Shown here: piece by piece, positions 1 to 64,000 of the stretch | How the letters are laid out: every line of letters begins with the position of its first letter | How positions within the stretch are numbered: position 1 is the first letter of the stretch | Source: a virus | Strand: one strand, 5' to 3' | UHGV virus genome: UHGV-1358930 | DNA: 64,000 nucleotides | The notes under the pieces: generated by a model | What the model was told of the DNA's origin: nothing | Seen by the model: the letters and a program-made list of their open reading frames with translations, nothing else | Database searches by the model: none | Program-made: the position numbers and the translations under genes

Positions 1-239
1 CATGTAACAGCCTATCATTTGGCGGAGTACTGACAGCACTTAATTCGGAAGTTATCTGTGACAAAGAAAAGTTCAACAAGATTATGGACATGACTCCGTT
101 AAGGAAGTGGGCTACAGCTGAAGAGTGTGCAGAATGGACATACTTCATCTCAGTTGTAAATAAATCAATGTCAGGACAAGATATCATTATCGATAACATG
201 GAAACTAGAAACAATCAGTTTGTTTGGTAAAGTATTCAA

Positions 240-300
240 AGAGAGTTTTGTATTCCTTTGAAACCCTCTCTGAAAATAAAAATAATAAGGAGAAGTAAAA
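240..300 (+). promoter_or_regulatory. Candidate preQ1-I-like riboswitch/translational leader upstream of the que operon: P1 hairpin AGAGAG(240-245)/CTCTCT(266-271) with 20-nt loop, then A-rich tail containing the SD AAGGAG (288-293)
   Basis: Hairpin + A-rich tail ending in SD resembles preQ1-I aptamers (AGAG...CCCUCU + AUAAAAAACUAAGG); located directly 5' of queF; loop longer than canonical. Confidence 0.3.
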
Positions 301-302
301 AA

Positions 303-1814
303 ATGCTAAAATCAAACAATGGAAGAACATCCGAAGACTTATCAGGAGTAACTCTACTTGGTAATAACAACACTGAGTACAACTACGACTATACTCCAGA
401 AGTTCTAGAAACATTTGTAAACAAGCATCCTGACAACGATTATGTTGTCACATTTGATGCTTATGAATTTACAAGCAAGTGTGTCACCGGAGACACTATG
501 ATAGATGTTGCATGTAATGAAACTGACAATCCGGATGGAATTCCAATCAAAGATTTGGTAGGTACAGAAGGATATGTGTTTTGTGTAGATCCCACTACAT
601 TACAACCATTATGTAGGAAGTATCGAGATGTACGAAAGACTGGAGAAAGTGTACCTGTAGTTAAAGTACTCATGCAAAGTTTGAGAACAGATGGAAAGGG
701 TAACACATACTATGAATCTTCTGAAATCAAGTGTACACCTGATCATATGATATTGGTGAAAAAAGGATTCCATGATAGCGAATGGGTGTGTGCAAAAGAT
801 CTCAAACCTGGCATGAGGTTGATTGCAAATCAAAGAAGTGGAGATGTAATACGATCTAAACTTCGACACAGACTTATTGGGGAAGCAATTTTTGATGAAG
901 ATATTATGAATATTCATCATATAGACGGTAATCATTACAATAATGACCCATCTAATCTATCTAATTTATCTTCTCATGATCATCACCATCTTCATAGATC
1001 TCAAGAATATGGATACGATAATTTAGATGTATCATACTTAGTTGATCTGTATAACTCCGGAGAAAACTTCAACTCCATAGCAAAGATGTTCAACTGTGAT
1101 GTATCTACCATTGAATCTAGAATAGGTAATATAGTTGGAAGACGGACACAATCAGAGTCATTATCACTACGAAATAACTTGTTGAATAAAGAGCGGGATA
1201 GCGAAATCTGTGAATTGTACAACAAAGGATACTTGCTATCTGAAATTGCAGATTACTTAAATATCCACAGTACAACAGTGTTAGGAGCACTAGAAAGACA
1301 CGGCATCCCTCGCAGAGAATCGAACTTCTCTAGGTACAATCGAAAGAAATTGAACCTCCCACCATTGAATCATAAAGTACTAGCTGTACTAGATGGTGGA
1401 TATGAAGATGTGTACAACATGGAAGTAGAAGGAGTTGAAAACTATTTTGCCAATGAAGTGATAGTCCATAACTGCCCAAAAACGGGGCAGCCAGATTTTG
1501 CAAAAGTTGTAATTAGTTACATTCCTAATGAGAGAATGGTTGAAAGCAAGTCCCTAAAGCTTTACCTCTTTTCTTTCCGCAATCATGGAGATTTCCACGA
1601 AGACTGCATGAACATCATCATGAAGGATCTAATTCATCTTATGGATCCGAAGTACATTGAAGTAAAAGGTATTTTTTCTCCAAGAGGAGGTATCTCCATC
1701 TTTCCCTTTGTTAACTACGCGAATCCGAAATTTAATTATCAGGATTTTGCAAAGTCTCGAATGCTGGAGGCGCTTAGAGATTCGAGCAATAGAACAGTAA
1801 GATACGATATGTGA
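303..1814 (+). CDS. queF: NADPH-dependent 7-cyano-7-deazaguanine reductase QueF (preQ0->preQ1), interrupted by an intein (ORF track start 258 is a TTG inside the leader hairpin; ATG 303 has SD AAGGAG)
   Basis: Exteins 'EFTSK|C..' and '[18 protein letters not shown]...[19 protein letters not shown]' match QueF catalytic motif E(F)TSLCPxTGQPD; intein splice signatures C...HN|C. Confidence 0.8.
480..1472 (+). mobile_element. Intein (~331 aa) inserted at QueF catalytic Cys; contains HNH homing endonuclease motif ([17 protein letters not shown]) and two HTH (sigma-70 region-4-like) repeats
   Basis: Starts '[10 protein letters not shown]' (block A), ends 'VIVHN' followed by Cys+1 'CPKTGQPD'; HNH motif HHIDGN..N. 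Confidence 0.8.
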
Positions 1815-1912
1815 AACAACGGGAAGATATAAATATAGTAAAGTCTGTAGATACGTACAGCAAAAAAAAGCAGCAAACTCTAGAATAGATTACAATTACT
1901 TAGAAAGGTTAG

Positions 1913-2656
1913 ATGAAAATGGAAAACAAAAGAAATTCAAACAAAAAAGCGTTGGTGCTCTCGTCAGGTGGAGTAGACTCCACTACTTGCGTAGGTATTG
2001 CTGTAAATGAATTAGGTTCTGAAAATGTTAGCACTGTATCGGTGTTTTATGGACAGAAACACAATAAAGAACTTGAATGCGCTGAAAAAGTAGCTGAATT
2101 TTATAATGTAAAGCACTATGTTCTTGACTTGTCTAATGTCCTTCAGTACAGCAACTGTTCTCTAATGAAGAACAGCACAGAAGAAATCCCTATGATGAGC
2201 TACGCAGAGCAGATTGAAAAGAATGGTAAACCATCAACAGAAGTTCCATTGAGAAATGGACTCATGCTCATGGCAGTTGGCTCATTAGCTATGCAACTTT
2301 ATCCAGAAGCTGATGTCGATATTTACATTGGAGCACATGCCGATGATGCTGCAGGTAATGCTTATCCAGATTGCTCTGCAGAATTCATTCAAAACGTAAA
2401 AGAAGCAATATTGATTGGATCTAGATATAAAGTTAACTTAGTTTCTCCATTTGTGAATCATAACAAATCAGAAGTTGTTAAATTAGGGTTATCTATAGGT
2501 GCTCCGTATGAATTAACAACTTCCTGTTACAATGGCAGAGAGAAAGCTTGTGGATTGTGTGGAACCTGCAGAGATCGTATAGCTGCATTCAAAGCAAACA
2601 ATGCAATTGACCCAATTGAATATGAAATTGACGACCCATTCAAAGAAATGCGATGA
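1913..2656 (+). CDS. queC: 7-cyano-7-deazaguanine synthase QueC
   Basis: PP-loop '[13 protein letters not shown]', C-terminal Zn-binding CGLCGTC typical of QueC. Confidence 0.85.
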
Positions 2657-2663
2657 TGTTCAA

Positions 2664-3260
2664 ATGGAAATATGGCGACCTGCTAAAGGATATGAAGATA
2701 AATATGAGGTGAGCAATTTAGGACGAGTAAGAAATTCAAAGCATTATATCATGAAACCACATCTACAAGATGATGGATATCTTTGGATATACCTTGCGTC
2801 TAAAACTAGTCCTAACAACACATCAATTCATAGGCTAGTTGCTAAAACGTTTATTCCGAATCCAGAAGGCAAACCGCAAGTAAATCACATAGACGGGAAC
2901 AAAACAAATAATCGAGTTGAGAATCTAGAATGGGTTACAGGATCTGAAAATGTTAAACATGCTTATGCCAATAATCTAATTGCAGACAAATCTCCTGAAG
3001 GCATCAGAAATATTGTAGCAGCAGCTAGAAAATCATTGAAGAAATATTGCAACATCCCGATAATATGTGAAACTACAGGGCAAGAGTTTGAATCTATTCA
3101 TCATGCTGCACTACATTATGATGTAGACGATACCACTATTCAAAACATCGTAAGAAATGTAACAAAAAGATCCAGAAAACTACCTGGATTGAAATTTAGA
3201 TTCAAATATCCAGAGATTACTTGTAGATCACCTCATAGAAAGAAACATTTAATTAAATAG
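2664..3260 (+). CDS. Free-standing HNH homing endonuclease (NUMOD4 + HNH_3) inserted between queC and queD
   Basis: '[11 protein letters not shown]' NUMOD4-like N-term; '[24 protein letters not shown]' HNH motif; internal Met after queC stop. Confidence 0.75.
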
Positions 3261-3276
3261 CTTTGGAGGAATGAGA

Positions 3277-3714
3277 ATGTATACAGTAAAAACAAAAGTA
3301 TCTTTTGAAGCTGCGCATCGTCTATACAATGTAGACACATACTCAAAAGAATGCAGAGATAATCTCCATGGGCACTCATACAAAGTAGAAATTGTCGTAG
3401 GCGCAGATAACTTGAACTCTGCTGGAATGGTTATTGATTTCAAGCTGCTAAAAACAGTTATTCGAGAAGAGATTGAATCTAAATATGATCATTCTTGTAT
3501 ATTGAGAAAATGCGATCCAATTGCAAATACTATCAAGGAAAACTGTAAGAAAGTTATCCTTGTTGACGAAAGTCCTACTGCAGAATGGATGGCAAAAGAA
3601 TTCTATGACATGATTGAATCTAAAGTTCATACGTATTCTTCTGATTTACATGTTGTTTCAATTGGAGTACAAGAAACAGAAAATAACATTGCGTATTATC
3701 TTCCGGAGGAATAA
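3277..3714 (+). CDS. queD: 6-carboxy-5,6,7,8-tetrahydropterin synthase QueD
   Basis: 'FEAAHRL...HGHSYKVEIVV' QueD/PTPS signature; SD GGAGGA 7 nt upstream. Confidence 0.85.
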   Translation: MYTVKTKVSFEAAHRLYNVDTYSKECRDNLHGHSYKVEIVVGADNLNSAGMVIDFKLLKTVIREEIESKYDHSCILRKCDPIANTIKENCKKVILVDESPTAEWMAKEFYDMIESKVHTYSSDLHVVSIGVQETENNIAYYLPEE

Positions 3715-3716
3715 AC

Positions 3717-4358
3717 ATGAAAGTTATCGAATTATTTAATAGTATTGATGGAGAGGGCAAACGAGCTGGTATGCTCGCTACGTTTATACGTCTGTCTACG
3801 TGCAATCTTAGATGCAGTTACTGCGATTCCGCTTACGCTTTCGATGATAAGCTTGCTGAAGAGATGTCAATTCAAAGTATTGTAGCAAACTGCGACAAAT
3901 ATGATTGTCCGCAAATTACGCTAACTGGTGGAGAGCCTTTGATTTCCAGAGACGTAGAGCTACTTTTATCCGAACTTGATTCTCATGGATATGACGTCAA
4001 TGTGGAAACAAATGGGTCTATTGATCCATCCGCATATCATAAATACAAAAATGTTTGGTTCACAATTGACTGGAAATGCCCTTCTAGCGGTATGGAGTCA
4101 AAAATGAATCCGAAAGCATTTGAAACACTTCGTGAGCAGGATGTACTAAAATTCGTAGTAGGGTCAAATGAGGACTTACAAGATGCGTTACACGTCATCA
4201 AGAAGTACAACCCAAAATGCTCAATCTATTTCAGTCCGGTATTTGGATATGATGCAAAAAATATCGTAGAATTCATGAAAGATCACAAACTGAATGATTG
4301 CAAAGTTCAGCTTCAAATTCATAAGTATATCTATGACCCGAATGCTAGAGGAGTATGA
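3717..4358 (+). CDS. queE: 7-carboxy-7-deazaguanine synthase QueE (radical SAM)
   Basis: '[10 protein letters not shown]' radical-SAM Cys triad; QueE-like length. Confidence 0.85.
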
Positions 4359-4951
4359 TCAAAGAAGGTGTTGATATGAAAAATATTGATAAAAACAAAA
4401 TTGAAAAGCTGACAAGAGAGCTCTTAGTAGCTTTAGGCGATGATCCTGACAGAGAAGGGTTGAAGAAGACTCCAAGTCGAGTTGCAAGAATGTGTGATGA
4501 ATTATTTGAAGGTATGACACATTCGAATCACGAGATAGCTGAAATGTTCAATACATGTTTTGAAGATGTAAAAACTGGAGATCTTGTAGTGGAGAGCAAT
4601 ATTCCGATTCACTCCTGCTGCGAACATCATCTCATGCTGATGTATGATATGTCAGTAGCTATTGGATACATTCCAAATGGTAAAGTTATCGGATTATCTA
4701 AGCTTGCTAGAATTTCTGACATGGTTGGAAAGCGACTTCAGTTGCAAGAACGAATCGGTTCAGATATCGCAGATATTCTCCACGAAATTCTCAATACCAA
4801 TGACATCATTGTTGTCATTCAAGGAAAGCACGGATGCATGACAGCACGCGGCATTAAATCAAGAGAAGCAATAACTCGAACAGCTACACTTAGAGGAAGA
4901 TTTGAGTCAGATTCAGATCTACGATCCGAATTCTATTCTCTCATCAAATAA
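4355..4951 (+). CDS. folE: GTP cyclohydrolase I FolE
   Basis: '[10 protein letters not shown]' FolE active-site motif; ~190 aa. Confidence 0.85.
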
Positions 4952-4990
4952 CTTACTTCTGGATACAGATAAGTAGATTGAATCGTTAAT

Positions 4991-5026
4991 GTAGACGTAC
5001 TAAACTATAGTGCGTCTACAATTTTA
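4991..5026 (+). terminator. Hairpin (gtagacgtac...gtgcgtctac) followed by T-rich run after the que/folE operon
   Basis: Imperfect 10-bp stem + 'aattttatata'. Confidence 0.4.
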
Positions 5027-5077
5027 TATACTTAGTTAAATTTTACGAAAATAATCTAAAGAAATGAGGTCAAATAA

Positions 5078-5689
5078 TTGAAAAAGCTGATTAGATCTTC
5101 AACAACTGCTGTATATTCAACGCAGATCGCACCAAAAATATTAGAAATTTGGATTGTAGATGATGTTCGGCACTGCAGCGCATCCATAGCAGCTGCAGAC
5201 GAAACTGCCGAAACTCGTGAAGGGCTAGAAACAGAGAAAACATCACAAAATAAAAATTCTAGAATAAGACGAATTGAGCCAAGTGCTGATATCGAAGAAT
5301 TTCTAAATAGTATGAAGAAAGCTCCTATTCTATTTATAGAAAGATCTGCAAAAAATTCGGCATTTTTGAAGTTATATAAAACATTATCTGGAAAATTGTT
5401 TGATGTGGCTGTAGCAAAAGAACTTCTGAATCAGCTTACAGTTTCTGATTATGTATATACTACGGAAAGTGATTCAGCTAATTACAAAGGAGATGAGTTA
5501 ATTGTATTTGAACCTGTGCATGATCTAGTATCTAGAAAAAATGGAGTTGTATTGAAAAATGTCGTAATCTATATGAAAATAGATAAAACAGAGTCAAACG
5601 AAGATGAGACAGTTTTAGTATCATTTCATTCCGCTGAATTTGAAGATGACAAACCGTATAGTTCTGCGAACAACAAGGAGGATAGATGA
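5078..5689 (+). CDS. Hypothetical protein (TTG start)
   Basis: ORF 203 aa with upstream GAGGT SD. Confidence 0.4.
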   Translation: MKKLIRSSTTAVYSTQIAPKILEIWIVDDVRHCSASIAAADETAETREGLETEKTSQNKNSRIRRIEPSADIEEFLNSMKKAPILFIERSAKNSAFLKLYKTLSGKLFDVAVAKELLNQLTVSDYVYTTESDSANYKGDELIVFEPVHDLVSRKNGVVLKNVVIYMKIDKTESNEDETVLVSFHSAEFEDDKPYSSANNKEDR

Positions 5690-6165
5690 GGTACATGAAA
5701 ATTTTTGCATTTGCGGATAAGAAAGATAGCATCAAAGACAAATTGAAAGAGAAATCAGATGATTTAGTATATCACCTCGTGAAAGTATTTTTGTTCCCTA
5801 ACTGCGAAGTGAAACCTCACTGGTGTCAAGAAATCTACGGATTTATTCACAGCGTACCTAAAACTAAAAACAAGAATAAGTTCCCAGACAAGACTTTCAT
5901 CTTCAATAACACTTACGAAATCTGGGGAGATACAATTGAATCCTGTATCATAACTGCTATAAAGGATTATCCTAGTATAGTGCCATTATTTGATCAGCAC
6001 ACCGGGTTAGCTATCTGCGAAACTGCAGTTAGAGAGTATTTTGAATGGTTATCTGAGGAGCTATCTAGTATCGGAAGAGTCGCATCTTCAGATGTATACA
6101 AGAAGATTGATGAGCTAATCGAAGAAGTAGTTCAAAAATTGAATAACACAACATATGCACTATAA
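5686..6165 (+). CDS. Hypothetical protein
   Basis: 159-aa ORF overlapping upstream stop (ATGA coupling). Confidence 0.45.
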   Translation: MRYMKIFAFADKKDSIKDKLKEKSDDLVYHLVKVFLFPNCEVKPHWCQEIYGFIHSVPKTKNKNKFPDKTFIFNNTYEIWGDTIESCIITAIKDYPSIVPLFDQHTGLAICETAVREYFEWLSEELSSIGRVASSDVYKKIDELIEEVVQKLNNTTYAL

Positions 6166-6221
6166 GGAAAAGAAATCTGAACTGAATCATCAAAACGATA
6201 GGAATAAAGGAGAATTTGCTT

Positions 6222-6692
6222 ATGTATGTTAGGAAAATTATGACAGACACAACAAAGCATGCAATGGAGACATTGATGCGAAACATTGGAGGACCGTTTG
6301 GAGCTGCAATTGTTAAAAACGGAGAAGTAATCTGTGTAGAATCAAATTCGGTGTTAAGGGATAAAGACCCAACAGCACATGCGGAAATGAATGCTATTCG
6401 ATCTGCATGCAGAAAGTTGAAGACTTACGATCTAAGTGACTGCGAATTGTATGCAACTGGCAGCCCTTGTCCTATGTGCTTAAGTGCAATAATCTGGGCA
6501 AATATCAAGACAGTATACTATTCTGGTACGTACGAAGATTGCAAGAAGATTGGATTTAGAGATGACTTCATTTTCAATTTCATCAAGAATGATTGCAAGA
6601 ACGATGATATTGTTAAACTAGAATTGCATGACAATGATCTGGCAAATACATTGTACAACGCATATGAAACATTCTCAGGAGAATTATACTAA
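6222..6692 (+). CDS. CDA-fold guanine deaminase-like protein (GuaD-like)
   Basis: 'GGPFGAAIV...DPTAHAEMNAIRSA...GSPCPMCLSAIIWA' closely parallels B. subtilis GuaD (GGPFGAVIV...HAE..PCPMC), ~156 aa. Confidence 0.6.
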   Translation: MYVRKIMTDTTKHAMETLMRNIGGPFGAAIVKNGEVICVESNSVLRDKDPTAHAEMNAIRSACRKLKTYDLSDCELYATGSPCPMCLSAIIWANIKTVYYSGTYEDCKKIGFRDDFIFNFIKNDCKNDDIVKLELHDNDLANTLYNAYETFSGELY

Positions 6693-6693
6693 C

Positions 6694-7092
6694 ATGTACA
6701 GCATGCAAACTTCAGAATTTAATCTAACTGAACACTTGAAACGATACGTCAATTACACAGAGGTTATAATCTTTCCAGACGGACACATTGAATATGCGAT
6801 TCCTTCGCACCAAGAGAAACTTATTTCTATATTGTGTAGTATGGAGCACAAATCGCGACAACAAGTTATAGACGAAACACCCCCAGAATATTATTTTGAT
6901 TGGCTGAACTATTTACTCAATAAAACAGGATGTATTTCGGTTTGGTTTGATTTCATCATCACTACAAATCGCATGACAGATGCGCAAAACGACACAATTA
7001 TCAACTTGATACAATCTGGAGCAGTGCGATTAGACAAGAATAAGAATGAACCTAATATTTATTTGAAATATAGCAAATATGCAAGAAAGTGA
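6694..7092 (+). CDS. Hypothetical protein
   Basis: ORF with internal ATG after GGAG. Confidence 0.4.
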   Translation: MYSMQTSEFNLTEHLKRYVNYTEVIIFPDGHIEYAIPSHQEKLISILCSMEHKSRQQVIDETPPEYYFDWLNYLLNKTGCISVWFDFIITTNRMTDAQNDTIINLIQSGAVRLDKNKNEPNIYLKYSKYARK

Positions 7093-7475
7093 TTCTTATG
7101 AAAAAACGAGTAATAGAAATTCCTGAAATATCAAATTTCGCATTTGTGCTCAATTCCTCCGAGATATTGTCTTCTATATCCACTCGAGATCTTCTCAAAA
7201 ATATTGTAAGGTGTAGATCATCTAACATATGGGGATATGGTATAAATGTCAAGGATAAAAAAGACAGAGTCGGAAACATGATCATTCAATTCAAAAACAA
7301 ATACGGCGGACCTGACGATGTATACATGTATTACGATGTACCTATTGAGGTGTATAGAAGGATGATAACCGCACCAAGTAAGGGTCACTATATGTGGTAC
7401 AATATCCGTAACAGATACAAGTATTCAAAGTTAACTGGAAATAAGCGTGGAGTTTTACCTAATGCAGTGAATTGA
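7089..7475 (+). CDS. Hypothetical protein
   Basis: 128-aa ORF, translationally coupled. Confidence 0.4.
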   Translation: MILMKKRVIEIPEISNFAFVLNSSEILSSISTRDLLKNIVRCRSSNIWGYGINVKDKKDRVGNMIIQFKNKYGGPDDVYMYYDVPIEVYRRMITAPSKGHYMWYNIRNRYKYSKLTGNKRGVLPNAVN

Positions 7476-7546
7476 AGAAAATGGTATCACAAGAAAAATC
7501 AAAATATCTGTAAGCAAAATAAAATTTCTTAGATGGATGTGTATGT

Positions 7547-7834
7547 ATGAGATATTTGATTGCGTATGTTCCTTATACTAGACGAGAGGAGAACATTGAG
7601 CTTATATTTTGCGATACGGTAAGAGAACTGCTACAAGTGATTGTAGAAAATATCGGATGTGCTCCTGTGGAATATTATGAAGACGGAGTTTTCTACGATT
7701 ACGACGGATATGAAGTTGATTTCTCGTTGCAGTCCTGCTTGTCTTACTTGAAGGAGCATTTCGTCGGTGATGGGTCTTACGGTGCTGTTTTGCTAACTAT
7801 CGCAAAGGGCAGAACTGTTCTGTTCCAAGGCTGA
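7547..7834 (+). CDS. Hypothetical protein
   Basis: 95-aa ORF. Confidence 0.35.
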   Translation: MRYLIAYVPYTRREENIELIFCDTVRELLQVIVENIGCAPVEYYEDGVFYDYDGYEVDFSLQSCLSYLKEHFVGDGSYGAVLLTIAKGRTVLFQG

Positions 7835-7878
7835 TAGATTCTACAATAAGGCTAAGTCAAAATAAAATAAGGATCGTT

Positions 7879-7930
7879 AAATACATTGCAAGTAGATCTA
7901 TTCAAAATAACTTGCAATGTATTTATTATT
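7879..7930 (+). terminator. Perfect 15-bp inverted repeat (aaatacattgcaagt / acttgcaatgtattt, 16-nt loop) followed by ATTATTTT; left arm overlaps an AATCGTTAAATA motif
   Basis: Seen directly; strong stem-loop + T-rich tail. Confidence 0.55.
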
Positions 7931-8058
7931 TTGAGGAGATGATATAGGAAATTTGAAACGATAACATAATCAATATAAGAATACACATCAAAACCGTAAC
8001 TAACGATCTGCGCCAAGCTCGCAAAGATCGCAGCCTATCAAGAAAGGAACATTTATCA

Positions 8059-8712
8059 ATGGATGTAGTAAAGAATATGCGTGGAAGTATTTGGTGGTTG
8101 AAAGACGAATTTGATAAATACAAAGGTGAAAGAGGCATCCTTAGAGGTTCTAGGCCGGTTATCATTATGAATAATCCAGCAAACGAATATAATGATTGCA
8201 CTATTACATATTTGCCGATTTCTAAGTGCGAATCTCATGCTGGTGATGATAGTCGAATTCAAATGTTTTATCAGGTACCTATTCAGATTCCTGGTAATAA
8301 ATCTAGTTATGTATGTTGTAATAGCATCATGACTACAACTACTTCTCATCTTGGAGAATATGTTGGGCAGATTTCAGAAGATAAGCTAAAAGAAGTCGAA
8401 GCCGAATTGATGCGTTATCTTTCTCTTTCTGAAAAAGTCGTTACACGAGAAGTAATAAAAGAGGTTAGGGATACAGACAAGGCAACGAAAACAACTTCTT
8501 TTTCTATTACAGACGCTGTCGCTTGTCCAGAACTCAAAAAAGTATATTCTAGTTGTACTGAAATGGCTAAAGATCTTAACTGCTCTCCTGCGTCTATCAG
8601 CAAGTCGAGTAGATGGGGAAGTAAGCTGATGCACAAATACACAGTGTTTAAAGTAGCAACGGCTGCTGGAAACTATGTTTGCAAAACTAAGGAGGAAATC
8701 AAAAATGAGTGA
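8059..8712 (+). CDS. Hypothetical protein
   Basis: 217-aa ORF. Confidence 0.4.
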   Translation: MDVVKNMRGSIWWLKDEFDKYKGERGILRGSRPVIIMNNPANEYNDCTITYLPISKCESHAGDDSRIQMFYQVPIQIPGNKSSYVCCNSIMTTTTSHLGEYVGQISEDKLKEVEAELMRYLSLSEKVVTREVIKEVRDTDKATKTTSFSITDAVACPELKKVYSSCTEMAKDLNCSPASISKSSRWGSKLMHKYTVFKVATAAGNYVCKTKEEIKNE

Positions 8713-9664
8713 GCTACTTAATATTCCTGGAATTCTTTGGCAAGACCTAGGAACACGAACTGATTCAGAAAACACAACACTTGACAGCTTGATGACGAAA
8801 GCAGGTGCAAACTACACTGTATCTGCATACAAGATGTATACAGAAGTAGCAAACAGCGTACAAGGATATCATGCTATTTACAGAAATGACGACAAACGTC
8901 TGATGTGTGTAGTAAATAATTTCTACCCTGAACTTGTTCAGAATAACATGACGTTTGCTCTCATGGAACCTCTGATGGCTGCGGGACTTGTATCATTTGA
9001 ATTTTCGTCTGTAGCATCAGGTGGACTGTATCACTACGGTGTATTCAAATCTAATAAGACATGTAAGATCCTTAATGAAGATATTGAACATTATTTTCTT
9101 GTAGTGAATGATCATAGCAAGACTGATAGAAAAGTTTCTGTATTCAATCTGCCTGTACGAAAAAAGAATGAAACTATTCTTTTCTGCTCCATGACAAACA
9201 GTGCTTATAAGCTTCGTATGCCAGTTTCTGAAGATAACCTGTCCAATGAAGCTGCTGGCACTATGATCATGTCTTCGATTGATGACGCATTCCTTTGGTG
9301 CGAAATCAAACTAAAAAAGCTATATAATAAGAAGATTGAGCTTGAGGACGTTGCTAAGGTTATGGACGAGTTGTTTCCTTACGTTTCTGCTTCAAATGGA
9401 GATCCGTTGGATACAAAAGCAAACGAAAAAGTTGACGAGCTCAGAAGCACCTTCCAAGAGTGCATTGATTCAGATGATAATGATGAATATCGTCAAACTG
9501 CACTATATCTTTACCTTGGTATGCTAGATTATACGCAGCACTACTGGGCAAGTGCAGAAAAAGGATACGACATCAACAAGAAGATGACCGTAGTACCTGG
9601 ATTCTTTACTTCGATTGATACAGAAGGTGCTAAAGTAGCTAAGCTGCTAAAAATGCTGAAGTAG
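8705..9664 (+). CDS. Hypothetical protein (start at ATG after SD AAGGAGG)
   Basis: ORF 8675..9664; internal Met 8705 preceded by AAGGAGG. Confidence 0.45.
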   Translation: MSELLNIPGILWQDLGTRTDSENTTLDSLMTKAGANYTVSAYKMYTEVANSVQGYHAIYRNDDKRLMCVVNNFYPELVQNNMTFALMEPLMAAGLVSFEFSSVASGGLYHYGVFKSNKTCKILNEDIEHYFLVVNDHSKTDRKVSVFNLPVRKKNETILFCSMTNSAYKLRMPVSEDNLSNEAAGTMIMSSIDDAFLWCEIKLKKLYNKKIELEDVAKVMDELFPYVSASNGDPLDTKANEKVDELRSTFQECIDSDDNDEYRQTALYLYLGMLDYTQHYWASAEKGYDINKKMTVVPGFFTSIDTEGAKVAKLLKMLK

Positions 9665-9685
9665 TAAAATACAAAGTAAAAAATT

Positions 9686-9720
9686 GAGCCGAAGCGTGAC
9701 AACTTCGGCTCTTTTATTAT
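9686..9720. terminator. Bidirectional rho-independent terminator between convergent genes (gagccgaag...cttcggctc + TTTTATTATTTT)
   Basis: 9-bp perfect stem, A-run 5' and T-run 3'. Confidence 0.7.
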
Positions 9721-10490
9721 TTTAAGGAGAAAGTTTCTCTAACATTCATTGACGTATGTAATCTATTGTAAAGCATTGTTTCTGCAGTTTTTAGTTTACT
9801 TTTTACTGTTTTGCTATCTAATCCATACATATCACATATTTTAAATATATCAGAATCTGTAAGTTTGTGCTCTCTATCTATCATCTCTCTCATCAGAAGT
9901 TCTTCAATAGTATCATAATTATCAGAAGATAGGGAGGTTAATTCAATCGACGGGATGTCCTCAGAAGTCAAGAAGGGTTCATGCTTATCAAGATCAGCTA
10001 TGTATAAGGTTCCAAATATGGCTTTTAATGAATCCATCTTATCTACAGGTAAATGTAACCTTGGATCGGATAGATCTTCGTATTTAACTTGACCCCAATG
10101 TTTACCTAACTGTTCTCCGACTTCCATACATAAAGATCTACGAATGGAGTATTTAACTTCGTTCAACTCTCTTTCAATCATCTCTCCTATACGAAGTAAA
10201 TAAAATACTGAAAACGATAGATCTTGTCTATATCCTTTATGTGTTTCATCACCCTGCCATTTGTACCACCAAAAACATTCACAAAAATGAGTCAGAGCTG
10301 ATTGAAGTTTATCTTCATATGTAACAGTAGAATTGTTGATAAATGTTCTACTTGCTACATATCCAAAAAACGCATAGTTAAGCTCTATTATCTCATCGCG
10401 TTGTTTGAAACATTTCATTCGCTCTGCTTTATTTTGTGGCATAGTCGAATATATGTCTAAGGTTCGTTGTTTTATTTCCTCATTAGTCAT
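9717..10490 (-). CDS. Putative phage-encoded sigma factor-like transcription regulator
   Basis: Weak region-2-like ('DEIIELNYAFFGYVASRT') and C-terminal HTH region-4-like segment; only - strand gene in the early region. Confidence 0.3.
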   Translation of the reverse strand: MTNEEIKQRTLDIYSTMPQNKAERMKCFKQRDEIIELNYAFFGYVASRTFINNSTVTYEDKLQSALTHFCECFWWYKWQGDETHKGYRQDLSFSVFYLLRIGEMIERELNEVKYSIRRSLCMEVGEQLGKHWGQVKYEDLSDPRLHLPVDKMDSLKAIFGTLYIADLDKHEPFLTSEDIPSIELTSLSSDNYDTIEELLMREMIDREHKLTDSDIFKICDMYGLDSKTVKSKLKTAETMLYNRLHTSMNVRETFSLK

Positions 10491-10499
10491 TTTCTAGCA

Positions 10500-11740
10500 C
10501 TCCCGTATCAATTGATGAAATTCTGAAATATTGAAATATTTAATAAACTGAGTAATGTGTAGAATATTGTGAAAACTGAAAATATGAACCTTTGTTAATC
10601 TTACATGTAGAGGTATGTTTAAATCTACAAATATATTATATGAACTTAGTTAGCAGAAGTCAATGTAAATTAGCCAATTCATATCAAAATTTTTATTGAA
10701 ATCAGCAGATTTTCAGAATTTTGAAGTTTTACACAATTTGATCTAACTATAAAGCTAGATAGGAAATAACTATAACAAGCTGTTTGGCATATAGATATGT
10801 TATAGCGAGACTTGAATAGCACTATAAGATAAATAACACGAACTTATCGCAATATCCGAAATTTAGAAATATTGAAGATTTGTGTATGGATCATCTTAAA
10901 CATTGAAATCTACAAAATCTACAATATCTGAAATTTTGAGATATTGTAAATTTGAATACTTTAACATACGTATATTGAATGTGCTTAAAAGATTAAATTT
11001 TCGTAAATTATTTTATTTATAGTTAAAATTTATGATTTGTTAATAGTTATAAACAGTATAAAAGTGATCTATTATTATAAGTGTCACCGTCTAGGTATAT
11101 ATGTATTCAATATATCATATAGTAGATATGTAAGTATTATATATCAAGCACATATCAAAATACTATAGCAAACTAAGTTATATAGGTAATCCCTATATCA
11201 AGGTGTAATCTATATACAGTAATCCCTCACAGCGTAAGTTGAGCATAAACAATGAAATTGAGACATGTAGATATATTATCGCTATATATCTAAACAAATT
11301 GATATAGTATTGACATATAGAGAATCACGTGATATTATAGCAAAACTTCATGGTTATGAAACTTCTATGTAACAAAATCAGTCAGAAACCACCAAAATTT
11401 GAATATTTCAGAATATTGAAATTTCAATAATATGTAAATTTTACAATCTTTCAGAATCGTGAATATTTCAAAATATGAAAATTTCAACTTTCCGCTAAAA
11501 TCACCAGAATTTAGTAAAATTGAAAGAATATGAAAATTTGATGCCTTCAATCTTTCAGAATCTGGTCATTTGGCCGCTTTAATATTATTAAAGAAATTAA
11601 AGTAATTAAAGTTATAATGTTATTAAAGTTATTTTAAAGGAATTAGCCAATTAAAGTAAAAAAGAATTAAAGTAAAAACTCGCAAGCTCGTTTTTACTTT
11701 TTGGTTTGTAATCTGAGAACATAAATTCTGTCAGTAGATA
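10500..11740. repeat. AT-rich non-coding region with dispersed short direct repeats (gaaatattgaaatatt; tttcagaat; gaatatttca(g/a)aat; atgaaaatttcaa; >=6 copies of ATTAAAGT at 11590-11690)
   Basis: No credible ORFs; multiple repeated 8-15-mers; candidate early-promoter/origin/host-takeover region. Confidence 0.5.
11310..11338 (+). promoter_or_regulatory. Consensus sigma-A promoter TTGACA-17-TATTAT
   Basis: ttgaca(11310-15) + 17-nt spacer + tattat(11333-38). Confidence 0.55.
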
Positions 11741-12008
11741 CCTCTATGCTGAAACGCATTGACGTACTTTTATGCGATCATGCGAAACACATAGACGTGG
11801 GCGTGACCTAAACACTACAGTTGATACTGCACATGGTCGGTTCAAACTACGTAGTAGTTGAATTTTTGAGTAATTTGGTGGCGCTTGCGTTGAATATCTG
11901 TCTTCGTCTCGTGTATGCAACGCACGTATGAGTCTCATATGCAAAAAAAATATTCGCCAGCGCATTGGCAAATATCTGTTAGATTTCAAAAATTTATAAA
12001 ATTCGGGG

Positions 12009-12037
12009 TTGACTTTTTGAAGCAGATACCTTATACT
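12009..12037 (+). promoter_or_regulatory. Near-consensus sigma-A promoter TTGACT-17-TATACT
   Basis: ttgact(12009-14) + 17 nt + tatact(12032-37). Confidence 0.55.
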
Positions 12038-12039
12038 AT

Positions 12040-12490
12040 GGGTGTAGGTTCACCTAACAAGTTAAAACTCAGTTGAGCGTAGCACCTCGACTACTTACTA
12101 CTTCTGCTAGGCAGCTTCATGATAGAGTCAGCGCAAGATCGTCGAAGCAGGTAACTTGTTAGAAACCGAATCGTTAATGTACTTAGCAAACCGCCACCAG
12201 GTAACTCCTATCGAGCTTGAAATTGAATAATCTCAAGATTGGTCAACAAAATCTTCTTTCAGAAGAGGCGCCAGTTTTGTACTCATCTTCTACTCACTTT
12301 TCGATAGGGGTGCTGGTAGTTGCTAAGCTATCAGTTTAGGTTTGCTAAAGTAGAAATAATCATCTACGTGAATTAGCCGGTATCTAGAGGTCGCTACTCG
12401 ACGGTACGACGTTGTAGCATGCGTAGAAGCTGCAGCTGATGTGATGAGTGCAAAACTGACGCCTTTCTTTTGTTTATTTAGTAGTTCGGA
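12040..12490 (+). ncRNA. Candidate structured non-coding RNA: ~450 nt GC-richer ORF-less segment immediately downstream of a strong promoter
   Basis: No ORF >=60 aa on + strand; local GC clearly above flanks; contains AATCGTTAATGTA motif copy (12169). Confidence 0.25.
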
Positions 12491-12504
12491 GGGCTAAAGC
12501 ATAC

Positions 12505-13872
12505 ATGGATATCTACACCGCAATGAATTCTATAAATAAGCTTGAAAATTTCATTATCAACGAATTTGATTTTGCAAAAGGAATGTATAGATCTACAATG
12601 ACTAAGCTCAAAGAGATTGATAAGAAATGTAACGCAATTTCGACTAAATTGAATTCTTCTTTATCTGATGCAGGTGTAGAAGACAAAGTTAGTAAAGCTA
12701 TCGAATTGACAAATCAGCTGAATATTTTGCTATCTGAGTTATCTGCGTCAGAAATTGAAAGTTCTAGAGAATTGAAAGAATCTTTCAAGTCTTGCGCAGC
12801 TATTTTTGTTATAGACGAAGATAAACCTCCAGCGACTGATAAGAGACTAGAAAATAAGCTAGATGCAATTTTAGATATATTGAAGAATTCTTCAATTTCT
12901 GATAAATTTACTAGTATTGAATCTAATCAATTTAATAAGCCTCTTGAAATTACAGAAAATGAGGATTCTAATGCGGTTGTGAGCAGATCCAGCGTTGCTG
13001 CAGATCAAATGAACGCATCTGAGACAGATTGCACTACTGTTGTTGATGTTAATCCTGTTTCATCATCTAACAATGAAGAACACACAAGTGCTTCTAATTC
13101 ACTATCTTCAGATGTCAACCGGCGTCAGATATTCAAACGATTTGTCTCTACAATGGAGTATGCAAAGACTCATTCTACAAATTATCCATTGGCTGACGTT
13201 GCAAAAGACTTGATTGTGGAGTGGTTTCAAGCTAGATTTTGTGATCCGACAACGCATTTCAAGTATAGACATCGAACTATTATAACTGGTATGTTGTCAA
13301 TTACACTAGAAGTCGCTAGGAAGTATGCGTCATATTGTAAAGAGTCTTGGAGGCAGATATTAGATGTTTGGCCAAAGGTTAAGACGTCTGATATCTTAAG
13401 TGTCTCTTCTTTGATATCTGATATTCGTTCAAATAACATGCAATTTGCTTTGAGTTACGAGCTACAGTCTGCTATGTCAGATCCTGATGTTTTTGTTGAA
13501 CGGTATGGTGAATATAAATTTACAGCAGTATGCGCTGAATATGTTTGGTACATACTTACTACTACAGTTTTTAAGAAAATCTGTGCAGACGATGCATCTA
13601 ACCATTTCGGAGTATCTGCAAGCTACTACATTACAAAACACAGTTTATGGGACTTGCTACTTAGCCATGAGGATAGCATCTATTTAGGTAATAAGGATAT
13701 GTGTGATGTAGATGGTTACATATTTTCACCTGAAGGCATAGAATTCTGCGAAGACATGGAACTTAATCCGCATAAAATGGTTACTCATATTGAAACGTAT
13801 GACGCAGTCGATAAACATGATAAACATGTTGCAGCTAAGCAGGCGGAGAAGTTAGAGGAGGGCTTGATTTGA
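12505..13872 (+). CDS. Hypothetical protein (455 aa)
   Basis: Long ORF, first gene after promoter region. Confidence 0.5.
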   Translation: MDIYTAMNSINKLENFIINEFDFAKGMYRSTMTKLKEIDKKCNAISTKLNSSLSDAGVEDKVSKAIELTNQLNILLSELSASEIESSRELKESFKSCAAIFVIDEDKPPATDKRLENKLDAILDILKNSSISDKFTSIESNQFNKPLEITENEDSNAVVSRSSVAADQMNASETDCTTVVDVNPVSSSNNEEHTSASNSLSSDVNRRQIFKRFVSTMEYAKTHSTNYPLADVAKDLIVEWFQARFCDPTTHFKYRHRTIITGMLSITLEVARKYASYCKESWRQILDVWPKVKTSDILSVSSLISDIRSNNMQFALSYELQSAMSDPDVFVERYGEYKFTAVCAEYVWYILTTTVFKKICADDASNHFGVSASYYITKHSLWDLLLSHEDSIYLGNKDMCDVDGYIFSPEGIEFCEDMELNPHKMVTHIETYDAVDKHDKHVAAKQAEKLEEGLI

Positions 13873-15191
13873 AACGTATATTTAGCGAAGCGGGGTTAGA
13901 GAACTACTCGCCTATTCAGTTAAAACGGTCTCCGATGCAAATGGTAATACGAGACGAAATAGCCCGTATTATTCAAAATTTTAGAAATACTCAGAAATAC
14001 AAAAAATCTGCGTTGCGTGCACTGAACATATTGATGTATGCCACATTCTCAAACTCGTATCCGCCTGGCTGGAGCTCTGATGATGGATCTGCTCCTGTAG
14101 TATCATATTTTTCTAAGTTATCTGAAGAAGATATTCGAGCAGAGATTGGAGATTACTATTTAGATTATGTGGATGTTAAGTGGATTGATATTCCAGAATC
14201 TAATAGTTCTGATAACGCAAGTATAGCGCCTACGAAGTCAAAAAAGCTTGCGCAGAATTCTATTGATAATAATTCTAAATCTGATAGTAGTACTCCAGAT
14301 GACAAAATATTTGACAGCCTAGAAACTGTTGACCTAGATGAAGCACTTAGCGCATTAAATGATAAAAGCACTTCAGCGTCTAGCAGTCAATCCAAAGAAG
14401 CTGGCAGCACTTTAGGTAGTAATCATCTTGATACGATCTATGATGAAGTTAGACCAAATTCTAAGCCGGAGGATCTTTGGTTGAATGGGCCCGCAGTACC
14501 ACAAATTGATACGTCTAAAATCTGGAGACGAGGTATTGTAGACGATACTGAATTAGTGATATATCATAGTTTACCTGAAATTCCTACACGTCAGTGTGAA
14601 ATCTCCATCACTACAGATTCTAGTAAATTAGCTAAGACAGATCTAATGAAATTATATCCAGACTGTATGTTTTATACTAGGCCGATGATACTATATTCCG
14701 AATCTTGCGGATTGAAGATGCATAAAACCTTTGGTGGCATAATACCAATCAAAGGCTTCACACAAAAGCAGATCATTGATAATATCGTAAAATATCCAGT
14801 AGTTACTGGTATGACTAGAGAAGGCAAAAAGCACGGACGGTCTATATTTGTTGAATTTGAAAAATTCATAGAAATTGACGGTGAGTTATATAAGACAACA
14901 GACATGATTGATAAATTACCTGACCTGAAAACGCTGAAGCCTTCATGGTCAATTATCGCTGAATACGTCGTTCGTCGTTATTTACTTGAGAGAGACATCT
15001 TACATATAGACCATAAGTACAAGATGTATGGAACGCTAGATCCATACTTAACATTGTTCATGCCGTCTCAAGATTATGTATCTGCTGGGCACAAAGATGT
15101 TGTAGCTATTGCAAAACATTGCGTAGAGTCTAGAGTAAGCTATCTCCAGAGTAGAAGTCCCATCATTCGGAGGTTAGAAGAAAATGCATGA
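13869..15191 (+). CDS. Hypothetical protein (440 aa)
   Basis: Overlapping start/stop coupling. Confidence 0.5.
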   Translation: MKRIFSEAGLENYSPIQLKRSPMQMVIRDEIARIIQNFRNTQKYKKSALRALNILMYATFSNSYPPGWSSDDGSAPVVSYFSKLSEEDIRAEIGDYYLDYVDVKWIDIPESNSSDNASIAPTKSKKLAQNSIDNNSKSDSSTPDDKIFDSLETVDLDEALSALNDKSTSASSSQSKEAGSTLGSNHLDTIYDEVRPNSKPEDLWLNGPAVPQIDTSKIWRRGIVDDTELVIYHSLPEIPTRQCEISITTDSSKLAKTDLMKLYPDCMFYTRPMILYSESCGLKMHKTFGGIIPIKGFTQKQIIDNIVKYPVVTGMTREGKKHGRSIFVEFEKFIEIDGELYKTTDMIDKLPDLKTLKPSWSIIAEYVVRRYLLERDILHIDHKYKMYGTLDPYLTLFMPSQDYVSAGHKDVVAIAKHCVESRVSYLQSRSPIIRRLEENA

Positions 15192-15768
15192 TTGTATATA
15201 TACACCATATTGTACATACAAACAATGCGACTTAGCTTGTCCTAATAGAGCTGAAGTGAATTGTTGGTTCAAACGATGCCGACTTGATATGTCAAATAAT
15301 TGCTTGCATACTAATATCCGAAATATTGAGAAAGCCGAGGATCTACTAAGTAACAAGTATGGAGAAACTGTGTGGTTTCCCACAGATAATCCTTCAGATG
15401 CAAGCGACACTATTTGCTACGTAGCTATTTGCAAATATGGTAAAGGTACTGCTCTTGGAAACGGAATATACAATCTGGATTTTGCAAAATTTATAGATAT
15501 GATCAAGGAGTCCTGGAATACGCATTTTGAAACAGATAACTTAATTCAGATGCGTGTGTGGTCTTTGTCTGCAAATTACCTAGTTATCTCAAATCTAGAT
15601 TATGTTAGATTTCAAGATTTTGAAAGTCAAACGTTGCTAAGGCTTCTGAATGATCGAAGAGATTATACAAAGACAACTGTAGTAGTTACTAGTAAAGAAC
15701 CTTTGGTCGGCAGCGGAAATTTCTTTCCTAGATTGACTTCTTTGCTAAAGGGGGTCAAGAGCAATTGA
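15184..15768 (+). CDS. Hypothetical protein (194 aa), possibly replication-associated
   Basis: Immediately precedes dnaB with overlap. Confidence 0.4.
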   Translation: MHDCIYTPYCTYKQCDLACPNRAEVNCWFKRCRLDMSNNCLHTNIRNIEKAEDLLSNKYGETVWFPTDNPSDASDTICYVAICKYGKGTALGNGIYNLDFAKFIDMIKESWNTHFETDNLIQMRVWSLSANYLVISNLDYVRFQDFESQTLLRLLNDRRDYTKTTVVVTSKEPLVGSGNFFPRLTSLLKGVKSN

Positions 15769-18188
15769 CGAATTCAGTAGAACTTCAAGTTATTTGTAAA
15801 ATTTTAACAAGTCAAGATGATTCTGAAATTGATAGGCTGTGTGCGTTTGATGAATCCTATTACGCAGTATTCAAAGATCAGATCAAATTTATTCTAGATC
15901 ATAGAGAAAAATATCATACTGTCCCAGACTTGTTTACGTTCCAAGCTCAATTCGAAGACATTGTTTTGATTGATGTAAACGAATCTGCAGATTTTTTAGT
16001 AGACGGACTTCGGAAAAACAAGCAGCAGATCATACTCTTACAAACATTCAATAAGCTATCTGAGTTAGGTTCTGCAGACGTTTCTGAAGCTTGGCAGTTC
16101 TTACAATCCCAATGCGACAAAGCTGCTCAACTTGATAATTCTAACCCGATGGATATCATCAAAGAAGCTCACAAGCGAAGTGATCAAGTTTTATCGCTAA
16201 GTAATCAAACAAGAATTCCTACAGGATTCAAAGAAGTAGATGAAACAATGTATGGAGGATTGTCAACTGTTGAAGAACTTTGTCTTGTAGTTGCTAGAAC
16301 TAACACAGGTAAAGCTCAGCCTCTTTGGAGTAATATCTTAACACCTACTGGGTGGAAGCGTATGCGAGATATTCAAGTAGGAGACATTGTATGCGGTAGA
16401 GATAATGACAATGGTAAAGTAGTTCAAATATTTCCGCAAGGTACAATTGACTACTATCGTGTAAAGTTTGATGATGGTACTTATACGGAGTGTTCTGCAG
16501 ATCATCTTTGGGAAGTTCTGGATAGTGAACGAAGGAAGCATGATAGAAAAACTTATGGTCAGTATCTTACATTGACTACTCGAGATATTCGGAATCATAT
16601 GTATCGCAGATACTCTGTTGATATGTGTGAACAAATTGAATTCGAGAGTGCTTTTGATACAGATAGTGAACTTGACGGATATTTTTTAGGAGCATTTATC
16701 GGGCATGGTAGAAATGTAGGTAACAAGCTATATATTCATTCTCTGTCCGATGTTTCAAAGCGACGTATAATTGATGCATTGTCTAAATATCGTTGTCAAT
16801 TCACAGAAAATGATCCAAATACACTCGTGATTGAGGATAAGAATGATGGTAAGCTTATCCAAAAGATGTTCGAGTACAACTTGATGAACTGCAAAGTCAT
16901 TGATAGACATATTCCGGATATATATTTTCATAGCCCTGTAAATGTTAGAAAAGCTCTGTTATCAGGTCTCTGCGATACAGATAGCACAATGTTATCAAAA
17001 AATCATAGAGGTTGGGTTTTCGTTACATCTTCAGATCAGCTTAAATCTGATTTTGTTTACATTGCTAGATCTTTAGGTGTAAAAGCAAAGGTGTCGACTG
17101 CAAGATCTGGTAGATGGGTTGACTTAGGTGTATCGCACGTTGCGAATACGTACCACAGGGTTATGTGTATCTCAAAATTCAATCCGTTTTATGGTTCACC
17201 AAATTACACAGAATTTGAACGCAGACAGGATAAAACTAAATTTAAAAATCGCAAGCGTGTTTGCAAATTCATTGATTCTATTGAATACGTAGGTAAGACG
17301 GAATGCCAGTGTATCATGGTAGACAATAAGACGCATACATATATTACAGATGATTTTATTGTCACACATAACACCTGGGTTACTACTAAGATGATGGAGT
17401 CTGCACAAGCGAATGGATTTCCTGTACTATATTATAGCCCAGAGATGCAATCTGCTTTCATTGGCACACGATTTGATACCTGGAGAGGTCACTTCCGAAA
17501 TAGCGATATTCAACGAGGTAAATACAGCGAAGACTACATTCAGTACATCAAAGACATTGTTAAAGAGGAAACTGGTGCATTTGTTGCAGAAGACAAAGAT
17601 ATGCCAGGAGGAAAAACAACTGTCAGGTCGATTGAAACTCTAGTCAAGCGACATCATATAAAGCTTGTTATCATTGATGGTCTGTCTTATATGGCAGATA
17701 CAGAAAAGTCTGATAGCGATGTTATTAAGTATAAAAATATATGTACTGGACTATTCCGAATGTCTAAAACATATGGATGTGCTGTAGTAGTATCTGTACA
17801 AGCTAATAGAGACACTAAATCTAATGTCGATGACAAAGGAGTCCCGTGGCCTGATATGTATTCGATTGAAGGCTCAGACCATCCAGGACGTATTGCAACT
17901 CAAGTATTTGCGCTTCGACAATTGTACGAAGAGCATACATTAGAGATAAAGCTGTTGAAGACTAGAAATGCAAAGAATGCAAATCCTACGTTCGCATATG
18001 TATGGGATCCAAATACAGGAAACACAGAGTTTGTTTCGGATGATGCATCGGCTGCTCCTCCTTCTGCTCCTGCACAGCCTAGCAAGTTCTCAACGCCGAC
18101 AGTGTCAGCAAAGATTGTACACACCGATATAGATGATAATCTAATCGATGCCAGTACAGATGACGATCTAGATGACGTTGAGTTTTGA
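15765..18188 (+). CDS. dnaB: DnaB-family replicative helicase interrupted by an intein in the Walker A (P-loop)
   Basis: N-extein ends 'ARTNTGK', C-extein resumes 'TWVTTK' reconstructing GxxxxGKT; downstream RecA-like fold motifs. Confidence 0.75.
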   Translation: MTNSVELQVICKILTSQDDSEIDRLCAFDESYYAVFKDQIKFILDHREKYHTVPDLFTFQAQFEDIVLIDVNESADFLVDGLRKNKQQIILLQTFNKLSELGSADVSEAWQFLQSQCDKAAQLDNSNPMDIIKEAHKRSDQVLSLSNQTRIPTGFKEVDETMYGGLSTVEELCLVVARTNTGKAQPLWSNILTPTGWKRMRDIQVGDIVCGRDNDNGKVVQIFPQGTIDYYRVKFDDGTYTECSADHLWEVLDSERRKHDRKTYGQYLTLTTRDIRNHMYRRYSVDMCEQIEFESAFDTDSELDGYFLGAFIGHGRNVGNKLYIHSLSDVSKRRIIDALSKYRCQFTENDPNTLVIEDKNDGKLIQKMFEYNLMNCKVIDRHIPDIYFHSPVNVRKALLSGLCDTDSTMLSKNHRGWVFVTSSDQLKSDFVYIARSLGVKAKVSTARSGRWVDLGVSHVANTYHRVMCISKFNPFYGSPNYTEFERRQDKTKFKNRKRVCKFIDSIEYVGKTECQCIMVDNKTHTYITDDFIVTHNTWVTTKMMESAQANGFPVLYYSPEMQSAFIGTRFDTWRGHFRNSDIQRGKYSEDYIQYIKDIVKEETGAFVAEDKDMPGGKTTVRSIETLVKRHHIKLVIIDGLSYMADTEKSDSDVIKYKNICTGLFRMSKTYGCAVVVSVQANRDTKSNVDDKGVPWPDMYSIEGSDHPGRIATQVFALRQLYEEHTLEIKLLKTRNAKNANPTFAYVWDPNTGNTEFVSDDASAAPPSAPAQPSKFSTPTVSAKIVHTDIDDNLIDASTDDDLDDVEF
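16314..17372 (+). mobile_element. DnaB intein (~353 aa), class-3-like (N-terminal Ala, Thr+1), with LAGLIDADG homing endonuclease motifs (LDGYFLGAFIGHG; KALLSGLCDTDS)
   Basis: Begins 'AQPLWSN' right after GK, ends 'FIVTHN|T'; block F Cys 'ECQCIMVD'. Confidence 0.65.
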
Positions 18189-18194
18189 TATACT

Positions 18195-18226
18195 CCCGCC
18201 GAATCAATATTCGGCGGGTTTGCTTT
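18195..18226 (+). terminator. Rho-independent terminator after dnaB (cccgccgaa...ttcggcggg + TTTGCTTT)
   Basis: 9-bp GC-rich perfect stem + T-run. Confidence 0.7.
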
Positions 18227-18262
18227 GGTGCGATCGTTAGATAAACTAAGAAGGGAGTTAAC

Positions 18263-18420
18263 ATCACACCAGATTTGAAAATAAACATTAAATACCTTTA
18301 TTTTCTTAATCTGTTCCTCTTTCAACGACCTTGCTTGACAAGTCAAGTCTTACTAGATCTCCAGAGGCGTTAATTTCCGCTTGTGCAGCGGTATTTGTTA
18401 TTTTTAGGAGAAAGCTATTC
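18263..18420 (-). ncRNA. Putative TnpB omega-RNA (reRNA) scaffold at tnpB 3' end/right end of element
   Basis: Conserved (>90% identical) in second copy at 63718-63880 while flanks diverge; position matches known omega-RNA location. Confidence 0.4.
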
Positions 18421-19540
18421 TCAAGCCCTCGTTCAATATATTCTTTGATGCATTGATATCTCTATCATGTGTTGTTTGACAATTAGGACAAGTCCAATTT
18501 CTAACTTCAAGATTTTTGACTTCTGGATTTTTGAATCCGCAACAGCTACAAGTTTGAGAAGACGGAAAGAAGGCGTCTATTTTGACAAGTTGTTTTCCAT
18601 ACCAGCTGCACTTGTAAGTCAATAGTTCAACGAATTTTGACCAGCTTGCGTCTGAAATTGCTCTTGCTAGTTTATGATTCTTGACCATATTTTTGACTTT
18701 CAAGTCTTCAACACAGATTATGTCGTGGTTTTTGACAAATTCTGTTGACAGCTTGTGCAAGAAATCATTTCGTTGATTTGAAACTTTCTCAAATTGTTTA
18801 GCAAGTCTGATTCTTGATTTGTTTCTGTTATTAGATCCTTTTTGCTTCTTCGAGAGCTGTCTTTGAAGTCTTCTTAACTTCTTAGTAGACTTTGAAAGGT
18901 ATTTCGGATTTTTGATCTTTTCACCGTCTGAAGTTATTGCGAAATCTTTGATGCCGAGGTCAATTCCTACAACAGATCCAGTTTTGTCAAACTCTTCAAT
19001 TTCAACATCTTTGCAACAGATACTTGCAAAATATTTTCCTGAAGCTGTTTTTGAGATGGTTGCCGAAAGCGGAGTTCCTTTGACATTTAAATTTCCTTTG
19101 AATTTAACCCATTTCAATTTAGGCAAGAAGATCTTGTTATCTAAACAATGAAATTGTGCAGGTGTGGAGTATGTAGCCTTATATGACTGTCTACTTGAAA
19201 GTTTCTTCTTAAATTTAGGATAACCTGGTTGCTTTCCATTCTTTACGTTTCTAAAGAAGTTTTGATACGCAGTATCAAGATCTCTAAGAGACGATTGCAA
19301 AGCCATTGCTTCAGGTTCTTTCAACCATGAATATTCGTCAAGCTTCTTGAGCTTTGTTAAATCTGCAGAATTTTGATTATATGTATTTGACTTTCTTGCC
19401 TCTTCATAATCTTTGATGGATTTAGCAAGATAGTAGTTGTAGACAAATCTGCAGCAGCCAAAGGTTTTTGCAATTTGCTCAATCTGCTGCTTGTTCGGAT
19501 ATATCCGTATTTTATAAGCTTTCAGAATCATTTTGGTCAT
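18404..19540 (-). CDS. tnpB: TnpB (OrfB) RNA-guided nuclease-like transposase accessory protein, IS605/IS607 family
   Basis: '[11 protein letters not shown]...FGCCRFVYN' N-term; C-terminal Zn finger 'CSCCGF...[18 protein letters not shown]'. Confidence 0.8.
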
Positions 19541-20132
19541 CTGAAAGTGCCTCCTTGATTTTAGCTACGCTTCTCTTAGAATACATTTTCATTGAGTAAC
19601 AGTGCAGTAAACTTACGATTTCTTCAAAAATTTCTTCAGAATCAAGTTTTTCGGATCCTAGTTGGGACGCAACAACTATCTCTGTTCCAAATTTTCTAAA
19701 AAGATGATAAAATAGATCAAATCCTACTCTAGACAGTCTGTCTTTATAATTGATAACTACTTTCTCAACTTTATATTCCAATACATCGTCTAATAGTTCA
19801 AAAAACTGTTTTCTGTTTTCAAAAGAAATTCCGGAAGCAACCTCTTGAAAAACACCATCGACTTGAATTCCGGAATTCATGCAAAAACTGTTCAAAGATT
19901 CAAGTTGGTTCGCTAGATCCGATTTTTGAGATATTGTAGAAACTCTAGCGTAGATATAATTTTTTCTTGTTTGACCGTTATTTAATATAGAGTAGACGTC
20001 TTTATCATGATAGATGCGCTTACCTGTAGGTGTTAAGTCATAATGAATGAGTCCTCTTTTGCAATAATGACCAAGTGTTGGCTGTGAAATATTCAATAGT
20101 TGTAACACTTGTTTAGCTTTCATATTGATCAC
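19512..20132 (-). CDS. tnpA: IS607-type serine recombinase TnpA (MerR-like HTH + resolvase catalytic domain)
   Basis: '[17 protein letters not shown]' HTH then '[14 protein letters not shown]' catalytic Ser motif. Confidence 0.75.
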
Positions 20133-20184
20133 CTCAAAATAATTTAAGGTTAAAAAATAATATCATCTTAATATAAAAAAGGAA

Positions 20185-21192
20185 ATGCTATATATGAATA
20201 TTGATACCATAATTGATAAACTTTCATCTCAAGGGTTTATACGCCTAAATAGGCATATAGGCGACTACTATAGCTGCTATTGCCCATTTCACAGTGATGG
20301 AAAAGAGAAAAAGCCGTCCTCTGGTATATTGCTAAGAGACCAGTATCGCAATGGACAGCACTATCCTGCTGGATTCTTTAACTGTTTCACTTGTCACCAT
20401 GCATATCAACTGGAAGAGTTCATCACAGAGCTATTGAAAGTTAATTCTATCCACATGTCTGGTAGAGATTGGCTCATCAAGAATGATCCAGATTATGATC
20501 CAGATACAGAATTTGAATATCTCTTACCTAGAGATATGATGCAGTCTGTCGTGAATTCTTTTGCATTAAAGCAGATATCTAGTAAGTCGGGAGTTCAAAA
20601 ACCTTCATTCATATCTGAGTCAGAACTTTCTAAGTATAGATACACAGTACAGTATATGTATGACCGAAAACTTACAGACACTGTGATCGACTTATTTGAC
20701 GTAGGGTTTGATGCTAATTTCGTTCCAGCAGGAAGAAAGAAATCAGTTCCATGCGTCACATTCCCGGTAAGAGATGTCCACGGAAATACGCTGTTCATCT
20801 GCAGACGATCGATTGAAGGAAAATCATTCTATCTACCGTCAAACATAGAAAAATCTGTATATGGGCTGTATGAATTACCTCAAGGATGTAAATCTGTTAT
20901 CATCGCGGAAAGCTGCTTCAATGTTCTAACTTCTTACGTTTACGGTGTACCTGCTGTAGGTCTACTAGGTACTGGTACTCCTCATCAGATTTCTCAGCTT
21001 AGAAGTTTAGGTGTAAATGAGTTTGTATTAGGATTAGATCCAGATGAAGCAGGAGATAGAGCTTGCAAGCGATTGAAACGAGCACTCGGCGATATTGCTA
21101 TTATCCGACGCATGAATGGAATACCTGAAGGAAAAGATATAAATGACCTCACCAAGTCTGAATTTTTAGACATATACAGAAGTAGAATGTGA
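20185..21192 (+). CDS. DNA primase (DnaG-like, CHC2 Zn finger + TOPRIM)
   Basis: 'CYCPFHSDGKEKKPS' Zn ribbon; TOPRIM 'IIAESCFN...LGLDPDEAGDRA'. Confidence 0.7.
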   Translation: MLYMNIDTIIDKLSSQGFIRLNRHIGDYYSCYCPFHSDGKEKKPSSGILLRDQYRNGQHYPAGFFNCFTCHHAYQLEEFITELLKVNSIHMSGRDWLIKNDPDYDPDTEFEYLLPRDMMQSVVNSFALKQISSKSGVQKPSFISESELSKYRYTVQYMYDRKLTDTVIDLFDVGFDANFVPAGRKKSVPCVTFPVRDVHGNTLFICRRSIEGKSFYLPSNIEKSVYGLYELPQGCKSVIIAESCFNVLTSYVYGVPAVGLLGTGTPHQISQLRSLGVNEFVLGLDPDEAGDRACKRLKRALGDIAIIRRMNGIPEGKDINDLTKSEFLDIYRSRM

Positions 21193-21233
21193 TAGATCGT
21201 TAAAATTAAATGTACTAAATACTTAGGAGTGAT

Positions 21234-21521
21234 ATGTTGATTACACTGAATATTAGAAATTGTAAGATTTTAGACACTGCGACTTTATCTAAATTGACAG
21301 CATATATTGATAAGTTGCAAAATAAACTTGAAGCTGCTGAGATGGTTGAATCGCAGCAGAATATGTTGATCGACGCGTTGATCGAAGAAAATCAAAGACT
21401 TCATACTTTAGTAGATACTGGGCGGGATACCAATGAAACTAAACAAACAGCAAGAAAAGCTAATAGATCTATCGTTTCTGTCCGATATAAAACAAGCTCA
21501 AGTTATGCAGACATGCGATAA
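21234..21521 (+). CDS. Hypothetical coiled-coil protein
   Basis: 95-aa ORF. Confidence 0.35.
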   Translation: MLITLNIRNCKILDTATLSKLTAYIDKLQNKLEAAEMVESQQNMLIDALIEENQRLHTLVDTGRDTNETKQTARKANRSIVSVRYKTSSSYADMR

Positions 21522-21729
21522 GATTATCGAAGATTTGACAAGCAACCACTCTAGCATTAGACAATGTTCTGATAACATAGGAGTGCCTAAGTCTACAATT
21601 CATCTTTATATTCACACTTATATTAGAGAATATTATAACAGCGATTATAAGGAGATCCAGCATCTTTTGCAATTCAACAAGAGATACAGATGCAAATGTA
21701 GAAGATGCTGGACAGAAAGGTACTGGTGA
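21505..21729 (+). CDS. Small HTH protein (sigma-70 region-4-like)
   Basis: 'SIRQCSDNIGVPKSTIHLYIH' HTH-like. Confidence 0.3.
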   Translation: MQTCDKIIEDLTSNHSSIRQCSDNIGVPKSTIHLYIHTYIREYYNSDYKEIQHLLQFNKRYRCKCRRCWTERYW

Positions 21730-21733
21730 TATT

Positions 21734-22924
21734 TTGAATTATGCTTGGATGTTGAGGCAAGACGGTACGGCATTCAGCTGCACACATCATTTATATTGCA
21801 TGGATGACGACGATTTATCTTCTGAAGCAGAGTGTGCTGCATTTATTTTAAATAGCAACTCTAAAGATTCTAAATTAGCCGAATTGATTCTAGACGCTTG
21901 GATGGCATTAGGGATTGAAAACTCTGTCAACTACGATGCGGATGAAGAAGACATTGAAAATGCAATCATCAAATTTGCAAACTCCGTTCCATATCATTTT
22001 CAATTTGAGTTAAAGTTAAGCAAGCTGTTACAGATTCACAAATCTGCACATAATTATAGCGATGTGGACAGCTTGTATGAGTTCTGTGACTATGTTAGAT
22101 CTGAGTTATCTACGCTTCAAAGACAGATAAAACATTCTATCAATCAGCAGTTTTGTAGAGTTAGATTTGGAGGGCAGTATGACTCAATCAATCCTACTAG
22201 CACACTTTGGTTTAGAATCTCTAGTGTAGGATTCAATTGGGCTGATACTATATACATTTTCGCTTCAGAATGCAAGAAGTCTTATCATGTAGCATACATT
22301 ACCATATGTAGAGATCATGAATCTGACAATGGTATAGATTCAGACGCAGATGAATATTTCTACAAGGCTCGAGATGGAGCTATCTATTACAACATGCCGA
22401 TTGAAGAGTTCCTTGCTGAAGAACATGAACATTCTTTAGTATTTTCTAACAAGCAGATAAATGTCATGAAGGGCTACGTGAAGACCATTAGAGATTGCTT
22501 CAAGTTTGGTAAAACCGAGCAAGAAACTGCAGATATTTTATTGTCGCACGATATTAACTATGATCCGATGATGTGGGATAGATTGAAGAATAGAGACAGA
22601 GCGCGTTTCTGTATTGCAGCGTCACAATACTTTGATGAGGCAAACAACAGGACAAAGAACCGATTGAACAAGATTATGAATATGATCATCAATCGCTACC
22701 CTGAAATCAAATCTGTGGATATTGACTACAAATACAGAGACAAGGTGAGAGGTAAAACACCTGGATGCGAATATCTATTCTATTTGACATCTAACTTTGA
22801 TGAAATTGATAGACTAGAAATATCAACTGTATTCAATCGTCTAGAAACAAACCCGGATATTATCTTTAGAAGATTCAAACAGGAATATGAATCGTATAAA
22901 GAATACTCAAACTTGAATATCTAA
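21734..22924 (+). CDS. Hypothetical protein (396 aa)
   Basis: Long ORF. Confidence 0.5.
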   Translation: MNYAWMLRQDGTAFSCTHHLYCMDDDDLSSEAECAAFILNSNSKDSKLAELILDAWMALGIENSVNYDADEEDIENAIIKFANSVPYHFQFELKLSKLLQIHKSAHNYSDVDSLYEFCDYVRSELSTLQRQIKHSINQQFCRVRFGGQYDSINPTSTLWFRISSVGFNWADTIYIFASECKKSYHVAYITICRDHESDNGIDSDADEYFYKARDGAIYYNMPIEEFLAEEHEHSLVFSNKQINVMKGYVKTIRDCFKFGKTEQETADILLSHDINYDPMMWDRLKNRDRARFCIAASQYFDEANNRTKNRLNKIMNMIINRYPEIKSVDIDYKYRDKVRGKTPGCEYLFYLTSNFDEIDRLEISTVFNRLETNPDIIFRRFKQEYESYKEYSNLNI

Positions 22925-23039
22925 ATCTAAATATTAACGAATTATTAACGAACGGAAATAGGTATTGACTTTTTAGCCATTTTATCTTATAATAATAGCA
23001 TAATAAGTCAACCAAATAACACATATCAAAACACATCAA

Positions 23040-23747
23040 TTGGAGGATTTACAAATGGCTAAGAGAATCAGATTCAACGATATTTCCCGTTTCGACAAAA
23101 ACAACAGAAGAAGAATTGCTCATGGCTCAGATCCTATTCCGGTTGTTAGACCCTTCCGTGCAGCGTATCTGATGTTCCGTGACTATCTCGATTATGACAG
23201 ACCGCTGACTTATAATGAATGGATGAATCGTCTGGAATCAGATAAGGCAGCGGCTTTATATGTTCAGTTCTACGATCAGATTCAGCTTGCTTGGTACAAA
23301 GCAAAAAGCTTCTATGCTGTTGAAGAAGATGGCGTGTCTACAATGATGCAATATCTTATGAAGAATGTTCCTGTCATCAACAAAGACGAAAAGCGCTTCA
23401 CACCTCGTTATATATATCGTGTAGCTTACAACTGCTTGTATTGCATCTGTCATGACATCAAAGTTGATAAAGACAGATGGGAGTTAGAGAGCAGCAATAT
23501 TACATCTAATTCCGATGAAGAAGAAGTAGATGTGTTCAATTTCATTCCGTCTAATTTTGACATTGAGCGAATGATGAATGAAGAAAAATTCTGGAAGGCT
23601 ATCATGTCTCAAGACGAAGATACAATTACATATGTGGATTGCGTCATCAATCATACAAGATTTCCTGCGGGTATGAAAGCTAGAAGTCCTAAGATCATCG
23701 CAAAGTTAAAGGTAGTTCTTTCAGAACTGGCTGATGAGGAGTTCTAA
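23040..23747 (+). CDS. Hypothetical protein (235 aa)
   Basis: SD GGAGGA upstream. Confidence 0.5.
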   Translation: MEDLQMAKRIRFNDISRFDKNNRRRIAHGSDPIPVVRPFRAAYLMFRDYLDYDRPLTYNEWMNRLESDKAAALYVQFYDQIQLAWYKAKSFYAVEEDGVSTMMQYLMKNVPVINKDEKRFTPRYIYRVAYNCLYCICHDIKVDKDRWELESSNITSNSDEEEVDVFNFIPSNFDIERMMNEEKFWKAIMSQDEDTITYVDCVINHTRFPAGMKARSPKIIAKLKVVLSELADEEF

Positions 23748-24174
23748 AATGAAACGTACTATCACTCAAAGTATACGAGTAGAGCTCAGCTATCTGATGA
23801 AGCTAAACGGAAAGCCTCTATTGAATTCACATGCCTATCGAGTTGAAGCTACGATTTGCAATAATTCTAACATTGGCAGGATGATGGATTTCGAGGATAT
23901 ATCAAAACTACTGTTTGAGGCTATCCCAACGAATTCATTTCTCATTTCTACATCAAGCGAAGAAGCTGAGTTAGAAGTAGCTAAAGCGCTGAAGCAGTTT
24001 GGAGTTCCTGTAATTGTATATTCTGAAGAGCTCTGTACAGAGAACTTGTTGATGCTATTCGTCAAATCCATAAATCAAAAACTAGCAGAATATTCAGACA
24101 GTTTAAGTTCATACGAACTGGTAGAGCTTAAGCTTTGGGAAACCGATAATTATTGTGCTACTTACGTAGCATAA
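23734..24174 (+). CDS. Hypothetical protein (146 aa)
   Basis: Coupled ORF. Confidence 0.4.
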   Translation: MRSSKMKRTITQSIRVELSYLMKLNGKPLLNSHAYRVEATICNNSNIGRMMDFEDISKLLFEAIPTNSFLISTSSEEAELEVAKALKQFGVPVIVYSEELCTENLLMLFVKSINQKLAEYSDSLSSYELVELKLWETDNYCATYVA

Positions 24175-24220
24175 TGAAATTTATAGCATATCTAGATATA
24201 TCAAATTAGGAGGCAATAAT

Positions 24221-24931
24221 ATGGCATTCAAAACAGTAGACAGCTACAACGAAGCACGATTTGGTGGATTCTTCCTTCTTAGAAACGATGGAGATTACGC
24301 TGATGTAATCTTCATGTATAGAAGTAGAGAAGATGTACTTGTTGCAGATACACATTACATCAAGTCTGCTGACTATCAGGGATACGTTCATTGCTGTGGT
24401 AAGGGTTGTCCTGCGTGTCAGAAGGGCATCAGAGTTCAGACAAAACTGTTCATCCCTCTCTACAACATTTCCGAAGGTAAGATTGAATTCTGGGACAGAA
24501 CAATGCGATTCGAGCCGCAGCTGATGAACGATGTATTCAAGAATTTTGCTAATCCTTCCGAATATGTATTCAGAGTTACGCGACATGGCGCAGCTGGATC
24601 TATTGATACAACCTATGAGATCCAAGCTATTTCTAGAAACAACGTCATGTCCTACGCGGATATCCTTGCATCTAACAATGTAACTTCTCCTGAGTATTAT
24701 TCGGAAGTTTGCAAAGAAGTCGATAGTTTCCATCTTTCTGACATGCTAAATGAACGAGCAGATAATGTATCTACTCCTTCAACTGCTGCGTATAGCGCAA
24801 ATCTTCCGGATTATCAGATTAAGCCTAGAGCTGTTGCAACTACGTACACTGATCCAGCTCCCGCAATTGAAATTCCGGACGACAATGATTCTAGCTTAGA
24901 ATCTTTAGACGAAGACGATGTTAATTTTTGA
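24221..24931 (+). CDS. gp32-like single-stranded DNA-binding protein
   Basis: Zn motif 'HCCGKGCPACQKG' parallels T4 gp32 'H..C...CPVCQY'; acidic C-terminal tail 'EIPDDNDSSLESLDEDDVNF'; SD AGGAGG. Confidence 0.5.
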   Translation: MAFKTVDSYNEARFGGFFLLRNDGDYADVIFMYRSREDVLVADTHYIKSADYQGYVHCCGKGCPACQKGIRVQTKLFIPLYNISEGKIEFWDRTMRFEPQLMNDVFKNFANPSEYVFRVTRHGAAGSIDTTYEIQAISRNNVMSYADILASNNVTSPEYYSEVCKEVDSFHLSDMLNERADNVSTPSTAAYSANLPDYQIKPRAVATTYTDPAPAIEIPDDNDSSLESLDEDDVNF

Positions 24932-25096
24932 TCTAATCTAAGCTATCAGAAGCCGATTCACTTTTCATTATCAACAACAACAAAATATTTGACCTGTAAT
25001 CGTTATATATCTTGAGGAGGGCTTCACACATTAGATAGACTTAATTGTGTGAAGCTTTTCTTTATACAAAAATAAACTGATAAGGAGGACATTAAG

Positions 25097-26365
25097 TTGA
25101 GTTTATTTACCAAGTCACAAATGGCGAAATTCAATGAAGTTGCCGAACGAAGCAAACAGCTTAACAAAGAAAAACCAAAGTCTGTAAATGTATCTACAGT
25201 AAATGCGGAATTGAAGTCGATGTCAGATTCTGTGCTAGAATACTTCAAAGACTCCCCTGCTATCTGCATTCGAACCGCTGATCAGCTACATGAATACATT
25301 GATAAATGTATCGAAGCTGGATACGCTGGTATAGATACAGAAACAACGGGACTAGACAGACAAAGAGATTACATTGTAGGCGCGTCTTTATATTATCCGG
25401 ATGGTACAGAATGTTATATTCCGATGAAACATAAGATCCCTATTTTCGAAACTCCTTACAAAAATCAACTGTCTTATGAAGAAGTAACTAAAGAATTCAA
25501 ACGACTAGAAAACAGCAACATACGACTCATTTTTGCAAATGCTGACTTCGACTTAGCAATGATCTACAAGGATCTAAAAGTTGATTTCAACGATAGATTC
25601 TATTATGATGTTATTCTTGCATGGCGTTGTTTGAAGGAGAATGAGTTACACAATGACTTGAAATTCCTTTACAATAAATATGTATTGAAAGGAAAAGGAG
25701 ATCCTAAACGTTTTAGCGATTTCTTTTCTGTAAAGCTGTTCCCATATTCTGATCCTGAAATCGCTAAATTGTACGCAGCAAACGACGCAAAAATCACATT
25801 TCAACTGTTCAAGTGGCAGCTTCCTTATGTTACAGAAAGTCATCCTAAGTGTCAGAAAGCTCACCTAGAAGCAATATCTAGACTCATTTGGAACATAGAG
25901 TTTCCACTGGTTAAAGTCTGCCAGAATATGTATAGAAGAGGTTCATACATTGATTCTAATGTTGCTAGTGTTTTGAAAAAGCGATACAGAGATGAATACA
26001 ATGTAGAAGTCAAAAAGCTACAAGACATGGTACAAAAAATCATTGATAATACGAATATAGCATATTCAGGTAAACGTCCATTTACTAGAGGAGCAGATTT
26101 CAACCCATCTTCACCTCCTCAAGTTAAATATTTGATATACAATCTACTTCAAATTCCTAAAGGATCGTCTTCTGGAACAGGTAAAGAAGTATTGAACGAA
26201 CTTAATCTGCCTGTAACAAATCAGATACTGAAGGTAAGATCTCTATCTGTACTTATCAATACATTCGTAGAGAAGCTACCAGCTGCCGCAAGTCTGGATC
26301 ATAGAATTCATGGTCAGTTCAAGCAGGTGGGTGCAGCCACGGGCAGGTTGTCTTGTGCCGAGCCT
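25097..26365 (+). CDS. polA: DNA polymerase I (family A) exon 1: 3'-5' exonuclease domain and N-terminal polymerase part, ends '...TGRLSCAEP'
   Basis: Exo I 'GIDTETTGLD'; '..ATGRLSCAEP' = TGRLSSxxP motif; ORF then runs into intron. Confidence 0.75.
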
Positions 26366-27271
26366 AAACATGATAAATCAGATTGGGCTCGTAAAATCGA
26401 GTTAATTCAGGGAAGGGTAGCAGCTTGACGCTGTGAGATAACCCTGAGCCAAGGCTCTCATATATCTACTTAGGAGGTACACGATATGAGAAAGATTCAA
26501 TTCAATGAAGAGACCATCAATGCAATTAAAAATTTTATAGAGTCTGGTCACACAATGGAAGAGACATGTAACAGATTTACGCTCAAATACGATACATTGA
26601 AACGTGTAATGTTTGAGAACAATCTGAAGCCGTATAGAGCAGATAAATCACATCCCGTTATCTTCACTAGAGATGAGGAAAACATCGTATGTAAGCTATA
26701 TTCGACAACTTCAATGACAATGAAAGATATCTGTAAAGAAGTGAAGCTACCTGATTACGCTGTGCAGAAAATACTATCGGATAATTTTTCTGAAAAATAC
26801 AGAAATGAAAGGAAAGCAAAGCTTTATAGATTGTCCAAACGGTGCGAGAATAGTCCGTGGTTTCAGAAATACGGAGCAGACTCTTCTCAGTGGGTCGGAG
26901 GCGTTGTAGACGATGGCAACGGATATGATATGATCAAAAAACCTGAGTGGTACACAGGTAGAAAGTGTTCTGATTATGTCTTTTTACATACAGTTGTGAT
27001 GTGTGAGCACTTAGGTCTAACTGAACTTCCTAAAGGATATGTAGTACATCATATCGACGGAAACAAGAAAAATAACACAATAGATAATTTAGCGTTGATG
27101 ACCGTGTCAGGACACAGTAAGTTACATTTGTTGATGAAGAATCTATGCAAGGTGCAGAGACTATCCGAACAGGAGTAAGCGAAAGCTGAAATGCTAGACA
27201 ATGGTTGTGTATGACATCTATCATTCCTACTAGTTATACAAGCCATCGAAGATATAGTCCACAAATAATTG
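26366..27271 (+). mobile_element. Group I intron 1 in polA carrying an HNH homing endonuclease ORF
   Basis: Exon ends in U, intron ends in G; canonical S element AAGATATAGTCC at 27249-27260; exon 2 resumes 'NLMNIP'. Confidence 0.65.
26486..27178 (+). CDS. Intron-encoded HNH homing endonuclease (I-HmuI-like)
   Basis: 'GYVVHHIDGNKKNNTIDNLALMTVSGHSKLH' HNH motif; SD AGGAGG. Confidence 0.75.
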   Translation: MRKIQFNEETINAIKNFIESGHTMEETCNRFTLKYDTLKRVMFENNLKPYRADKSHPVIFTRDEENIVCKLYSTTSMTMKDICKEVKLPDYAVQKILSDNFSEKYRNERKAKLYRLSKRCENSPWFQKYGADSSQWVGGVVDDGNGYDMIKKPEWYTGRKCSDYVFLHTVVMCEHLGLTELPKGYVVHHIDGNKKNNTIDNLALMTVSGHSKLHLLMKNLCKVQRLSEQE

Positions 27272-27349
27272 AACCTGATGAATATCCCGTCGCATGCGGT
27301 TGATATTCGACATATGTTCAGAGCAACTCCCCAGAAAGATTACACAGTT
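27272..27349 (+). CDS. polA: polA exon 2a (26 aa: NLMNIPSHAVDIRHMFRATPQKDYTV; contains motif A Asp 'DYT')
   Basis: Aligns to PolA 'NLQNIPVRT...IRRAF...DYSQ'; junction inferred. Confidence 0.5.
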
Positions 27350-28710
27350 GAATCAGAAGTAGATGACAATAACGAAGTATCATTCGTTATTGATAATGGA
27401 CATGAATTACAAACATCTGAAGGATATAAGCCAGTAGTAGATATTGTTCCCGGAGATGTTGTAATGTTTGATGATAAGGAGGTATCAAGCTTAATTGTCA
27501 AAGAAGTTGAAACTAAAGGTACGTCAACCCGAGTACGTTTTGATGTCATCTGACTACAGTTTACGAAAGTTGGCTGTAGTAAAACCTTGTTAAGTCGATG
27601 AATACTTGATAGATAATTCTATAACCTAAATACAAGAATTGGTTCGACTATCAAGTTAATATCGAGCAAAATAGGACCTTTTATCTTGTTGAGTATAGTC
27701 TCTTAAAAATTGGAGGTATTCGACATGATAATATATAAAATATACAATGATGTTAATTCTAAGCTTTACATCGGTCAAACAACAAAATCGCTTGAAGAAA
27801 GAATAAATGGGCATCATTCTTCTATGATAGGAGGGCAAGATACTCATCTATATCGAGCAATGCGAAAATACGGATGGGAAAAGTTTCATTTTGAAATAAT
27901 ATCCAGAGCTGATAGTCAAGATGAATTAAATTATCTTGAAGAGTATTATATCCGTAAGTTAGATACAATAAGAAATGGATATAACATGGCTCCAGGAGGA
28001 TCAAAAAATGTTATGTACTCATCTATCGTAGCAGCTAAACATGATGCTAAAATGAGAACAGATTCTGTAAGAAAGAAAATATCAGAATCAATGAAAAAGT
28101 CTTATGCTTCACGCGGTGGTCCCTCAGAAGAACACAGGAAGCATCTTTCACAAGCCAAGAAGGAATATTATCAAACTCCTGAAAGCGAATTGACACGAGA
28201 AAGGTTTAGAAAGTCATTCAAGCTATCTCCTGAGCATTATAAGGCACTGAATGACGCGAAAAACAAAAGTGTATATTGCATAAATGAATCTAATGAAGTA
28301 GTTGCAAAATTTGATAGGGTCAAAGATGCAGCTATTTGGTGGATGTCTACTGGGTACAAAGTTAAACATTATGATCAACTTTGTGACAAAATAAAAGAGT
28401 CCAGCAAGCAAAATAGATTCATAAAGGGGCTAAAATGGTTCTATTGTGTGTAGAGACTATCGAAAGCTAGAAATTGACATTCAGAGAAATCTGTAAATGA
28501 TTTTAGGTAAATCAGGTCAGTTGAGATAACCAAGTGAGTAGAGTACAGCTCAAGTGAGTTAGCATCTGCATGATATTAGTGTAGAGTAAGCCTATTGAAT
28601 GGAAATTCAAGGGTTCATTTGAATTGGTGATAGATTCAAATGTTCAAGAGATAGTCCGGCACTCTTGGTGACAAGAGAAATGTTTAACGAACATTCAACT
28701 AATTAAGCAG
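27350..28710 (+). mobile_element. Group I intron 2 in polA carrying a GIY-YIG endonuclease ORF
   Basis: S-like element AGAGATAGTCCGG 28647-28660; shares GAGATAACC element with intron 1. Confidence 0.5.
27710..28453 (+). CDS. Intron-encoded GIY-YIG homing endonuclease
   Basis: 'IYKIYNDVNSKLYIGQTTKSLEERINGH' GIY-YIG motif + R..E. Confidence 0.75.
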   Translation: MEVFDMIIYKIYNDVNSKLYIGQTTKSLEERINGHHSSMIGGQDTHLYRAMRKYGWEKFHFEIISRADSQDELNYLEEYYIRKLDTIRNGYNMAPGGSKNVMYSSIVAAKHDAKMRTDSVRKKISESMKKSYASRGGPSEEHRKHLSQAKKEYYQTPESELTRERFRKSFKLSPEHYKALNDAKNKSVYCINESNEVVAKFDRVKDAAIWWMSTGYKVKHYDQLCDKIKESSKQNRFIKGLKWFYCV

Positions 28711-28911
28711 CAAGAACCAAAAATTTGCGCATACGTAGGTAACATCAAAGAACTTTGCGAAGGTTTTGCAAACGGGAAAGATGCTTACGCGATGATCGCA
28801 GCTGTTTCTTTCAATAAGTCATATGAAGAATGCTTAGAGTTTCACCCTGTTACGCATGAGTATCAGCCTGAAGGTAAAGCAAGAAGAACAGAATCGAAGT
28901 CCGTACTTTTG
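28711..28911 (+). CDS. polA: polA exon 2b (67 aa, ends '...ARRTESKSVLLG' = motif B RRxxKxxNFG)
   Basis: 'QEPKICAYVGNIKELCEGFANGKDAYAMIAAVSF' aligns to Bsu PolI 'IELRLLAHIADDDNLIEAFQRDLDIHTKTAMDIF'; not annotated in ORF track (no start codon). Confidence 0.5.
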
Positions 28912-29936
28912 GGTGAACGTAAAAGTTATGCCCCATATTTCAAGTTCTCGCATTAAATTTGCTTGAAATATGAAAATCTTGTGAACTACATTGCTCATAG
29001 GTGTTGAGAACACGATTAGGATATACAGGAAATGGTATATAGGTTCTCAGCTAACTGGGGATACTCAAAAGAGTGAATCCAGTGCCAAGCATCAAGTCTT
29101 CACGGAGTTCTATACCTTACATCATATCGGAGGTGTAGAACTTGAACAATTATTCATCATACATCATAACTTGTAAGGACAATGGAATGCAATACATCGG
29201 AATAACTTCTATTGGTTTAAGAAATAGGTGGTATGCACATGTTTCATGTTCTCGAAATTTAAGTAGTAATAATCCAATGTATAAGGATATGAAAGAATTT
29301 GGAGAATCCTCTTTTGAAATACATGAAATTGAATCTGGGTTATCAAAAGAAGAAGCCGATGCGCGTGAAAAGGAACTAATAAAGATTTATAATACAAAGT
29401 GGCCTAACGGATACAACTTAACAGACGGTGGATTCAAGAATGATGGACAGTTATTACCAGAAGGTCGATCGGCTAGAATATCTTGTAAGCTACGCGGAGT
29501 TCCTAAATCAAGCGAGCATAGATTGCATCTAAGTCAGTCTAGGATTGGAAAATACAAAGGAGCAGACAACGCCTTCTATGGTAAACATCATTCTGATGAA
29601 ACTATATTGAATCTTCAGAAGCTATTATCCCACGGAAAGGTTTATCAGTTAGACAAAAAATCTAAATTAGTTGTAGGCACATTTGATAGCGCAGCGTTTG
29701 CAGCAAGATACATATCTGAAAACAAATTATCTTCTGCAAAAATAGATACTATAAATGCTAGATTATGCGAAGTTATGAACAATGATAATCGTTCCGCATA
29801 CGGTTTTATGTGGAGACGCGATGAAGGTCAATCGACTAAGTATTAGAAGAGAAAATAGAGCTACTCTTCGAAGCGCAAGACATTAAGCGAGATAATGATG
29901 ATATAGTCAGCGCCACAAGTGATTGTGGACTAAGTG
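28912..29936 (+). mobile_element. Group I intron 3 in polA (splits motif B) carrying a second GIY-YIG endonuclease ORF
   Basis: Exon 2b ends ..GGT (U), intron ends ..AAGTG (G); S-like GATATAGTCAG at ~29900. Confidence 0.55.
29142..29846 (+). CDS. Intron-encoded GIY-YIG homing endonuclease (second copy, paralog of 27710)
   Basis: 'YIITCKDNGMQYIGITSIGLRNRWYAH' GIY-YIG; C-terminal region similar to 27710 ORF. Confidence 0.75.
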   Translation: MNNYSSYIITCKDNGMQYIGITSIGLRNRWYAHVSCSRNLSSNNPMYKDMKEFGESSFEIHEIESGLSKEEADAREKELIKIYNTKWPNGYNLTDGGFKNDGQLLPEGRSARISCKLRGVPKSSEHRLHLSQSRIGKYKGADNAFYGKHHSDETILNLQKLLSHGKVYQLDKKSKLVVGTFDSAAFAARYISENKLSSAKIDTINARLCEVMNNDNRSAYGFMWRRDEGQSTKY

Positions 29937-31433
29937 GTACTTTACGGACGTTCTATTCCTTCAATTGCTGATCAGTTATATGGCAAACGAGACGATATGA
30001 CAGGTGAGCAGAAACTAAAAGCAGCTCAGAAGGTGTTTGACGCAGTTATGGGAGCTTTTCCTGGACTGAAAAATCTAATGATCGGGTCTCAAGATTTTGC
30101 AAGAAAGCACGGATATACGGAAACAATTTTAGGTAGAAGACGACATATTCCAGATATGCAGCTGCCTGAATTTGAATTTAAGGCGATGAAAGGATATGTT
30201 AATCCTGATATTGACCCGACAGATATCACTACGCTGGAAAACAAAGATGAGATCCCCGAAAGAATTGTAAACGAGCTTTACAAAGAATTTAAAACGTACA
30301 AATACTACGGTCAAATCGCAAAGCGTACAAAGCAGCTATATGAAGAAGATCATATTAGGGTGATAAATAATAGACCTAAGATAAATGATGCAACTCGTCA
30401 GTGTGTTAACTGTGTTGACTTCGATACTGAGATACTAACAACAGACGGATTCAAAAGATATGACGAGGTATCTATAGGCTACACGATTATTTCATATAAC
30501 TTAGCTAAAGACTGCTTAGAGGAAGATGCCATTGAAGGTATTCATATCGATGATAGAGATGTTAAGGGATATGAATTCAATGCGCCGGAGCTATCTTGCG
30601 TATGCACAGATAATCACAGATGGGTTATTCAAGATACTCTGTATGAACACCCTGAAATCGTGACAGCTGAAGAATACGTCTGTGATTATGGTTGTCTATT
30701 CCCGATTTTAGCATCCGCTGGATCTGAATTACCTGGATCGTTTGGAGAATATTCTCAAGCAGAGTTCGGTGTATTAGCATATCTACTTTACTACAATGCA
30801 ATCAGGTTAATTGAAAACGGTACTACGTGGCTAACATTCAAGTGGAATAGCCCTAATCAGAAATCGTTTGATTCACTTATTCAGTTTCTTCGTAGCACAA
30901 AGTTTGATTATCAGATAAGTAGCACAGGTGATCCAGTATGCACAGAAGTAAAGATTGCATACAATACATTTTTATTCGATGTGTATACTAGCCTCAAGGG
31001 CAACAAACTAACCAATGAGTTTGTAAGCTTATTATCCGGTGAGCAAGCTTCTCAGCTTTGGTGGACATTTGCATACCTGAAAAATCCGGATTTAAAGCTA
31101 GATGAGAATATTTCAATTGTTTTTGACAGCTTGTCTGACGCAGATGTATTTCAGCATCTCTGCTATCGAGCAGGACATTTTAGCAGATGCATTCCGCTAA
31201 AGGATATGATTGATGCGGTAGATGAGCCACACATTGAAGACAGAATTCAGGAGCCTTCTAACAATCAATATGTAGTTACTACATATCAGCATAACACTGT
31301 CAATATGTGGGACAAGCGATATGTAAAACGAACAACATTACACGGCTGCTGGTGCGTAACTACTAACAACGGAACATGGGTTGCTAGACGAAATGGTTCT
31401 GTATTTCTCACAGGCAACTCTATTATTCAGGGT
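29937..31433 (+). CDS. polA: polA exon 3 ('VLYGRSIPSIADQLYGK...' motif B continuation, fingers/palm) containing an intein; ends 'NSIIQG'
   Basis: 'RRHIPDM' like PolA 'GRRRYVPD'; 'TRQCVN|..|SIIQG' = ERMAFNMPVQG motif. Confidence 0.65.
30412..31418 (+). mobile_element. Intein (~335 aa) in polA between '...RQCVN' and 'SIIQG' (coordinates +/- 2 nt)
   Basis: Starts 'CVDFDTEILTTDG' (block A), block B 'CTDNHRW', ends 'VFLTGN|S'; removal restores N(S)IIQG(S)AAE motif. Confidence 0.6.
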
Positions 31434-31791
31434 AGATACTTGCTGCCCTTATCTATCTAACCTTATTGCTCAAGGGTGTGCTCATATATTTGAGTGCTAA
31501 CGGTATCAGTGACATAAGACTGCTTCACGAAGCGAGAGAGATGTGAAGCTCTTCTACTAGTAGAAGATCCATAGACGAATCAGCTGACTAAGAAAGCCTA
31601 AGGTCTAATTATTCAATTAGATAGCTGGTAATACCGTGTCAAGTGCACCTTATACAGGGTGTAAAGATGTATCGACTAGCTCGCGTTGTTGCGAGGGTAG
31701 GTCTGAAGACGAGCTGCAGACTGAAATGGTAGACTGCAATTATTTTGCAGAAGATATAGTCAGGTTGTATGGAAACATGCATTGCTGCACG
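31434..31791 (+). mobile_element. Group I intron 4 in polA, ORF-less (~358 nt), splitting 'QG|SAAE'
   Basis: GC-richer structured segment; S element AAGATATAGTCAGG at 31751-64; exon ends in U, intron ends in G. Confidence 0.55.
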
Positions 31792-32301
31792 AGCGCGGCG
31801 GAACTTACAAAGATGGCTATTTTGAAGCTTGAGAACAACAAGGAATGGCAGAGAATTGGAGGAAGATTACTGGTACCTATCCACGATGAATTGCTGACAG
31901 AAGTCCCTGCACGTTATGCTGAGGAGGGTGCAAAAATCCTATCGGATTCAATGTGTGGAGCTGCAGATTTCATGCCGTTTCCAATTACATGTGACGTTGA
32001 GACTACTTATCGATGGTATGGTATGGCATATCCTTGTCCTTACAAGAAACCGAATTCTATCGACACGAATGATGAAGATGAGATAAAGTGGATTCAGTAT
32101 CATCTAAGAGAATCCGAATACCTGCTGCCAGTACTGAAGGACGAAAACGGTGAAAAACCTAGAGGTGATGCAGCCAAGGGTGTAAACGGTGTTAGAACCC
32201 CTGAAATGGAATCTGCTATTGAAGATTATATTAAATCTCGACATATTTTAAAAGAAGATTTCATTGATACTATTGATCGAGAGGTTGACATCGGCGGATA
32301 G
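31792..32301 (+). CDS. polA: polA exon 4 ('SAAELTKMAILKL...VPIHDELLTEVP' motif C)
   Basis: Matches PolA 'TAADLMKLAM...VHDELVLE'. Confidence 0.7.
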   Translation, partial: SAAELTKMAILKLENNKEWQRIGGRLLVPIHDELLTEVPARYAEEGAKILSDSMCGAADFMPFPITCDVETTYRWYGMAYPCPYKKPNSIDTNDEDEIKWIQYHLRESEYLLPVLKDENGEKPRGDAAKGVNGVRTPEMESAIEDYIKSRHILKEDFIDTIDREVDIGG

Positions 32302-32390
32302 TGAATGTACATTTACAACTATCAAGTAATATAGTGTAGATCAAATCGTTAAATATCTTACACAATCTCAAAAACAAGGAGAATACTAAC

Positions 32391-33518
32391 ATGAAATTTA
32401 CTGTAAGCACAAAACCGTTTTCAGAAGGTTTGAACCTCGCAATTGTCAACTCCAATGTATCTAAGTTCAGCCAGAAAAGTAACATTGCTCAGGTGACTGT
32501 AAAGAATGGTATGCTTGTCGTGAATCTTGAATGCGACAATGTCAAGACAGAAATTAGATTTAAAGGTGGAGTAACAGAAGAAAACAGCAGCATTGCAACT
32601 GTAAGCTGCCTGGTCTTGAAGCAGCTTGTGTCTACATTCGACTCTGCTGTAACTGTTGTAGAATTTGATGAGAACGGACTTATTTTAGTTTCTGGTAGGT
32701 CAAGATTTGTATTGCCTGATATCATCAAAAATACGGACATGGAACTAGACAAACCAGATATGGATTTGACACATCTTGTATCTAATCCGGTTCCGATTAA
32801 CAAAACAAACTGGAAGTTTGTTGATGATCATCAGATGTTTGCCCTTAGCATGTCATTTGTAAATCCGATCTATACGAGATGCTGGGTAGGAGCTGATTCA
32901 GATGTACTCGTAGGCGACATGGATAACAGTATCTTCACACACTCTAACAAGGGAACTTTGGGTGAAACTTGCTTGCTTAGGCCTGATATCATCAACATGT
33001 TTGTAGCATTGCCAGAGGGTGCTACTATTGGAAAACTTTCCAACAGCTACATTGTGCATACCAATACAGACGCATATGACATCTATTCTGAAGTAGTACC
33101 AGAATATGAAGATGATCCAGCTTTCGGCAGTTATAATTCTGAAATCATTATGGATATGATGCAGAAAGATATGGACAATGCTATCAAAGTGAATACATCC
33201 TCTATTCTTAAGGCAATCAATCAGTCAGATTTGTTGTCTACTGAAGATAAGTCTAGTAAAGCACTTTTCATCGATGTAGATGGTTCTGTGCTTACTGTAG
33301 CTGATGACAATGTTGACTGTAAAGTAGACGTAGAAGGTAATCCGGCTATCAAATACAATATCAAGATGAAAGCACCTAACTTCAAGTCTGCGATTTCTAA
33401 CATTGATAGTGACTCTGTATATATTTCCCCTGTCACTAATGATGAGAGTGAAGAGCTTGTAGGATTGATGATGTGGACAGATAACATGTCTATTCTAATT
33501 GCAGGAGCTGATCAGTAA
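32391..33518 (+). CDS. dnaN: DNA polymerase III beta sliding clamp (DnaN-like)
   Basis: 'MKFTVSTKPF..' DnaN-like N-term; 'LVSGRSRFVLPDI' matches DnaN 'LVRSGRSRFSLSTLP'; 375 aa. Confidence 0.65.
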   Translation: MKFTVSTKPFSEGLNLAIVNSNVSKFSQKSNIAQVTVKNGMLVVNLECDNVKTEIRFKGGVTEENSSIATVSCLVLKQLVSTFDSAVTVVEFDENGLILVSGRSRFVLPDIIKNTDMELDKPDMDLTHLVSNPVPINKTNWKFVDDHQMFALSMSFVNPIYTRCWVGADSDVLVGDMDNSIFTHSNKGTLGETCLLRPDIINMFVALPEGATIGKLSNSYIVHTNTDAYDIYSEVVPEYEDDPAFGSYNSEIIMDMMQKDMDNAIKVNTSSILKAINQSDLLSTEDKSSKALFIDVDGSVLTVADDNVDCKVDVEGNPAIKYNIKMKAPNFKSAISNIDSDSVYISPVTNDESEELVGLMMWTDNMSILIAGADQ

Positions 33519-34294
33519 TGGCGTTTAGGTCAGCAGTTGCTATTCGTGCGTCTAGATTTAATTCTGCTACAAGCTGTAATTTTCTTGAGGATTATGAGGA
33601 ATATATAGAGAAGAAATCCGAATGTAGAAATATCGAGACTCCTAGTAAAACTTTTGCACCTTCATCTTTTAGATGTATGCGAAAAAGCTGGTTCAGACTT
33701 AGAGGAGTCGATCCAGACAAAGATAGAAAAGCTGATGTAATGTTAGATTTCGCTGCTGATATGGGAACTGCGTGCCATAGAATGATTCAGTCAAATCTTT
33801 CTGACATGCTCAAAGAGAATTGGGTGCCTGTTGAGAAATTCTTGGCAGACACTCATAATCCTCATCAGTATCAATTAACTACATCTGAAGACAGCTTAGA
33901 GACAAAAGTCGAATTTTTTGATATTCCTATCAGATTTGCAGTTGACGGTATACTCAGATTAAACAACGAATATTATCTCTTAGAAATAAAAACAAGCGAA
34001 TTTTTGTCATTTAGTAATTTGACGCAGTGGAAATCTGAGCACGAAGACCAAGTTAAATGCTACATGACTTTGTTAAGGCTGAAACATTGTTTGTTCCTAT
34101 ATCAGGATAGGCAGTATGGTCAGCTAAAGTGCTATGAGCTTACTCTATCTGACAGAGATAAAAAAGACGTAGAAGACAAATTTAAAACTGTGATGAGGTG
34201 TGTTGAAACATGTATTGCTCCAGAACGTCTCCCAAAGGGAGATAAATGGTGCTCTATGTGTGAATACAAGAAATCATGTGACAGCTGGGGGTGA
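33518..34294 (+). CDS. PD-(D/E)xK exonuclease (Cas4/RecB-like) with C-terminal 4-Cys cluster
   Basis: 'DGILRL...YYLLEIKTS' D..EIK motif; 'C..ER...WCSMCEYKKSC' Cys cluster. Confidence 0.55.
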   Translation: MAFRSAVAIRASRFNSATSCNFLEDYEEYIEKKSECRNIETPSKTFAPSSFRCMRKSWFRLRGVDPDKDRKADVMLDFAADMGTACHRMIQSNLSDMLKENWVPVEKFLADTHNPHQYQLTTSEDSLETKVEFFDIPIRFAVDGILRLNNEYYLLEIKTSEFLSFSNLTQWKSEHEDQVKCYMTLLRLKHCLFLYQDRQYGQLKCYELTLSDRDKKDVEDKFKTVMRCVETCIAPERLPKGDKWCSMCEYKKSCDSWG

Positions 34295-35313
34295 AGATAT
34301 TGCCATCATTAGCAGTAAAGTATAGACCAGCAACATTTTCAGATTTAACTGAACAATCTACTATATGCGAGATACTTGAAAACATAACGAATTTTGATCC
34401 AATTCCGGTACGCAATTTCTTATTTGTAGGTCCCAGCGGGACGGGAAAGACGACGCTCGGGCGAGCATTAGCTCATAAACTAAATCATAATGATTCAAAT
34501 ATCATTGAAGTAGACGCAGCGTCTAACAATGGTGTAGATAGTGTTCGTCAGCTCATTTCTCAGATGCAAACATATCCAGTAGGAAGTAAGTATAAAATTT
34601 TTATACTTGACGAGTGCCACGCATTTAGTCAAGCAGCCTGGCAGATATTTTTGAAAGTCCTAGAAGATGTACCAGCAAACACTATCAACGTATTTTGTAC
34701 GACCAATCCGGAAAAAATTCCCGCAACTATACTATCACGTGTACAAACATTTCAGCTATCTAAGATAAGCTTATCTGGTATCACTAACCGTCTTAAGTAT
34801 GTACTAGATAGCGAAATATCTGAAGGTAAGGATATCCGATATGATATGGACGCAGTAGGATATATCGCAAAGCTTGCAAACGGCGGTATGAGAGATGCAT
34901 TAACGTTGTTAGACAAGGCTCTGACATACAGCAATGATATATCGCTAGAAAATATTTCAAAGTCTTTGAATATTCCAAATTACGATGATTATTTTGAGTT
35001 ATTGAATGCGTGTGCAAAGAAGGACAACGTCAACATTACACGGATTGTAAACAACGTATATAATTCTGGTGTAAATTTTGTCAGCTGGTTCACTGGATTT
35101 CATTCGTTCATTATCAACATAATGAAATACATCTTTCTACAGGACATCAAAGAAACAATGATACCTTCGTACTACGAAGATAAGATCTCGAAGTATAGTA
35201 TCAAACATTCTGCTGTATGTCTTAAGCTTGCAAGCAAAGTGTTGAAAATGAACAACGAATTGAAGACAGCTGTATATCTACAAGAAGTTGCTCTAACATA
35301 TCTTTGCTCTTGA
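34291..35313 (+). CDS. dnaX: Clamp loader ATPase (DnaX tau/gamma-like AAA+)
   Basis: Walker A 'VGPSGTGKTTLG', Walker B 'FILDECH', sensor 'TILSRVQTF' (SRC-like). Confidence 0.6.
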   Translation: MKILPSLAVKYRPATFSDLTEQSTICEILENITNFDPIPVRNFLFVGPSGTGKTTLGRALAHKLNHNDSNIIEVDAASNNGVDSVRQLISQMQTYPVGSKYKIFILDECHAFSQAAWQIFLKVLEDVPANTINVFCTTNPEKIPATILSRVQTFQLSKISLSGITNRLKYVLDSEISEGKDIRYDMDAVGYIAKLANGGMRDALTLLDKALTYSNDISLENISKSLNIPNYDDYFELLNACAKKDNVNITRIVNNVYNSGVNFVSWFTGFHSFIINIMKYIFLQDIKETMIPSYYEDKISKYSIKHSAVCLKLASKVLKMNNELKTAVYLQEVALTYLCS

Positions 35314-35329
35314 GGTGATGAGGTGAACT

Positions 35330-35884
35330 ATGAATTTATCTGATGTACAGAATCAATTTTCGTCTGAATTAAATAGCATGGAAACATGGTGCAAAGAACT
35401 ATACGATACAATGTTTTCTATGTACTTCAAAGATCATAGGATGCTTGCAAGCAAACTTAGATCTCAGACTACTCCAATTTCTGATGAGCAGTTAGAGTGG
35501 ATACTTACGCAAGTTCCATTAAATCTGTTTGACGCTTCAGAGAAGCTGTCTACATTGAGAACTAGATATGAAGTTATTCGACTTTCATCTAAAGAAAAGG
35601 AGTACGAAGCATACAAGCAGTCTGAAGAGTCTACAGAATCTAAACGAAGAGAAGCAGCTGCAGTAGCTACTACGGAAGATAAGATATTGCTAGTTGCGTT
35701 AGAAAATATCCTTAATCGTGTAGACAAGGAGATGTCATACTCGAGAGAGTTAATAATGTCAGCAAAGAAAATCTATGACGGACGCAAACAGACTGAACGG
35801 TCTAACCCTGTGTCAGAAGTACCTACAAAGACAGATGATTTACCGGAATACTATTCAGAAACAATGTCCGGCAGATATGCGTGA
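35330..35884 (+). CDS. Hypothetical protein (184 aa)
   Basis: ORF with SD GAGGTGA. Confidence 0.4.
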   Translation: MNLSDVQNQFSSELNSMETWCKELYDTMFSMYFKDHRMLASKLRSQTTPISDEQLEWILTQVPLNLFDASEKLSTLRTRYEVIRLSSKEKEYEAYKQSEESTESKRREAAAVATTEDKILLVALENILNRVDKEMSYSRELIMSAKKIYDGRKQTERSNPVSEVPTKTDDLPEYYSETMSGRYA

Positions 35885-35892
35885 GGTGAAAC

Positions 35893-37059
35893 ATGTCAGC
35901 ATACGACGACATCATAAACAGAAAAAAGAAGGAATGGGCAGCCGAAGATTTGATGGAAGGAGCCAAGCATTCTAGAGGAAAGAAAATTCCGTTTTCTTCA
36001 CCTTTGATGAACTGGGCTACATACGGAGGCATTCCAAGAGATAAAATTACGGAATTCTTTGGTGAGCCGTCAGGGGGTAAGTCGACTTCGGCTGTAGACA
36101 TTTGCAAGAATGCTTATCCTATCTTCAAAGAAGAGTATGAAGCTAGAATGAATGAGCTACGTGACATTGCAAAGACTGGAAACAAATCCGCAGCAAGCGA
36201 GCTAGAAGATTTAGAGGAAACCGGACCGAAGAAAATCCTATACATTGACCTAGAACATTCATTTGATAGCGCATGGGCAGACACAATCGGTATAAAACCA
36301 GATGAAATTGAAATCATGCAGCCGCCAGATGTTGTCGCAGAGGACATTCTCCAGACTGTTCAAGATTTGATAAGTACTGGAGAAGTCGGACTAGTTGTAC
36401 TTGATTCTATTCCATCGCTTGTACCTAGAGCTGAACTAGAGAAGAAATATGGAGAACGAACTGTAGCATCACTGGCTGGATTGCTAACTATTTTCTTTAG
36501 AAAGATTGTTCCTATGTTAACTCGATATGGGTGCACACTCATTTTTATCAATCAGATTCGTCAGAACATGGATAATCCATATGTAGTAAAGACTCCAGGA
36601 GGCGAAGCTCCTAAGTTCTATGCGTCTCTTCGTATCTTGTTCCAAATTGGACAGCCTGTTGACTTCTTAGGGAACGAACTTCCAAAGAGTTCGGAAAACC
36701 CAGCTGGATACATTGTAAATGCAAAGATATCTAAGCAGAAAAGCGCACCGAACGATCGTCGAAATGCTTCATATTTCTTGATGTGTCAATCTGGTATCCG
36801 AGAAGATATGGACTTTGCGAATCTTGCTATGAAGAAGTACGGCATCATTCGCAAAGGAGGTGCTTGGTTTGGTTTTGTCGATCCATATACTGGTGAAGCT
36901 CTTGAAGAAGACGGCAAGATTGTAAAAGTAAACGGTATGACAAAAGTTTATGAGTACTTAAAGAGTAATCAAGCTTACTATCAGAAATTAAAGAAATATA
37001 TCATTGATGATATAAACGGGACAGACGAAGCAGTGTCTCGAGAATCTGATTTAATTTAA
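35893..37059 (+). CDS. recA: RecA-family recombinase
   Basis: Walker A 'FGEPSGGKSTSA' in RecA position; 'LVVLDSIPSLVP' Walker B region; 388 aa. Confidence 0.6.
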   Translation: MSAYDDIINRKKKEWAAEDLMEGAKHSRGKKIPFSSPLMNWATYGGIPRDKITEFFGEPSGGKSTSAVDICKNAYPIFKEEYEARMNELRDIAKTGNKSAASELEDLEETGPKKILYIDLEHSFDSAWADTIGIKPDEIEIMQPPDVVAEDILQTVQDLISTGEVGLVVLDSIPSLVPRAELEKKYGERTVASLAGLLTIFFRKIVPMLTRYGCTLIFINQIRQNMDNPYVVKTPGGEAPKFYASLRILFQIGQPVDFLGNELPKSSENPAGYIVNAKISKQKSAPNDRRNASYFLMCQSGIREDMDFANLAMKKYGIIRKGGAWFGFVDPYTGEALEEDGKIVKVNGMTKVYEYLKSNQAYYQKLKKYIIDDINGTDEAVSRESDLI

Positions 37060-37117
37060 TCAACATAGCGCTCATCCGTGGGCGCTATAATTATATTATA
37101 AGATGAGGTGATGCTTA

Positions 37118-37630
37118 ATGAGCACTAAAGACTTCTCTAATATACAAGAAACCACTATTGCAAAATACTTGAATTGGTCGACTGTATCTGGTAGTGGAGC
37201 TACACCTTTTCATAAAGGAGACGTGTATTCCAGTACATGGTTAGGTGAGTGTAAGACTCGTATGAAATCCTCTAAAACAATCGTAGTTTATATGTCGCAC
37301 CTAATTAAGATATCAAATGAGGCGATGTTTGATAGGAAGAAATCTGTACTGTTTGTAGATGATGGAAGCCAATTATTGCCGTTTACCTGGGCAGTGTTCT
37401 ATCCTCAGTCAATATTTCCAATATCTAACTCTATCTGTTGCATTAAAGTGAACGATAAATTGAATATAAATGAAAAGACTGTTACTTTTGAGCACATCAA
37501 GCTGAAATCGTTATATGAAACATTGATCAAAAAATTTAAGCATGTTGTATTTGTACTAGATTGGAAAGCTAAACAAATCTGTCTGGCTCCTATATCAGAG
37601 TTCAAATACATATCTGAGGTAATGCAATGA
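37118..37630 (+). CDS. Hypothetical protein, possible PD-(D/E)xK nuclease/resolvase-like
   Basis: 'GDVYSSTWLGECK' D...ExK-like motif. Confidence 0.25.
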   Translation: MSTKDFSNIQETTIAKYLNWSTVSGSGATPFHKGDVYSSTWLGECKTRMKSSKTIVVYMSHLIKISNEAMFDRKKSVLFVDDGSQLLPFTWAVFYPQSIFPISNSICCIKVNDKLNINEKTVTFEHIKLKSLYETLIKKFKHVVFVLDWKAKQICLAPISEFKYISEVMQ

Positions 37631-38544
37631 AATCTATTCAAGATGCGGGAAAAGAAATACTGTCAAAACATCCATGCAAATTCTATGTATTTATAGGAGA
37701 AGAGTATGGAATAAAACAAAGATACTTAGACATATTGTCTACAGTATACGCTAGAACCATAACATATGAACATGTATCTGATATCATTGCGATGTGTCAA
37801 ACAAAACGAATTATACCTTTACCTCCTACCTTGTATGTTGTTCGATACGATGAAGAGTATGTAAAATCGCTGAATGACAAATCAGAGCTTCAGATGAAAA
37901 AATTGAATTTACCTGGAACACTTGTTTTGATCTACGAAGATAAAAAACAAAGCGATAAGCTCGAAAAATATTTACCTTCATATACAACATCTATTGATAA
38001 AGTAGATATTAAGTTCATGATAAAGTATCTAAGGCAAGATTATCCAAATCTCTCGGAAAACGTCTGTAAGTATATATGTGATGTATGCAACACTTATGGT
38101 CAAGCTAACATGTTTGCAAAATGTTTATCAGCATTACCTAGTAGTCGGCTATCTGCACTATCTAAATCTAATGTGCAAAGCATAGTTGGATATTCCGCAC
38201 AGTCTACAGATAGTTTAGTGAAAGCGGGGGTAGCTGCTAGAGATGTTTCGTATCTTCTTAAGATTATAGATATCTATGAAGGAGATTACAATAATATATT
38301 CTACGATATATTATCTACTATGATTGATCTAGATAAGCTTAAGACTAACCCGTATTACGACTGTGAAGCAAAGCCATATAGCAAAGGTTGGCCAGGACCG
38401 GATATTTACAACATGTTTGTGCTAACTTATGATACACTAAAGATCTCTAGGAGTTACGGCCAAGTTGATACAAAAGAACTGATCACATCATTGATATCAA
38501 ACTTGGCGTTCAGCACTATTCCTAGTTCCGGGAGGTACGCATGA
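37627..38544 (+). CDS. Putative clamp-loader delta-like subunit
   Basis: Size/position between dnaX and delta'-like AAA+ gene; no strong motif. Confidence 0.25.
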   Translation: MKSIQDAGKEILSKHPCKFYVFIGEEYGIKQRYLDILSTVYARTITYEHVSDIIAMCQTKRIIPLPPTLYVVRYDEEYVKSLNDKSELQMKKLNLPGTLVLIYEDKKQSDKLEKYLPSYTTSIDKVDIKFMIKYLRQDYPNLSENVCKYICDVCNTYGQANMFAKCLSALPSSRLSALSKSNVQSIVGYSAQSTDSLVKAGVAARDVSYLLKIIDIYEGDYNNIFYDILSTMIDLDKLKTNPYYDCEAKPYSKGWPGPDIYNMFVLTYDTLKISRSYGQVDTKELITSLISNLAFSTIPSSGRYA

Positions 38545-39323
38545 TTTTTCAGAGTCAGAAGTCTCAGCTTACTCAGTTATCAGAATTCTCTAAGTCCAAA
38601 TGTCATAGCATTTTGATTCATGGGCCTAAAGGTTCAGGAAAGACATATTTGGCCAAACAATACGCAGATATGCTCCGTGTACCAAACTTTCAAATAATCA
38701 AATGCGATGTGGCGACTATACGAGAAACAATAGATAGTTGCATCTCTCTGAAGTCTGATGTTGTCTTATGCTTAGAAAATCTGGATACTGCTGTTCTTGT
38801 TGCGTCTTACACAATATTGAAATTTTTGGAAGAACCTCTGCCAAATGTATATATTGTAGTAACTTGCCGAAATATCGAACAAGTTCCAGATACTATACTG
38901 AGCAGATCTGTGGTAGTAACATGTAGCTGTCCTACCGATTCAGATATTGAACAGTACGCAGAATCCGAAAACTTAGCTAAGTTCTCTACAATAAAACATA
39001 CAGACATTTGGAGAGCTGTCAAGTCTTTTTCCGATGCTAAGTTAGTACTTGGTATGTCTTCAGATCAGATTAACTATTTCTGCCAGATAGATTCGTTGAT
39101 GAAGTTCCAAGACTCTGTGTCTAATATCGTCTGGGCGCTAGGACATTACTCAGATAATACTGAAACGCCTATCCAATTTGTGCTACAATACATCATGACG
39201 AAAACATCTTCTAAAACAATAAAGCAAGCGGCGATGGCTTGTATCCGAGATCTAGCTCTAAGTAAAGTGTCAGCACACGCTGCTTTATCTCGGTTTGCAT
39301 TTGAGGCCAAATATGTCGAATAA
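38541..39323 (+). CDS. Clamp-loader delta'-like AAA+ protein
   Basis: 'HGPKGSGKTYLA' P-loop; 260 aa. Confidence 0.4.
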   Translation: MIFQSQKSQLTQLSEFSKSKCHSILIHGPKGSGKTYLAKQYADMLRVPNFQIIKCDVATIRETIDSCISLKSDVVLCLENLDTAVLVASYTILKFLEEPLPNVYIVVTCRNIEQVPDTILSRSVVVTCSCPTDSDIEQYAESENLAKFSTIKHTDIWRAVKSFSDAKLVLGMSSDQINYFCQIDSLMKFQDSVSNIVWALGHYSDNTETPIQFVLQYIMTKTSSKTIKQAAMACIRDLALSKVSAHAALSRFAFEAKYVE

Positions 39324-39816
39324 TATTCAATACAAGTCAATAAATGGTTCAGACTACTACGCATGCACCGATGGACATATTTATTTCAAATATGGACTAA
39401 CTGGTGGATATAGCAAGCTATATGAACGACTCCATCCTGATGGTTATCTCGAAGTAGCTAAACCATTTTACGCTAAAGGTAGAAACTATGTTCACAGAGT
39501 GATTGCAATTACATTTTTAGGGTATCCTAAAGATTATTATGATAAACACTACGTAGTAGATCACATTGACGGAAATCGTCTAAACAACAAACTAGATAAT
39601 TTGGAGTGGATAACGCAAGCTGAAAATGTTAGACGCGCTAAATCACGAAGACATAAGAACATGAGTGTGATGTGTATCGAAGATGACAAACAGTTCGATA
39701 CAATCTCAAAAGCTGCTAACTACTATAATATCCGATACTACAGTATCTACGGATCGTGTATCACTGGAAGACCAATTCACGGAAAGACTTTCAGGTTTGT
39801 TTCAAAAATAATTTGA
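39295..39816 (+). CDS. Free-standing HNH homing endonuclease (NUMOD4 + HNH_3)
   Basis: 'YVVDHIDGNRLNNKLDNLEWITQAENV' HNH. Confidence 0.7.
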   Translation: MHLRPNMSNNIQYKSINGSDYYACTDGHIYFKYGLTGGYSKLYERLHPDGYLEVAKPFYAKGRNYVHRVIAITFLGYPKDYYDKHYVVDHIDGNRLNNKLDNLEWITQAENVRRAKSRRHKNMSVMCIEDDKQFDTISKAANYYNIRYYSIYGSCITGRPIHGKTFRFVSKII

Positions 39817-39983
39817 TGTAGGTGTTCAACCTTTTTAGCATAGTGCACTACCGGTGAAAACATACAAAATTCTATTTACAGAATACCTTAGAATCGTTAA
39901 ATATATCAGCGGTAGAATATCACAGACAAGCAATGTAAAAAATATTTTCGTTGGACTAGAGCAAAAATTATGGAGGTTCCAAG

Positions 39984-40949
39984 ATGGACAGATATTACTT
40001 TAGCGGATCGTTGACGCAGCAGATGCATGACTATTTGGTTGCAATGCCTGACTTCAAACCGCTTGACATTTTGATTTCTCAGCTCGACAAGAGTGCAATC
40101 ACAAAAACTATTCAGTGGAAGAGAGAAGGCTTCTGCCGATCCTTATTTATCGACAGCGGTGCGTACTCAATACATACTGGAAAGGCAAAAGTTACGGTAG
40201 ACGAATACATCGATTATTTGAATTCTATAGATGATGATATTGATGTATGCGCACAACTTGATACTATTCCTGGTCATTTTGGTAAGACAAAGAACAAAGA
40301 AGACTACGAGGAATCAGCTAAAAAGAGTTGGGAAAATTTCTTGTATATGCGAACAAAACTTAAATCTCCAAACAAGCTGATGCCTGTTTATCATCAGGGC
40401 GAAGATTTTTCTGCTTTAGCTAATATGTTATCGTGGCGAGATGAAAACGGGAAGCAATTAGACTACGTTGGAATCTCTCCGTCCAACGATAGAAGCGTTA
40501 AGATGAAGGACATCTACCTTAAAGAAGTAGAAGAATTCATTGCACGTTCAGATAATCCTGATGTAAAAACACATCTGTACGGATACACTTCCATGCAGGG
40601 TCTCAGCAAATATAAATGCTATTCCTGCGATAGCATTTCGCATAGACATATTTCTGGATACTGTAAAATCTTAGTTCCGGAATTTGGAGTCATTTCCGTA
40701 TCTCAGAAGTCTAGAACTTCTAAAACAAAGTCAAATATGAGCTTCCTTGACACTGCAGATGAGTATAACAAGAAAAAAGTAGAAGAATATATCAAAAATT
40801 TAGGATTTACTTTAGATGAAGTAGTAGCATCTTCTTCTGTTCGTGTAGCTATCACTATACATGCAATTCGAGATATGCTAGATGATAAATATGTATACAA
40901 GAAAGAAAACGTGCTTAGACCTAAGAAGTTATTTAGTTTTCAAGCGTAA
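39984..40949 (+). CDS. dpdA: DpdA-like DNA-guanine transglycosylase (TGT superfamily) for 7-deazaguanine insertion into DNA
   Basis: 'SLFIDSGAYS' TGT-type Asp motif; Zn site 'CYSCDSISHRH'; co-occurrence with queFCDE-folE. Confidence 0.55.
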   Translation: MDRYYFSGSLTQQMHDYLVAMPDFKPLDILISQLDKSAITKTIQWKREGFCRSLFIDSGAYSIHTGKAKVTVDEYIDYLNSIDDDIDVCAQLDTIPGHFGKTKNKEDYEESAKKSWENFLYMRTKLKSPNKLMPVYHQGEDFSALANMLSWRDENGKQLDYVGISPSNDRSVKMKDIYLKEVEEFIARSDNPDVKTHLYGYTSMQGLSKYKCYSCDSISHRHISGYCKILVPEFGVISVSQKSRTSKTKSNMSFLDTADEYNKKKVEEYIKNLGFTLDEVVASSSVRVAITIHAIRDMLDDKYVYKKENVLRPKKLFSFQA

Positions 40950-40962
40950 GGAGAGTTAAAAA

Positions 40963-41526
40963 ATGAGTTTAAATGATACTAGAGACCGTACTAATTTTGA
41001 ATCTGGTGCTGTTCGAGAGGTGCTAGATACTAATGGCAGATGTGACTTGATGCCTCTCGGTATAATTGCAAAATTATTTGAAAGAGACCACCCTACCACC
41101 TTCCATATACTAAAAGCACTTGACGAATATATTTACACAGGAAACCAAACCTATATTTATGATGCTATAAATGAGTTTATCTTCAACGACAAACCATCTT
41201 GTATTTTAGACTTGTCAAAACACTACAAAGAGGCATTAGCTAAGTATCCAGAAAGAAATTGGGAGAAGGGGTTGCCTTCTCATTCATTTATTGATTCAGG
41301 TGTTCGTCATTTGATGAAAGTTCTTCGAGGGGACGACGATGAACCTCATGATCGAGCGTTTCTTTGGAATATGCTAGGTCTACTGTGGAATGATGAGCAT
41401 CATCCAGAACTTGTGGATCTACCATTTGTAGACAAATTGACAGTTCCAAACAGATATGTCAAGGGAGATGAAAATTGCATTGGTTGCGATGAACAGGCAT
41501 TCTCTTCTGTTCTAGCTTATCGATAA
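40963..41526 (+). CDS. Hypothetical protein (187 aa)
   Basis: ORF. Confidence 0.45.
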   Translation: MSLNDTRDRTNFESGAVREVLDTNGRCDLMPLGIIAKLFERDHPTTFHILKALDEYIYTGNQTYIYDAINEFIFNDKPSCILDLSKHYKEALAKYPERNWEKGLPSHSFIDSGVRHLMKVLRGDDDEPHDRAFLWNMLGLLWNDEHHPELVDLPFVDKLTVPNRYVKGDENCIGCDEQAFSSVLAYR

Positions 41527-41635
41527 CCTTAGATAACTTTGATACTAGCATACACAATCTATGTTTTGCATCTTGTATCACATCATCTATAGAGTGTTGA
41601 TACATATGGATTTAGCATTTGGAGGATATTGTAAT

Positions 41636-41899
41636 ATGGCACTGATTGAGAAGTCTGACATGGCTACACTGAAATCAAGCGCAGAAGTTGCAGAAGTAGC
41701 AAAGTCAGCGAAACTAATACTCGAAGAGATGTCCGTTGCATCTTTAATAAATGAAGCTGCCAATACGGGTAACACTGAAGTATACTGCACTAGAAATTTA
41801 TCATCCGTTATCAAAGATAAGCTGGTTTCTTTAGGATATACAGTTGAAGCCGTGCCAGAAGCATTGCCTATGCAATATTGTTATCTGATTAGATGGTGA
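41636..41899 (+). CDS. Hypothetical small protein
   Basis: Internal ATG after GGAGG. Confidence 0.35.
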   Translation: MALIEKSDMATLKSSAEVAEVAKSAKLILEEMSVASLINEAANTGNTEVYCTRNLSSVIKDKLVSLGYTVEAVPEALPMQYCYLIRW

Positions 41900-41903
41900 T
41901 TTC

Positions 41904-42278
41904 ATGGATAATACATTTTCAGTAGTATTATGCAAAGAATCTGAATTGGTGGAATGCAGAAAAGTATTCAGTGAGTCTGAGATAGCTCCTGTACTTTCTA
42001 TTCATGTTCCGCATGAATACTTCACTTATTCTAGGTACGCCATACATCAGATATCTGATTCTAAGCATGCAATTGATATTTCTAGGTATGTCAGACCTAG
42101 ATGCTCACCAGCTTGGTTAGATATTTGCACATGCGGATTAGATGTATCACCTGGTCAACATGATTATGTTGTTCGATACTATGATCATAGTACTCAGTCG
42201 TATGCCTGTGCATACTTTGGCTACATTATTCAAACTGATAATATTAACAAGCCATACCTGTACATGAATAGAGAATAA
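41904..42278 (+). CDS. Hypothetical protein
   Basis: ORF. Confidence 0.4.
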   Translation: MDNTFSVVLCKESELVECRKVFSESEIAPVLSIHVPHEYFTYSRYAIHQISDSKHAIDISRYVRPRCSPAWLDICTCGLDVSPGQHDYVVRYYDHSTQSYACAYFGYIIQTDNINKPYLYMNRE

Positions 42279-42308
42279 TTCCGGCATATTCGAGCACCAT
42301 CATTAAAT

Positions 42309-42884
42309 ATGGAAGTGATTGAAGTGAATTATATATATGGAGCTAAATTATTTAGATCTAGCTGCCGTAAAGAACATATCAAAGCTAACATAGCTAATCC
42401 AATCAATACTGAGCTAGTAACTCAGCTCAGCAGCATGATAGATACTGTAGATGACGATACAGATGAGACTATTGTTGATTCTATTCCTGAGGATGCCGAT
42501 TCAACTGTAGAAGAGCCTGATATGGTTGATGATGAAGATGCTGATCAAGCTGGTTCTAGTGATGAAGACGAAGACAATGGTTCAATATCGGAAGAAGATT
42601 TTCCAGAACCTGATGAATCGCAGCCTGACAATATAGACTCAGAAGATTCAACTGTTGACGATACAGATAGACTCGAATCTGCATTGAACAGTAACTCGAA
42701 CACTCAAGGAGTAATTCGCTGCGCCGAAAAAGATGATGAAATCTGGGTGTATTACAACGATGGCATAAATATCAGCAAAATATTGCCGGATATCATGGAT
42801 GAACTTGATGCTAGCAACATCACAGATATGTCATTTAGTAGAATTGCACGATCTAATAACGCTATCGTGTTTGACAGAAAATGA
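42309..42884 (+). CDS. Highly acidic protein (long D/E-rich tract)
   Basis: ~90-aa stretch dominated by D/E/S. Confidence 0.45.
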   Translation: MEVIEVNYIYGAKLFRSSCRKEHIKANIANPINTELVTQLSSMIDTVDDDTDETIVDSIPEDADSTVEEPDMVDDEDADQAGSSDEDEDNGSISEEDFPEPDESQPDNIDSEDSTVDDTDRLESALNSNSNTQGVIRCAEKDDEIWVYYNDGINISKILPDIMDELDASNITDMSFSRIARSNNAIVFDRK

Positions 42885-43210
42885 GAAATTACCATCCACT
42901 ACCGATAACAGAAGAGCTTGACTTCCATTATCTATTGACTCTGATGCCTGTGTTAAAAAATCTACCAGAGTACTCAAACTTACCTGAGTTGTTTTCTATC
43001 ATTGGATACTCCAAGTTAGTAGACCTGTGTAGATACGCCGGAGGGGAAACTATTGTTGTACCTACGTTAGAAGAACTAAGTAAATCTGTGAACTCAATTC
43101 AATGGTTTTACGATGTATATATTAAAAAATGTAAGCAGGAGTCAGATATACCTTCTATATATGTAGACGAAGTATCAAAGATAAAAATTGAATTTAATAA
43201 GAATATTTGA
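42881..43210 (+). CDS. Hypothetical protein
   Basis: ORF. Confidence 0.4.
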   Translation: MRNYHPLPITEELDFHYLLTLMPVLKNLPEYSNLPELFSIIGYSKLVDLCRYAGGETIVVPTLEELSKSVNSIQWFYDVYIKKCKQESDIPSIYVDEVSKIKIEFNKNI

Positions 43211-43416
43211 TGTTAGAACATATAAAAGCCAGAATAGAAGCTCGAAACAAGAAGAATGCGTTTAAATCGTTTTCAGCATTCTACACAGATTTTGTCTGGA
43301 GAATGCAAGACGTTCAAATAGCTTCAGAACTTGAATACTTGATATCTTACAACAGATTAACGGCATTATCTTTAGATAAGCTGATTGCAGCTGAAATGAA
43401 TAGGAAGGTGATATAG
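43207..43416 (+). CDS. Hypothetical small protein
   Basis: ORF. Confidence 0.35.
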   Translation: MMLEHIKARIEARNKKNAFKSFSAFYTDFVWRMQDVQIASELEYLISYNRLTALSLDKLIAAEMNRKVI

Positions 43417-43417
43417 C

Positions 43418-43747
43418 TTGATAACTGCGACAGACTTACAGCAAAGTTATATCAATTTATATAAACAACTTAGAGAATACTTGTGGCCGTTCCACACAGT
43501 AGAGCTCATTGCAGAGCTTGAAATTGAATGCTATTCATCATTCCCGCAAGTGAATAACTTGAGAAATATATATAGTAGACTGAAAAGTGAAATCTTTTCT
43601 GAATACATTTCTGACGACGATGAATATCGCACTCTTAAAGAGGCTTTCAATAAATTTGATTCTACTTTAGCAAAAGCAAAAAATTTTCATGATATATATG
43701 CAAAAATACCGTCAATGCGTGAGGTGACTCGGTTTGAAAATAAGTAA
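43418..43747 (+). CDS. Hypothetical protein (TTG start)
   Basis: ORF. Confidence 0.35.
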   Translation: MITATDLQQSYINLYKQLREYLWPFHTVELIAELEIECYSSFPQVNNLRNIYSRLKSEIFSEYISDDDEYRTLKEAFNKFDSTLAKAKNFHDIYAKIPSMREVTRFENK

Positions 43748-43916
43748 GAAGCTTGAATCTTGTGATAGCTGTAACGTAGTTACAGGTGCTAAAGATGCAG
43801 CTATCTGTAAAATCAAAGAAGCGATTGAGCAGCTTGCTACATGCTGTGCAGACGATGAAATCGCAAGAGATTCTATTGCTAATCTCAGTGTTGTTTTATT
43901 TGACCTACAAAAATAA
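43734..43916 (+). CDS. Hypothetical small protein
   Basis: ORF. Confidence 0.3.
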   Translation: MKISKKLESCDSCNVVTGAKDAAICKIKEAIEQLATCCADDEIARDSIANLSVVLFDLQK

Positions 43917-43941
43917 TATTTTATCTAGGAGGTAGAATATT

Positions 43942-44484
43942 TTGAAAGACCTCAAAACTGTTGAGGAGAATCAGAATCTTCAGATACACGATCCTAACTT
44001 GAACTTTCAGAAGGAGGCCGTCGAACGAATGCGGACCTCCTTATTGTCATGTACGATTGATTCAAATAGTAAAACTGCTACAGCTGCGCTTCAGCAAATT
44101 GCAATAATGCGAATATATCATCAAGTAAGTAGAGTGATAAAATATCTTGACTTGATGGATAAGCTTGAAAATAAGCTTTACGAGTCTATAGAAACTTCTA
44201 TGGATAATATGTCAGCTGCAAACCCTTCTACTTGGGCTATGTTACTGCGAATACAGTCACAGCTTCAGTATAACATGGTACAATCTCAAAAGCTACTAGA
44301 GCCTTACATGAACATGGATACATTTCATGTTCCGGATTTCTCCTCAGATAAAGACTACATTGACGCAGATGCTAAGCTTATTCCGCAAGAATCTAGAGAG
44401 AAACTACGAAATACTGCACAAGCAATATTGACAGAGCTGAATAGTAGTACTTCTGGAGGTGATACGGATGAATCTTCCAGCTGA
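43942..44484 (+). CDS. Hypothetical protein (possible small terminase/packaging-associated by position)
   Basis: SD GGAGGT; immediately upstream of large terminase. Confidence 0.3.
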   Translation: MKDLKTVEENQNLQIHDPNLNFQKEAVERMRTSLLSCTIDSNSKTATAALQQIAIMRIYHQVSRVIKYLDLMDKLENKLYESIETSMDNMSAANPSTWAMLLRIQSQLQYNMVQSQKLLEPYMNMDTFHVPDFSSDKDYIDADAKLIPQESREKLRNTAQAILTELNSSTSGGDTDESSS

Positions 44485-46372
44485 TTTGCCTGAAAAGATA
44501 AAATCTATATATGACTCTGTTTCAGAAGCAGAAAAAGCATATTTGAGAAAAATACTAGAAGAGTTAGCAGAAACCGGATATTCTAGTACATACGAAAACA
44601 TCTGGTTGACCGATTTTAAATCCGTACCCGTAGACATAGATACATTTGTTTGCGATCCTTATTATTTAGGTTCCGTGAATAGAAATGGTGACGCTGTATA
44701 TCCGTTTTGGCGTAAAACATTACGAGAAATCTTCAGTGCAGGTAACAAGTACAACGAAATCATATTGAGCGGCGCAACTCGTATCGGTAAGTCATCAACA
44801 GCCATTATCATAATGGCCTACATGTTGTATCGATTGATGATGTACAGAAACCCACATACATACTTTCAGAAAAAGGAGATATCAAAATTTTCTATTGTAT
44901 TTGCAAACTTGACTAAAGACCTAGCATTAGGTGTTGCTTACAGAGAATTTCAAGATACATTAAGAGCATCACCGTTTTTCAATGAGCATGGATCATTCAC
45001 CAGAAGTGACCGAAATTTCTACTATGTACCAGAGGGTAATAATATAGAAATAATTGCCGTATCTGATGGCGCACAGGCATTGGGAAAGCAGGTATGGGCA
45101 GTTTTCATCGACGAAATCTCGTTTGCACGGTCTGGTGTAAAAGATATCAACAAAGCAAAAGAACACATGAAGAGGCTGTATGATACAGTCAATGCTCGTG
45201 TTTCTGGTACGTTTAGATTGGGTGGAGAGGTGTATGGAAAGCTAATTGCCGGTTCCTCGAAGAATCAAGACAATGACTTTTTGTCTACACATATAGAAAC
45301 TCAGCTGAATTCTGGTAATACTCATTTGTATATTGTAGATCAGCCTCAATGGAAAATACTACCGCCCTCGATGTTTAGTGAAAAGAAATTTCATTTCACG
45401 GTTGGTGACAGATACAAACGAGGGTTTGTGATTCCAGAAGAGAACGATGACGATGCTCACATTCAAGAATACATCTCGCAAGGGTACAAGATAGTTGAAG
45501 CACCTGCAGAATTAAGACGAAATTTCCTCGCTGACTATGATATATCTTTGAGAGATATTGCAGGTATAAGTGTTGTAGGTGCGATGGGATTTATAACACA
45601 AGATGCAATCACACCAATTGTTTCTCAAGATAGGCATAATCCCTTCTATACCGATACAATACAGATTGGTACACGAGATAATTCTTCTATTGAACAGTAC
45701 TTTCATGTAGAATCAGTGCCAAGCAATCTAAAAAACTGCTATATGGCTATACATCTCGATTTAGCTGAAATCAGTGACCGTCAGGGTATATGCGGAGTAT
45801 GCGTAGATGGAAACAAAGTAGTTGAAGACATAAACGGGAAGAAAGTATCTTTACCATTTTATAGAGAAATTTTCTGTGTTGGTATAGAAGCCCCTAAAGG
45901 CGATAGAATGTCTTATCAGAAAGTAGTAAATTTTCTGCTATGGCTCAGACGACAGGGATTCAACATAGGTGTTGTATCTACTGACCAATTTCAGTCTAGC
46001 TACATGCGAGAGATGCTATCTCAGCAAGGATTCAACACTAAGAAAATTTCTGTTGATAGGTCAATGGAGCCTTACATAGGATTGAAAAATGTCATATATG
46101 ATCAACGCATAGAACTTATCAAACATCAGCTACAAGAAGACGAACTAGTTAACTTAAAGCGAATGAATAACAAATTTGACCACGATTCTGAACATTCAAA
46201 GGATTGCTCCGATGCATTGTGCGGCGCAATCTGGGACTTAGTCGAAGAGAAGGTAACACCTACACCAGCACCCAAATCTATAGCTAAGACGATAGCAAGT
46301 ATAAATGGTAGACACGCCACTAATCGAAGCAATATAGCTGGATTTAATTTTCCAGTTATTAAACACTATTAA
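44468..46372 (+). CDS. Terminase large subunit
   Basis: Walker A 'LSGATRIGKSS', Walker B 'AVFIDEISFA', C-terminal nuclease-like region; ~635 aa. Confidence 0.65.
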   Translation: MNLPADLPEKIKSIYDSVSEAEKAYLRKILEELAETGYSSTYENIWLTDFKSVPVDIDTFVCDPYYLGSVNRNGDAVYPFWRKTLREIFSAGNKYNEIILSGATRIGKSSTAIIIMAYMLYRLMMYRNPHTYFQKKEISKFSIVFANLTKDLALGVAYREFQDTLRASPFFNEHGSFTRSDRNFYYVPEGNNIEIIAVSDGAQALGKQVWAVFIDEISFARSGVKDINKAKEHMKRLYDTVNARVSGTFRLGGEVYGKLIAGSSKNQDNDFLSTHIETQLNSGNTHLYIVDQPQWKILPPSMFSEKKFHFTVGDRYKRGFVIPEENDDDAHIQEYISQGYKIVEAPAELRRNFLADYDISLRDIAGISVVGAMGFITQDAITPIVSQDRHNPFYTDTIQIGTRDNSSIEQYFHVESVPSNLKNCYMAIHLDLAEISDRQGICGVCVDGNKVVEDINGKKVSLPFYREIFCVGIEAPKGDRMSYQKVVNFLLWLRRQGFNIGVVSTDQFQSSYMREMLSQQGFNTKKISVDRSMEPYIGLKNVIYDQRIELIKHQLQEDELVNLKRMNNKFDHDSEHSKDCSDALCGAIWDLVEEKVTPTPAPKSIAKTIASINGRHATNRSNIAGFNFPVIKHY

Positions 46373-46390
46373 ATATAAGGAGTCGATAAA

Positions 46391-47920
46391 ATGTTCGTAA
46401 GAAACTGTCTACGCGCAGGAGACTATCTAGTACCAATCCCTTATGGAGTTCCTGTAACTTTGGAGTACGACGACGGGAAACTAAGTAAAATCTACAGATA
46501 CTATGATGATGAAAAACAAGCTGTATCAACAGAGGACTATACAACATACTCCCAGCTTGAGGGTGTAGTAAAGAAAGTTCCTATAAAAGTAGGAAGAACT
46601 TGGGTCAGAGGAGTACTATATTCTGGCTACCATGCAAAATGCGGAGGATACGTGCCTGCCGATGTAATGGCTGATCTATCAGAAGACGTGAAGGCATCAA
46701 AAAACTACAAATTCTACGCAGCTGATGTACTCAGTAACTCTACCGCATTTCATGGTGCGGGTCCAGTTCGTCAGTGGCTTAAGATGGCAGGGTTTACAAT
46801 TATTGCAGGGCAGCTAGTTCCAGCTAATGTTGATCAGAAAATATTTGACCAGATGTGGGATAGTAGATATCCATTTGAATATCCTTTGATGACGTACTAT
46901 TTCATCTGGAGAGGTTCCGATACATTGATCGTAAATACATTTTTACTTCAGGAAGTTTGTAAAAGTGTGTCAAAGTATCTCACTGAAGATGGTCTATTGC
47001 GCGGTAAAGTATCATGCGAAACTGGAAATACCATAGATCTAGATTATTATCAGATATATAAATACAATATTCACAAGGGCGTAACATTCATAATGAATGC
47101 TAACCATATTGTATATAGTTCTTGTAATGATAAACAAGCTGGTATAACATGCTCAGTTTGCGGAAAACGATATGTTCCAACTCAATTCTGTCATTGCGAT
47201 GATACACATTGCCTATCATTAAAATTTAAAACTGCTAACAACTTGTTGTCTGCTTTTAACGCGCATCCAATCACGTTCGACAGATATAAACAGCTGATAA
47301 AGAACAAAGAGATTCTTTGCGTAGGAGATGTATTGAATACAGATGAATATTTAGAGTACAGTTTAGAAACTTCTCTATATGCCATTCTTCGTGCGCTAAT
47401 TGACATCGACATTGTTAGAAATGATGATCTGATAACGTCATTTGTCAACTATTGTAACAACAACATAGACAGCTTAAAGTATTATATGGATAATCCAGAT
47501 AGAGCAGTAGTTGATTTTGATCTAGATGAATCCAAGTATTTTGATCTATTGAATTGGTTCAAAGATGCACAAAATGTGCAAGATGTGGTCAATGTTATCG
47601 ACAACCCAAGATATAATGCGTCTTACGTAAATAAGCTGTTTGATGGCCCGCCTATCTTTAGAGATAAGAAGATCTATATCACGGGTAAATTCAAGCACGG
47701 CAGCACAAATGATATAATCAGCATCTTCAACAGTTACGGCGCAGCGACTACAAATACATTCGATACAGATGTAAATTGTGTAGTAATTGGAGATATGCTA
47801 GAAAATATCGATGGTCGTAGCGTAAAATATGCTAGAAATATGAACATCCCTATTTTCTCTGAAGAGAAAATGTTCGATCTGTATGATATTGATGCGGATA
47901 TACAGCAGAACCTTCAATAG
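46391..47920 (+). CDS. LigA-like protein (NTase motif IV 'EGVVKK', Cys4 Zn finger, C-terminal BRCT) with degenerate KxDG motif
   Basis: 'CSVCGKRYVPTQFCHCDDTHC' Zn finger; C-terminal BRCT-like 'KIYITGKF...VNCVVIGD'; 'EYDDGKL' instead of KxDG. Confidence 0.35.
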   Translation: MFVRNCLRAGDYLVPIPYGVPVTLEYDDGKLSKIYRYYDDEKQAVSTEDYTTYSQLEGVVKKVPIKVGRTWVRGVLYSGYHAKCGGYVPADVMADLSEDVKASKNYKFYAADVLSNSTAFHGAGPVRQWLKMAGFTIIAGQLVPANVDQKIFDQMWDSRYPFEYPLMTYYFIWRGSDTLIVNTFLLQEVCKSVSKYLTEDGLLRGKVSCETGNTIDLDYYQIYKYNIHKGVTFIMNANHIVYSSCNDKQAGITCSVCGKRYVPTQFCHCDDTHCLSLKFKTANNLLSAFNAHPITFDRYKQLIKNKEILCVGDVLNTDEYLEYSLETSLYAILRALIDIDIVRNDDLITSFVNYCNNNIDSLKYYMDNPDRAVVDFDLDESKYFDLLNWFKDAQNVQDVVNVIDNPRYNASYVNKLFDGPPIFRDKKIYITGKFKHGSTNDIISIFNSYGAATTNTFDTDVNCVVIGDMLENIDGRSVKYARNMNIPIFSEEKMFDLYDIDADIQQNLQ

Positions 47921-47939
47921 AAGAAAGTAGGTGACATAG

Positions 47940-49433
47940 TTGGCAAATAAGTGGATTGAACGATTTAGACCTAAGCCGAATAAGCCGGTTGTATCTTACT
48001 TGAGAAGTGTGCTGTCTGGTTCTTTTTTCAAGATGTCAGATATCCGAAGGAACTCGGCAATTGACGACATAAAGAGTAGAATAGTTGCTATGCGAGCTCT
48101 TGCAAATGATTCTCAAGTAGCTACAGCATTATCTTACTACGCTACAGATGCAACAATTCCTAATAGTGATGGTCAGATAATTTGGGCTGTACCTATTGAC
48201 AAAAAATCTAAAGATGCTGCAGACATCGTGAATGACCTATTCAACCGATGGAATATAAACAGCTATGCTAGAGATCATATTTTAGAGTTGGCAACTGTTG
48301 GTAACTTGTATCTACCTACTACCGATATCTATAAAGAACCTTTATCGTTTTATCGAAGAGAAAACATAGCACTAGACAATAATACTATCCCAGACGCTGG
48401 GTACGATATAGTACCCTCATATAAACTACGTCCTGAAGACATTATACATCTATTTTATCGAGGTGTAGATGAAGGTTATCTGTATCAACCGGATTCATCT
48501 GATGCATCTTCAGTAATACGATACCCGAGCTCTTCTGTTATCCATTTTTCATTAGGAGGACTACTAGGAGATTATACTATTAGATTAAAAACTTCTGACG
48601 GTGATACAAAGGACTATGACATTAAATTTGCTAGCCCGCTCATGGAACAAGCTGCACAGCCCACCCAGACTTTAGGCTTGTTAGAAGACGCGCTGCTACT
48701 ATCATCCTTGACTCGCGTAGTTAGATTCATCAATGTAGAATGTGGATCTTCAGAAGAAACTGAACAACGAGATGCACTCCAGATAATTAAAGATGCAATT
48801 GAACAGCAGCTTTCTCTTAATACATTGAATGGAGATGCGCAAAGCTATGTCAATCCTCAATCTCCTAATAATTTAATATTTCTGCCTAAAATCAACGGCC
48901 AGGATGCTATCTCGATTACGGATTTAAACATGTCAGATACATCTGAATCGGATTCTAAGCTTCTAGAGCATTATCAAGATAAGAAATTGTCTGTGTTAGG
49001 TGTACCTAAGGAAGCAATGAACTTTTCCTCTAATGAAGGTCTAGGCGGAGCTGGATCTGTATTGTCACAAAGATCTGCACTGTATGCCAATTCTTTACAG
49101 CGTCTAGAAACTGCGTATATTTCTGGCTGGACTGATGCAATAAATAAATATTTTATGGCTAGAAACATGTCTGGATTTGTAAACAAATTTAAGCTTCATA
49201 TGCAGCCTATAATCACTACGATGTCTACTGTAGTATCTGAAAAGCGTGATGCTTCCGTCAGTCAGGCTCAAAATCTCATCAGCTTACTTCAGTCTATTAA
49301 AGTTGACGGTAACGAACCATATCTGAAAGCGATTCAAGAAGCGCTTAAAGAATCATTCCCACAGCTCGGATCGCAGATAATGTCCTGGTCTATAGAGCCG
49401 GAAGAGAACGGAGGCAACGAAGGTGGCTTCTAA
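47940..49433 (+). CDS. Putative portal protein (TTG start)
   Basis: ~500 aa ORF downstream of terminase. Confidence 0.35.
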   Translation: MANKWIERFRPKPNKPVVSYLRSVLSGSFFKMSDIRRNSAIDDIKSRIVAMRALANDSQVATALSYYATDATIPNSDGQIIWAVPIDKKSKDAADIVNDLFNRWNINSYARDHILELATVGNLYLPTTDIYKEPLSFYRRENIALDNNTIPDAGYDIVPSYKLRPEDIIHLFYRGVDEGYLYQPDSSDASSVIRYPSSSVIHFSLGGLLGDYTIRLKTSDGDTKDYDIKFASPLMEQAAQPTQTLGLLEDALLLSSLTRVVRFINVECGSSEETEQRDALQIIKDAIEQQLSLNTLNGDAQSYVNPQSPNNLIFLPKINGQDAISITDLNMSDTSESDSKLLEHYQDKKLSVLGVPKEAMNFSSNEGLGGAGSVLSQRSALYANSLQRLETAYISGWTDAINKYFMARNMSGFVNKFKLHMQPIITTMSTVVSEKRDASVSQAQNLISLLQSIKVDGNEPYLKAIQEALKESFPQLGSQIMSWSIEPEENGGNEGGF

Positions 49434-49767
49434 TTCAGAACTAATTAAATTGTTTTTTTACGACTTAAAGACATATAATTCTAGTAACTTCAGAACGCTA
49501 GAGCATGCGGATCTAACATCTCAATCACCTACAGTATTTAAGTCTTGTAGTAGTGTAGTAACACGATATTTCATATTTAAGGAACGTCATCCTGAGTTTT
49601 CTGATGAAGATATGCGATTGCTATACTACAGATTAGGAATTGATCAAATTGCTAGATATTTTTCTGAGTACCCTTCCGCTTGTATAGAAGATCTAAAACC
49701 ATTCCAGCAACAGCTTATCTGCCATGTAGAGCGTGAAAAGCGAGCTGAATCTAATGAGGTGAATTGA
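49423..49767 (+). CDS. Hypothetical structural-module protein
   Basis: ORF. Confidence 0.4.
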   Translation: MASNSELIKLFFYDLKTYNSSNFRTLEHADLTSQSPTVFKSCSSVVTRYFIFKERHPEFSDEDMRLLYYRLGIDQIARYFSEYPSACIEDLKPFQQQLICHVEREKRAESNEVN

Positions 49768-49771
49768 CATC

Positions 49772-50398
49772 ATGCCTGCTCCATTACGGTATAGAATATC
49801 CAAACTAGATGATTTACCTAAATGTGTATCAAACAACAGCAGAGATCTGAAAATAAATGTAACAAATTTTCTGCAGAATGATATATTAGTAGGAAAACGA
49901 ATCTCCATCCTTCATAGTAGATTCGGAGTGTTGTTTGCATGTACACTGAATTGTCATGGTAATCTTGTATCTGTAATGGACAATGGAATTGATCCAGATA
50001 TTTCGTTATCGGATATTTTGAAGCAGTTTGCTAAGTTTGGATTCTTGATTGAGTACAGACCAGATAGCCAGTTGTCTGGAGATCAGTTAACATATCTTAT
50101 TAGCATCTCTAACTTAAACTACGACAAAATCCGGATAATGAATGTGTACGAATACAATAAAGTGGGTGAACGTATTAACACTCAATATGTTGTAGCATTC
50201 ATGTCAATGTGCAATCCTTACTGGTTAAACGCTAACTATTCTTGTTCTATGAGTGAGTTCAAAGAGAGGCTTGCACATGGATCTGTAGCAAATTTAACTA
50301 GAGTTAGTCAAGATAACAATTATGATTGGTCTTGGTTACAAAACAGTGTAGCAAACATTCAGGATATTCTAGATAATAATTCGAGGTGTCTAGAATGA
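49772..50398 (+). CDS. Hypothetical structural-module protein
   Basis: ORF. Confidence 0.4.
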   Translation: MPAPLRYRISKLDDLPKCVSNNSRDLKINVTNFLQNDILVGKRISILHSRFGVLFACTLNCHGNLVSVMDNGIDPDISLSDILKQFAKFGFLIEYRPDSQLSGDQLTYLISISNLNYDKIRIMNVYEYNKVGERINTQYVVAFMSMCNPYWLNANYSCSMSEFKERLAHGSVANLTRVSQDNNYDWSWLQNSVANIQDILDNNSRCLE

Positions 50399-50931
50399 GC
50401 AAAAATCTAATCGGAAAAGATATTATAATGATGCGGAAGCGTTATGCCGAAGCGTTACATATGCAAGGAGTACCTTGTAGATATCAATTTCCTATACTAC
50501 CTGACACAAATCAGAATGGCGAGCCTGTAGTTGATAGCTACTCTGACATGATTGATACTTATATATTCTTTGAAGGTTCTCCTAAAATAAAGACATTCAA
50601 GCGAATGGGGTGGGTAGTTGAAAATGATTCAGATCTACCATTCCTCATTCATTGTAGCTTTGATTTACCAAACCTGCAGAAAGATTCTATATTCAGAATA
50701 GCTGGACAGTATAGTGATGTAGATGAGAGGGTGTTTCGTGTAACACAGCTTTCTTACGATATACAAGCACCTGATCATATTGTATGCCAAGTAATTCCTG
50801 TATACGATAACAACATCGTAGGACGAACTGATAAGGAAGTAGAAAACACGTTCAATACTTCAAATCATTTCATAACGCAGCCGATCGACTACAGAGGTAA
50901 ATATATCAGTGAGCAACCTGGAGAGCGGTGA
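50386..50931 (+). CDS. Hypothetical structural-module protein
   Basis: ORF. Confidence 0.4.
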   Translation: MSRMSKNLIGKDIIMMRKRYAEALHMQGVPCRYQFPILPDTNQNGEPVVDSYSDMIDTYIFFEGSPKIKTFKRMGWVVENDSDLPFLIHCSFDLPNLQKDSIFRIAGQYSDVDERVFRVTQLSYDIQAPDHIVCQVIPVYDNNIVGRTDKEVENTFNTSNHFITQPIDYRGKYISEQPGER

Positions 50932-50936
50932 GATAA

Positions 50937-51530
50937 GTGATATATCTATACGACAAATCTATATGCGATGATCTAAGGCGATCATTCAATCCTAATAATA
51001 TGCCGAATCCCGTTGTTAAGGTTGTTGACACCTCAGACTTCTTGTCTATAGGAGCTCAAGTAAAAGACGATAAGCTTTCTTTTCCTATAGTAGGGTTGAA
51101 TCGACCGGATAACTATGAAATAGATACAGATCGTACAAATTTTACTTTGATGCATTCAGGGTGTGTAGTCGCTTTTGATGATAAAGAAAACAATCTATAC
51201 AATGAACAGGTTATTCCAATAAAACAAAATTATGATCTACATGTACTTGCAACCAATCAAGCCGATATGGACGAAATACTTCGAGAGCTGATATTCAAGT
51301 ACACTAACATGTATTTCTTGACTATAAAACTTCCATATGAAGTGAATAGGAAGATTCGTTTTGGTCTAGTGATTGATGGGCAGGTAGAACGAACGTCTGG
51401 ATATTCACAATATGCCGAATCGGGTACATTATATGAATCGGTGATTCCACTGCGAACAGAAGGACTTGTGCTAGTTAACTACAAGCCAATACGTCTAACT
51501 AGAAATGAGTATCAAATAGAGTTCAATTAA
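50937..51530 (+). CDS. Hypothetical structural-module protein
   Basis: ORF. Confidence 0.4.
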   Translation: MIYLYDKSICDDLRRSFNPNNMPNPVVKVVDTSDFLSIGAQVKDDKLSFPIVGLNRPDNYEIDTDRTNFTLMHSGCVVAFDDKENNLYNEQVIPIKQNYDLHVLATNQADMDEILRELIFKYTNMYFLTIKLPYEVNRKIRFGLVIDGQVERTSGYSQYAESGTLYESVIPLRTEGLVLVNYKPIRLTRNEYQIEFN

Positions 51531-51542
51531 GTGTAGCAAGTA

Positions 51543-51582
51543 AACGAAGACGCACATTGTGATGCGTCTTCGTTGTTTTATT
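51543..51582 (+). terminator. Rho-independent terminator (aacgaagacgca...tgcgtcttcgtt + TGTTTTATT)
   Basis: 12-bp perfect stem + T-run. Confidence 0.7.
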
Positions 51583-51637
51583 GAACTGCTATAACAGAAC
51601 CTGAACCTTGTATACTTCTAGAAAGAGGTGAATACTG

Positions 51638-51904
51638 TTGATATATTATAAGAATACATCATCTAGATCACTTACATTTTACAATGTAACTTTTGGTCCA
51701 GGGGACATCAAACCTGTTCCGGATTACATAAATAGATCATGCATGATTAGATGCGATGAACCCAAGCAAACTTCTCCTAAGCCTAAGGCCGCAGCTGAAA
51801 AGCATGCATCTACAAAATCATCTGCCGTAGTAGATGTAAAGTTCAAATCTGATAAACAAATTGAGCAAGGAGGAAATGCTAATGGCTCAGATAAATATTT
51901 CTGA
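51638..51904 (+). CDS. Hypothetical small protein (TTG start)
   Basis: ORF. Confidence 0.3.
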   Translation: MIYYKNTSSRSLTFYNVTFGPGDIKPVPDYINRSCMIRCDEPKQTSPKPKAAAEKHASTKSSAVVDVKFKSDKQIEQGGNANGSDKYF

Positions 51905-53750
51905 AATTAGTCAAAATTATAGCTATAACATTGGTACAAACACATACTGCTGTGTAGCAATGCCTATTACAGCGTGTTGGGGACCTGGGTACGTTGATCC
52001 AACGTCAGCAGGAATTACTGAAGACGAACTCATGGATGAGCTACGCTGGGAGAGATTCAACGCAACTCAGCAAGGTCTAGAAAGCTTTGTATCTACTTAC
52101 AGAGGCCCTGCGTCACTGTATAGATCTGCGAAAGATTATTCATATCAAATGGCAATGACGCTTCTTACTGCTGGATATGACGTACTTATCTGTCGTGTGT
52201 GCCCGGGTACATCTGCTCAAGGCGAGCTTAAAATTCAGGACGAGAACAAGCTCACTATCAAGGCCAAGTACGCTGGCACGTTTGGTAACAATCTTCGTTG
52301 CACATTCAAAAAGCTCAACTCTATATTCCTAGTAGATGGAAAAGCGCAGAGAGTGAACTATTGGAACTGCATTGTATATGTGCTAGATTCTTCTGGTACA
52401 AAGACAGCAGTTGAGAATCTAAGCTTTGTATTTGAGTCTAGGAATTCTAACGACTCACTATATCATATTTCTGAAATTGACTCTAATTTCATTACATTTG
52501 CCGGATACGATGAACTCAAAGATTCATTGACACTTGACGGATCTGTATCTATCGACCTTGCAAACGGTTCAGACGTTGCTAACCCTAAAACCGCACAAGA
52601 AATGATTACAGCTGCAACAGAGTTAGCAAAAACTCGTTATAGCAAAGTATATACCGATATAAGTAATGTTTCTTATCTGACAAAGCTGTCTAGCTTGAAC
52701 ATTTCTGATATAAATAAAGCTGCTGCTATTCAATATAGAGAATGGTGCTGTACTGCAGCATATTCCGTATTTGAAAAGCTCAAGGATAAGTTGTCATACA
52801 ACTACAATAGAGTAATTGTTCCAGGTTGGGATGATCAGGATTTCTCCGCTGTAGTACCTGATTACGTATACAATGATGTAGATACAAACTTCGTGCTATC
52901 TCCTCTCCATATCCGATTGATGGATGTCGCATACAACAGCCGTTGTGGCACCGCATACATTGATATCCCGAAGAGTCTTCCTAGATCTCGTGTATGGAAC
53001 GAAGACGATAGTAAGGAAGGATATGCACAGAAGCTCGCTAGATATGTACCTACAAACAACGCATACGACCTAAACGCAAGCTTGTATACTTCACATTCTG
53101 CTTTATTTGCTCCTTGGGGACATTATACATATGTCGGAACTTCCAAGCAGAACGTCGCATCTCCTTCGTTCATGGCTTTGATGATTGAAAGAGCAATGAT
53201 TCTAAATCAGGCAAGCCAGTATGAATGGGCACTACCTACAACAAGAAAACATACACTTAAGATCGGCAAGCTCGATTATAGCGTAACAAAGCATCTGCTT
53301 GATGACTGGCAGGGTGAAGAAGGCGTAGGTGTAAACGTAATCACAGATATTCCAGATATGGGTATGAGTCTGTGGGGAAATAGCACATTGTTCGAAGTTC
53401 CTGTTGGAACCTATCAAGCTCTTGCAAATCTATCAACTCGTAAGCTAATGAACGCTGTTGAAGATCAGGCATACAGATGCGGAATTAACATCACATTCCA
53501 GTACAACAACGAGCAAGCATATAGTAGTTTCTACGCTGGTATGACCCCACTGCTGGACACAATGAAAAATATCGGTGCTATCAACGACTACTACATGGTC
53601 ATGTCAGCTGATATCAACGGCACCGATAGGGTGCGCTTGAATAGTATTCTAGGTACTCTGTATTTAACAGTTTCAGGCGTGGTAAACACGATCAACTTGG
53701 ATCTTATCGCACTTCCTAGTACGGTGAATCTAGACGACTACAGGGCATAA
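51861..53750 (+). CDS. Putative virion structural protein, tail-sheath-like (629 aa)
   Basis: Size; N-terminal 'NIGTNTY..ACWGPGYVDP' loosely resembles sheath N-termini (T4 gp18 'GTAALAGKFQWGPAFQI'); followed by terminator. Confidence 0.3.
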   Translation: MSKEEMLMAQINISEISQNYSYNIGTNTYCCVAMPITACWGPGYVDPTSAGITEDELMDELRWERFNATQQGLESFVSTYRGPASLYRSAKDYSYQMAMTLLTAGYDVLICRVCPGTSAQGELKIQDENKLTIKAKYAGTFGNNLRCTFKKLNSIFLVDGKAQRVNYWNCIVYVLDSSGTKTAVENLSFVFESRNSNDSLYHISEIDSNFITFAGYDELKDSLTLDGSVSIDLANGSDVANPKTAQEMITAATELAKTRYSKVYTDISNVSYLTKLSSLNISDINKAAAIQYREWCCTAAYSVFEKLKDKLSYNYNRVIVPGWDDQDFSAVVPDYVYNDVDTNFVLSPLHIRLMDVAYNSRCGTAYIDIPKSLPRSRVWNEDDSKEGYAQKLARYVPTNNAYDLNASLYTSHSALFAPWGHYTYVGTSKQNVASPSFMALMIERAMILNQASQYEWALPTTRKHTLKIGKLDYSVTKHLLDDWQGEEGVGVNVITDIPDMGMSLWGNSTLFEVPVGTYQALANLSTRKLMNAVEDQAYRCGINITFQYNNEQAYSSFYAGMTPLLDTMKNIGAINDYYMVMSADINGTDRVRLNSILGTLYLTVSGVVNTINLDLIALPSTVNLDDYRA

Positions 53751-53773
53751 CTCATATAACAAATCGTTAAAAT

Positions 53774-53806
53774 AGACGAGGAGTCATTTCCTCGTCTATA
53801 TTTATG
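53774..53806 (+). terminator. Hairpin (agacgagga...tcctcgtct) + ATATTTAT after structural gene
   Basis: 9-bp perfect stem. Confidence 0.45.
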
Positions 53807-53822
53807 TTGAGGTAATATATTG

Positions 53823-55958
53823 ATGTCAACTAAGATATGTAAGATATGCGGTAAATCATTTGAGTCTAAGTCATCTAGACGTTCTGTTTGCTATGAGGAT
53901 CATTATCATCCTTGTCCTGTTTGTGGTAAACTAACTATAGGAAATGATATGCAACATTTGAATTCTTGCTGCTCAATCGAGTGTTCTAGGAAGAAAGCGT
54001 CTGATACTACGCATGAAACATACGATGAATGGCCTTCCAATTCTAGTAGTGCGAAGCAAAAGAGAGCAGAAACTAATGTGCAGAAATATGGAGTCGATAA
54101 TCCTTCTAAGCTACCTGATGTGAAATCGCAGATATCTAGTAGTTTGAAAGCTACGTGGCAAACTCAAAAAGATAACATACTATCCAAAACTGAACAAACT
54201 TGCTTAGACAAGTACGGTCAAACACACTACATGAAATCTGATGAAGGCAAACAACACGTATCTGATGTATTTACTGAAAAGTATGGAGTTAAAACCAGCT
54301 TGCTGTCCGATATTGTGAGAGATAAGATAGAGAAAACCAACCTGGAAAAATATGGATCTGCGAATCCACTTTCATCTGCAGATATACGAGACAAAGTAAA
54401 GCAGACCAATATGCTTCGATACGGATATCAATACTCTGCTAGTTCACCAGAAATTAGAGAAAAGATGAAATCTACTATGGTGAAACGATACGGTGTGAAA
54501 TATCCGCTTCAGTCTGATGTGATATTGAAACGTGCCAAGGAAACATTCTCAAGTCATATGGAGTCAGAATCGTTTAGGCAGCAGAGGCAAGAGAATACAG
54601 AAGCTACTAACATGGCTCGATATGGGACTAAATCTGCAATGTCGAACATCGAAATTCAAGCACGCATTCAGTTCACTAATTTATCTCGATATGGTGTAGC
54701 AAGCTATACAGCTTCTGACGATTTCAAACAAAAACGCCTGAAAACTTTCAAGATAAAATATGGATCAGATAATCCGATGAAGTCTGAAGCAGTCAAACAA
54801 CGATTATCGGAAACGATGAAATCTAGATACGGTGTTCAACATGCAAGTCAACTGAACATGCCTGATATATCTAAAATTGACGAGTTGATTAAGTTTAGGT
54901 CAGATCCTGCTCAATACATATCTTCATTACCCGAAAGCGAAAGAACAGAATCAATCATAGCTGATAAACTTGGTGTCACTTCAAGCGCTGTTTCTAACTA
55001 TGTTGTACAAGATAATCTCCATCATCTAGTAAGTTATAGCAAAAGCACCGTGGAAGATGAAGTTGCTAATTTTTTGAGTCAGAACAATGTCAGTTTCCTT
55101 CGTAACTGTAGATCTGTCATATCTCCGTATGAACTCGATTTTTATTTACCTGATAGACAGTTAGCTATTGAATGCAATCCGACGGTAACGCATAACTCTT
55201 CATTTCATGATCCGTGGAATGGCAATGCGAAATCCCCTTCATACCACAAAATGAAAACAGATATGTGCGAGAATGACGGCATATTTCTATTTCATATTTT
55301 TGGCTATGAATGGACGTATAGAAAAAATATAATATTATCTATGTTGTCTTCCTTACTACATAGATCCAGTCGAAAAATCTACGCCAGAAACACATATGTG
55401 GCTGAAATTGATCCAGCAGAATGCGCTGAATTTTTAGAATCTAATCATAGACAAGGCGGAAGATTGTCAGCAAGTATTCGATTAGGACTGAGATCTAAGG
55501 ACACCAATGAGTTAGTATCTGTAATGACATTCAACAAAATTAGAAATACTATCGGATATACAGGTCAAGCAGGTGTAGAACTATCTAGATTCTGTTCTTC
55601 ACTCAACACGTCAGTTGTAGGAGGAGCCAGTAAGCTTTTTACACATTATCTGAACAACATACATTCCGATGAATTAGGTAAAATTATTTCGTTTTCTGAT
55701 AGAGCACATACACGAGGTAACTTATATTCAAAGTTAGGATTTGTACCTGTTAATGTATCAAATCCAGGATACGTCTGGGTAAGTATGGTAGATGATTCAT
55801 ATTACAATAGAGTATCTTGTCAGAAACGTAATTTACAGAAGCTGTTTAACGATACTCGTATAGACGTTGATAATCAAACAGAACGTCAGATAATGGAATC
55901 TCATGGCTATGCTCAGGTGTTTGATTCTGGAACAATCAGATGGGAATACCTTAACTGA
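53823..55958 (+). CDS. Modular protein A: N-terminal Cys-rich Zn-ribbon, ~9 tandem NUMOD3-like 'RYG..P..S.E(V/I)..K...T' repeats, Vsr/DUF559-like PD-(D/E)xK domain, C-terminal GNAT-like domain
   Basis: 'CKICGK...CPVCGK...CCSIEC'; repeats KYGVDNPSKLPDVKSQ..; 'LDFYLPDRQLAIECNPTVTHN'; 'VVGGASKLF...LYSKLGFV'. Confidence 0.55.
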   Translation: MSTKICKICGKSFESKSSRRSVCYEDHYHPCPVCGKLTIGNDMQHLNSCCSIECSRKKASDTTHETYDEWPSNSSSAKQKRAETNVQKYGVDNPSKLPDVKSQISSSLKATWQTQKDNILSKTEQTCLDKYGQTHYMKSDEGKQHVSDVFTEKYGVKTSLLSDIVRDKIEKTNLEKYGSANPLSSADIRDKVKQTNMLRYGYQYSASSPEIREKMKSTMVKRYGVKYPLQSDVILKRAKETFSSHMESESFRQQRQENTEATNMARYGTKSAMSNIEIQARIQFTNLSRYGVASYTASDDFKQKRLKTFKIKYGSDNPMKSEAVKQRLSETMKSRYGVQHASQLNMPDISKIDELIKFRSDPAQYISSLPESERTESIIADKLGVTSSAVSNYVVQDNLHHLVSYSKSTVEDEVANFLSQNNVSFLRNCRSVISPYELDFYLPDRQLAIECNPTVTHNSSFHDPWNGNAKSPSYHKMKTDMCENDGIFLFHIFGYEWTYRKNIILSMLSSLLHRSSRKIYARNTYVAEIDPAECAEFLESNHRQGGRLSASIRLGLRSKDTNELVSVMTFNKIRNTIGYTGQAGVELSRFCSSLNTSVVGGASKLFTHYLNNIHSDELGKIISFSDRAHTRGNLYSKLGFVPVNVSNPGYVWVSMVDDSYYNRVSCQKRNLQKLFNDTRIDVDNQTERQIMESHGYAQVFDSGTIRWEYLN

Positions 55959-56011
55959 GTAAATCAGAATCGTTAAATAATTTGATAAGTCACATACAAG
56001 GAGAATACAAA

Positions 56012-56392
56012 ATGCTAGACGTTGCAACGCTTCAAGGATTTCTGTCACCTTCTGGAGAATTTTATGAATGTGATACATACGGTCATTGTGAATTAGCAAA
56101 GCAGATTATCAAGTCAATGAATCGTTACTCTGTAGATGCAATCAAAACAATGTGTCATGAGAATGTGCTGTTAAAGCATGGATGGGTATGTGTACGAGCA
56201 AGAGATGTCTATAAATCTGCGTTTGATGAAAATAAAAATTACTTGCCTATATCAAATGAGCAGCAATCATGGTTCGAAGCCAACTACAACAACTTAACAA
56301 AATATCAGAATTCAGACATATACGAAATAGTAAAAGATTTCGGAGATGCTCGCCATTATAGAAAAGCTATAAAATCTGCGGAGGTGACGTAA
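56012..56392 (+). CDS. Hypothetical protein
   Basis: SD AAGGAG; ORF 55982..56392. Confidence 0.4.
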   Translation: MLDVATLQGFLSPSGEFYECDTYGHCELAKQIIKSMNRYSVDAIKTMCHENVLLKHGWVCVRARDVYKSAFDENKNYLPISNEQQSWFEANYNNLTKYQNSDIYEIVKDFGDARHYRKAIKSAEVT

Positions 56393-56393
56393 A

Positions 56394-56594
56394 TTGAGTA
56401 TCTACGATTTTGAGTTGAGGAAATCGGATGTAGCGTCTGTGATGAAGGAGATAATGGACGAAGAATACAGACAGCATGCTAGAACCTGTGCGCAAATGAC
56501 GAATGTGGAAAGGTTAAATAACATCCAATATTTATCGGGTATGAAATACATGGTGACTGAAACTTTAGTACGATTGGAGCATAAACATGCTTGA
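56394..56594 (+). CDS. Hypothetical small protein
   Basis: ORF. Confidence 0.3.
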   Translation: MSIYDFELRKSDVASVMKEIMDEEYRQHARTCAQMTNVERLNNIQYLSGMKYMVTETLVRLEHKHA

Positions 56595-56635
56595 GTGCGC
56601 TATTCTATCAATAATTGGAGTTATCTCAATAGTGT

Positions 56636-56935
56636 GTGTCTCGTACATCGTTGAATATATCTTACATTGGTTACGAAACAATAACAATGCTTACAGACCA
56701 ATTCAGATTCGAAAATCTGATGAGATATTGGAGAAAAGATGGCATGACTGTATTTGATTTGCTTGTCTACAGCAAGAATGTTTATGATGTAGACTTTATA
56801 GACACTGAAGGAGCCATTTTAGATAAAATGAGCATTGCAAAAGCGATTGCAAGTAAATATTCAAATATGTCAGTAATTGAATACACGCCTTCTCTACTCT
56901 GTAATGGATCAATTGAGCTAATCATATGCGTGTAA
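56636..56935 (+). CDS. Hypothetical small protein
   Basis: ORF. Confidence 0.3.
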   Translation: MSRTSLNISYIGYETITMLTDQFRFENLMRYWRKDGMTVFDLLVYSKNVYDVDFIDTEGAILDKMSIAKAIASKYSNMSVIEYTPSLLCNGSIELIICV

Positions 56936-56944
56936 GGAGAATGT

Positions 56945-57154
56945 ATGAAAATTCCTAACTATGTACTAGATCTGATCGTAAAAAGACAGAGATACGTTGA
57001 AAAAGCCTTGGATGCAGCTTACTCTCTTCAAGAATGGCTTGACAAGAATGAAATATACGTTGAAGGATGTGATGAGATTGGAGGAACAGAAATGTTTTTA
57101 AGTCCAAATGAATCTGCACGCAGAGTTATGAATGCAATCTTAGAGAAGGAGTAA
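56945..57154 (+). CDS. Hypothetical small protein
   Basis: SD AAGGAG. Confidence 0.35.
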   Translation: MKIPNYVLDLIVKRQRYVEKALDAAYSLQEWLDKNEIYVEGCDEIGGTEMFLSPNESARRVMNAILEKE

Positions 57155-57238
57155 TTAGATTGAATTTCATGCACAGTTTTAGCTATCCTCCATGTAACAG
57201 ATATTTCTACGAGGATACATTGAGCAAGGAGGAAGTAA

Positions 57239-57535
57239 TTGATGATTGAAATTGAGTCGCTCATAGTAAACACATTCAAATGTTTTGGAATAGAATTCAA
57301 GCAAATAAATTATAATTCATTTGAAGACGTAATTGAAATCAAAGTTACTGTTCCCAAAGATAGCGAAATTAAACATTCAAACGGAAACAGCATGGCTGGA
57401 AAATTTCTAGCTAAATTATTACGAGATAAAATTAGAGCACGTGGAGCTAATTGCAGAGTAGCATACAAAGAAAGAGACGAAACTTGGAATGAATTCAAAT
57501 ACGAGAAGATGCGTAAGGAGGTTTACGGTGTTTGA
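57239..57535 (+). CDS. Hypothetical small protein
   Basis: SD AAGGAGG. Confidence 0.35.
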   Translation: MMIEIESLIVNTFKCFGIEFKQINYNSFEDVIEIKVTVPKDSEIKHSNGNSMAGKFLAKLLRDKIRARGANCRVAYKERDETWNEFKYEKMRKEVYGV

Positions 57536-57712
57536 ATATAGATATTGTTTCTTTGAAGCAGAAAGTTTTAAGGTTGAGGAATTAGTTGATTCCGAAACAA
57601 ATGAATCAGAATTTGCATTTTACGCTAATAACAAAATACTTTTTATCACAGACAAATACGGGATAAGAGAGATTTGGAATCAGCTAGATTACTTGCTAAG
57701 AGAGGTTGAATA

Positions 57713-58081
57713 ATGGGATTATTTGATAAGAAAGGAACAGTCGTATTTGATTTCGATGGAGTAATCCATTCTTATGCATCAGGTTGGCAAGGTGAAGGTG
57801 TAGCAAATGATCCTATTGTTCCAGGAATGGCGGAGGAGCTAAAAAGAATATATAATGATGGATACAAAGTAGTTGTCGTATCAGCCAGGTGCACTTCAAG
57901 AGAAGGAATGGACTGCGTAAATGATTATCTATTAAATCACGGTGTTCTTAAGTACGTAGACCTGATTACTGCAAAGAAACCACCTGCAATATGCTACATT
58001 GATGACAGAGCTATTTGTTTTGATGGTCATCCTGAAGGGCTTCTTGAGAAGATTCAAAATTTCAAACCATGGAACAAATAA
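57713..58081 (+). CDS. HAD-superfamily phosphatase (5'(3')-deoxyribonucleotidase-like)
   Basis: 'VVFDFDGVIHSY' DxDGV motif; 'KVVVVSAR'. Confidence 0.5.
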   Translation: MGLFDKKGTVVFDFDGVIHSYASGWQGEGVANDPIVPGMAEELKRIYNDGYKVVVVSARCTSREGMDCVNDYLLNHGVLKYVDLITAKKPPAICYIDDRAICFDGHPEGLLEKIQNFKPWNK

Positions 58082-58156
58082 AGGCGTCAGAAATATTCTG
58101 ACGCTTTCTATGCGCAACCTATATTATCATCAGGTATACGAATAGTAGGATGATAT

Positions 58157-58591
58157 TTGAAACGATATGTAAAATGCGACAGCTCAAACTTATCTAACAC
58201 TAAATTTATTCTCAGCTCTGGTTCTGTAGATTCATATGAAGATGAGTATGCAGACGATCTGGAATCTGAAATGACATTTGCTGACTGGTATGATTCCGAT
58301 ATCTGCATGGATGACCAAAACAAATTTATAGATATATTAGAATCTAAAGTTCGTTCTGAATATGATGTATCTGAATGGTTTGATGAACCTTCAGTTCAAG
58401 GGCTACGTGGAGACGACTATATTCTAATAACTTTAAGTTCCGGAGATATATATTCATATAGTTTCGATTTCACAGAAGAGCTGGAAACAATCTATACAGA
58501 GGGTCCTGAAGCTGCCGCAAACTACTACTTCAAACAAATAAAAGAGGGAATCGATTCAGGATCAGCATTGGTACCAGATACTACTCTCTAA
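58157..58591 (+). CDS. Hypothetical acidic protein
   Basis: ORF. Confidence 0.35.
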   Translation: MKRYVKCDSSNLSNTKFILSSGSVDSYEDEYADDLESEMTFADWYDSDICMDDQNKFIDILESKVRSEYDVSEWFDEPSVQGLRGDDYILITLSSGDIYSYSFDFTEELETIYTEGPEAAANYYFKQIKEGIDSGSALVPDTTL

Positions 58592-58609
58592 TCAAATCAT
58601 ATAAACAAA

Positions 58610-58646
58610 AGAGCAGGCAACGATTGTCTGCTCTGTTTTGCTGTTT
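58610..58646. terminator. Bidirectional terminator between convergent genes (agagcag...ctgctct + GTTTTGCTGTTT)
   Basis: 7-bp stem, T-rich 3'. Confidence 0.5.
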
Positions 58647-60303
58647 ACCTGAACTCGTATACAAGCTGACCACAATCATATACAGGAAGCCATCCATGTT
58701 CAATCATGAGCTCATCGTTTGATACACCTTTACCAAAATTAGTTCCAAACAGCTGGTCATAACCTCTTTGTCGAAGAAGATTGGCAGTTATTTTATTCTT
58801 TCCTTTTGACCAAACCTCTTGAGGAGGAGTTGTTCTAACTAACGTCATTCCAATCTTTTCATAAACATTTCCTAAAAACTTAGACCTATCACAGTAAGAT
58901 ATTATACTAGATACTCCAAAGTTTTCAGTAGCAAATTTGAAAAGCTTAGACGCACCTCCTACAACATTGTATCCAGGAAGAGAACATAGCCTAAGTAACT
59001 CTACATCATGCGTCTTGTCGTATCTGGATTTACCAAATGTCATAACCTGATACAGTACATTATCTTTAACTAGACCTAAGCAAAGCAGCTGCCCTCTACA
59101 AGTTCCTTGAAAATGATACTTTGACAAAAATTCGTCTGCAACTTTCGTATTAAGCTTGTATATCGATAAATTCCTGGCAAACACAGATTTTCTTTTACAG
59201 AGAGACTGAATTATTTTATCTGAATCATCCCAGTCAAATATATGAATACATCTGTATCCAGATTCTTCAGCAATCCGAGATTTATCTCTATGATAGCTAA
59301 TTTTAACACCAGGTCCTCCCCATGGATTTTTCAAAGCATTATGAGTGTAAGATGGATCAATCTCAATCAATGTCTTTTCATCATTTAACGCAATGTCGAA
59401 GAATTTTCCATCTAGATAAAATTCAAAGCTACTATCTATTCCAGATGCTAAAAGCTTGTCATGAAATGTTACAGCTATCTTTGAAATCTTACTTATACTC
59501 TCTTGAGCTGAAGGTACAAGACATCCATACGGAACTCCATACTTCTGTATACAACTTTCTTTTGCTTTCTTCATCAATTCTGATGGATGAGACGGATCAT
59601 CTACACCATATCTAGATAAAAAAGTTGATTTTGCTTTATCATCAATCTCTTTGGGCCAAAATTCACCGTAGTTCTCTATTCTTGTTTTTATCGCAGACAT
59701 ACACACATCTTTATCTTTCATAGCGTTAGAGAACCCATATTTATCTAAACATGCTTCCTCCATTTTCTTCTTAAACAATTCAATCTTCATTGGATTGCTA
59801 TTTCCATATTTCGACGACATCGTCAACTCAATCTTTTTTCTTAATTCTTCAGATTGCATAGATGTAGGAGCGCCATATCGTTCTGTCATCGTTTGCTTTA
59901 TTTTATCACGAACCTCAGAAGATCCTAAAGCCCAATCTGAACCAAATTTATCCCTATTCGTTTTCATTGCTTTTTGTTTTATCTCATCGGATTTAAGCGG
60001 AGAATCTACACCATATTTATCTAGCATTGCTTGCTTGTGATGCATCTGAACGTCTTTGTTTTGCATCGGATGTTCACATCCATATTTGATAATGTTGTTA
60101 CGTCGGGTTTGTTCCTTCTTACATTCTCTGCTACACGGTTCTATTTTTCTAGTTGTGTTCCATATCATCGGCTTACCGCATATAGGACAGGTAGATACAT
60201 GAGATTTAGAACAAATACGTGACGAAGGCGCATCTGGTAAAAATAACTCTCCACATATTGCACATGGTTTCAACTTTTTAGGCTTGCTGTATCTTGGATT
60301 CAT
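58645..60303 (-). CDS. Modular protein B (paralog of A): Zn-ribbon, ~9 NUMOD3-like RYG repeats, Vsr-like domain, GNAT-like C-terminus
   Basis: 'CAICGELF...CPICGKPM...CSRECKKE'; 'LIEIDPSYTHN'; 'VVGGASKLF...VYEKIGMT' collinear with protein A. Confidence 0.55.
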   Translation of the reverse strand: MNPRYSKPKKLKPCAICGELFLPDAPSSRICSKSHVSTCPICGKPMIWNTTRKIEPCSRECKKEQTRRNNIIKYGCEHPMQNKDVQMHHKQAMLDKYGVDSPLKSDEIKQKAMKTNRDKFGSDWALGSSEVRDKIKQTMTERYGAPTSMQSEELRKKIELTMSSKYGNSNPMKIELFKKKMEEACLDKYGFSNAMKDKDVCMSAIKTRIENYGEFWPKEIDDKAKSTFLSRYGVDDPSHPSELMKKAKESCIQKYGVPYGCLVPSAQESISKISKIAVTFHDKLLASGIDSSFEFYLDGKFFDIALNDEKTLIEIDPSYTHNALKNPWGGPGVKISYHRDKSRIAEESGYRCIHIFDWDDSDKIIQSLCKRKSVFARNLSIYKLNTKVADEFLSKYHFQGTCRGQLLCLGLVKDNVLYQVMTFGKSRYDKTHDVELLRLCSLPGYNVVGGASKLFKFATENFGVSSIISYCDRSKFLGNVYEKIGMTLVRTTPPQEVWSKGKNKITANLLRQRGYDQLFGTNFGKGVSNDELMIEHGWLPVYDCGQLVYEFR

Positions 60304-60420
60304 ACCATAAACTTCTCCTTCAATGTTGTTGTTTAATTATAAAGTAGATTCTGTGATTTGTCAATAGTTTAGCACCTTTTATTTTTCTAGACAGTCAAAA
60401 AAAATATAGTTAACATTGAG

Positions 60421-60984
60421 GTGTATTATATGTTTAAGCCTTTGAAGCTAGGTACAAACCACATGCTTGGGCAAGATTCATACGTGCCATTGACAACTAA
60501 TAACTTTGAAATTAGAATATATGGAATGGACGGAAGTGCTCCAAGCGAATTTGCAGACCTCTTAACATTATCAACAGATGAAGTAGGAGAAATTCAAGAA
60601 GACCAGGATTCAATCACAGTACATTATGGAAACGGCCTAATCAAATTCCCGAGTAAGGTTGATTACGCAGATGTAGATTGGACATTAAATTGCTACTGCA
60701 GTCCTAATGTACTTGAGGCTCTTAGAGAATGGAGACGTCAAGTCTACGATCCCGATTCAGAAAGGATGGGACTGCCGTCTGAATACATGAGACAGGTATA
60801 TTTCATAAAATATGATGGTCAGGGAAACGTAAGAGACGTCATTAGATGCCCGGGAACATGGATCAAAGGCCTCCGCAACGGTACCCACACCCAGTCCGGA
60901 GGAGATGTCGTGAAGGTCCAAACGACGCTAGTTATTTCTAAAGCAATTTATCTTAGACCTTCTGAATTCAATCAAGGAAAGTAA
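60421..60984 (+). CDS. Hypothetical protein (187 aa)
   Basis: ORF. Confidence 0.4.
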   Translation: MYYMFKPLKLGTNHMLGQDSYVPLTTNNFEIRIYGMDGSAPSEFADLLTLSTDEVGEIQEDQDSITVHYGNGLIKFPSKVDYADVDWTLNCYCSPNVLEALREWRRQVYDPDSERMGLPSEYMRQVYFIKYDGQGNVRDVIRCPGTWIKGLRNGTHTQSGGDVVKVQTTLVISKAIYLRPSEFNQGK

Positions 60985-61065
60985 TCGGCAATTTACCAAA
61001 TAAGAGCAACCCTTCTAAAGTTATATTACATCAATCGTTAATATAATTGTAGGAGGGTTAATTTT

Positions 61066-62817
61066 ATGGCCATAAAAACATGTAAAGCGTGTGGGAAGTT
61101 GTTTGAAGGTACTGGAACTGCTTCCTATTGTTCTGGTCCTCATTATGCTATATGTGAAGTTTGCGGGAAACAATTTGAGTGTGACCCTAGAATACATAAC
61201 AGATGCTGTTCTGCAAAATGTAAAGCGGAGTTGAGAAAGCAAACTATACGAAAAACCAAGAGAGTTTGCAAGCTATGCGGAAAGGTTTTTACCTCAAATT
61301 CGAATACTCAGCAATACTGTAATAATACTCATTATACTAAATGTGTTATATGCGGAAAGGAGTTTGCAATTCCTAAAGGACTGGAATATGATCCGCCGAG
61401 AGCTTGTTCTATAGAATGTTCTAGTAAACTCAGAAAACAAACATGTTTAGATAAATATGGAGTAGACGTAGCTTCTAAATCACCTGAAGTAAGACAAAAA
61501 CTTAGAGAAGCTTCTAAGCAGTCTGAAGATGTTCGACAGAATACCTGTTTGATTCGATATGGAGTTAAGAATGCATCAATGGCTCCAAGTGTACGGCAGA
61601 AAATATCCGATAGAATTAGATCAGACGAATGCGTTGCACAGACCAAGCAAACTATGAATGCTCGATACGGCGTAGATTATGCTATGCAAAATCATGAGCT
61701 ATACACTAAGCAGATAAATGGAATGACTGCTGTATATGCGTCAGATGGAACTAAGTTAGATAGTCACTATGAACTTTATGTATACGAGTATCTAAAACGA
61801 AACAACATAGACTTTGAGTATCAAGTTCCAATTCAATACACATACAATGAAGCTACGCATGTTACCTATGTTGATTTTAAGATCAACGGTCTGTATTTTG
61901 AGGTCAAAGGAGCACATTTACTGCAAGGGTGTTTTGATTACAGCGGTGTCCCAATTTCTGCTAAATTAGATGTATACAGAACTCATGACGTGATATTGAT
62001 AACTGACAGCATGTGTAAGGATATGTTTGAGAAATCTAATGGGCTAAAATATCCTAGCAAGCGTGAAAATCGACTAATTGGTGTAGATATTGATCTATTC
62101 AGGAATCCAGAGTTTCCCTATCGCAAAGATAGACCTAAATGTTTCTATGATGTTCGGGTTGATGGTAAAGCATCTGCACATGACGCATTCTTCAATGAAA
62201 ATATAAGATGGAACATGATTGTAAATCGAATACAGTATATGGGCGGATTTATTGATTCAAATCAAATACTAACTGCACTGAATGTTTCAAGAACTTGTAA
62301 GCAGCCATCTTGGTTCAGTCAATCGTTTGCAGAGCATATAATATCTACTTACTGTACTTCTAATATAATTGTTGATCCGTTTGCAGGTTGGGGAGCTAGA
62401 TCAGACGCAGCTAAGAAGCTTGGTAAAACATATATAGGATGCGATCTAAATCCAGAACTTGTCAAGTGGCATATTGACTGCGGAAGAACTAATATCTCGT
62501 TAGGAAATGCGGTAGATTTTAAGTTCTCAAATACATGTTCGGTATTTATCTGTCCTCCCTACTCAGATCCAAGCACGGGCAGATGTTTTGAAGATTACAA
62601 TTTTGAAGGATTTGATGCATCTGCTAAATCCATGAGTCAATGCGATTGGCTTAAATTAGTCATGAGAAACGTACCTAATGCAAATGAATATGTAATGGTA
62701 TGCAAAATTGTAGACCCAGGATTTGAAAAATACGTAGTAGAGACGAAAGAAAACAAAAGTCATTTTGGTACAAACTATGAATATGTTTTGCGTGTTCCTA
62801 AGAGAATATACTTGTAA
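61066..62817 (+). CDS. Modular protein C (paralog): Zn-ribbon, 3-4 RYG repeats, Vsr-like domain, C-terminal amino-methyltransferase-like domain (motif I 'DPFAGWG', motif IV 'CPPY')
   Basis: 'CKACGK...CEVCGK...CCSAKCKAE'; 'YVDFKINGLYFEVKGAH'; 'IIVDPFAGWGARS...FICPPYSD'. Confidence 0.55.
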   Translation: MAIKTCKACGKLFEGTGTASYCSGPHYAICEVCGKQFECDPRIHNRCCSAKCKAELRKQTIRKTKRVCKLCGKVFTSNSNTQQYCNNTHYTKCVICGKEFAIPKGLEYDPPRACSIECSSKLRKQTCLDKYGVDVASKSPEVRQKLREASKQSEDVRQNTCLIRYGVKNASMAPSVRQKISDRIRSDECVAQTKQTMNARYGVDYAMQNHELYTKQINGMTAVYASDGTKLDSHYELYVYEYLKRNNIDFEYQVPIQYTYNEATHVTYVDFKINGLYFEVKGAHLLQGCFDYSGVPISAKLDVYRTHDVILITDSMCKDMFEKSNGLKYPSKRENRLIGVDIDLFRNPEFPYRKDRPKCFYDVRVDGKASAHDAFFNENIRWNMIVNRIQYMGGFIDSNQILTALNVSRTCKQPSWFSQSFAEHIISTYCTSNIIVDPFAGWGARSDAAKKLGKTYIGCDLNPELVKWHIDCGRTNISLGNAVDFKFSNTCSVFICPPYSDPSTGRCFEDYNFEGFDASAKSMSQCDWLKLVMRNVPNANEYVMVCKIVDPGFEKYVVETKENKSHFGTNYEYVLRVPKRIYL

Positions 62818-62869
62818 TTTCAACACCAGAACCTTAACTATTATAAAATAAATAACTGGAGAGAATTAA

Positions 62870-63097
62870 ATGAAGAGAATTGTATGCAGTTCAAGATATG
62901 ACGCTACTCTCGAAATTCTTAGAAATATCCCGGATGATGTCTATAGAAAGCTTGCTGTAGCAGAAAAGCGAATACTTGCAAAAGCATATCATTCTGTAGA
63001 TCCTCAGATTTATCTTCAGGGAGCTGTTGATGGTATGGAACTTGTTGGATTTGACTTTAGCGAAGCGTTTGATAACATTTATCAAGATGTTGTATAA
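62870..63097 (+). CDS. Hypothetical small protein
   Basis: SD GGAGAG. Confidence 0.3.
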   Translation: MKRIVCSSRYDATLEILRNIPDDVYRKLAVAEKRILAKAYHSVDPQIYLQGAVDGMELVGFDFSEAFDNIYQDVV

Positions 63098-63346
63098 AGT
63101 TATGCTTCTAATGTTTATAGGTAGTGTAATATAGACGATAGTAACTATTATCGCCTGTTTTATGTAAAATCGTTGATGGAGAATGCGGATGATTGATTAC
63201 ATCGTTAAAGGATTGCTAGGAATATTGTACTTAATATTCACTTTGATTGTATACATAGCATTATTTGTTTTCATAGTTGTTATCTCACTCGTAATATCTC
63301 CTATCTGTATTATTTTATTACTTGTTGATAGAAAGAAGGATAAGCT

Positions 63347-63592
63347 TTGAAAAGAGTAATCAGATGTTCAACTGAAAATTCATTATCTGGTAAATACGTC
63401 AAAGATATTTTGAAGAAGTTGTCGTTCAAAGACAATGTTCGTATTCAGATGGATAAGGAATCTGTCTTTAAATACGATATTCCTTATGGCGGATTTAACG
63501 GAAATGTTATTGAAGTTCCTTGGTTCTTTGCTGATCTCGCAGTAGATTCAGTTAACGACGATGGAAATGGAGTAAGAATTCGAGTTAAATAA
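63347..63592 (+). CDS. Hypothetical small protein (TTG start)
   Basis: ORF. Confidence 0.3.
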   Translation: MKRVIRCSTENSLSGKYVKDILKKLSFKDNVRIQMDKESVFKYDIPYGGFNGNVIEVPWFFADLAVDSVNDDGNGVRIRVK

Positions 63593-63601
63593 ACACAAAT
63601 G

Positions 63602-63636
63602 ATGACGAGTCTTTTAGGCTCGTCATTTTTATGTTT
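63602..63636 (+). terminator. Rho-independent terminator (atgacgag...ctcgtcat + TTTTATGTTT)
   Basis: 8-bp stem + T-run. Confidence 0.65.
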
Positions 63637-63717
63637 ATTTGAGACTCGTTATTATTGTTGCAACAAAAATCAAAGCTCATCAAATTTAGGAGGTCATACA
63701 ATGTCTTAGATCAATAT

Positions 63718-64000
63718 CAATCACGTCAGATTTGAAAATAAATATTAAATATATTTATTTTCTTAACCTGTTCCTCTTTCAACGACCTTGCTTGACAAGT
63801 CAAGTCTTACTAGGTCTCCAGAGGCGTTAATTTCCACTTGTGCAGCGGTATTTGTTATTTTTTTTTAGGCAAAAGCTATTCTCAAGCCTTCGTTCAATAT
63901 ATTCGTTGCTGCATTGATATCTCTATCATGTTTTGTTTGACAATTAGGACAAGTCCAATTTCTGACTTCAAGATTTTTGACTTCTGGATTTTTGAATCCA
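63718..64000 (-). mobile_element. Second copy of the TnpB-element right end (tnpB 3' part + omega-RNA region), truncated by window end
   Basis: ~90% identical to 18263..18545 over ~280 nt. Confidence 0.65.
63865..64000 (-). CDS. tnpB: tnpB (partial, C-terminal Zn-finger region; continues beyond window)
   Basis: Collinear with 18404.. region of copy 1. Confidence 0.6.

Follow-up and report, generated by a model that had tools for sequence, protein, structure and literature searches.

An IS607-family insertion sequence carrying a serine recombinase, an ISDra2-like TnpB and a predicted omega RNA in an uncultured human-gut phage genome

What kind of element is formed by two overlapping minus-strand ORFs that lie between the dnaB gene (15765-18188) and the primase gene of a gut phage, and could it pass from one phage genome to another? 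The question was raised by a 64,000-nt stretch of the virus genome UHGV-1358930, which was analysed over its full length and is called the window here. TnpB, from which Cas12 descends, serves as a compact tool for genome editing, and to our knowledge demonstrations of its natural role are confined to bacterial chromosomes and plasmids. The phage is uncultured, and its portal is only 22% identical to that of any isolate. The first-pass annotation, made from the letters alone, had read the two ORFs as an IS607-family element composed of TnpA and TnpB and placed on the strand opposite to its neighbours, and this assignment agreed with the IS607 transposase model and the domains found.

The upstream gene, tnpA (19512..20132, minus strand), is an ORF that starts with GTG at 20132, and the likely start is the ATG at 20123, which is preceded by GAGGTG and gives a product of 203 aa. 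The product is a small serine recombinase in which, as in the IS607 family, an HTH at the N-terminus precedes the catalytic domain at the C-terminus; the Pfam matches were Resolvase at residues 59-195 and a weak MerR at residues 7-41. The protein passed the NCBIfam model transpos_IS607 (NF033518) with 173.6 bits, the cut-off being 110, and its matches in the PDB were the catalytic domains of the IS607-family TnpAs from ISC1926 and IS1535, with which it shares the catalytic serine in an ARVS motif. The closest TnpAs were at most 48% identical in INPHARED phages and about 62% identical in GTDB genomes; when a bacterial source of the lineage was sought in the latter, the nearest proteins, at that identity, came from Clostridia MAGs.

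The second gene, tnpB (18404..19540, minus strand), follows tnpA on the same strand with a 29-nt overlap, the arrangement expected in the IS607 family, and encodes a predicted RNA-guided nuclease of 378 aa. Three Pfam domains were matched (OrfB_IS605, Cas12f1-like_TNB and HTH_OrfB_IS605), and the protein aligned end to end with ISDra2 TnpB (8h1j, 8exa; residues 7-374, E 3e-111). The RuvC triad, D (GIDLG), E (CVEDL) and D (HDRD), was retained, and so was the zinc finger CxxC...CxxC. The NCBIfam model IS200_TnpB was passed with 514 bits (cut-off 425), and the score of 208 bits fell below the cut-off of 350 for IS607_TnpB, which leaves the protein outside that subfamily; the literature describes the associations of TnpB with serine recombinases as polyphyletic. 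No exact copy of the window TnpB was found among the proteins on record. Membership in IS200/IS605 on the basis of the transposase was rejected, as the element lacks a Y1 HUH enzyme and, tnpB aside, its sole ORF is that of the serine recombinase. Rfam gave no group I intron in the window at gathering scores and none up to E = 10 in 18100-20300, and the element is thus not an IStron. Promoter-like matches at the locus were no more frequent than in shuffled sequence.

The limits of the element were set by alignment with other copies and with an empty allele in the related contig L006. The left end, aligned with five other copies and the empty site, was re-placed at 20193, which makes the element 1931 bp long plus one ambiguous AT (18263..20195, minus strand); this AT stands at 18263-18264 at the right end and is shared at 20194-20195 at the left. 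Of the span of 18263-20175 first proposed, the right end stood, and the left end had to be moved about 20 nt outward. So delimited, the element takes in the primase Shine-Dalgarno region and adjoins the primase ATG. It had also been described as flanked by the dnaB terminator. The hairpin and T-run are present (18195..18228, plus strand; hairpin 18195-18218), and since they also occur in the empty alleles of L006 and L007, they are phage sequence and no part of the element. Of 85 inverted pairs, the 25 longest contained no terminal inverted repeat of the element; only a subterminal motif of 7 nt was noticed. This motif, TTAACCT (20147..20153, minus strand), lies 41-47 nt inside the left end and is present in both left-end types; its complement lies 42-48 nt inside the right end (18306-18312) and reads AGATTAA here and AGGTTAA in other copies. 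It may tentatively be taken as a candidate TnpA-binding site or leader element. In the leader fold, whose z-scores were insignificant, the motif (as AACCUU) pairs with the tnpA Shine-Dalgarno sequence; a fold in which the left-end pyrimidine tract turned back on that sequence was rejected; AACCUU pairs there instead.

Next, the empty sites that the first-pass annotation had suggested looking for in related phages were found, one of them at the dnaB-primase junction of L006. The element, with TnpBs 86-97% identical, was present in at least 11 different contexts among related phage contigs. Four occupied/empty site pairs were obtained from related human-gut phage contigs, namely window copy 1 and the empty dnaB-primase junction of L006, L001/L010 and window position 51821/51822, L002 and L090, and a second window copy paired with L002 and L104. 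For the L090 insertion, L002 was rejected as a clean empty counterpart, as the region has diverged. The window itself holds an empty target site at 51817..51841 (plus strand), ATCAT followed by CTGCCGTAGTAGATGTAAAG; L001 and L010 carry an insertion here. The sequences on either side of the L001 copy aligned gap-free to 51523-51821 and 51822-52121 of the window, and the guide match was exact. The occupant of this site is a derivative without tnpA, and such derivatives, which keep tnpB and the right end, were present in L001/L010 and in L093-L102, a distribution that fits TnpA-independent persistence. Since related phages have the primase site empty, the element has recently been mobile. A near-identity DNA search of INPHARED phages with the locus and the window edge gave no match, and neither did exact-pattern scans of IMG/VR with the copy-2 junction and the right-end core. 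Collectively, the region is very probably an autonomous IS607-family insertion sequence in an uncultured human-gut phage genome, with TnpA, an ISDra2-like TnpB and an omega RNA, for which we infer a homing mechanism.

The occupied/empty pairs also defined the crossover. In the three exact pairs, each insertion consisted of the element and one AT without any other duplication, with the layout flank-TTC-AT-[element...GTG-AT]-flank, and AT was found at both junctions in every copy. Because nothing else is added, the crossover dinucleotide is AT and not GG. The latter is the core dinucleotide of the studied IS607 elements in the literature, and a review gives it as the end of 'most' members; as this is stated for most members only, the AT core is a variant trait and no ground for exclusion from the family. 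The left flank of copy 1 carries TTCAT (20194..20198, minus strand), a putative TAM and TnpA target that reads ATGAA on the plus strand, where it forms the first primase codons. The motif was (T/A/C)(T/C)CAT at 10 occupied left junctions and TCAT at every empty allele, and over 11 sites the left flank was (T)TCAT, with an invariant C at position -3. Comparison of the copy ends, proposed earlier as a way to define termini and TAM, therefore gave an AT core and a putative TAM, TTCAT, which is one base apart from TTGAT, the TAM of ISDra2 TnpB, the closest TnpB with a solved structure. The (T)TCAT flank is probably a TAM adjoining the guide-matching sequence, inseparable here from a target preference of TnpA.

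TTCAT and ATGAA being complementary, insertions in antisense orientation fall on start codons. The element lay antisense on the start codon of a gene in five of the ten sites with a visible left junction, and about 3% of the TCAT sites in the window are predicted gene starts. The window, L002, L091, L104 and L112 all had gene calls starting at the junction; for copy 1, the crossover dinucleotide coincides with the AT of the primase ATG. In all five start-codon sites, the left end supplies a Shine-Dalgarno-like sequence. In copy 1 this is AAAGGAAAT (20178..20186, plus strand), which faces outward from inside the left end, 10 nt upstream of the ATG (20194) of the primase, and the arrangement recurs in L002, L091 (AGGAGG), L104 and L112. 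The empty allele reads AAGAAAGGAGTTAATATGAAT, the native context of the primase Shine-Dalgarno sequence, and in the window this sequence, GGGAG (18253..18257, plus strand), is displaced 1.9 kb from the start codon. Judged from this layout, translation of the primase is probably maintained by the left-end AAAGGAAAT. Survivorship in a gene-dense genome may account for the excess of start-codon sites, and a rival explanation goes further, taking the tract as incidental, or as part of tnpA regulation or TnpA binding, and the excess as insertions that were tolerated. It can point to a left-end variant (L113) and a 65%-identical TnpA family that both lack the motif, to four insertions in sense orientation, to the second window copy, which disrupts a small ORF and not a start codon, and to the type-1 left ends, whose purine tract matches the consensus only weakly (AAGGA). 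It accounts less well for two unrelated left ends, beginning TATAGTATTTCC and GGATTAAACCTCC, that each carry, at 8-10 nt from the junction, a Shine-Dalgarno complement, for essential genes (primase, clamp loader) that start at junctions with no other ribosome-binding site, and for leader folds that leave the tract unpaired with the tnpA Shine-Dalgarno sequence. We consider this explanation somewhat less than probable, though a serious competitor to a donated ribosome-binding site.

A further claim was that the conserved non-coding tail holds the omega-RNA scaffold. This tail folds, and its predicted helices covary among relatives, in support of a predicted scaffold at 18263..18420 (minus strand) that overlaps the tnpB 3' end and the right end. 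The predicted parts are the helices P1 (18377-18391), P2 and P3, an AT-rich terminal hairpin and the tail GUGUGAU. The fold had a z of -3.27, and compensatory changes were seen across relatives in 11 of the 14 shared pairs. Moreover, 98.6% of the cells were paired, compared with 35-40% in slid controls, and the covariation score of 0.80, against 0.07-0.17 in these controls, was reached by none of 500 shuffles. No Rfam family matched this RNA at gathering scores or at permissive E-values. The predicted guide template of copy 1, GTTAACTCCCTTCTTAGTTT (18243..18262, minus strand), is phage sequence just outside the right end, and that of the second copy is TGATATTGATCTAAGACATT (63700..63719, minus strand), with empty alleles in L104/L105 and L002; these predicted guides and the right-end boundary put the positions first claimed within 2 nt of the correct ones. 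Compared with the empty allele of L006, which adjoins TTCAT, the copy-1 guide had two mismatches (positions 1 and 10), and these might prevent cutting. The copy-2 guide had one mismatch with L104/L105 (CTCAT) and three with L002 (TTCAT). Any insertion will, by construction, have a guide that matches the empty site, and TTCAT could therefore reflect target choice by TnpA alone.

A model of TnpA excision combined with TnpB homing has been described for IS607 (bioRxiv 10.1101/2023.11.20.567912; PMC10711439). Applied to this element, TnpA would excise it as a circle and insert it by crossover at the AT within TTCAT. The last 16-20 nt or so of the omega RNA would be transcribed from the flank beyond the right end and loaded on TnpB, which would then cut alleles where TTCAT directly abuts the guide flank, that is, the empty site in a sister genome or a co-infecting relative. 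Recombinational repair would copy the element back into the cut empty allele. RNA-guided homing between co-infecting phages is a plausible outcome. Another account is that TnpA alone moves the element, with TTCAT only as the preferred target of the recombinase, and that TnpB and its RNA at most restore excised copies in sister genomes, with no spread between phages. In the CboIStron, one motif (TGGG) is both target of TnpA and TAM, and the activities of the two proteins therefore cannot be told apart from a flank motif. In agreement with this account, there was no clear co-conversion signature around copy 1, where comparison with L006 gave 8 differences in the last 76 nt, an intergenic stretch, against a background of 3%, and the two guide mismatches in the L006 allele point the same way. 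Against it, several phages retain, at conserved sites, copies that lack tnpA and still possess an intact tnpB and right end; constraint also acts on the catalytic residues of TnpB and on the structure of the RNA. Movement by TnpA alone appears less likely than not. The fuller form of the homing reading, in which a phage-adapted IS607 lineage cuts empty alleles, rebuilds the start codon and donates a ribosome-binding site, and so becomes a homing element that is nearly cost-free in essential genes, is put forward only tentatively, as a possibility to which we would not give even odds.

Phage-encoded TnpB derivatives with regulatory roles are known from the literature, and TnpB might here be a domesticated, non-cutting regulator (TldR-like), or the element a decaying relic; with the RuvC triad and zinc finger intact, an intact TnpA beside it, and sites polymorphic between occupied and empty, this is highly improbable.

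The second copy (63720..64000, minus strand) is cut by the window edge and comprises the right end, the omega-RNA region and the last 44 tnpB codons (63868-63999), these being 91% identical to copy 1. The ORF of 48 aa into which it has inserted is uninterrupted in L002. The repeat had been given as 63718..64000 at about 90% identity; it is real, starts at 63720 and is 93.2% identical over 280 nt (18263-18538 and 63720-63999), and at only 93% identity the two copies do not stem from a recent duplication. As had been noted, the flanks differ and there are at least two copies; homology takes in the tnpB 3' codons and ends abruptly at ATCAC (18263 and 63720), the right-end boundary. The reading of the 280 nt as a genome terminal repeat, which the earlier annotation had named as its own refutation, or as a recombination hotspot without a transposon, draws on the position of copy 2 at the window edge with only one end visible, and is refuted almost beyond doubt by the sharp boundary, the tnpB codons within it, the at least 10 different flanks that the right end adjoins in other related phages and the empty alleles of the second site.

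The element shares with H. pylori IS607, ISXfa1 and the C. botulinum CboIStron a serine TnpA with an N-terminal HTH and an overlapping downstream tnpB. Like the studied IS607 elements, it has no inverted repeats, makes no target duplication and inserts at a dinucleotide, and its predicted omega RNA spans the right end, with the predicted TAM at the left flank. It differs from them in its core, AT in TTCAT instead of GG in TGGG or GGG, and in a TnpB that fails the IS607_TnpB model, and from the CboIStron in the lack of a group I intron. Its TnpB resembles that of ISDra2 (IS200/IS605) in alignment, catalytic residues and the IS200_TnpB model passed, whereas the recombinase is a serine enzyme and not a Y1 HUH enzyme, and a long AT-rich hairpin replaces the terminal hairpin of the ISDra2 omega RNA. 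The omega-RNA 3' tail is RYGUGAU, compared with GUUCAA or UGUCAA in TnpB-only relatives. Among phage records, 437 contained TnpB relatives and 73 contained TnpA relatives of the IS607 type; genes for TnpB and IS607 are already common in such records, and the kind of element is known. As in Campylobacter phage CP21, Microcystis phage LMM01, Lactobacillus phage 521B and Clostridium phage c-st, it resides in a large phage genome. Unlike the annotated phage IS607 records, which have no DNA match to this lineage, the element has empty and occupied alleles that define its ends, core and flank motif.

In common with IStrons, inteins and intron-borne homing endonucleases, the element is probably non-destructive in essential genes and may spread between co-infecting genomes. 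IStrons and inteins rely on RNA or protein splicing, whereas function would here be kept by a donated Shine-Dalgarno sequence and a restored ATG; if true, this would be a third route to phenotypic silence, after self-splicing introns and inteins. With occupied and empty alleles of the same sites in closely related genomes, the locus is a natural phage system in which homing from phage to phage is directly testable. An AT-core IS607 recombinase together with a TnpB whose TAM is probably TTCAT could widen the targeting range. If the proposal holds, it would account for a transposon's survival in the gene-dense phage's replication module: the element lands on start codons and brings a ribosome-binding site with it.

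Between dnaB (15765-18188, plus strand) and the primase gene, we found two overlapping ORFs on the minus strand. The tnpB ORF (18404-19540, minus strand) encodes 378 aa matching the Pfam families HTH_OrfB_IS605, OrfB_IS605, and Cas12f1-like_TNB, and the tnpA ORF (19512-20132, minus strand) matched the Resolvase catalytic domain and, weakly, a MerR-type HTH at its N terminus. By NCBIfam, TnpA belongs to the IS607 transposase family (173.6 bits, cut-off 110); TnpB passed the IS200/IS605 TnpB model (514 bits, cut-off 425) and stayed below the cut-off of the narrower IS607_TnpB model (208 bits against 350). When compared with proteins of solved structure, ISDra2 TnpB aligned with residues 7-374 of the window TnpB (E 3e-111), which retains the RuvC triad (D, E, D) and the two CxxC pairs. 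TnpA aligned with the catalytic domains of two IS607-family enzymes, the transposases of ISC1926 and IS1535, and shares their active-site serine.

The alignment of copies placed the right end, ...TTTTCAAATCTG(A/G)(C/T)GTGAT, at 18263 and the left end, AT(A/G)TA(T/C)AG(C/T)ATTTCC..., at 20195-20193. The first-pass annotation had correctly recognized an IS607-type element here, and its left end, proposed at 20175, had to be moved about 20 nt outward. A second left-end type, ATGGATTAAA(C/T)(C/T)TCC..., accompanied a 78%-identical TnpA. The junctions were defined by three exact pairs of alleles with and without the element, read on the element strand. At site A, the empty allele of L006, a related phage locus whose primase is 99% identical, joins CAATATTCAT to ATTAACTCC, and window copy 1 reads CAATATTCAT, the element (ATATAGC...GGTGTGAT), and GTTAACTCC. 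At site B, the comparison of the related loci L001 and L010 with the window showed an empty allele at 51821/51822, joining CTACAAAATCAT to CTGCCGTAG, and an occupied one in L001 with AGATAAC...GATGTGAT between the same flanks. Site C is empty in L090 (TTTGTTTTTCAT followed by TCACTCC) and occupied in L002 (TTTGTTTTCCAT, GTATAG...GATGTGAT, TCACTCC). Each insertion added the element plus one AT with no further duplication, as expected from a serine recombinase crossover at an AT dinucleotide, and no terminal inverted repeats were found among the 25 longest of 85 inverted pairs. IS607 elements studied so far use a GG crossover dinucleotide; according to a 2026 review, GG is where the family integrates, and most of its members terminate in GG. 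The core of the window lineage is AT instead. A 7-nt motif, TTAACCT or its complement, lies in mirror image about 41-48 nt from the ends (20147-20153 and 18306-18312); it is kept in both left-end types, pairs with the tnpA Shine-Dalgarno sequence in folds, and may be a TnpA-binding site.

The segment 18263-18538 is repeated at 63720-63999 with 93% identity. It takes in the final 44 codons of tnpB (91% identical) plus some 140 nt further downstream, and the similarity ends sharply at ATCAC in both places, with unrelated flanks beyond. These features led us to reject a terminal repeat and bear out the suggestion of a second element copy, cut by the window edge. Its empty alleles were found in L104/L105 (CTCAT plus flank, one mismatch) and L002 (TTCAT, three mismatches). 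Copy 2 interrupts a 48-aa ORF (MSWISINEQ...) at codon 7; this ORF is intact in L002 (16956-17113), and its remnant in the window (63679-63719) also has a TGG to TAG change at codon 3. An empty target, ATCAT plus CTGCCGTAGTAGATGTAAAG, is present at 51817-51841 and is occupied in L001 and L010 by a tnpA-less derivative, so that the window phage carries this element family and could also receive it.

No close DNA relative of the phage was found among isolate genomes, and its portal is at most 22% identical to any isolate-genome portal. TnpBs of 86-97% identity were found on 100-177 kb contigs from metagenome assemblies, mostly of human gut. Across the loci retrieved there, related phages carry this element, in one orientation or the other, in at least 11 different contexts. 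Full copies with tnpA and tnpB occur alongside shortened ones, which have lost tnpA and retained some 30 nt at the left end (L001, L010) or are truncated at the 5' end (L093-L102). The nearest TnpA in GTDB genomes was only about 62% identical (MAGs of Clostridia, Ruminococcus, and Lachnospiraceae); on the evidence of these collections, the lineage resides in phages. One 116-kb contig (L112 and L118) carries two lineages, with TnpAs 97% and 65% identical to that of the window, and the L001 contig carries two TnpB lineages (P0002 and P0099, 96% and 62% identical). The 65%-identical TnpA family (L115, L118, L119) has another left end and another flank, TAT(A/T)(C/T). In L004 (5353-7300) and L005, the element encodes a 96%-identical TnpB and carries other sequence, ending in TTTAT, in place of the 3' half of the right end. 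The ORF that it interrupts on the left is not resumed in the right flank, and the element appears to be recombinant or deletion-associated.

All 10 of the 10 occupied left junctions carried (T/A/C)(T/C)CAT, and in every empty allele TCAT immediately precedes the stretch found beyond the right end of the occupied allele. The C at position -3 was invariant in this genome of 36% G+C. The TAM of ISDra2 TnpB, the closest solved relative, is TTGAT, one base off TTCAT. In CboIStron, a single sequence serves both as TnpA target motif and as TnpB TAM. By analogy, TTCAT is likely the TAM, i.e., the flank motif required by the window TnpB; TnpA preference and TnpB requirement are not separable from the motif alone. 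TCCAT was found in occupied L002 (9343-9347) and L004, and TTCAT in empty L090 (8551-8555), a change that also makes Lys2 to Glu in the flanking gene; the difference may have arisen by chance or may spare the site from being cut again.

TTCAT is the complement of ATGAA, and in copy 1 the crossover dinucleotide is the AT of the primase ATG (20194-20196). In L006, GGAG, the native Shine-Dalgarno sequence of the primase, precedes the start codon by 5 nt; in the window, this is displaced by 1.9 kb to 18253-18257, and the left-end sequence AAAGGAAAT lies 10 nt upstream of the ATG. The same arrangement, with the gene call starting from the junction, was observed in L002 (a DUF6948 gene), L104 (a 65-aa gene), L112 (a 229-aa gene), and L091 (a clamp-loader subunit), where the other left-end type places AGGAGG 8 nt upstream. 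Start-codon insertions thus account for 5/10 sites with a visible left junction, and predicted gene starts for only about 3% of window TCAT sites, giving a binomial tail of the order of 1e-5 to 1e-6 (6/10 would give 2e-7); survivorship in a gene-dense genome surely contributes to this excess. Four insertions are in the sense orientation, and the Shine-Dalgarno-like motif is not universal, being absent from L113. Donation of a ribosome-binding site by the left end to the flanking gene is probable but unproven.

The minus strand of 18263-18420 folded better than 200/200 shuffles (z -3.27), and blocks downstream of tnpB are common to TnpB-only relatives from IMG/VR of 47-60% protein identity. Three helices were retained in the alignment of 21 such relatives, with compensatory changes at 11/14 pairs, 98.6% paired cells against 35-40% with slid partners, and a covariation score of 0.80 against 0.07-0.17 (reached by 0/500 shuffles). 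The fold and the compensatory changes support the earlier proposal that this conserved non-coding tail encodes an omega-RNA scaffold. The window lineage differs from the TnpB-only relatives in having a long AT-rich hairpin, closed by CAGRUU/AAUCUG, in place of their terminal hairpin, and a 3' tail RYGUGAU instead of GUUCAA or UGUCAA. Rfam contained no family for this RNA and gave no group I intron. Judging from the end of the element, the guide would begin directly after GAU, at 18262-18243 in copy 1 and 63719-63700 in copy 2, close to the positions first proposed. The copy-1 guide mismatches the L006 allele at positions 1 and 10, so this allele may escape cutting.

The window genome is rich in selfish elements. 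Its DnaB (15765-18188) has 807 aa and an intein with the homing-endonuclease domain Hom_end, and that of L007 has 457 aa without an intein. The ORFs at 25097-26428 and 29934-31460, about 3.5 kb apart, each have matches in DNA-polymerase families; inserted material seems to have divided the polymerase. The L006 polymerase carries an intein. There are three large DUF7487 ORFs (53820-55958; 58645-60303, minus strand; 61066-62817), one of which matches PHROG families with a homing or HNH endonuclease annotation; another is a fusion with an N6-adenine methylase motif. A stretch without long ORFs at about 10500-12500 is AT-rich (GC 0.29), bears tandem repeats at 11402-11484 (43 nt x 1.9) and 11580-11675 (9- and 17-nt units), and may be an origin or regulatory region.

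There are 437 phage records with TnpB homologues and 73 with IS607-type TnpA, including large virulent phages with the gene annotated as IS607 transposase, and TnpB-serine recombinase associations are known to be polyphyletic; the element therefore belongs to a known kind. Its unusual features are the AT core flanked by TTCAT, the pairing of an ISDra2-like TnpB with a serine recombinase, the start-codon insertions with a probable donated ribosome-binding site, and the series of naturally occurring alleles with and without the element. The analysis established the identity of the parts, the ends, AT junctions, flank motif, polymorphic sites, and conserved RNA structure; following the IS607 literature, TnpA would excise a circle and reseal the donor, TnpB with the omega RNA would cut alleles having TTCAT abutting the former right flank, and the element would be copied back by repair of the cut allele. 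A recent review lists a homing or weapon role of such elements in phages as a theoretical possibility, and no experimental study of it was found in the literature searched. In the phage setting, the target could lie on a sister genome or on a relative infecting the same cell, and cutting there would make this a homing element, possibly a weapon.

Follow-up and report, generated by a model that had tools for sequence, protein, structure and literature searches.

The region at 25097-32301 of the window (the whole 64,000-nt stretch of virus genome UHGV-1358930 that was analysed) holds one family-A DNA polymerase gene, most likely interrupted six times within 7.2 kb, by four group I introns, one intein and one gene break. 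The count is six and not five because the sequence indicates that two polypeptides are most likely made from the gene. There is a high probability that the region encodes a family-A polymerase made from two overlapping cistrons on one transcript, together with the introns, the intein and a Hint-like reassembly domain. An earlier note on this DNA had described a polymerase with introns and an intein, joined from five exons of one frame; its core was borne out, including colinearity with 854-aa relatives and an unusual density of selfish elements, but three of its eight splice coordinates and the single frame did not hold.

Layout of the polymerase locus

Pieces of PolA were identified at 25097-26428, 29934-31460 and 31636-32301 by Pfam matches (DNA_pol_A_exo1 and DNA_pol_A). 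Aligned to PolA, a check that the earlier note had proposed, the pieces keep the order of uninterrupted homologues of 854 aa, to which they are 80-81% identical. The phage comes from an uncultured lineage, and the best cultured match of PolA is ~30-35% identical. Exon N1, which matches both Pfam domains, is colinear with residues 1-423 of the homologue P0001 and its final base is U; exon N2 continues its open frame. The predicted features are as follows.

25097..26365, + strand: polA-N exon N1; TTG start, 423 codons that cover the 3'-5' exonuclease domain and the N-terminal part of the polymerase
26366..27271, + strand: putative group I intron A; 906 nt, with P6 as the region that houses the endonuclease ORF
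26486..27178, + strand: HNH homing-endonuclease ORF within intron A; 230 aa, Pfam HNH_3 (E=8e-13)
27272..27553, + strand: polA-N exon N2; NLMNIPSHAVDIRHMFRATP followed by a 73-aa tail at 27332-27550 and stop TGA at 27551-53
27477..27497, + strand: polA-C start signals within the tail coding sequence; Shine-Dalgarno AAGGAGG at 27477-83, TTG at 27495-97
27495..27560, + strand: polA-C exon C1; 22 codons, head MSKKLKLKVRQP and then EYVLMSSDYS
27561..28707, + strand: putative group I intron B; 1147 nt, precisely lacking between these borders in L017, L063, L064 and L065
27710..28453, + strand: GIY-YIG homing-endonuclease ORF in intron B; 247 aa, Pfam GIY-YIG (E=2.4e-10)
28708..28914, + strand: polA-C exon C2; 69 codons, QQEPK...KSVLLG, colinear with homologues, borders set by intron-less alleles
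28915..29936, + strand: putative group I intron C; 1022 nt, with P6 as the region that houses the ORF, precisely lacking between these borders in L063-L065
29142..29846, + strand: GIY-YIG (+NUMOD3) homing-endonuclease ORF in intron C; 234 aa, Pfam GIY-YIG (E=7e-11), NUMOD3 weak
29937..31433, + strand: polA-C exon C3; 499 codons with the intein counted in, colinear with homologues on either side of it
30411..31418, + strand: intein; 336 aa, in frame, flanked by RQCVN and SIIQGSAA, in the motif NSxxQGSAAD
31434..31791, + strand: putative group I intron D; 358 nt, ORF-less, RF00028 23.9 bits (E=0.006)
31792..32301, + strand: polA-C exon C4; 169 codons and stop, motif C HDE, Pfam DNA_pol_A, colinear with homologues

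Introns and intein

Conserved features support the assignment of the four introns to group I, three with homing-endonuclease ORFs and one ORF-less, and all would be self-splicing. Each is preceded by U and ends in G, a rule that the earlier note had invoked and that holds for all four introns as corrected here, but not at its own exon end, 28911 (a G). In all four, P1 contains a U.G pair, P10 lies next to it, P7 is formed by GACUA...(A/G)AUAGUC, and the J8/7 consensus is present. The S element described near the 3' ends is present as GATATAGTC in three introns, A, C and D, 12-30 nt from their 3' ends (exactly three copies in 64 kb, all on the + strand), and as GAGATAGTC in intron B. A scan of the window with Rfam RF00028, also proposed in the note, gave sub-threshold matches and nothing at the gathering score, with all four introns below threshold.

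In intron A, exon GAGCCU pairs with the IGS GGGCUCG at 26385 (7 bp, U.G at the splice site), seven of eight P10 positions are paired, GACTA (P7 5') lies at 27159 and GATATAGTCC at 27251, and UAACCCUGAGCCAAGG is similar to the RF00028 P4-P6 consensus; the covariance model gave no match whatever to this intron. Its site is uninterrupted in L017, and its HNH ORF is annotated as a gene in near-identical contigs. In intron B, ACUACAGU pairs with the IGS GCUGUAGU at 27573 (8 bp) beside a 4-bp P10, with GACTA at 28455 and GAGATAGTCC at 28648; its homologue in L014, which has no ORF, reaches 25.8 bits on RF00028 (E=1.3e-4). Intron C has the IGS GCCCC at 28930, GACTA at 29834 and GATATAGTC at 29900, and its 3' part alone scores 17.3 bits with the same model; without its ORF it is 58% identical, with long conserved core blocks, to the ORF-less same-site intron of L022, which scores 45.3 bits (E=1.7e-10). 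Intron D pairs AGGGU with the IGS GCCCU at 31445 in P1 and AGC with GCU in P10, and has GACTA at 31674 and GATATAGTC at 31753. It is present with a 0.7-kb ORF insert in L063, L006 and L007, and 704-aa relatives end at its site. The three endonuclease ORFs, read in the earlier note as one HNH and two GIY-YIG paralogues, were confirmed by Pfam, the proteins of introns B and C being 27% identical over their full length, and intron D is the ORF-less fourth.

The intein, which had been recognised as CVDFD...LTGN|S, was located in the NSxxQGSAAD motif at 30411-31418. In an alignment with the same-site inteins of P0040, P0051 and P0111, Cys1, the block B T..H (TDNH), the C-terminal Asn and the +1 Ser are invariant; its LAGLIDADG motifs are degenerate, and its penultimate residue is Gly, not His. 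It is ~30% identical to same-site inteins of relatives whose exteins are 81% identical, and the site is occupied in some relatives and empty in others. P0111 matches Pfam LAGLIDADG_3, and a PDB profile search with the window's intein gave a single match, an intein, at a non-significant E=0.096. The introns, the intein and the endonuclease genes, whose presence varies between phages 95-99% identical, are independently mobile parasites.

A gene break before motif A

The junctions 26365|27272, into 29937 and 31433|31792 had been placed correctly. The exon borders at 27349, 28711 and 28911 are superseded, as contigs 95-99% identical join 27560|28708 and 28914|29937. What had been taken for the second intron merges two things, the GIY-YIG intron at 27561-28707 and a coding stretch of 199 nt (3n+1) at 27332-27530. 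This stretch places the genuine motif A, EYVLMSSDYS at 27531-27560 (the strand and catalytic Asp, GYVMLGSDFS in uninterrupted homologues), in the +1 frame and not in that of the five-exon join, so that one ORF of five exons cannot be reconstructed.

The earlier model, a single five-exon ORF of 849 aa with an intron at 27350-28710 and motif A as DYTV|QEPK, has next to no chance of being right. Its in-frame join does give D-Y-T-x-Q-E-P-K, resembling DYSQQEPK, and 27349 is U and 28710 is G. However, this is a chance look-alike: EYVLMSSDYS matches far better, the join costs the essential strand five residues ahead of the catalytic Asp, and the P1 helix ACUACAGU/GCUGUAGU suits 27560, not 27349. The model is refuted by the intron-less alleles, four contigs 95-99% identical that remove exactly 27561-28707 and retain 27350-27560. 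The conceptual 849-aa protein is wrong around motif A and one codon off at one junction.

The sequence points instead to two cistrons. Past RATP, the N-terminal half extends for 73 codons to the stop at 27551-53, and the C-terminal half would restart at TTG 27495, after AAGGAGG, in the +1 frame of exon C1, whose last base is U. This TTG lies 12 nt past the Shine-Dalgarno sequence and is weaker than the starts in relatives; the halves overlap by ~56-59 nt with no gene between them. In L064 and L065 a gene caller chose this very position as the start of the C-half gene, which gives an overlap of 59 nt. Of the 35 family loci sampled, ~15 are broken in the same way, and all 11 split loci examined have, at the equivalent place, an AAGGAGG-like Shine-Dalgarno sequence 5-12 nt before an ATG, GTG or TTG that lies 8-13 codons ahead of the resumed xYV(M/L) sequence. 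The +1-frame overlap is common to the window, L054, L040, L052 and L057. In L049, L048, L045 and L037 the halves are set apart by an HNH gene (L049), unrelated ORFs (non-endonuclease genes in L045 and L048) or 2.1 kb. Some relatives carry the same insertion of ~76-105 aa in frame (76 aa in L053 and ~105 aa in P0208; also P0203 and P0197).

The 199-nt stretch (longer in relatives) could be a fifth intron of unrecognised type whose removal restores a single frame, which we regard as very unlikely. It would account for the 3n+1 length in the overlapping-type split loci checked (199 nt in the window and L017, 208 nt in L019), a conserved site of variable size, the HNH gene there in L049, as often in introns, possible C|...G| borders at 27332|27333 and 27531|27532, and an MFE z-score of -2.2. 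It sits poorly with a stretch that is nearly all protein-coding, under purifying selection in the frame of the upstream exon, with in-frame indels and in-frame versions from 76 aa (L053) to ~105 aa (P0208). The stretch also lacks GACUA/UAGUC core elements and a 5' U, the downstream half has a Shine-Dalgarno sequence and start in every split locus examined, which would be superfluous for an intron, and in L045 and L048 the halves have non-endonuclease genes between them.

Similarly improbable is a single polypeptide, made by translational bypass from CCC (Pro) at 27329-31 to CCC at 27528-30 or by a +1 frameshift in the overlap that fuses the tail to the C-half. A Pro codon does stand at both borders in nearly all compared loci, in-frame fused versions exist in relatives, and the five +1-frame overlaps listed above would suit a frameshift. 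The bypass hop of T4 gene 60 is 50 nt; 199 nt would be four times that, and no stop codon follows the take-off site. For a frameshift, there is no slippery sequence within 27495-27550, and the Shine-Dalgarno sequence, at least 12 nt upstream, is wrongly spaced for +1 stimulation. Both are impossible in L045, L048, L049 and L037, where the halves are 0.2-2.1 kb apart with genes between them.

A proposed Hint-like domain split by the break

The two-cistron reading gives polA-N a tail and polA-C a head. The tail is conserved at the protein level in ~15 related loci and 139 representatives of 50%-identity clusters, in most of which it stands at the protein C-terminus. Judged by substitution patterns (dN/dS ~0.18 against L054; pN 0.30 vs pS 0.71), it is under purifying selection, and the tail of P0132 has a one-codon indel, in frame. 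That the gene is a decaying pseudogene, with the frame break as a disabling mutation, is hardly credible. The broken frame and the degenerate endonuclease motifs of the intein would agree with decay. However, the catalytic motifs are all intact in exons 81% identical to intact homologues, the tail is under selection and the start signals are conserved, the same architecture recurs in several independently assembled contigs (95-99% identical) and in deeply diverged lineages, and no second polA was found among the window ORFs scanned, a minority of the total.

In structure predictions, the tail alone reached a pLDDT of 65, and tail and head together (~85 aa) a pLDDT of 85 and a pTM of 0.71, with the head and first tail segment turning into strands. 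The joint model is a single beta domain, for which inteins are the best matches in structure, and splicing residues are absent from it. Most tails have, close to their start, a conserved Cys or Ser with an acidic residue before it, which could hint at chemistry that is otherwise dismissed; the Cys/Ser is missing in L037 and L053.

There is only a slim chance that tail and head form an active, atypical split intein that trans-splices the halves, the 'fractured gene' arrangement (Dassa et al. 2009). The Hint-like fold, the conserved Cys or Ser and the endonuclease gene between the halves of L049, as in fractured genes (PMC2677866), speak for it. Against it, the residue right after RATP is variable (Q, S, P, A, K, E), the T..H of block B is missing, and the head has no terminal Asn and is followed by Pro and then E, A, Y or P, thus no +1 Cys, Ser or Thr. 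The smallest inteins have ~130 aa, well above the ~85 aa of tail and head. In-frame versions also retain the domain, and L037 and L053 do without the Cys/Ser.

Comparison with known systems

Polymerase genes that carry group I introns with HNH or GIY-YIG endonucleases are known from SPO1, Bastille and the Bastillevirinae, the last with as many as three introns in one gene (PMC11878797); three are also present in Twort orf142, as cited there. The earlier comparison with a single polymerase intron in the SPO1 group is thus outdated, as Bastillevirinae polymerase genes have two or three (PMC11878797). The window's introns resemble these in their sites (conserved polymerase motifs), their variable presence between close relatives, endonuclease ORFs that extend from peripheral loops into the P7 core, guide pairing through P1 and P10, and the AAGAUAUAGUC J8/7-P7 consensus. 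They differ in that four introns, an intein and a gene break share one locus, in an uncultured lineage, with all four below the threshold of the Rfam model. Like LAGLIDADG-type inteins of replication proteins, the intein lies in frame in a catalytic motif, has Cys1, T..H, terminal Asn and +1 Ser, and is sporadically distributed with a LAGLIDADG domain detectable in relatives; unlike them, it has degenerate LAGLIDADG motifs and a penultimate Gly instead of His.

As in the fractured genes reported in 2009 (PMC2677866), a replication enzyme in phage-like DNA is split with Hint-fold pieces on both broken ends, the C-half has its own translation signals, and L049 has an endonuclease gene between the halves. 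In contrast to those, the window's pieces have no splicing residue and only ~85 aa together, the halves overlap with no gene between, and relatives hold the whole domain as a permanent in-frame insertion, so that no ligation is expected. Genes in pieces that lack inteins include, as summarised in PMC2677866, the NrdA gene of Aeh1, which the HNH gene mobE divides, and T4-like gp43 polymerases in two cistrons, and split DNA polymerases were noted in OM43 phages (PMC10580990). There too an essential replication enzyme is made as two polypeptides that need reassembly, with mobile endonuclease genes at the break in some members, whereas the window's break lies within an added conserved beta domain, an apparent interface. 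Family A splits have been noted in the literature (PMC10580990), but we found none described at the loop before motif A.

Proposed expression and reassembly

On the preferred two-cistron reading, introns A (HNH gene), B and C (GIY-YIG genes) and D (no ORF) would self-splice from the RNA. Exons 25097-26365 and 27272-27553 would then give a polA-N of 516 aa, and exons 27495-27560, 28708-28914, 29937-31433 and 31792-32301 a polA-C precursor of 759 aa, reduced to 423 aa once the intein (30411-31418) excises from the protein. The break would fall in a surface loop that follows IRHMFRATP and precedes the beta-strand bearing the catalytic Asp of motif A. polA-N would end with the 73-aa beta-rich tail and polA-C open with the 12-aa head, together the likely counterpart of the ~76-105-aa loop insertion that some relatives keep in frame. 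The head strand would complete the beta-sheet of the tail, so that the halves may reassemble non-covalently, like split-intein fragments but without ligation. From the predicted structure, we infer that tail and head may be the pieces of a dead, split Hint-like domain that holds a two-subunit polymerase together.

A polymerase gene in pieces and its corrected exon map

In the ORF listing and Pfam annotation, the family-A DNA polymerase (PolA) locus at 25097-32301 (+) appears as three polymerase fragments, with one HNH_3 ORF and two GIY-YIG ORFs whose products share 27% identity.

ORFs of the polymerase locus (ORF listing and Pfam)
25097-26428, family-A polymerase fragment
26486-27178, HNH_3 ORF
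27710-28453, GIY-YIG ORF
29142-29846, GIY-YIG ORF
29934-31460, family-A polymerase fragment
31636-32301, family-A polymerase fragment

The phage has no close relative in culture: a megablast search with the region matched no cultured phage, and the best PolA matches among cultured phages were ~30-35% identical. The protein database contains many uninterrupted PolA homologues of 854 aa (80-81% identity to the window), together with 1195-aa forms with an intein and 704-aa forms ending at the site of intron D. The conceptual product of the window is colinear with homologues over the full length, the strongest support for the basic claim of the earlier note that the pieces belong to one interrupted polymerase.

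The exon borders assigned at introns B and C were revised. The join DYTV/QEPK proposed in the earlier note is five residues short relative to the homologues, which read IRHMFRATPGYVMLGSDFSQQEPK in the motif A region, and a chance 'DYT' stands in for motif A. By three-frame translation, motif A (EYVLMSSDYS) lies in the +1 frame at 27531-27560; it ends in U, with the intron directly after it. The following exon starts at 28708 (QQEPK) rather than 28711, and ends at 28914 (..LLG, last base U) rather than 28911. In the related viral contig L017 (IMGVR_UViG_3300029032_000001) and the Logan contigs L063-L065, which are 95-99% identical to the window over shared exons, 27560 is joined directly to 28708, and L063-L065 additionally join 28914 to 29937. 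These natural alleles settle, from sequence comparison, the corrected borders at introns B and C.

Introns of the polymerase locus (corrected borders)
26366-27271, intron A, with the HNH ORF
27561-28707, intron B, with a GIY-YIG ORF
28915-29936, intron C, with a GIY-YIG ORF
31434-31791, intron D, ORF-less

Group I features of the four introns

At the corrected splice sites, the upstream exons of all four introns end in U, which forms a U.G pair in P1, and the 3' terminal base is G in 4/4. A P1 helix with the internal guide sequence lies near the 5' end of introns A (7 bp), B (8 bp) and D (5 bp); that of intron C has 4 bp, and a weaker alternative pairing exists. P10, formed by the guide sequence next to P1 and the 3' exon, covers 7/8 positions in A and 3+3 bp in C, and has 4 bp in each of B and D. 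In each intron, GACUA also precedes (A/G)AUAGUC by 70-200 nt, the two elements corresponding to the P7 strands plus the J8/7 consensus. The exact 9-mer GATATAGTC has only three copies in 64 kb, all at these intron positions; with one mismatch allowed, 24 copies were observed against 21.6 expected, which is no enrichment, and the information lies only in the three exact copies and where they sit.

The earlier note had assigned all four introns to group I. In the RF00028 scan the window had no match at the gathering threshold (50 bits), and sub-threshold matches were found in intron D (23.9 bits) and, in E-value mode, in the 3' part of intron C (17.3 bits). Intron A had no RF00028 match, E-value mode included, and Rfam at the gathering threshold detected only tRNAs in nine related loci. 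ORF-less relatives scored 25.8 bits (homologue of intron B in locus L014) and 45.3 bits with E=1.7e-10 (intron at the intron C site in locus L022). Window intron C without its ORF aligns with the L022 intron block by block, with long conserved core blocks. The low scores are probably depressed by large ORF inserts and divergent peripheral elements. A distant-mode search against cultured phages matched only ~70-170 nt of intron D, in Enterocloster phages.

Natural alleles without the introns are also available. Introns B and C are precisely missing from L063-L065, intron B is precisely missing from L017, intron A is missing from L017, and intron D is missing from the 854-aa homologues. We regard the assignment of introns B, C and D to group I as secure at the sequence level, with self-splicing predicted. 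Intron A is very probably a group I intron too, given its P1, P10, P7 and J8/7, a P4-P6-like UAACCCUGAGCCAAGG motif, the HNH gene, and its absence in L017.

In L063 (Logan ERR13898532_333, 8207-8932) and in two further loci (L006 and L007), intron D is longer by ~0.7 kb that includes a GIY-YIG ORF; in window coordinates, this insertion lies between 31652 and 31658. The ORF-less intron D of the window could either have arisen by deletion or be a form that was never invaded.

An intein in the NSxxQGSAAD motif

The insert at 30411-31418 comprises 336 codons, in frame, flanked by RQCVN and SIIQGSAA. Cys1, the block B residues T66..H69, Asn336 and Ser+1 are invariant across four same-site inteins (the window and three relatives). 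The splicing residues of the window intein are intact and splicing is predicted. The window intein is ~30% identical to the other same-site inteins and both of its LAGLIDADG motifs are degenerate, thus its endonuclease is probably dead. No Pfam match was obtained for the window intein, and a PDB profile search with it gave a sole match, to an intein, at a non-significant E=0.096; the intein of the related protein P0111 matched LAGLIDADG_3 at 22.9 bits (Pfam cut-off 22.5).

A different intein was observed in L017, which is ~99% identical to the window. This is a canonical 398-aa LAGLIDADG intein (~7243-8436; VGAA/CIVGNS...GTPNHP...FLGMYHADGS...NGMISHN/TGRLS, slashes marking its borders), located nine codons upstream of the intron A site, with intron A itself absent. 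Near-identical phages thus carry different selfish elements at neighbouring sites. The site used in L017 is also occupied by an intein in the related proteins P0197 and P0172.

A predicted break into two overlapping cistrons

Between RATP (27329-31) and EYV (27531) lie 199 nt that are not intron-like and that extend the upstream frame as QKDYTVESEV...RVRFDVI to a stop at 27551-53. We listed the borders that a small group I intron could have here and rejected that reading: no frame-restoring pair has both a 5' U and a 3' G, and a core motif is lacking. Folding energy did not discriminate: the 199-nt stretch had an MFE z-score of -2.2, against -1.4 for the bona fide intron D.

Many relatives have insertions at this same site. 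Scanning viral contigs for the IRHMFRAT pattern returned 37 loci, including 19 unbroken genes, 15 broken ones with a 65-80-aa tail after RATP, one with an in-frame insertion (L053) and two unrelated loci. The tails are conserved as protein and not as DNA (window versus locus L054, pN 0.30 and pS 0.71), and a close variant of the tail has an in-frame deletion of one codon. In all 11 broken loci examined, a strong Shine-Dalgarno sequence lies 5-12 nt before an ATG, GTG or TTG, and this start codon is 8-13 codons before the resumed xYV(M/L)xSSDYS. The window signals are AAGGAGG at 27477-83, N12 and a TTG start at 27495 (27495-27497), and an independent gene caller began the downstream half (hereafter, polA-C) at this same start in L064 and L065. 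The upstream half (polA-N) and polA-C overlap by 59 nt in the window.

T4 gene-60-style bypassing, considered because of matched Pro codons, and +1 frameshifting would both yield a continuous product. In related lineages the halves are far apart, with an HNH gene/ORF (L049/L025), a 160-aa ORF (L048) or a 70-aa ORF (L045) between them, or 2.1 kb of separation (L037). The separated halves in L049, L048, L045 and L037 exclude frameshifting and bypassing as the general mechanism, and also make an intron unnecessary. It is therefore likely, and we hold this with good confidence, that the polymerase gene consists of two cistrons that overlap. The predicted products are a polA-N of 516 aa and a polA-C precursor of 759 aa (423 aa when mature).

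A candidate Hint-like domain shared between the halves

The 73-aa C-terminal tail of polA-N and the 12-aa head of polA-C appear to be two parts of a single ~76-105-aa domain, as in-frame relatives show. An HMMER scan of 1.84 billion representatives yielded 139 clusters with the tail, mostly at the C-terminal end of the protein; it is internal and in frame in a few long proteins (P0203, with 944 aa, P0197 and P0208). The domain occupies the loop that precedes the motif A strand, with the gene broken ahead of the domain's last strand, and both domain borders end in (T/S)P.

Structure modelling suggests a Hint fold shared between both fragments. With AlphaFold2, the tail alone had a pLDDT of 65, and the tail joined to the head reached a pLDDT of 85 and a pTM of 0.71, the chimera model having a shallow alignment that leaves the head unsupported. 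In the joined model, the head (KLKLKVRQ) and the first tail segment (KDYTVESE) turn into strands.

An active split intein at the break was considered, and the residues argue against it. The residue directly after RATP varies by lineage (Q, S, P, A, K or E) and there is no conserved position-1 nucleophile. Tail and head lack the block B T-x-x-H, the C-terminal Asn and the +1 Cys/Ser/Thr; the last residues of the heads are ..(T/S/H/Q)P, and the residue after them is E, A, Y or P. The domain also falls below the size of an intein. Most tails and in-frame insertions have an acidic residue followed by Cys/Ser 7-10 residues after RATP, a feature missing from L037 and L053; this conserved Cys/Ser may be a relic of the intein position-1 nucleophile. 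In the window this position falls at 27350-27370 (...TVE-S-EVDD), with equivalents in L052, L057, L045 and P0203; the window residue is Ser451 of polA-N, and other lineages have Cys.

The most economical reading of the models is that tail and head would associate by strand complementation, like split-intein fragments, and without ligation; we give this step about an even chance. Tentatively, and at rather less than even chances, the ~85-aa tail plus head might be a domesticated Hint (intein-type) fossil without splicing chemistry, now serving as a non-covalent clasp for a two-subunit essential polymerase. If so, the family could possibly, though we lean slightly against it, preserve the whole evolutionary series of genes lacking the insertion, a loop domain in frame, a two-cistron split with overlap, and separated halves; in the separated form, the halves are split by a homing-endonuclease gene or by other genes. 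A literature search in a single library found no precedent for a natural non-splicing Hint-derived clasp.

The replication module and related mobile elements

The polymerase sits in a replication module (window 20185-24174 and 32391-37059), in which the ORFs at 24221-24931 and 32391-33518 had no Pfam match. No tRNA genes were detected in the window.

Other ORFs of the replication module
20185-21192, Toprim primase-like ORF
23734-24174, PTPS/QueD-like ORF
34291-35313, clamp loader
35893-37059, RecA

A DnaB-like helicase ORF of 807 aa (15765-18188, +) matches Pfam Hom_end at residues 383-448, which probably marks another intein in the replication module. The clamp loader has 340 aa in the window and was called as a 755-aa product, with a weak LAGLIDADG_3 match, in L063 (11566-12276), a close relative with 95-98% identity over its aligned parts; given the difference in length, L063 may carry an intein there.

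In the cultured Enterocloster phage CB473P3 (L062, OP172757), a DnaE-type Pol III alpha gene at 94-5556 is in three pieces, all annotated as 'hypothetical protein'. The first gap contains an I-HmuI-like ORF, and the second contains DNA that matches the 5' part of window intron D at 72-85% identity. Judging from their sequences, these gaps appear to be group I introns that were left unannotated, members of the same family lodged in another polymerase gene.

Comparison with known systems and implications

That phage polymerase genes harbour introns is a classic finding. Bastillevirinae are reported to have up to three introns per polymerase gene (PMC11878797), and the same source cites three for Twort orf142. 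Replication genes broken with split inteins are known as 'fractured genes' (PMC2677866), and that paper also summarises breaks without split inteins in Aeh1 NrdA and T4-like gp43; for OM43 phages, PMC10580990 mentions split DNA polymerases. The window locus combines all of these kinds and, judging from the models, would add a Hint-like, chemically dead interface. Compared with the fractured genes, an endonuclease gene lies between the halves in the relative L049/L025, whereas in the window, where the halves overlap, no free-standing endonuclease gene lies between them.

Gene callers and Rfam default thresholds see only fragments at this locus; a usable polymerase sequence can be read from the corrected exon map. 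In related cultured phages, unannotated introns are apparent in polymerase genes that bear the label 'hypothetical'. Among phages 95-99% identical to the window, the set of introns and inteins varies at sites a few codons apart, and this variation among close phages is a natural system for studies of homing and element competition. Should the Hint-like tail and head keep the two halves associated with no ligation, they would be a natural split-protein association module of interest for evolution and engineering. This would also bear on gene breakage and the birth and death of split inteins, a question raised in PMC2677866, and the in-frame, overlapping-split and widely separated forms in the family allow direct comparison. 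If the fossil reading is true, the family would be a natural record of gene breakage by mobile elements and of the rise or decay of split Hint domains.

Follow-up and report, generated by a model that had tools for sequence, protein, structure and literature searches.

Putative homing endonucleases with fused base-modifying domains in the tail sheath–tail tube region of a phage genome

The 64,000 nucleotides of virus genome UHGV-1358930 analyzed here (the window) carry three large modular genes, p1, p2 and p3, beside the genes for the tail sheath and tail tube. What do such genes do there, and why does every one of the three proteins end in a strongly conserved domain of a predicted nucleobase-modifying type? 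It is this last feature that is new. An earlier note had given the coordinates and strands of the three open reading frames, which the ORF listing bears out, and had favored DNA hypermodification enzymes, with a new homing-nuclease family as its fallback. The fallback names the right kind of protein, but the family is not novel in the case of p1 and p2. Overall, the likely explanation is that the genes encode homing endonucleases with fused base-modifying domains.

Nuclease types and the shared DNA-binding module

The genes and their predicted domains are listed in Table 1. The candidate promoter of p2 is the sole 12/12 sigma-70 match in the 53.6–63.2 kb interval and is a consensus match alone. 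The HAD nucleotidase gene at 57713–58081, noted earlier as sitting among the three, is kept in relatives both with and without p1–p3-type genes and so lies outside the system.

Table 1. Features of the locus in window coordinates; functional assignments are predictions
Feature	Position	Strand	Evidence or remarks
Tail sheath gene	51861..53750	+	PHROG 23 and 279; conserved hotspot flank
p1	53823..55958	+	711 aa ORF; Hef-type (EDxHD) free-standing homing endonuclease gene; inserted 70 bp 3′ of the tail sheath gene
p1 Zn-ribbon (treble-clef-like) pair	53823..53996	+	Cys/His-rich: C6, C9, C23, H27/H29, then C31, C34, C49/50, C54; weak Pfam zf-C2HC/C2H2 matches
p1 repeat array	54069..54878	+	~10 tandem 23-aa DUF7487 repeats; exact 23-residue spacing of (K/R)YG anchors
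p1 Vsr-like (EDxHD-type) nuclease	55026..55358	+	Conserved E411, D439, E450, N452, H457, N458, Y474-H475-K478, H491, E496
p1 Mom-like GNAT domain	55374..55955	+	H542, R589, S603, D626, Y635 (Mom H58, R111, S124, D149, Y159)
p2	58645..60303	-	552 aa; second Hef-type homing endonuclease gene, with a Zn-ribbon pair; divergent from the tail tube gene, 118 bp upstream of it
p2 Mom-like domain	about 58648-59172	-	All key Mom-type residues present
p2 Vsr-like nuclease	about 59188-59478	-	All key nuclease residues present
p2 repeats	about 59491-60102	-	9 DUF7487 units of 23 aa
Candidate sigma-70 promoter	60336..60364	-	TTGACA-17-TATAAT, directly upstream of p2
Tail tube gene	60421..60984	+	PHROG 4542; conserved hotspot flank
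p3	61066..62817	+	583 aa ORF; modular homing-endonuclease-like gene; 82 bp 3′ of the tail tube gene
p3 Zn-ribbon units	61066-61425	+	2 Cys/His units
p3 repeats	61438-61716	+	3 DUF7487 units
p3 canonical PD-(D/E)xK nuclease	61729..62031	+	E236, D270, E279, K281 (E279-x-K281)
p3 class-I SAM-dependent exocyclic-amine methyltransferase domain	62278..62805	+	Motif I DPFAGWG, D460, motif IV C496-P-P-Y499

p1 and p2 are related across their full length (29% identity, BLAST E 9e-50), and PHROG 3339, 'homing endonuclease', matches each along its entire length (p1, E 1.3e-118; p2, E 2.3e-86). p1 also matches PHROG 559 (E 1.8e-73), whose members are intron-encoded in Bastillevirinae terminase genes. By tblastn, 429 phage genomes contain homologs, which are labeled there as Hef, F-LimVIII or 'homing endonuclease EDxHD'. 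The phages that carry family members differ widely in host and in DNA chemistry. In AR9, the gene for the beta′ subunit of the virion RNA polymerase has a group I intron that holds the homolog gp145. Hef-type enzymes have been assigned to the EDxHD family (PMC3239194), and Hef is reported to have shown endonuclease activity in experiments, its gene taking the place of mobE in phage U5. The domain combination, thought earlier to be undescribed, is thus not so for p1 and p2, and their family is, by sequence, largely known already. The Hef-like set considered here comprises U5 Hef, F-LimIII/VII/VIII/X of Dickeya phage LIMEstone1 and the 'Hef' of Campylobacter phages CP220 and IBB_35. U5 Hef aside, these share a PHROG and near full-length homology with p1 (tblastn covers 91–95% of p1 at 25–31% identity). 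The set consists likewise of free-standing genes adjoining conserved genes; F-LimVIII, just like p2, sits between the sheath and tube genes but on the other strand. They differ by low sequence identity and in the numbers of repeat and Zn-ribbon units.

A Vsr-like module had been claimed for all three proteins. Structure prediction and fold and profile searches locate it in p1 and p2, but not in p3. The p1 residues E411-D439-N452-H457 match the spacing of E170-D196-N208-H213 in the EDxHD prototype I-Bth0305I (PDB 3R3P), and no counterpart of the fifth EDxHD residue was mapped in the p1/p2 nuclease. I-Bth0305I also places a modular N-terminal DNA-binding region ahead of its nuclease (PMC3239194). 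However, it is a 266-aa intron-encoded protein with NUMOD/HTH motifs in which nothing follows the nuclease domain, whereas p1 and p2 have Zn ribbons, DUF7487 repeats and an extra Mom-like domain of ~195 aa; neither phmmer nor a profile search gave a sequence-level match in the PDB. The p3 module, by contrast, is a canonical PD-(D/E)xK nuclease, modeled by AF2 (pLDDT 90.5) as an alpha-beta-beta-beta-alpha-beta fold and with a motif conserved in 37 homologs; hhalign detects no relation to the p1 nuclease, and a fold search isolated no match for it. By BLAST and hhalign, the similarity of p3 to p1 and p2 is confined to the first ~230 residues. The genes, earlier taken for three paralogs of the same architecture, are therefore two full paralogs and one that shares the DNA-binding module alone. 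No full-length counterpart of p3 was found in cultured phages.

That common module begins with the Cys-rich N-termini anticipated for all three proteins, whose Cys/His positions we could map: p2 has one copy of the p1-like unit and p3 has two, and a treble-clef match was found in homolog P0074. In the tandem arrays that follow, the period, given earlier as ~23 aa, is 23 aa exactly. Pfam does not recognize the repeats as NUMOD3; it assigns them to DUF7487 (E = 2.8e-44 for p1, 7.3e-33 for p2 and 1.6e-9 for p3, far beyond chance) and gives no NUMOD3 match at E <= 1. Their resemblance to NUMOD3/I-TevI-type repeats, remarked on in the earlier note, lies in small helical modules that follow one another in tandem, bear the signature S-x-E-x-x-x-K and are joined to a nuclease by a flexible architecture (a concept from PMC3239194); they differ in their Pfam family and in forming an N-terminal and much longer array (up to 10 units). 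We presume that the ribbons and the array together make a long modular DNA-binding module. On this sequence evidence, p1 and p2 are very probably free-standing homing endonucleases, placed within the EDxHD (Vsr-like) family on its Hef-type branch, and p3 a related modular gene on the same DNA-binding chassis.

Predicted base-modifying C-termini

The GNAT-like domain proposed for two of the proteins is borne out by structure prediction and by fold and profile searches, which identify it in p1 and p2 as Mom-type. Mom of phage Mu, an anti-restriction enzyme and tight dimer, moves glycine from Gly-tRNA(Gly) onto adenine N6 in double-stranded DNA. In a profile-profile comparison by hhalign with the Mom family (Pfam PF25680; PDB 8BV8; E 8.3e-5), Mom H58, R111, S124, D149 and Y159 pair with invariant or near-invariant residues, and R111 is specific to Mom rather than common to GNATs generally. 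Residues 369–507 of p2 match PHROG 1384, 'Mom-like DNA modification protein' (E 8.6e-8), and a two-helix insertion precedes the last strands, where Mom carries its essential HTH-like insertion. Homologs exceed the Pfam Mom cutoff; p1 and p2 themselves fall below it. The essential R151 of Mom aligns to a gap or a variable position, its dimerization residue W48 is not conserved, and Mom is a stand-alone dimer, whereas p1 and p2 carry the domain at the C-terminal end of a proposed endonuclease. The same domain is present in Hef-like homologs; the accounts of Hef-like/EDxHD endonucleases that we consulted make no mention of it. The suggestion of Mom-like adenine modification holds up and gains weight, but as a feature of a mobile endonuclease.

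In p3, a conserved helical linker leads from the Zn ribbons, repeats and nuclease to an amino-methyltransferase domain, and the earlier identification of DPFAGWG and CPPY motifs in one protein agrees with profile, structure prediction and fold search. Motifs I and IV are invariant among homologs, as is an acidic residue, D250 (model numbering), and the nearest methyltransferase structures in the fold search act on exocyclic amines. Since motif IV reads CPPY and not (D/N/S)PPY, the methyltransferase activity and its substrate are uncertain.

Turnover at the sheath/tube hotspot and competing explanations

We compared 61 related phage loci, using the tail tube gene as the anchor. The sheath gene directly adjoins the tube gene in 5 of them (L014, L020, L025, L030 and L055), while the remaining 56 show variable occupancy between the two; the p1 site is without p1 in these five and also in L001, L005 and L006. 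In L052, at ~95% DNA identity, p3 is deleted and frameshifted and is followed by a different, intact Hef-type gene; L001 and similar loci carry nuclease-less remnants. Related loci hold 2–5 divergent copies of the family each. An ORF survey of these loci found 57 Vsr+Mom, 4 PD-ExK+MTase and 3 Vsr-like+MTase proteins. In relatives, the Mom-type and methyltransferase domains are interchangeable on either predicted nuclease. Empty, swapped or decayed sites strongly support a cycle of invasion, decay and re-invasion by selfish homing endonuclease genes. It is likewise strongly supported that p1–p3 are autonomous cassettes in the intergenic spaces flanking the conserved, essential sheath and tube genes, which are the probable target region of the endonucleases. 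The consensus promoter that p2 has for itself fits such mobility.

During co-infection, such an enzyme would cut the sheath/tube region of a relative without the gene, and recombinational repair would then copy the gene and its flanks into the cut genome. By analogy with fused restriction-modification enzymes, each protein could be a single-chain nuclease-plus-modification element, in which the same DNA-binding array would steer the modification domain to the cognate site; the site in the carrier genome would be modified and spared from cutting. We offer this self-protective role tentatively, as a possibility. A role of base-modifying domains in homing elements has not been described previously and is now open to experiment. 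Type IIG/IIC enzymes such as MmeI and BcgI likewise combine cleavage and base modification in a single chain served by one DNA-recognition module, and p3 has their order of PD-(D/E)xK nuclease before amino-methyltransferase. p1–p3, however, have no target-recognition domain of the restriction-modification type, recognition presumably falling to the Zn ribbons and DUF7487 repeats; the p3 motif IV is CPPY, and the genes behave as homing elements. To our knowledge, no restriction-modification system uses a Mom-type GNAT as its modifying domain, as p1 and p2 would.

The hypermodification favored earlier would make these proteins dedicated, sequence-targeted enzymes that acylate or methylate 7-aminomethyl-7-deazaguanine (dPreQ1), or momylate adenines genome-wide against host restriction, with the nuclease secondary. 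Its 7-deazaguanine premise is partly verified, as QueC, a QueE-like radical-SAM enzyme and FolE are encoded at 1.9–5.0 kb. The transferase folds are real and seemingly intact, and the anti-restriction role of Mu Mom and the exocyclic-amine chemistry of the nearest methyltransferases fit as well. The gene distribution nevertheless largely contradicts this reading, and we judge it very improbable: genes that are present, swapped, decayed or absent at one site among close relatives, in several divergent copies per locus and ~50 kb from the que genes, argue against a core pathway. The family is, moreover, annotated and once experimentally reported as homing endonucleases, it occurs in phages with other DNA and inside an intron, and repeat arrays of such length point to a small number of long targets, not to modification across the genome. 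Similar evidence makes it improbable that the proteins are weapons against other phages or the host, a phage-borne restriction-modification system in which the nuclease degrades competitor or host DNA and the modification guards the phage's own DNA globally, with no gene conversion. The joining of nuclease and modification domain would suit such a role, as would the marker exclusion that T-even homing endonucleases are generally known to cause (PMC2988022), but hotspot insertion with replacement and decay is the product expected of homing gene conversion, and intron-encoded homologs exist. This reading overlaps the homing explanation, the sole difference being whether copying follows cutting.

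A less distant alternative, though still unlikely, is that p1–p3 are ordinary homing endonucleases whose Mom-like and methyltransferase domains have lost enzymatic activity, serving instead as structural modules in dimerization, DNA clamping or base flipping, or as tRNA- or SAM-binding regulators. Mom is a tight dimer, and double-strand breakage by I-Bth0305I needs dimerization (PMC3239194); the nuclease and GNAT domains pack as one rigid unit (model pTM 0.88). The loss of R151 and W48 and the non-canonical motif IV point the same way, as do stand-alone Mom-like relatives that are conserved despite substitutions at two catalytic positions: the ~12 Mom-only ORFs, with D in place of S124 and N in place of D149, probably encode inactive proteins. 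Against this stand the five (near-)invariant Mom-activity residues, among them R111, which is specific to Mom, and S124 and Y159, which contact the cofactor, together with the invariant SAM-binding motif I, D250 and the PPY of motif IV. Further, two unrelated folds that are alike only in their exocyclic-amine chemistry swap at one position, which is hard to account for if the role is structural alone.

Judged by sequence conservation, the modification domains of the proposed homing endonucleases look functional: pairwise identity averages 0.52 in the Mom-like domain versus 0.50 in its nuclease, and 0.64 in the methyltransferase versus 0.39 in the PD-ExK domain. Counting against the proposed explanation, I-Bth0305I cuts DNA without a C-terminal domain of this kind, so such a domain is dispensable for nuclease function. 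An element resembling restriction-modification predicts modification-only but no nuclease-only survivors, and the survey agrees with this only weakly: the Mom-only ORFs are probably inactive, and one PD-ExK protein lacks a methyltransferase.

Domain organization of p1, p2, and p3

All three large ORFs described in the earlier note, here called p1, p2, and p3, are present in the window (see the table). Each protein carries an N-terminal Cys/His-rich unit (CxxC...C...H, CPxC...CCxxxC), single in p1 and p2 and present as two copies in p3, and a tandem array with a period of exactly 23 residues and (K/R)YG anchors; p1 has ~10 of these repeats, p2 has 9, and p3 has 3. These repeats had been likened to NUMOD3; a Pfam search of the three proteins returns no NUMOD3 match at E <= 1, and DUF7487 alone matches the arrays, with E values of 2.8e-44 (p1), 7.3e-33 (p2), and 1.6e-9 (p3). 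While p1 and p2 are homologous end to end (29% identity, E 9e-50), the likeness of p3 to them in BLAST is confined to its first ~230 residues. No additional copies of these genes are found elsewhere in the 64,000-nt window.

Sequence searches of p1 and p2 against the PDB, by phmmer with the individual proteins and with an HMM profile built on the C-terminal half, were uninformative; a fold comparison was needed. The alignment used for this purpose combined the last 317 residues of p1 with the corresponding portion of p2 and 28 homologs from metagenomes, and the AlphaFold2 model derived from it has a pLDDT of 92 and a pTM of 0.88. A Vsr-like nuclease fold is predicted in both proteins. The conserved residues of the p1 nuclease are E411, D439, E450, N452, H457, and N458, and the spacing of E170/D196/N208/H213 in I-Bth0305I is matched by p1 E411/D439/N452/H457, positions at which p2 has S, D, D, and H. 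Between these residues and the final Asp of the EDxHD motif (I-Bth0305I D222) p1 has a longer loop, and the invariant H475/K478 or E496 are candidate equivalents of that Asp.

PHROG 3339 ("homing endonuclease") matches both proteins end to end, with E values of 1.3e-118 for p1 and 2.3e-86 for p2, and both also match PHROG 559, whose members are intron-encoded in Bastillevirinae terminase genes. With p1 as the tblastn query, homologs are found in 429 phage genomes, from phages of Vibrio, Campylobacter, Klebsiella, Acinetobacter, Salmonella, Escherichia, Dickeya, and other hosts, annotated as Hef, F-LimVIII, "homing endonuclease EDxHD", or hypothetical. The matches to genes bearing the first three annotations cover 84-99% of p1. 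A near-identity DNA search with the p1-p3 locus against 50,697 phage records yielded no match. Hef ("homing endonuclease-like function") of phage U5 is cited in secondary sources as an experimentally active endonuclease that takes the place of mobE and cleaves close to its own gene's position, and the I-Bth0305I paper assigned Hef-type enzymes to the Vsr-like EDxHD family. By homology, p1 and p2 are predicted to be new members of an already known family, the Hef-type EDxHD homing endonucleases. Considering that the family was named in 2005-2011 and that homing endonuclease genes abound in phage genomes, this is mostly an ordinary finding.

A Vsr/DUF559-like module had been proposed for p3 as well. 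This assignment is not sustained, as BLAST similarity ends at residue ~230, the DF...IE(C/I)(N/D)P..THN motif is absent, and hhalign finds the p3 and p1 nucleases unrelated (probability 1%). The model of p3 residues 211-583 (pLDDT 90.5) instead predicts an alpha-beta-beta-beta-alpha-beta module with the canonical PD-(D/E)xK signature E236...D270...E279-x-K281 (E26, D60, E69, and K71 in model numbering), residues that are kept in 26-32 of 37 sequences. Methyltransferase matches dominate the fold search, and the nuclease fold is assigned from predicted topology and motif. The model also contains a conserved helical linker, and the C-terminus is predicted to adopt a class-I Rossmann methyltransferase fold with a motif I of the (D/E)xFxGxG type. 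This motif, DPFAGWG, is invariant in the 37 p3 homologs, as is motif IV (37/37), which reads CPPY and not the (D/N/S)PP(Y/F/W) of exocyclic-amine (N6A/N4C/N2G) SAM methyltransferases; we found no paper describing such a variant of motif IV. The p3-type core has 201 metagenomic relatives, and some members of this type carry HTH modules in place of the DUF7487 module. It has no full-length counterpart in the 50,697 phage records. In its architecture p3 is a new variant.

Coordinates of the genes and regions discussed, in the window or in related viral loci (L numbers)
Feature	Sequence	Coordinates	Strand	Remark
p1	window	53823-55958	+	711 aa
p2	window	58645-60303	-	552 aa
p3	window	61066-62817	+	583 aa
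Tail sheath gene	window	51861-53750		conserved flank
Tail tube gene	window	60421-60984		conserved flank
Exchange patch	window	57219-58137		o57239, o57489, HAD gene (57713-58081)
QueC	window	1913-2656
QueE-like protein	window	3717-4358		radical-SAM
FolE	window	4355-4951		GTP cyclohydrolase I
HNH_3 + NUMOD4 protein	window	2601-3260	+
HNH_3 protein	window	39295-39816	+
PemK/MazF-like protein	window	8059-8712	+	217 aa
Low-G+C region	window	10001-12000
TnpB gene	window	18404-19540	-	IS605-type
Repeated segment	window	63720-64000		repeats 18263-18544
TnpB element	L052	1-736		upstream of sheath gene
Hybrid protein	L044	10600-12426
Hybrid protein	L017	10555-12324
Hybrid protein	L047	12767-14779
Nuclease-only protein	L027	10643-12451		603 aa
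Stand-alone Mom-like ORF	L001	9233-9928	-
Stand-alone Mom-like ORF	L013	7789-8415
Stand-alone Mom-like ORF	L017	4331-4981
Stand-alone Mom-like ORF	L044	3900-4547

Occupancy of the tail sheath-tail tube locus

We gathered 61 related viral loci using the tail tube protein as the anchor. In five of them (L014, L020, L025, L030, and L055) the site is empty, with the sheath and tube genes adjacent and 20-75 bp apart. Occupied loci have a p1-like gene after the sheath gene, a p2-like gene on the minus strand before the tube gene, or both; 3' of the tube gene, some loci have a p3-type gene, others a Hef-type gene in either orientation, and others none. In the nearest relative of the window, L052 (~95% DNA identity in the flanks), p3 is deleted and frameshifted such that one repeat is joined to the methyltransferase and the Zn ribbons and nuclease are gone; directly after this remnant is an intact 609-aa Hef-type gene that the window does not have. 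At the p2 site, L001-type loci contain a 231-aa remnant that lacks the nuclease and consists of one repeat and a degraded Mom-like domain. Upstream of p2 is a perfect sigma-70 consensus promoter, the only one in the region, and hairpins lie between the cassettes.

What these sites show is the pattern of free-standing homing endonuclease genes, which invade, decay, and invade again. Variable occupancy and decay of this kind fit a homing element and would not be expected of a core hypermodification pathway. Sequence-targeted hypermodification, for example of dPreQ1, was one of the roles that the earlier note had suggested for the three proteins. The premise of that proposal holds to the extent that a 7-deazaguanine precursor pathway is present in the window (QueC, a QueE-like protein, and FolE); nothing else ties p1-p3 to 7-deazaguanine. 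The three genes are ~50 kb from the que genes, are dispensable in relatives, and are multi-copy, and their family is spread over phages with other DNA chemistries. We rejected the link to the pathway on these distribution grounds. The HAD gene was also rejected as a member of the system, since it is conserved independently of p1-p3.

The stretch that includes the HAD gene, together with o57239 and o57489, has 89-92% DNA identity to L001, L003, L007, and L049, loci whose sheath and tube genes, flanking this block, reach only 70-80% identity. The block is an exceptionally young exchange patch beside the p2 cassette and may represent a co-conversion tract or a separate mobile cassette.

Putative modification domains and their coupling to nucleases

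The C-terminal domain of p1 and p2 is modeled as a GNAT fold whose nearest match is Mom, and an insertion precedes its last strands. Neither protein matches PF25680 (Mom) at E <= 1 in a Pfam search; two homologs of ~50% identity score 31.3 and 28.3 bits against a cutoff of 27.1, and two others score 26.9 and 25.3. PHROG 1384 ("Mom-like DNA modification protein") matches p2 with an E value of 8.6e-8. Comparison of the single Mu Mom sequence with the p1/p2 family by hhalign and hmmsearch is insignificant (E 0.41), whereas a profile of 30 genuine Mom proteins aligns by hhalign with the p1/p2 family profile over 140 columns at E 8.3e-5. Of the two, only the Mom-family profile yielded a usable alignment, which pairs Mom H58, R111, S124, D149, and Y159 with p1 H542, R589, S603, D626, and Y635 (Mom numbering as in PMC13219725; the GenBank numbering used in PMC7261163 is 10 lower). 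All five are present in p2, and each is kept in 27-30 of the 30 family sequences. Mutation of these residues abolishes or strongly cuts Mom activity, and R111 is typical of Mom and not of GNATs generally. Taken together, the scores of the homologs, the PHROG 1384 match, and the profile alignment suggest that the GNAT of p1 and p2 is specifically Mom-like. Against this, the essential R151 of Mom falls at a gap, and the variable position beside it is R in 13 of 30 sequences, p1 and p2 among them; the residue aligned with W48 of the Mom dimer interface is not conserved.

Taken by itself, the Mom-like domain occurs in 366 phage records, nearly always within Hef-type genes. This widespread family, present in at least 366 cultured-phage genomes, carries a Mom-like GNAT with the key residues of Mom. 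The copy in AR9 gp145 is intron-encoded, in the virion RNA polymerase beta' gene, and some such genes in Acinetobacter phages are annotated as "putative nuclease/acetyltransferase". In the searchable literature we found no discussion of the conserved Mom-like or methyltransferase domain. Mom was established in 2026 to move glycine from Gly-tRNA(Gly) onto N6 of adenine in dsDNA, and with this chemistry in hand the role of a Mom domain within a homing endonuclease is directly testable in cultured phages such as LIMEstone1, CBA120-like phages, RaK2, or AR9. The conserved Mom-like/methyltransferase domain is the noteworthy remainder of the analysis, as a testable lead and not a demonstrated new system.

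Domain HMMs were applied to the complete set of 5,522 ORFs from the window and the 61 loci. The survey finds 57 proteins that combine Vsr and Mom-like domains, 4 that combine PD-ExK and methyltransferase domains, and 3 hybrids that join a Vsr-like nuclease to a methyltransferase, which also has the CPPY motif. The hybrids contain Zn ribbons, DUF7487 repeats, and a DUF559/Vsr-like nuclease with the motif YDxYxPxYKxLxDCDGxYxHS, and their CPPY methyltransferase is of a second subtype (IVDPFSGFSGR...LTCPPY); they represent a third nuclease-modification combination. When checked for a restriction-modification-like asymmetry, in which modification-only proteins are common and nuclease-only proteins absent, the survey is suggestive but ambiguous: it gives ~12 Mom-like-only ORFs with altered catalytic residues, no Vsr-only ORFs, and a single PD-ExK protein without a methyltransferase. 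A protein of the latter kind, in L027, is the sole nuclease-only architecture observed; it has ~5 Zn-ribbon units and numerous repeats, and its sequence stops after the PD-(D/E)xK domain. The stand-alone Mom-like ORFs (~210-230 aa; listed in the table and also found in L031, L033-35, and L039) have one DUF7487 repeat and keep the equivalents of H58, R111, and Y159, with S124 replaced by D and D149 by N. They form a conserved but divergent subfamily and, on account of these two replacements, are probably not active enzymes. Their conservation across loci suggests that the family may be a domesticated derivative, such as a site-binding immunity or regulatory protein, and not simple debris.

Mean pairwise identity is 0.52 in the Mom-like domain versus 0.50 in the Vsr-like nuclease, while the methyltransferase reaches 0.64 versus 0.39 in PD-ExK; between p1 and p2, the values are 35% for the Mom-like domain versus 27% for the nuclease. 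By this measure the modification domains are at least as constrained as the nucleases. In the survey, two unrelated, putatively amine-modifying folds replace each other after either of two nucleases, all on a common DNA-binding chassis. We take this constraint and domain swapping as a sign that the modifying activity is important for the element, and the interchange of Mom-like and CPPY methyltransferase domains points to coupled cutting and base modification in selfish elements.

The most economical model would resemble restriction-modification, with the modifying domain shielding the carrier's own site from the nuclease. One long programmable array of Zn ribbons and 23-aa repeats would bring the nuclease and the base modifier to the same site. 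The modifier would be a CPPY methyltransferase or else a Mom-type enzyme that acts on adenine and depends on aminoacyl-tRNA. In this way the element would immunise its own genome by site-specific modification and cut naive genomes. Support for the protective role is indirect: the Mom-like-only ORFs are probably inactive, and I-Bth0305I, unlike p1 and p2, functions without any such C-terminal modification domain. We consider it rather unlikely that Hef-type and p3-type proteins are natural single-chain restriction-modification-like homing elements with a self-immunising modifier. If true, chemical immunity built into a homing endonuclease would be described here for the first time, as would a site-targeted "momylation" enzyme. 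A functional coupling of cutting and base modification would alter the view of self-protection in free-standing homing endonucleases, and could yield modular long-site DNA-targeting scaffolds for site-specific DNA modification.

Other features of the window

The window also encodes a protein with an N-terminal PemK/MazF-like toxin domain (E 9e-10), and contains a region with a G+C content of 0.29, versus ~0.36-0.37 elsewhere, that is devoid of ORFs of >=150 aa. The whole window yielded no tRNA genes. The TnpB gene (OrfB_IS605, with Cas12f-like TNB and HTH domains) belongs to an IS605-type element, and a second copy of the element starts at the window end, within the repeated segment. L052 has a TnpB element at a position where the window is without one. 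The extra copy and the L052 position suggest that the IS605-type element was recently active in this phage lineage. Finally, one HNH_3 protein, which also contains NUMOD4, is encoded between queC and the QueE-like gene, and another follows the clamp-loader genes. These HNH_3 genes are homing-endonuclease-like and of another class than p1-p3, and the genome is heavily colonised by mobile nucleases.
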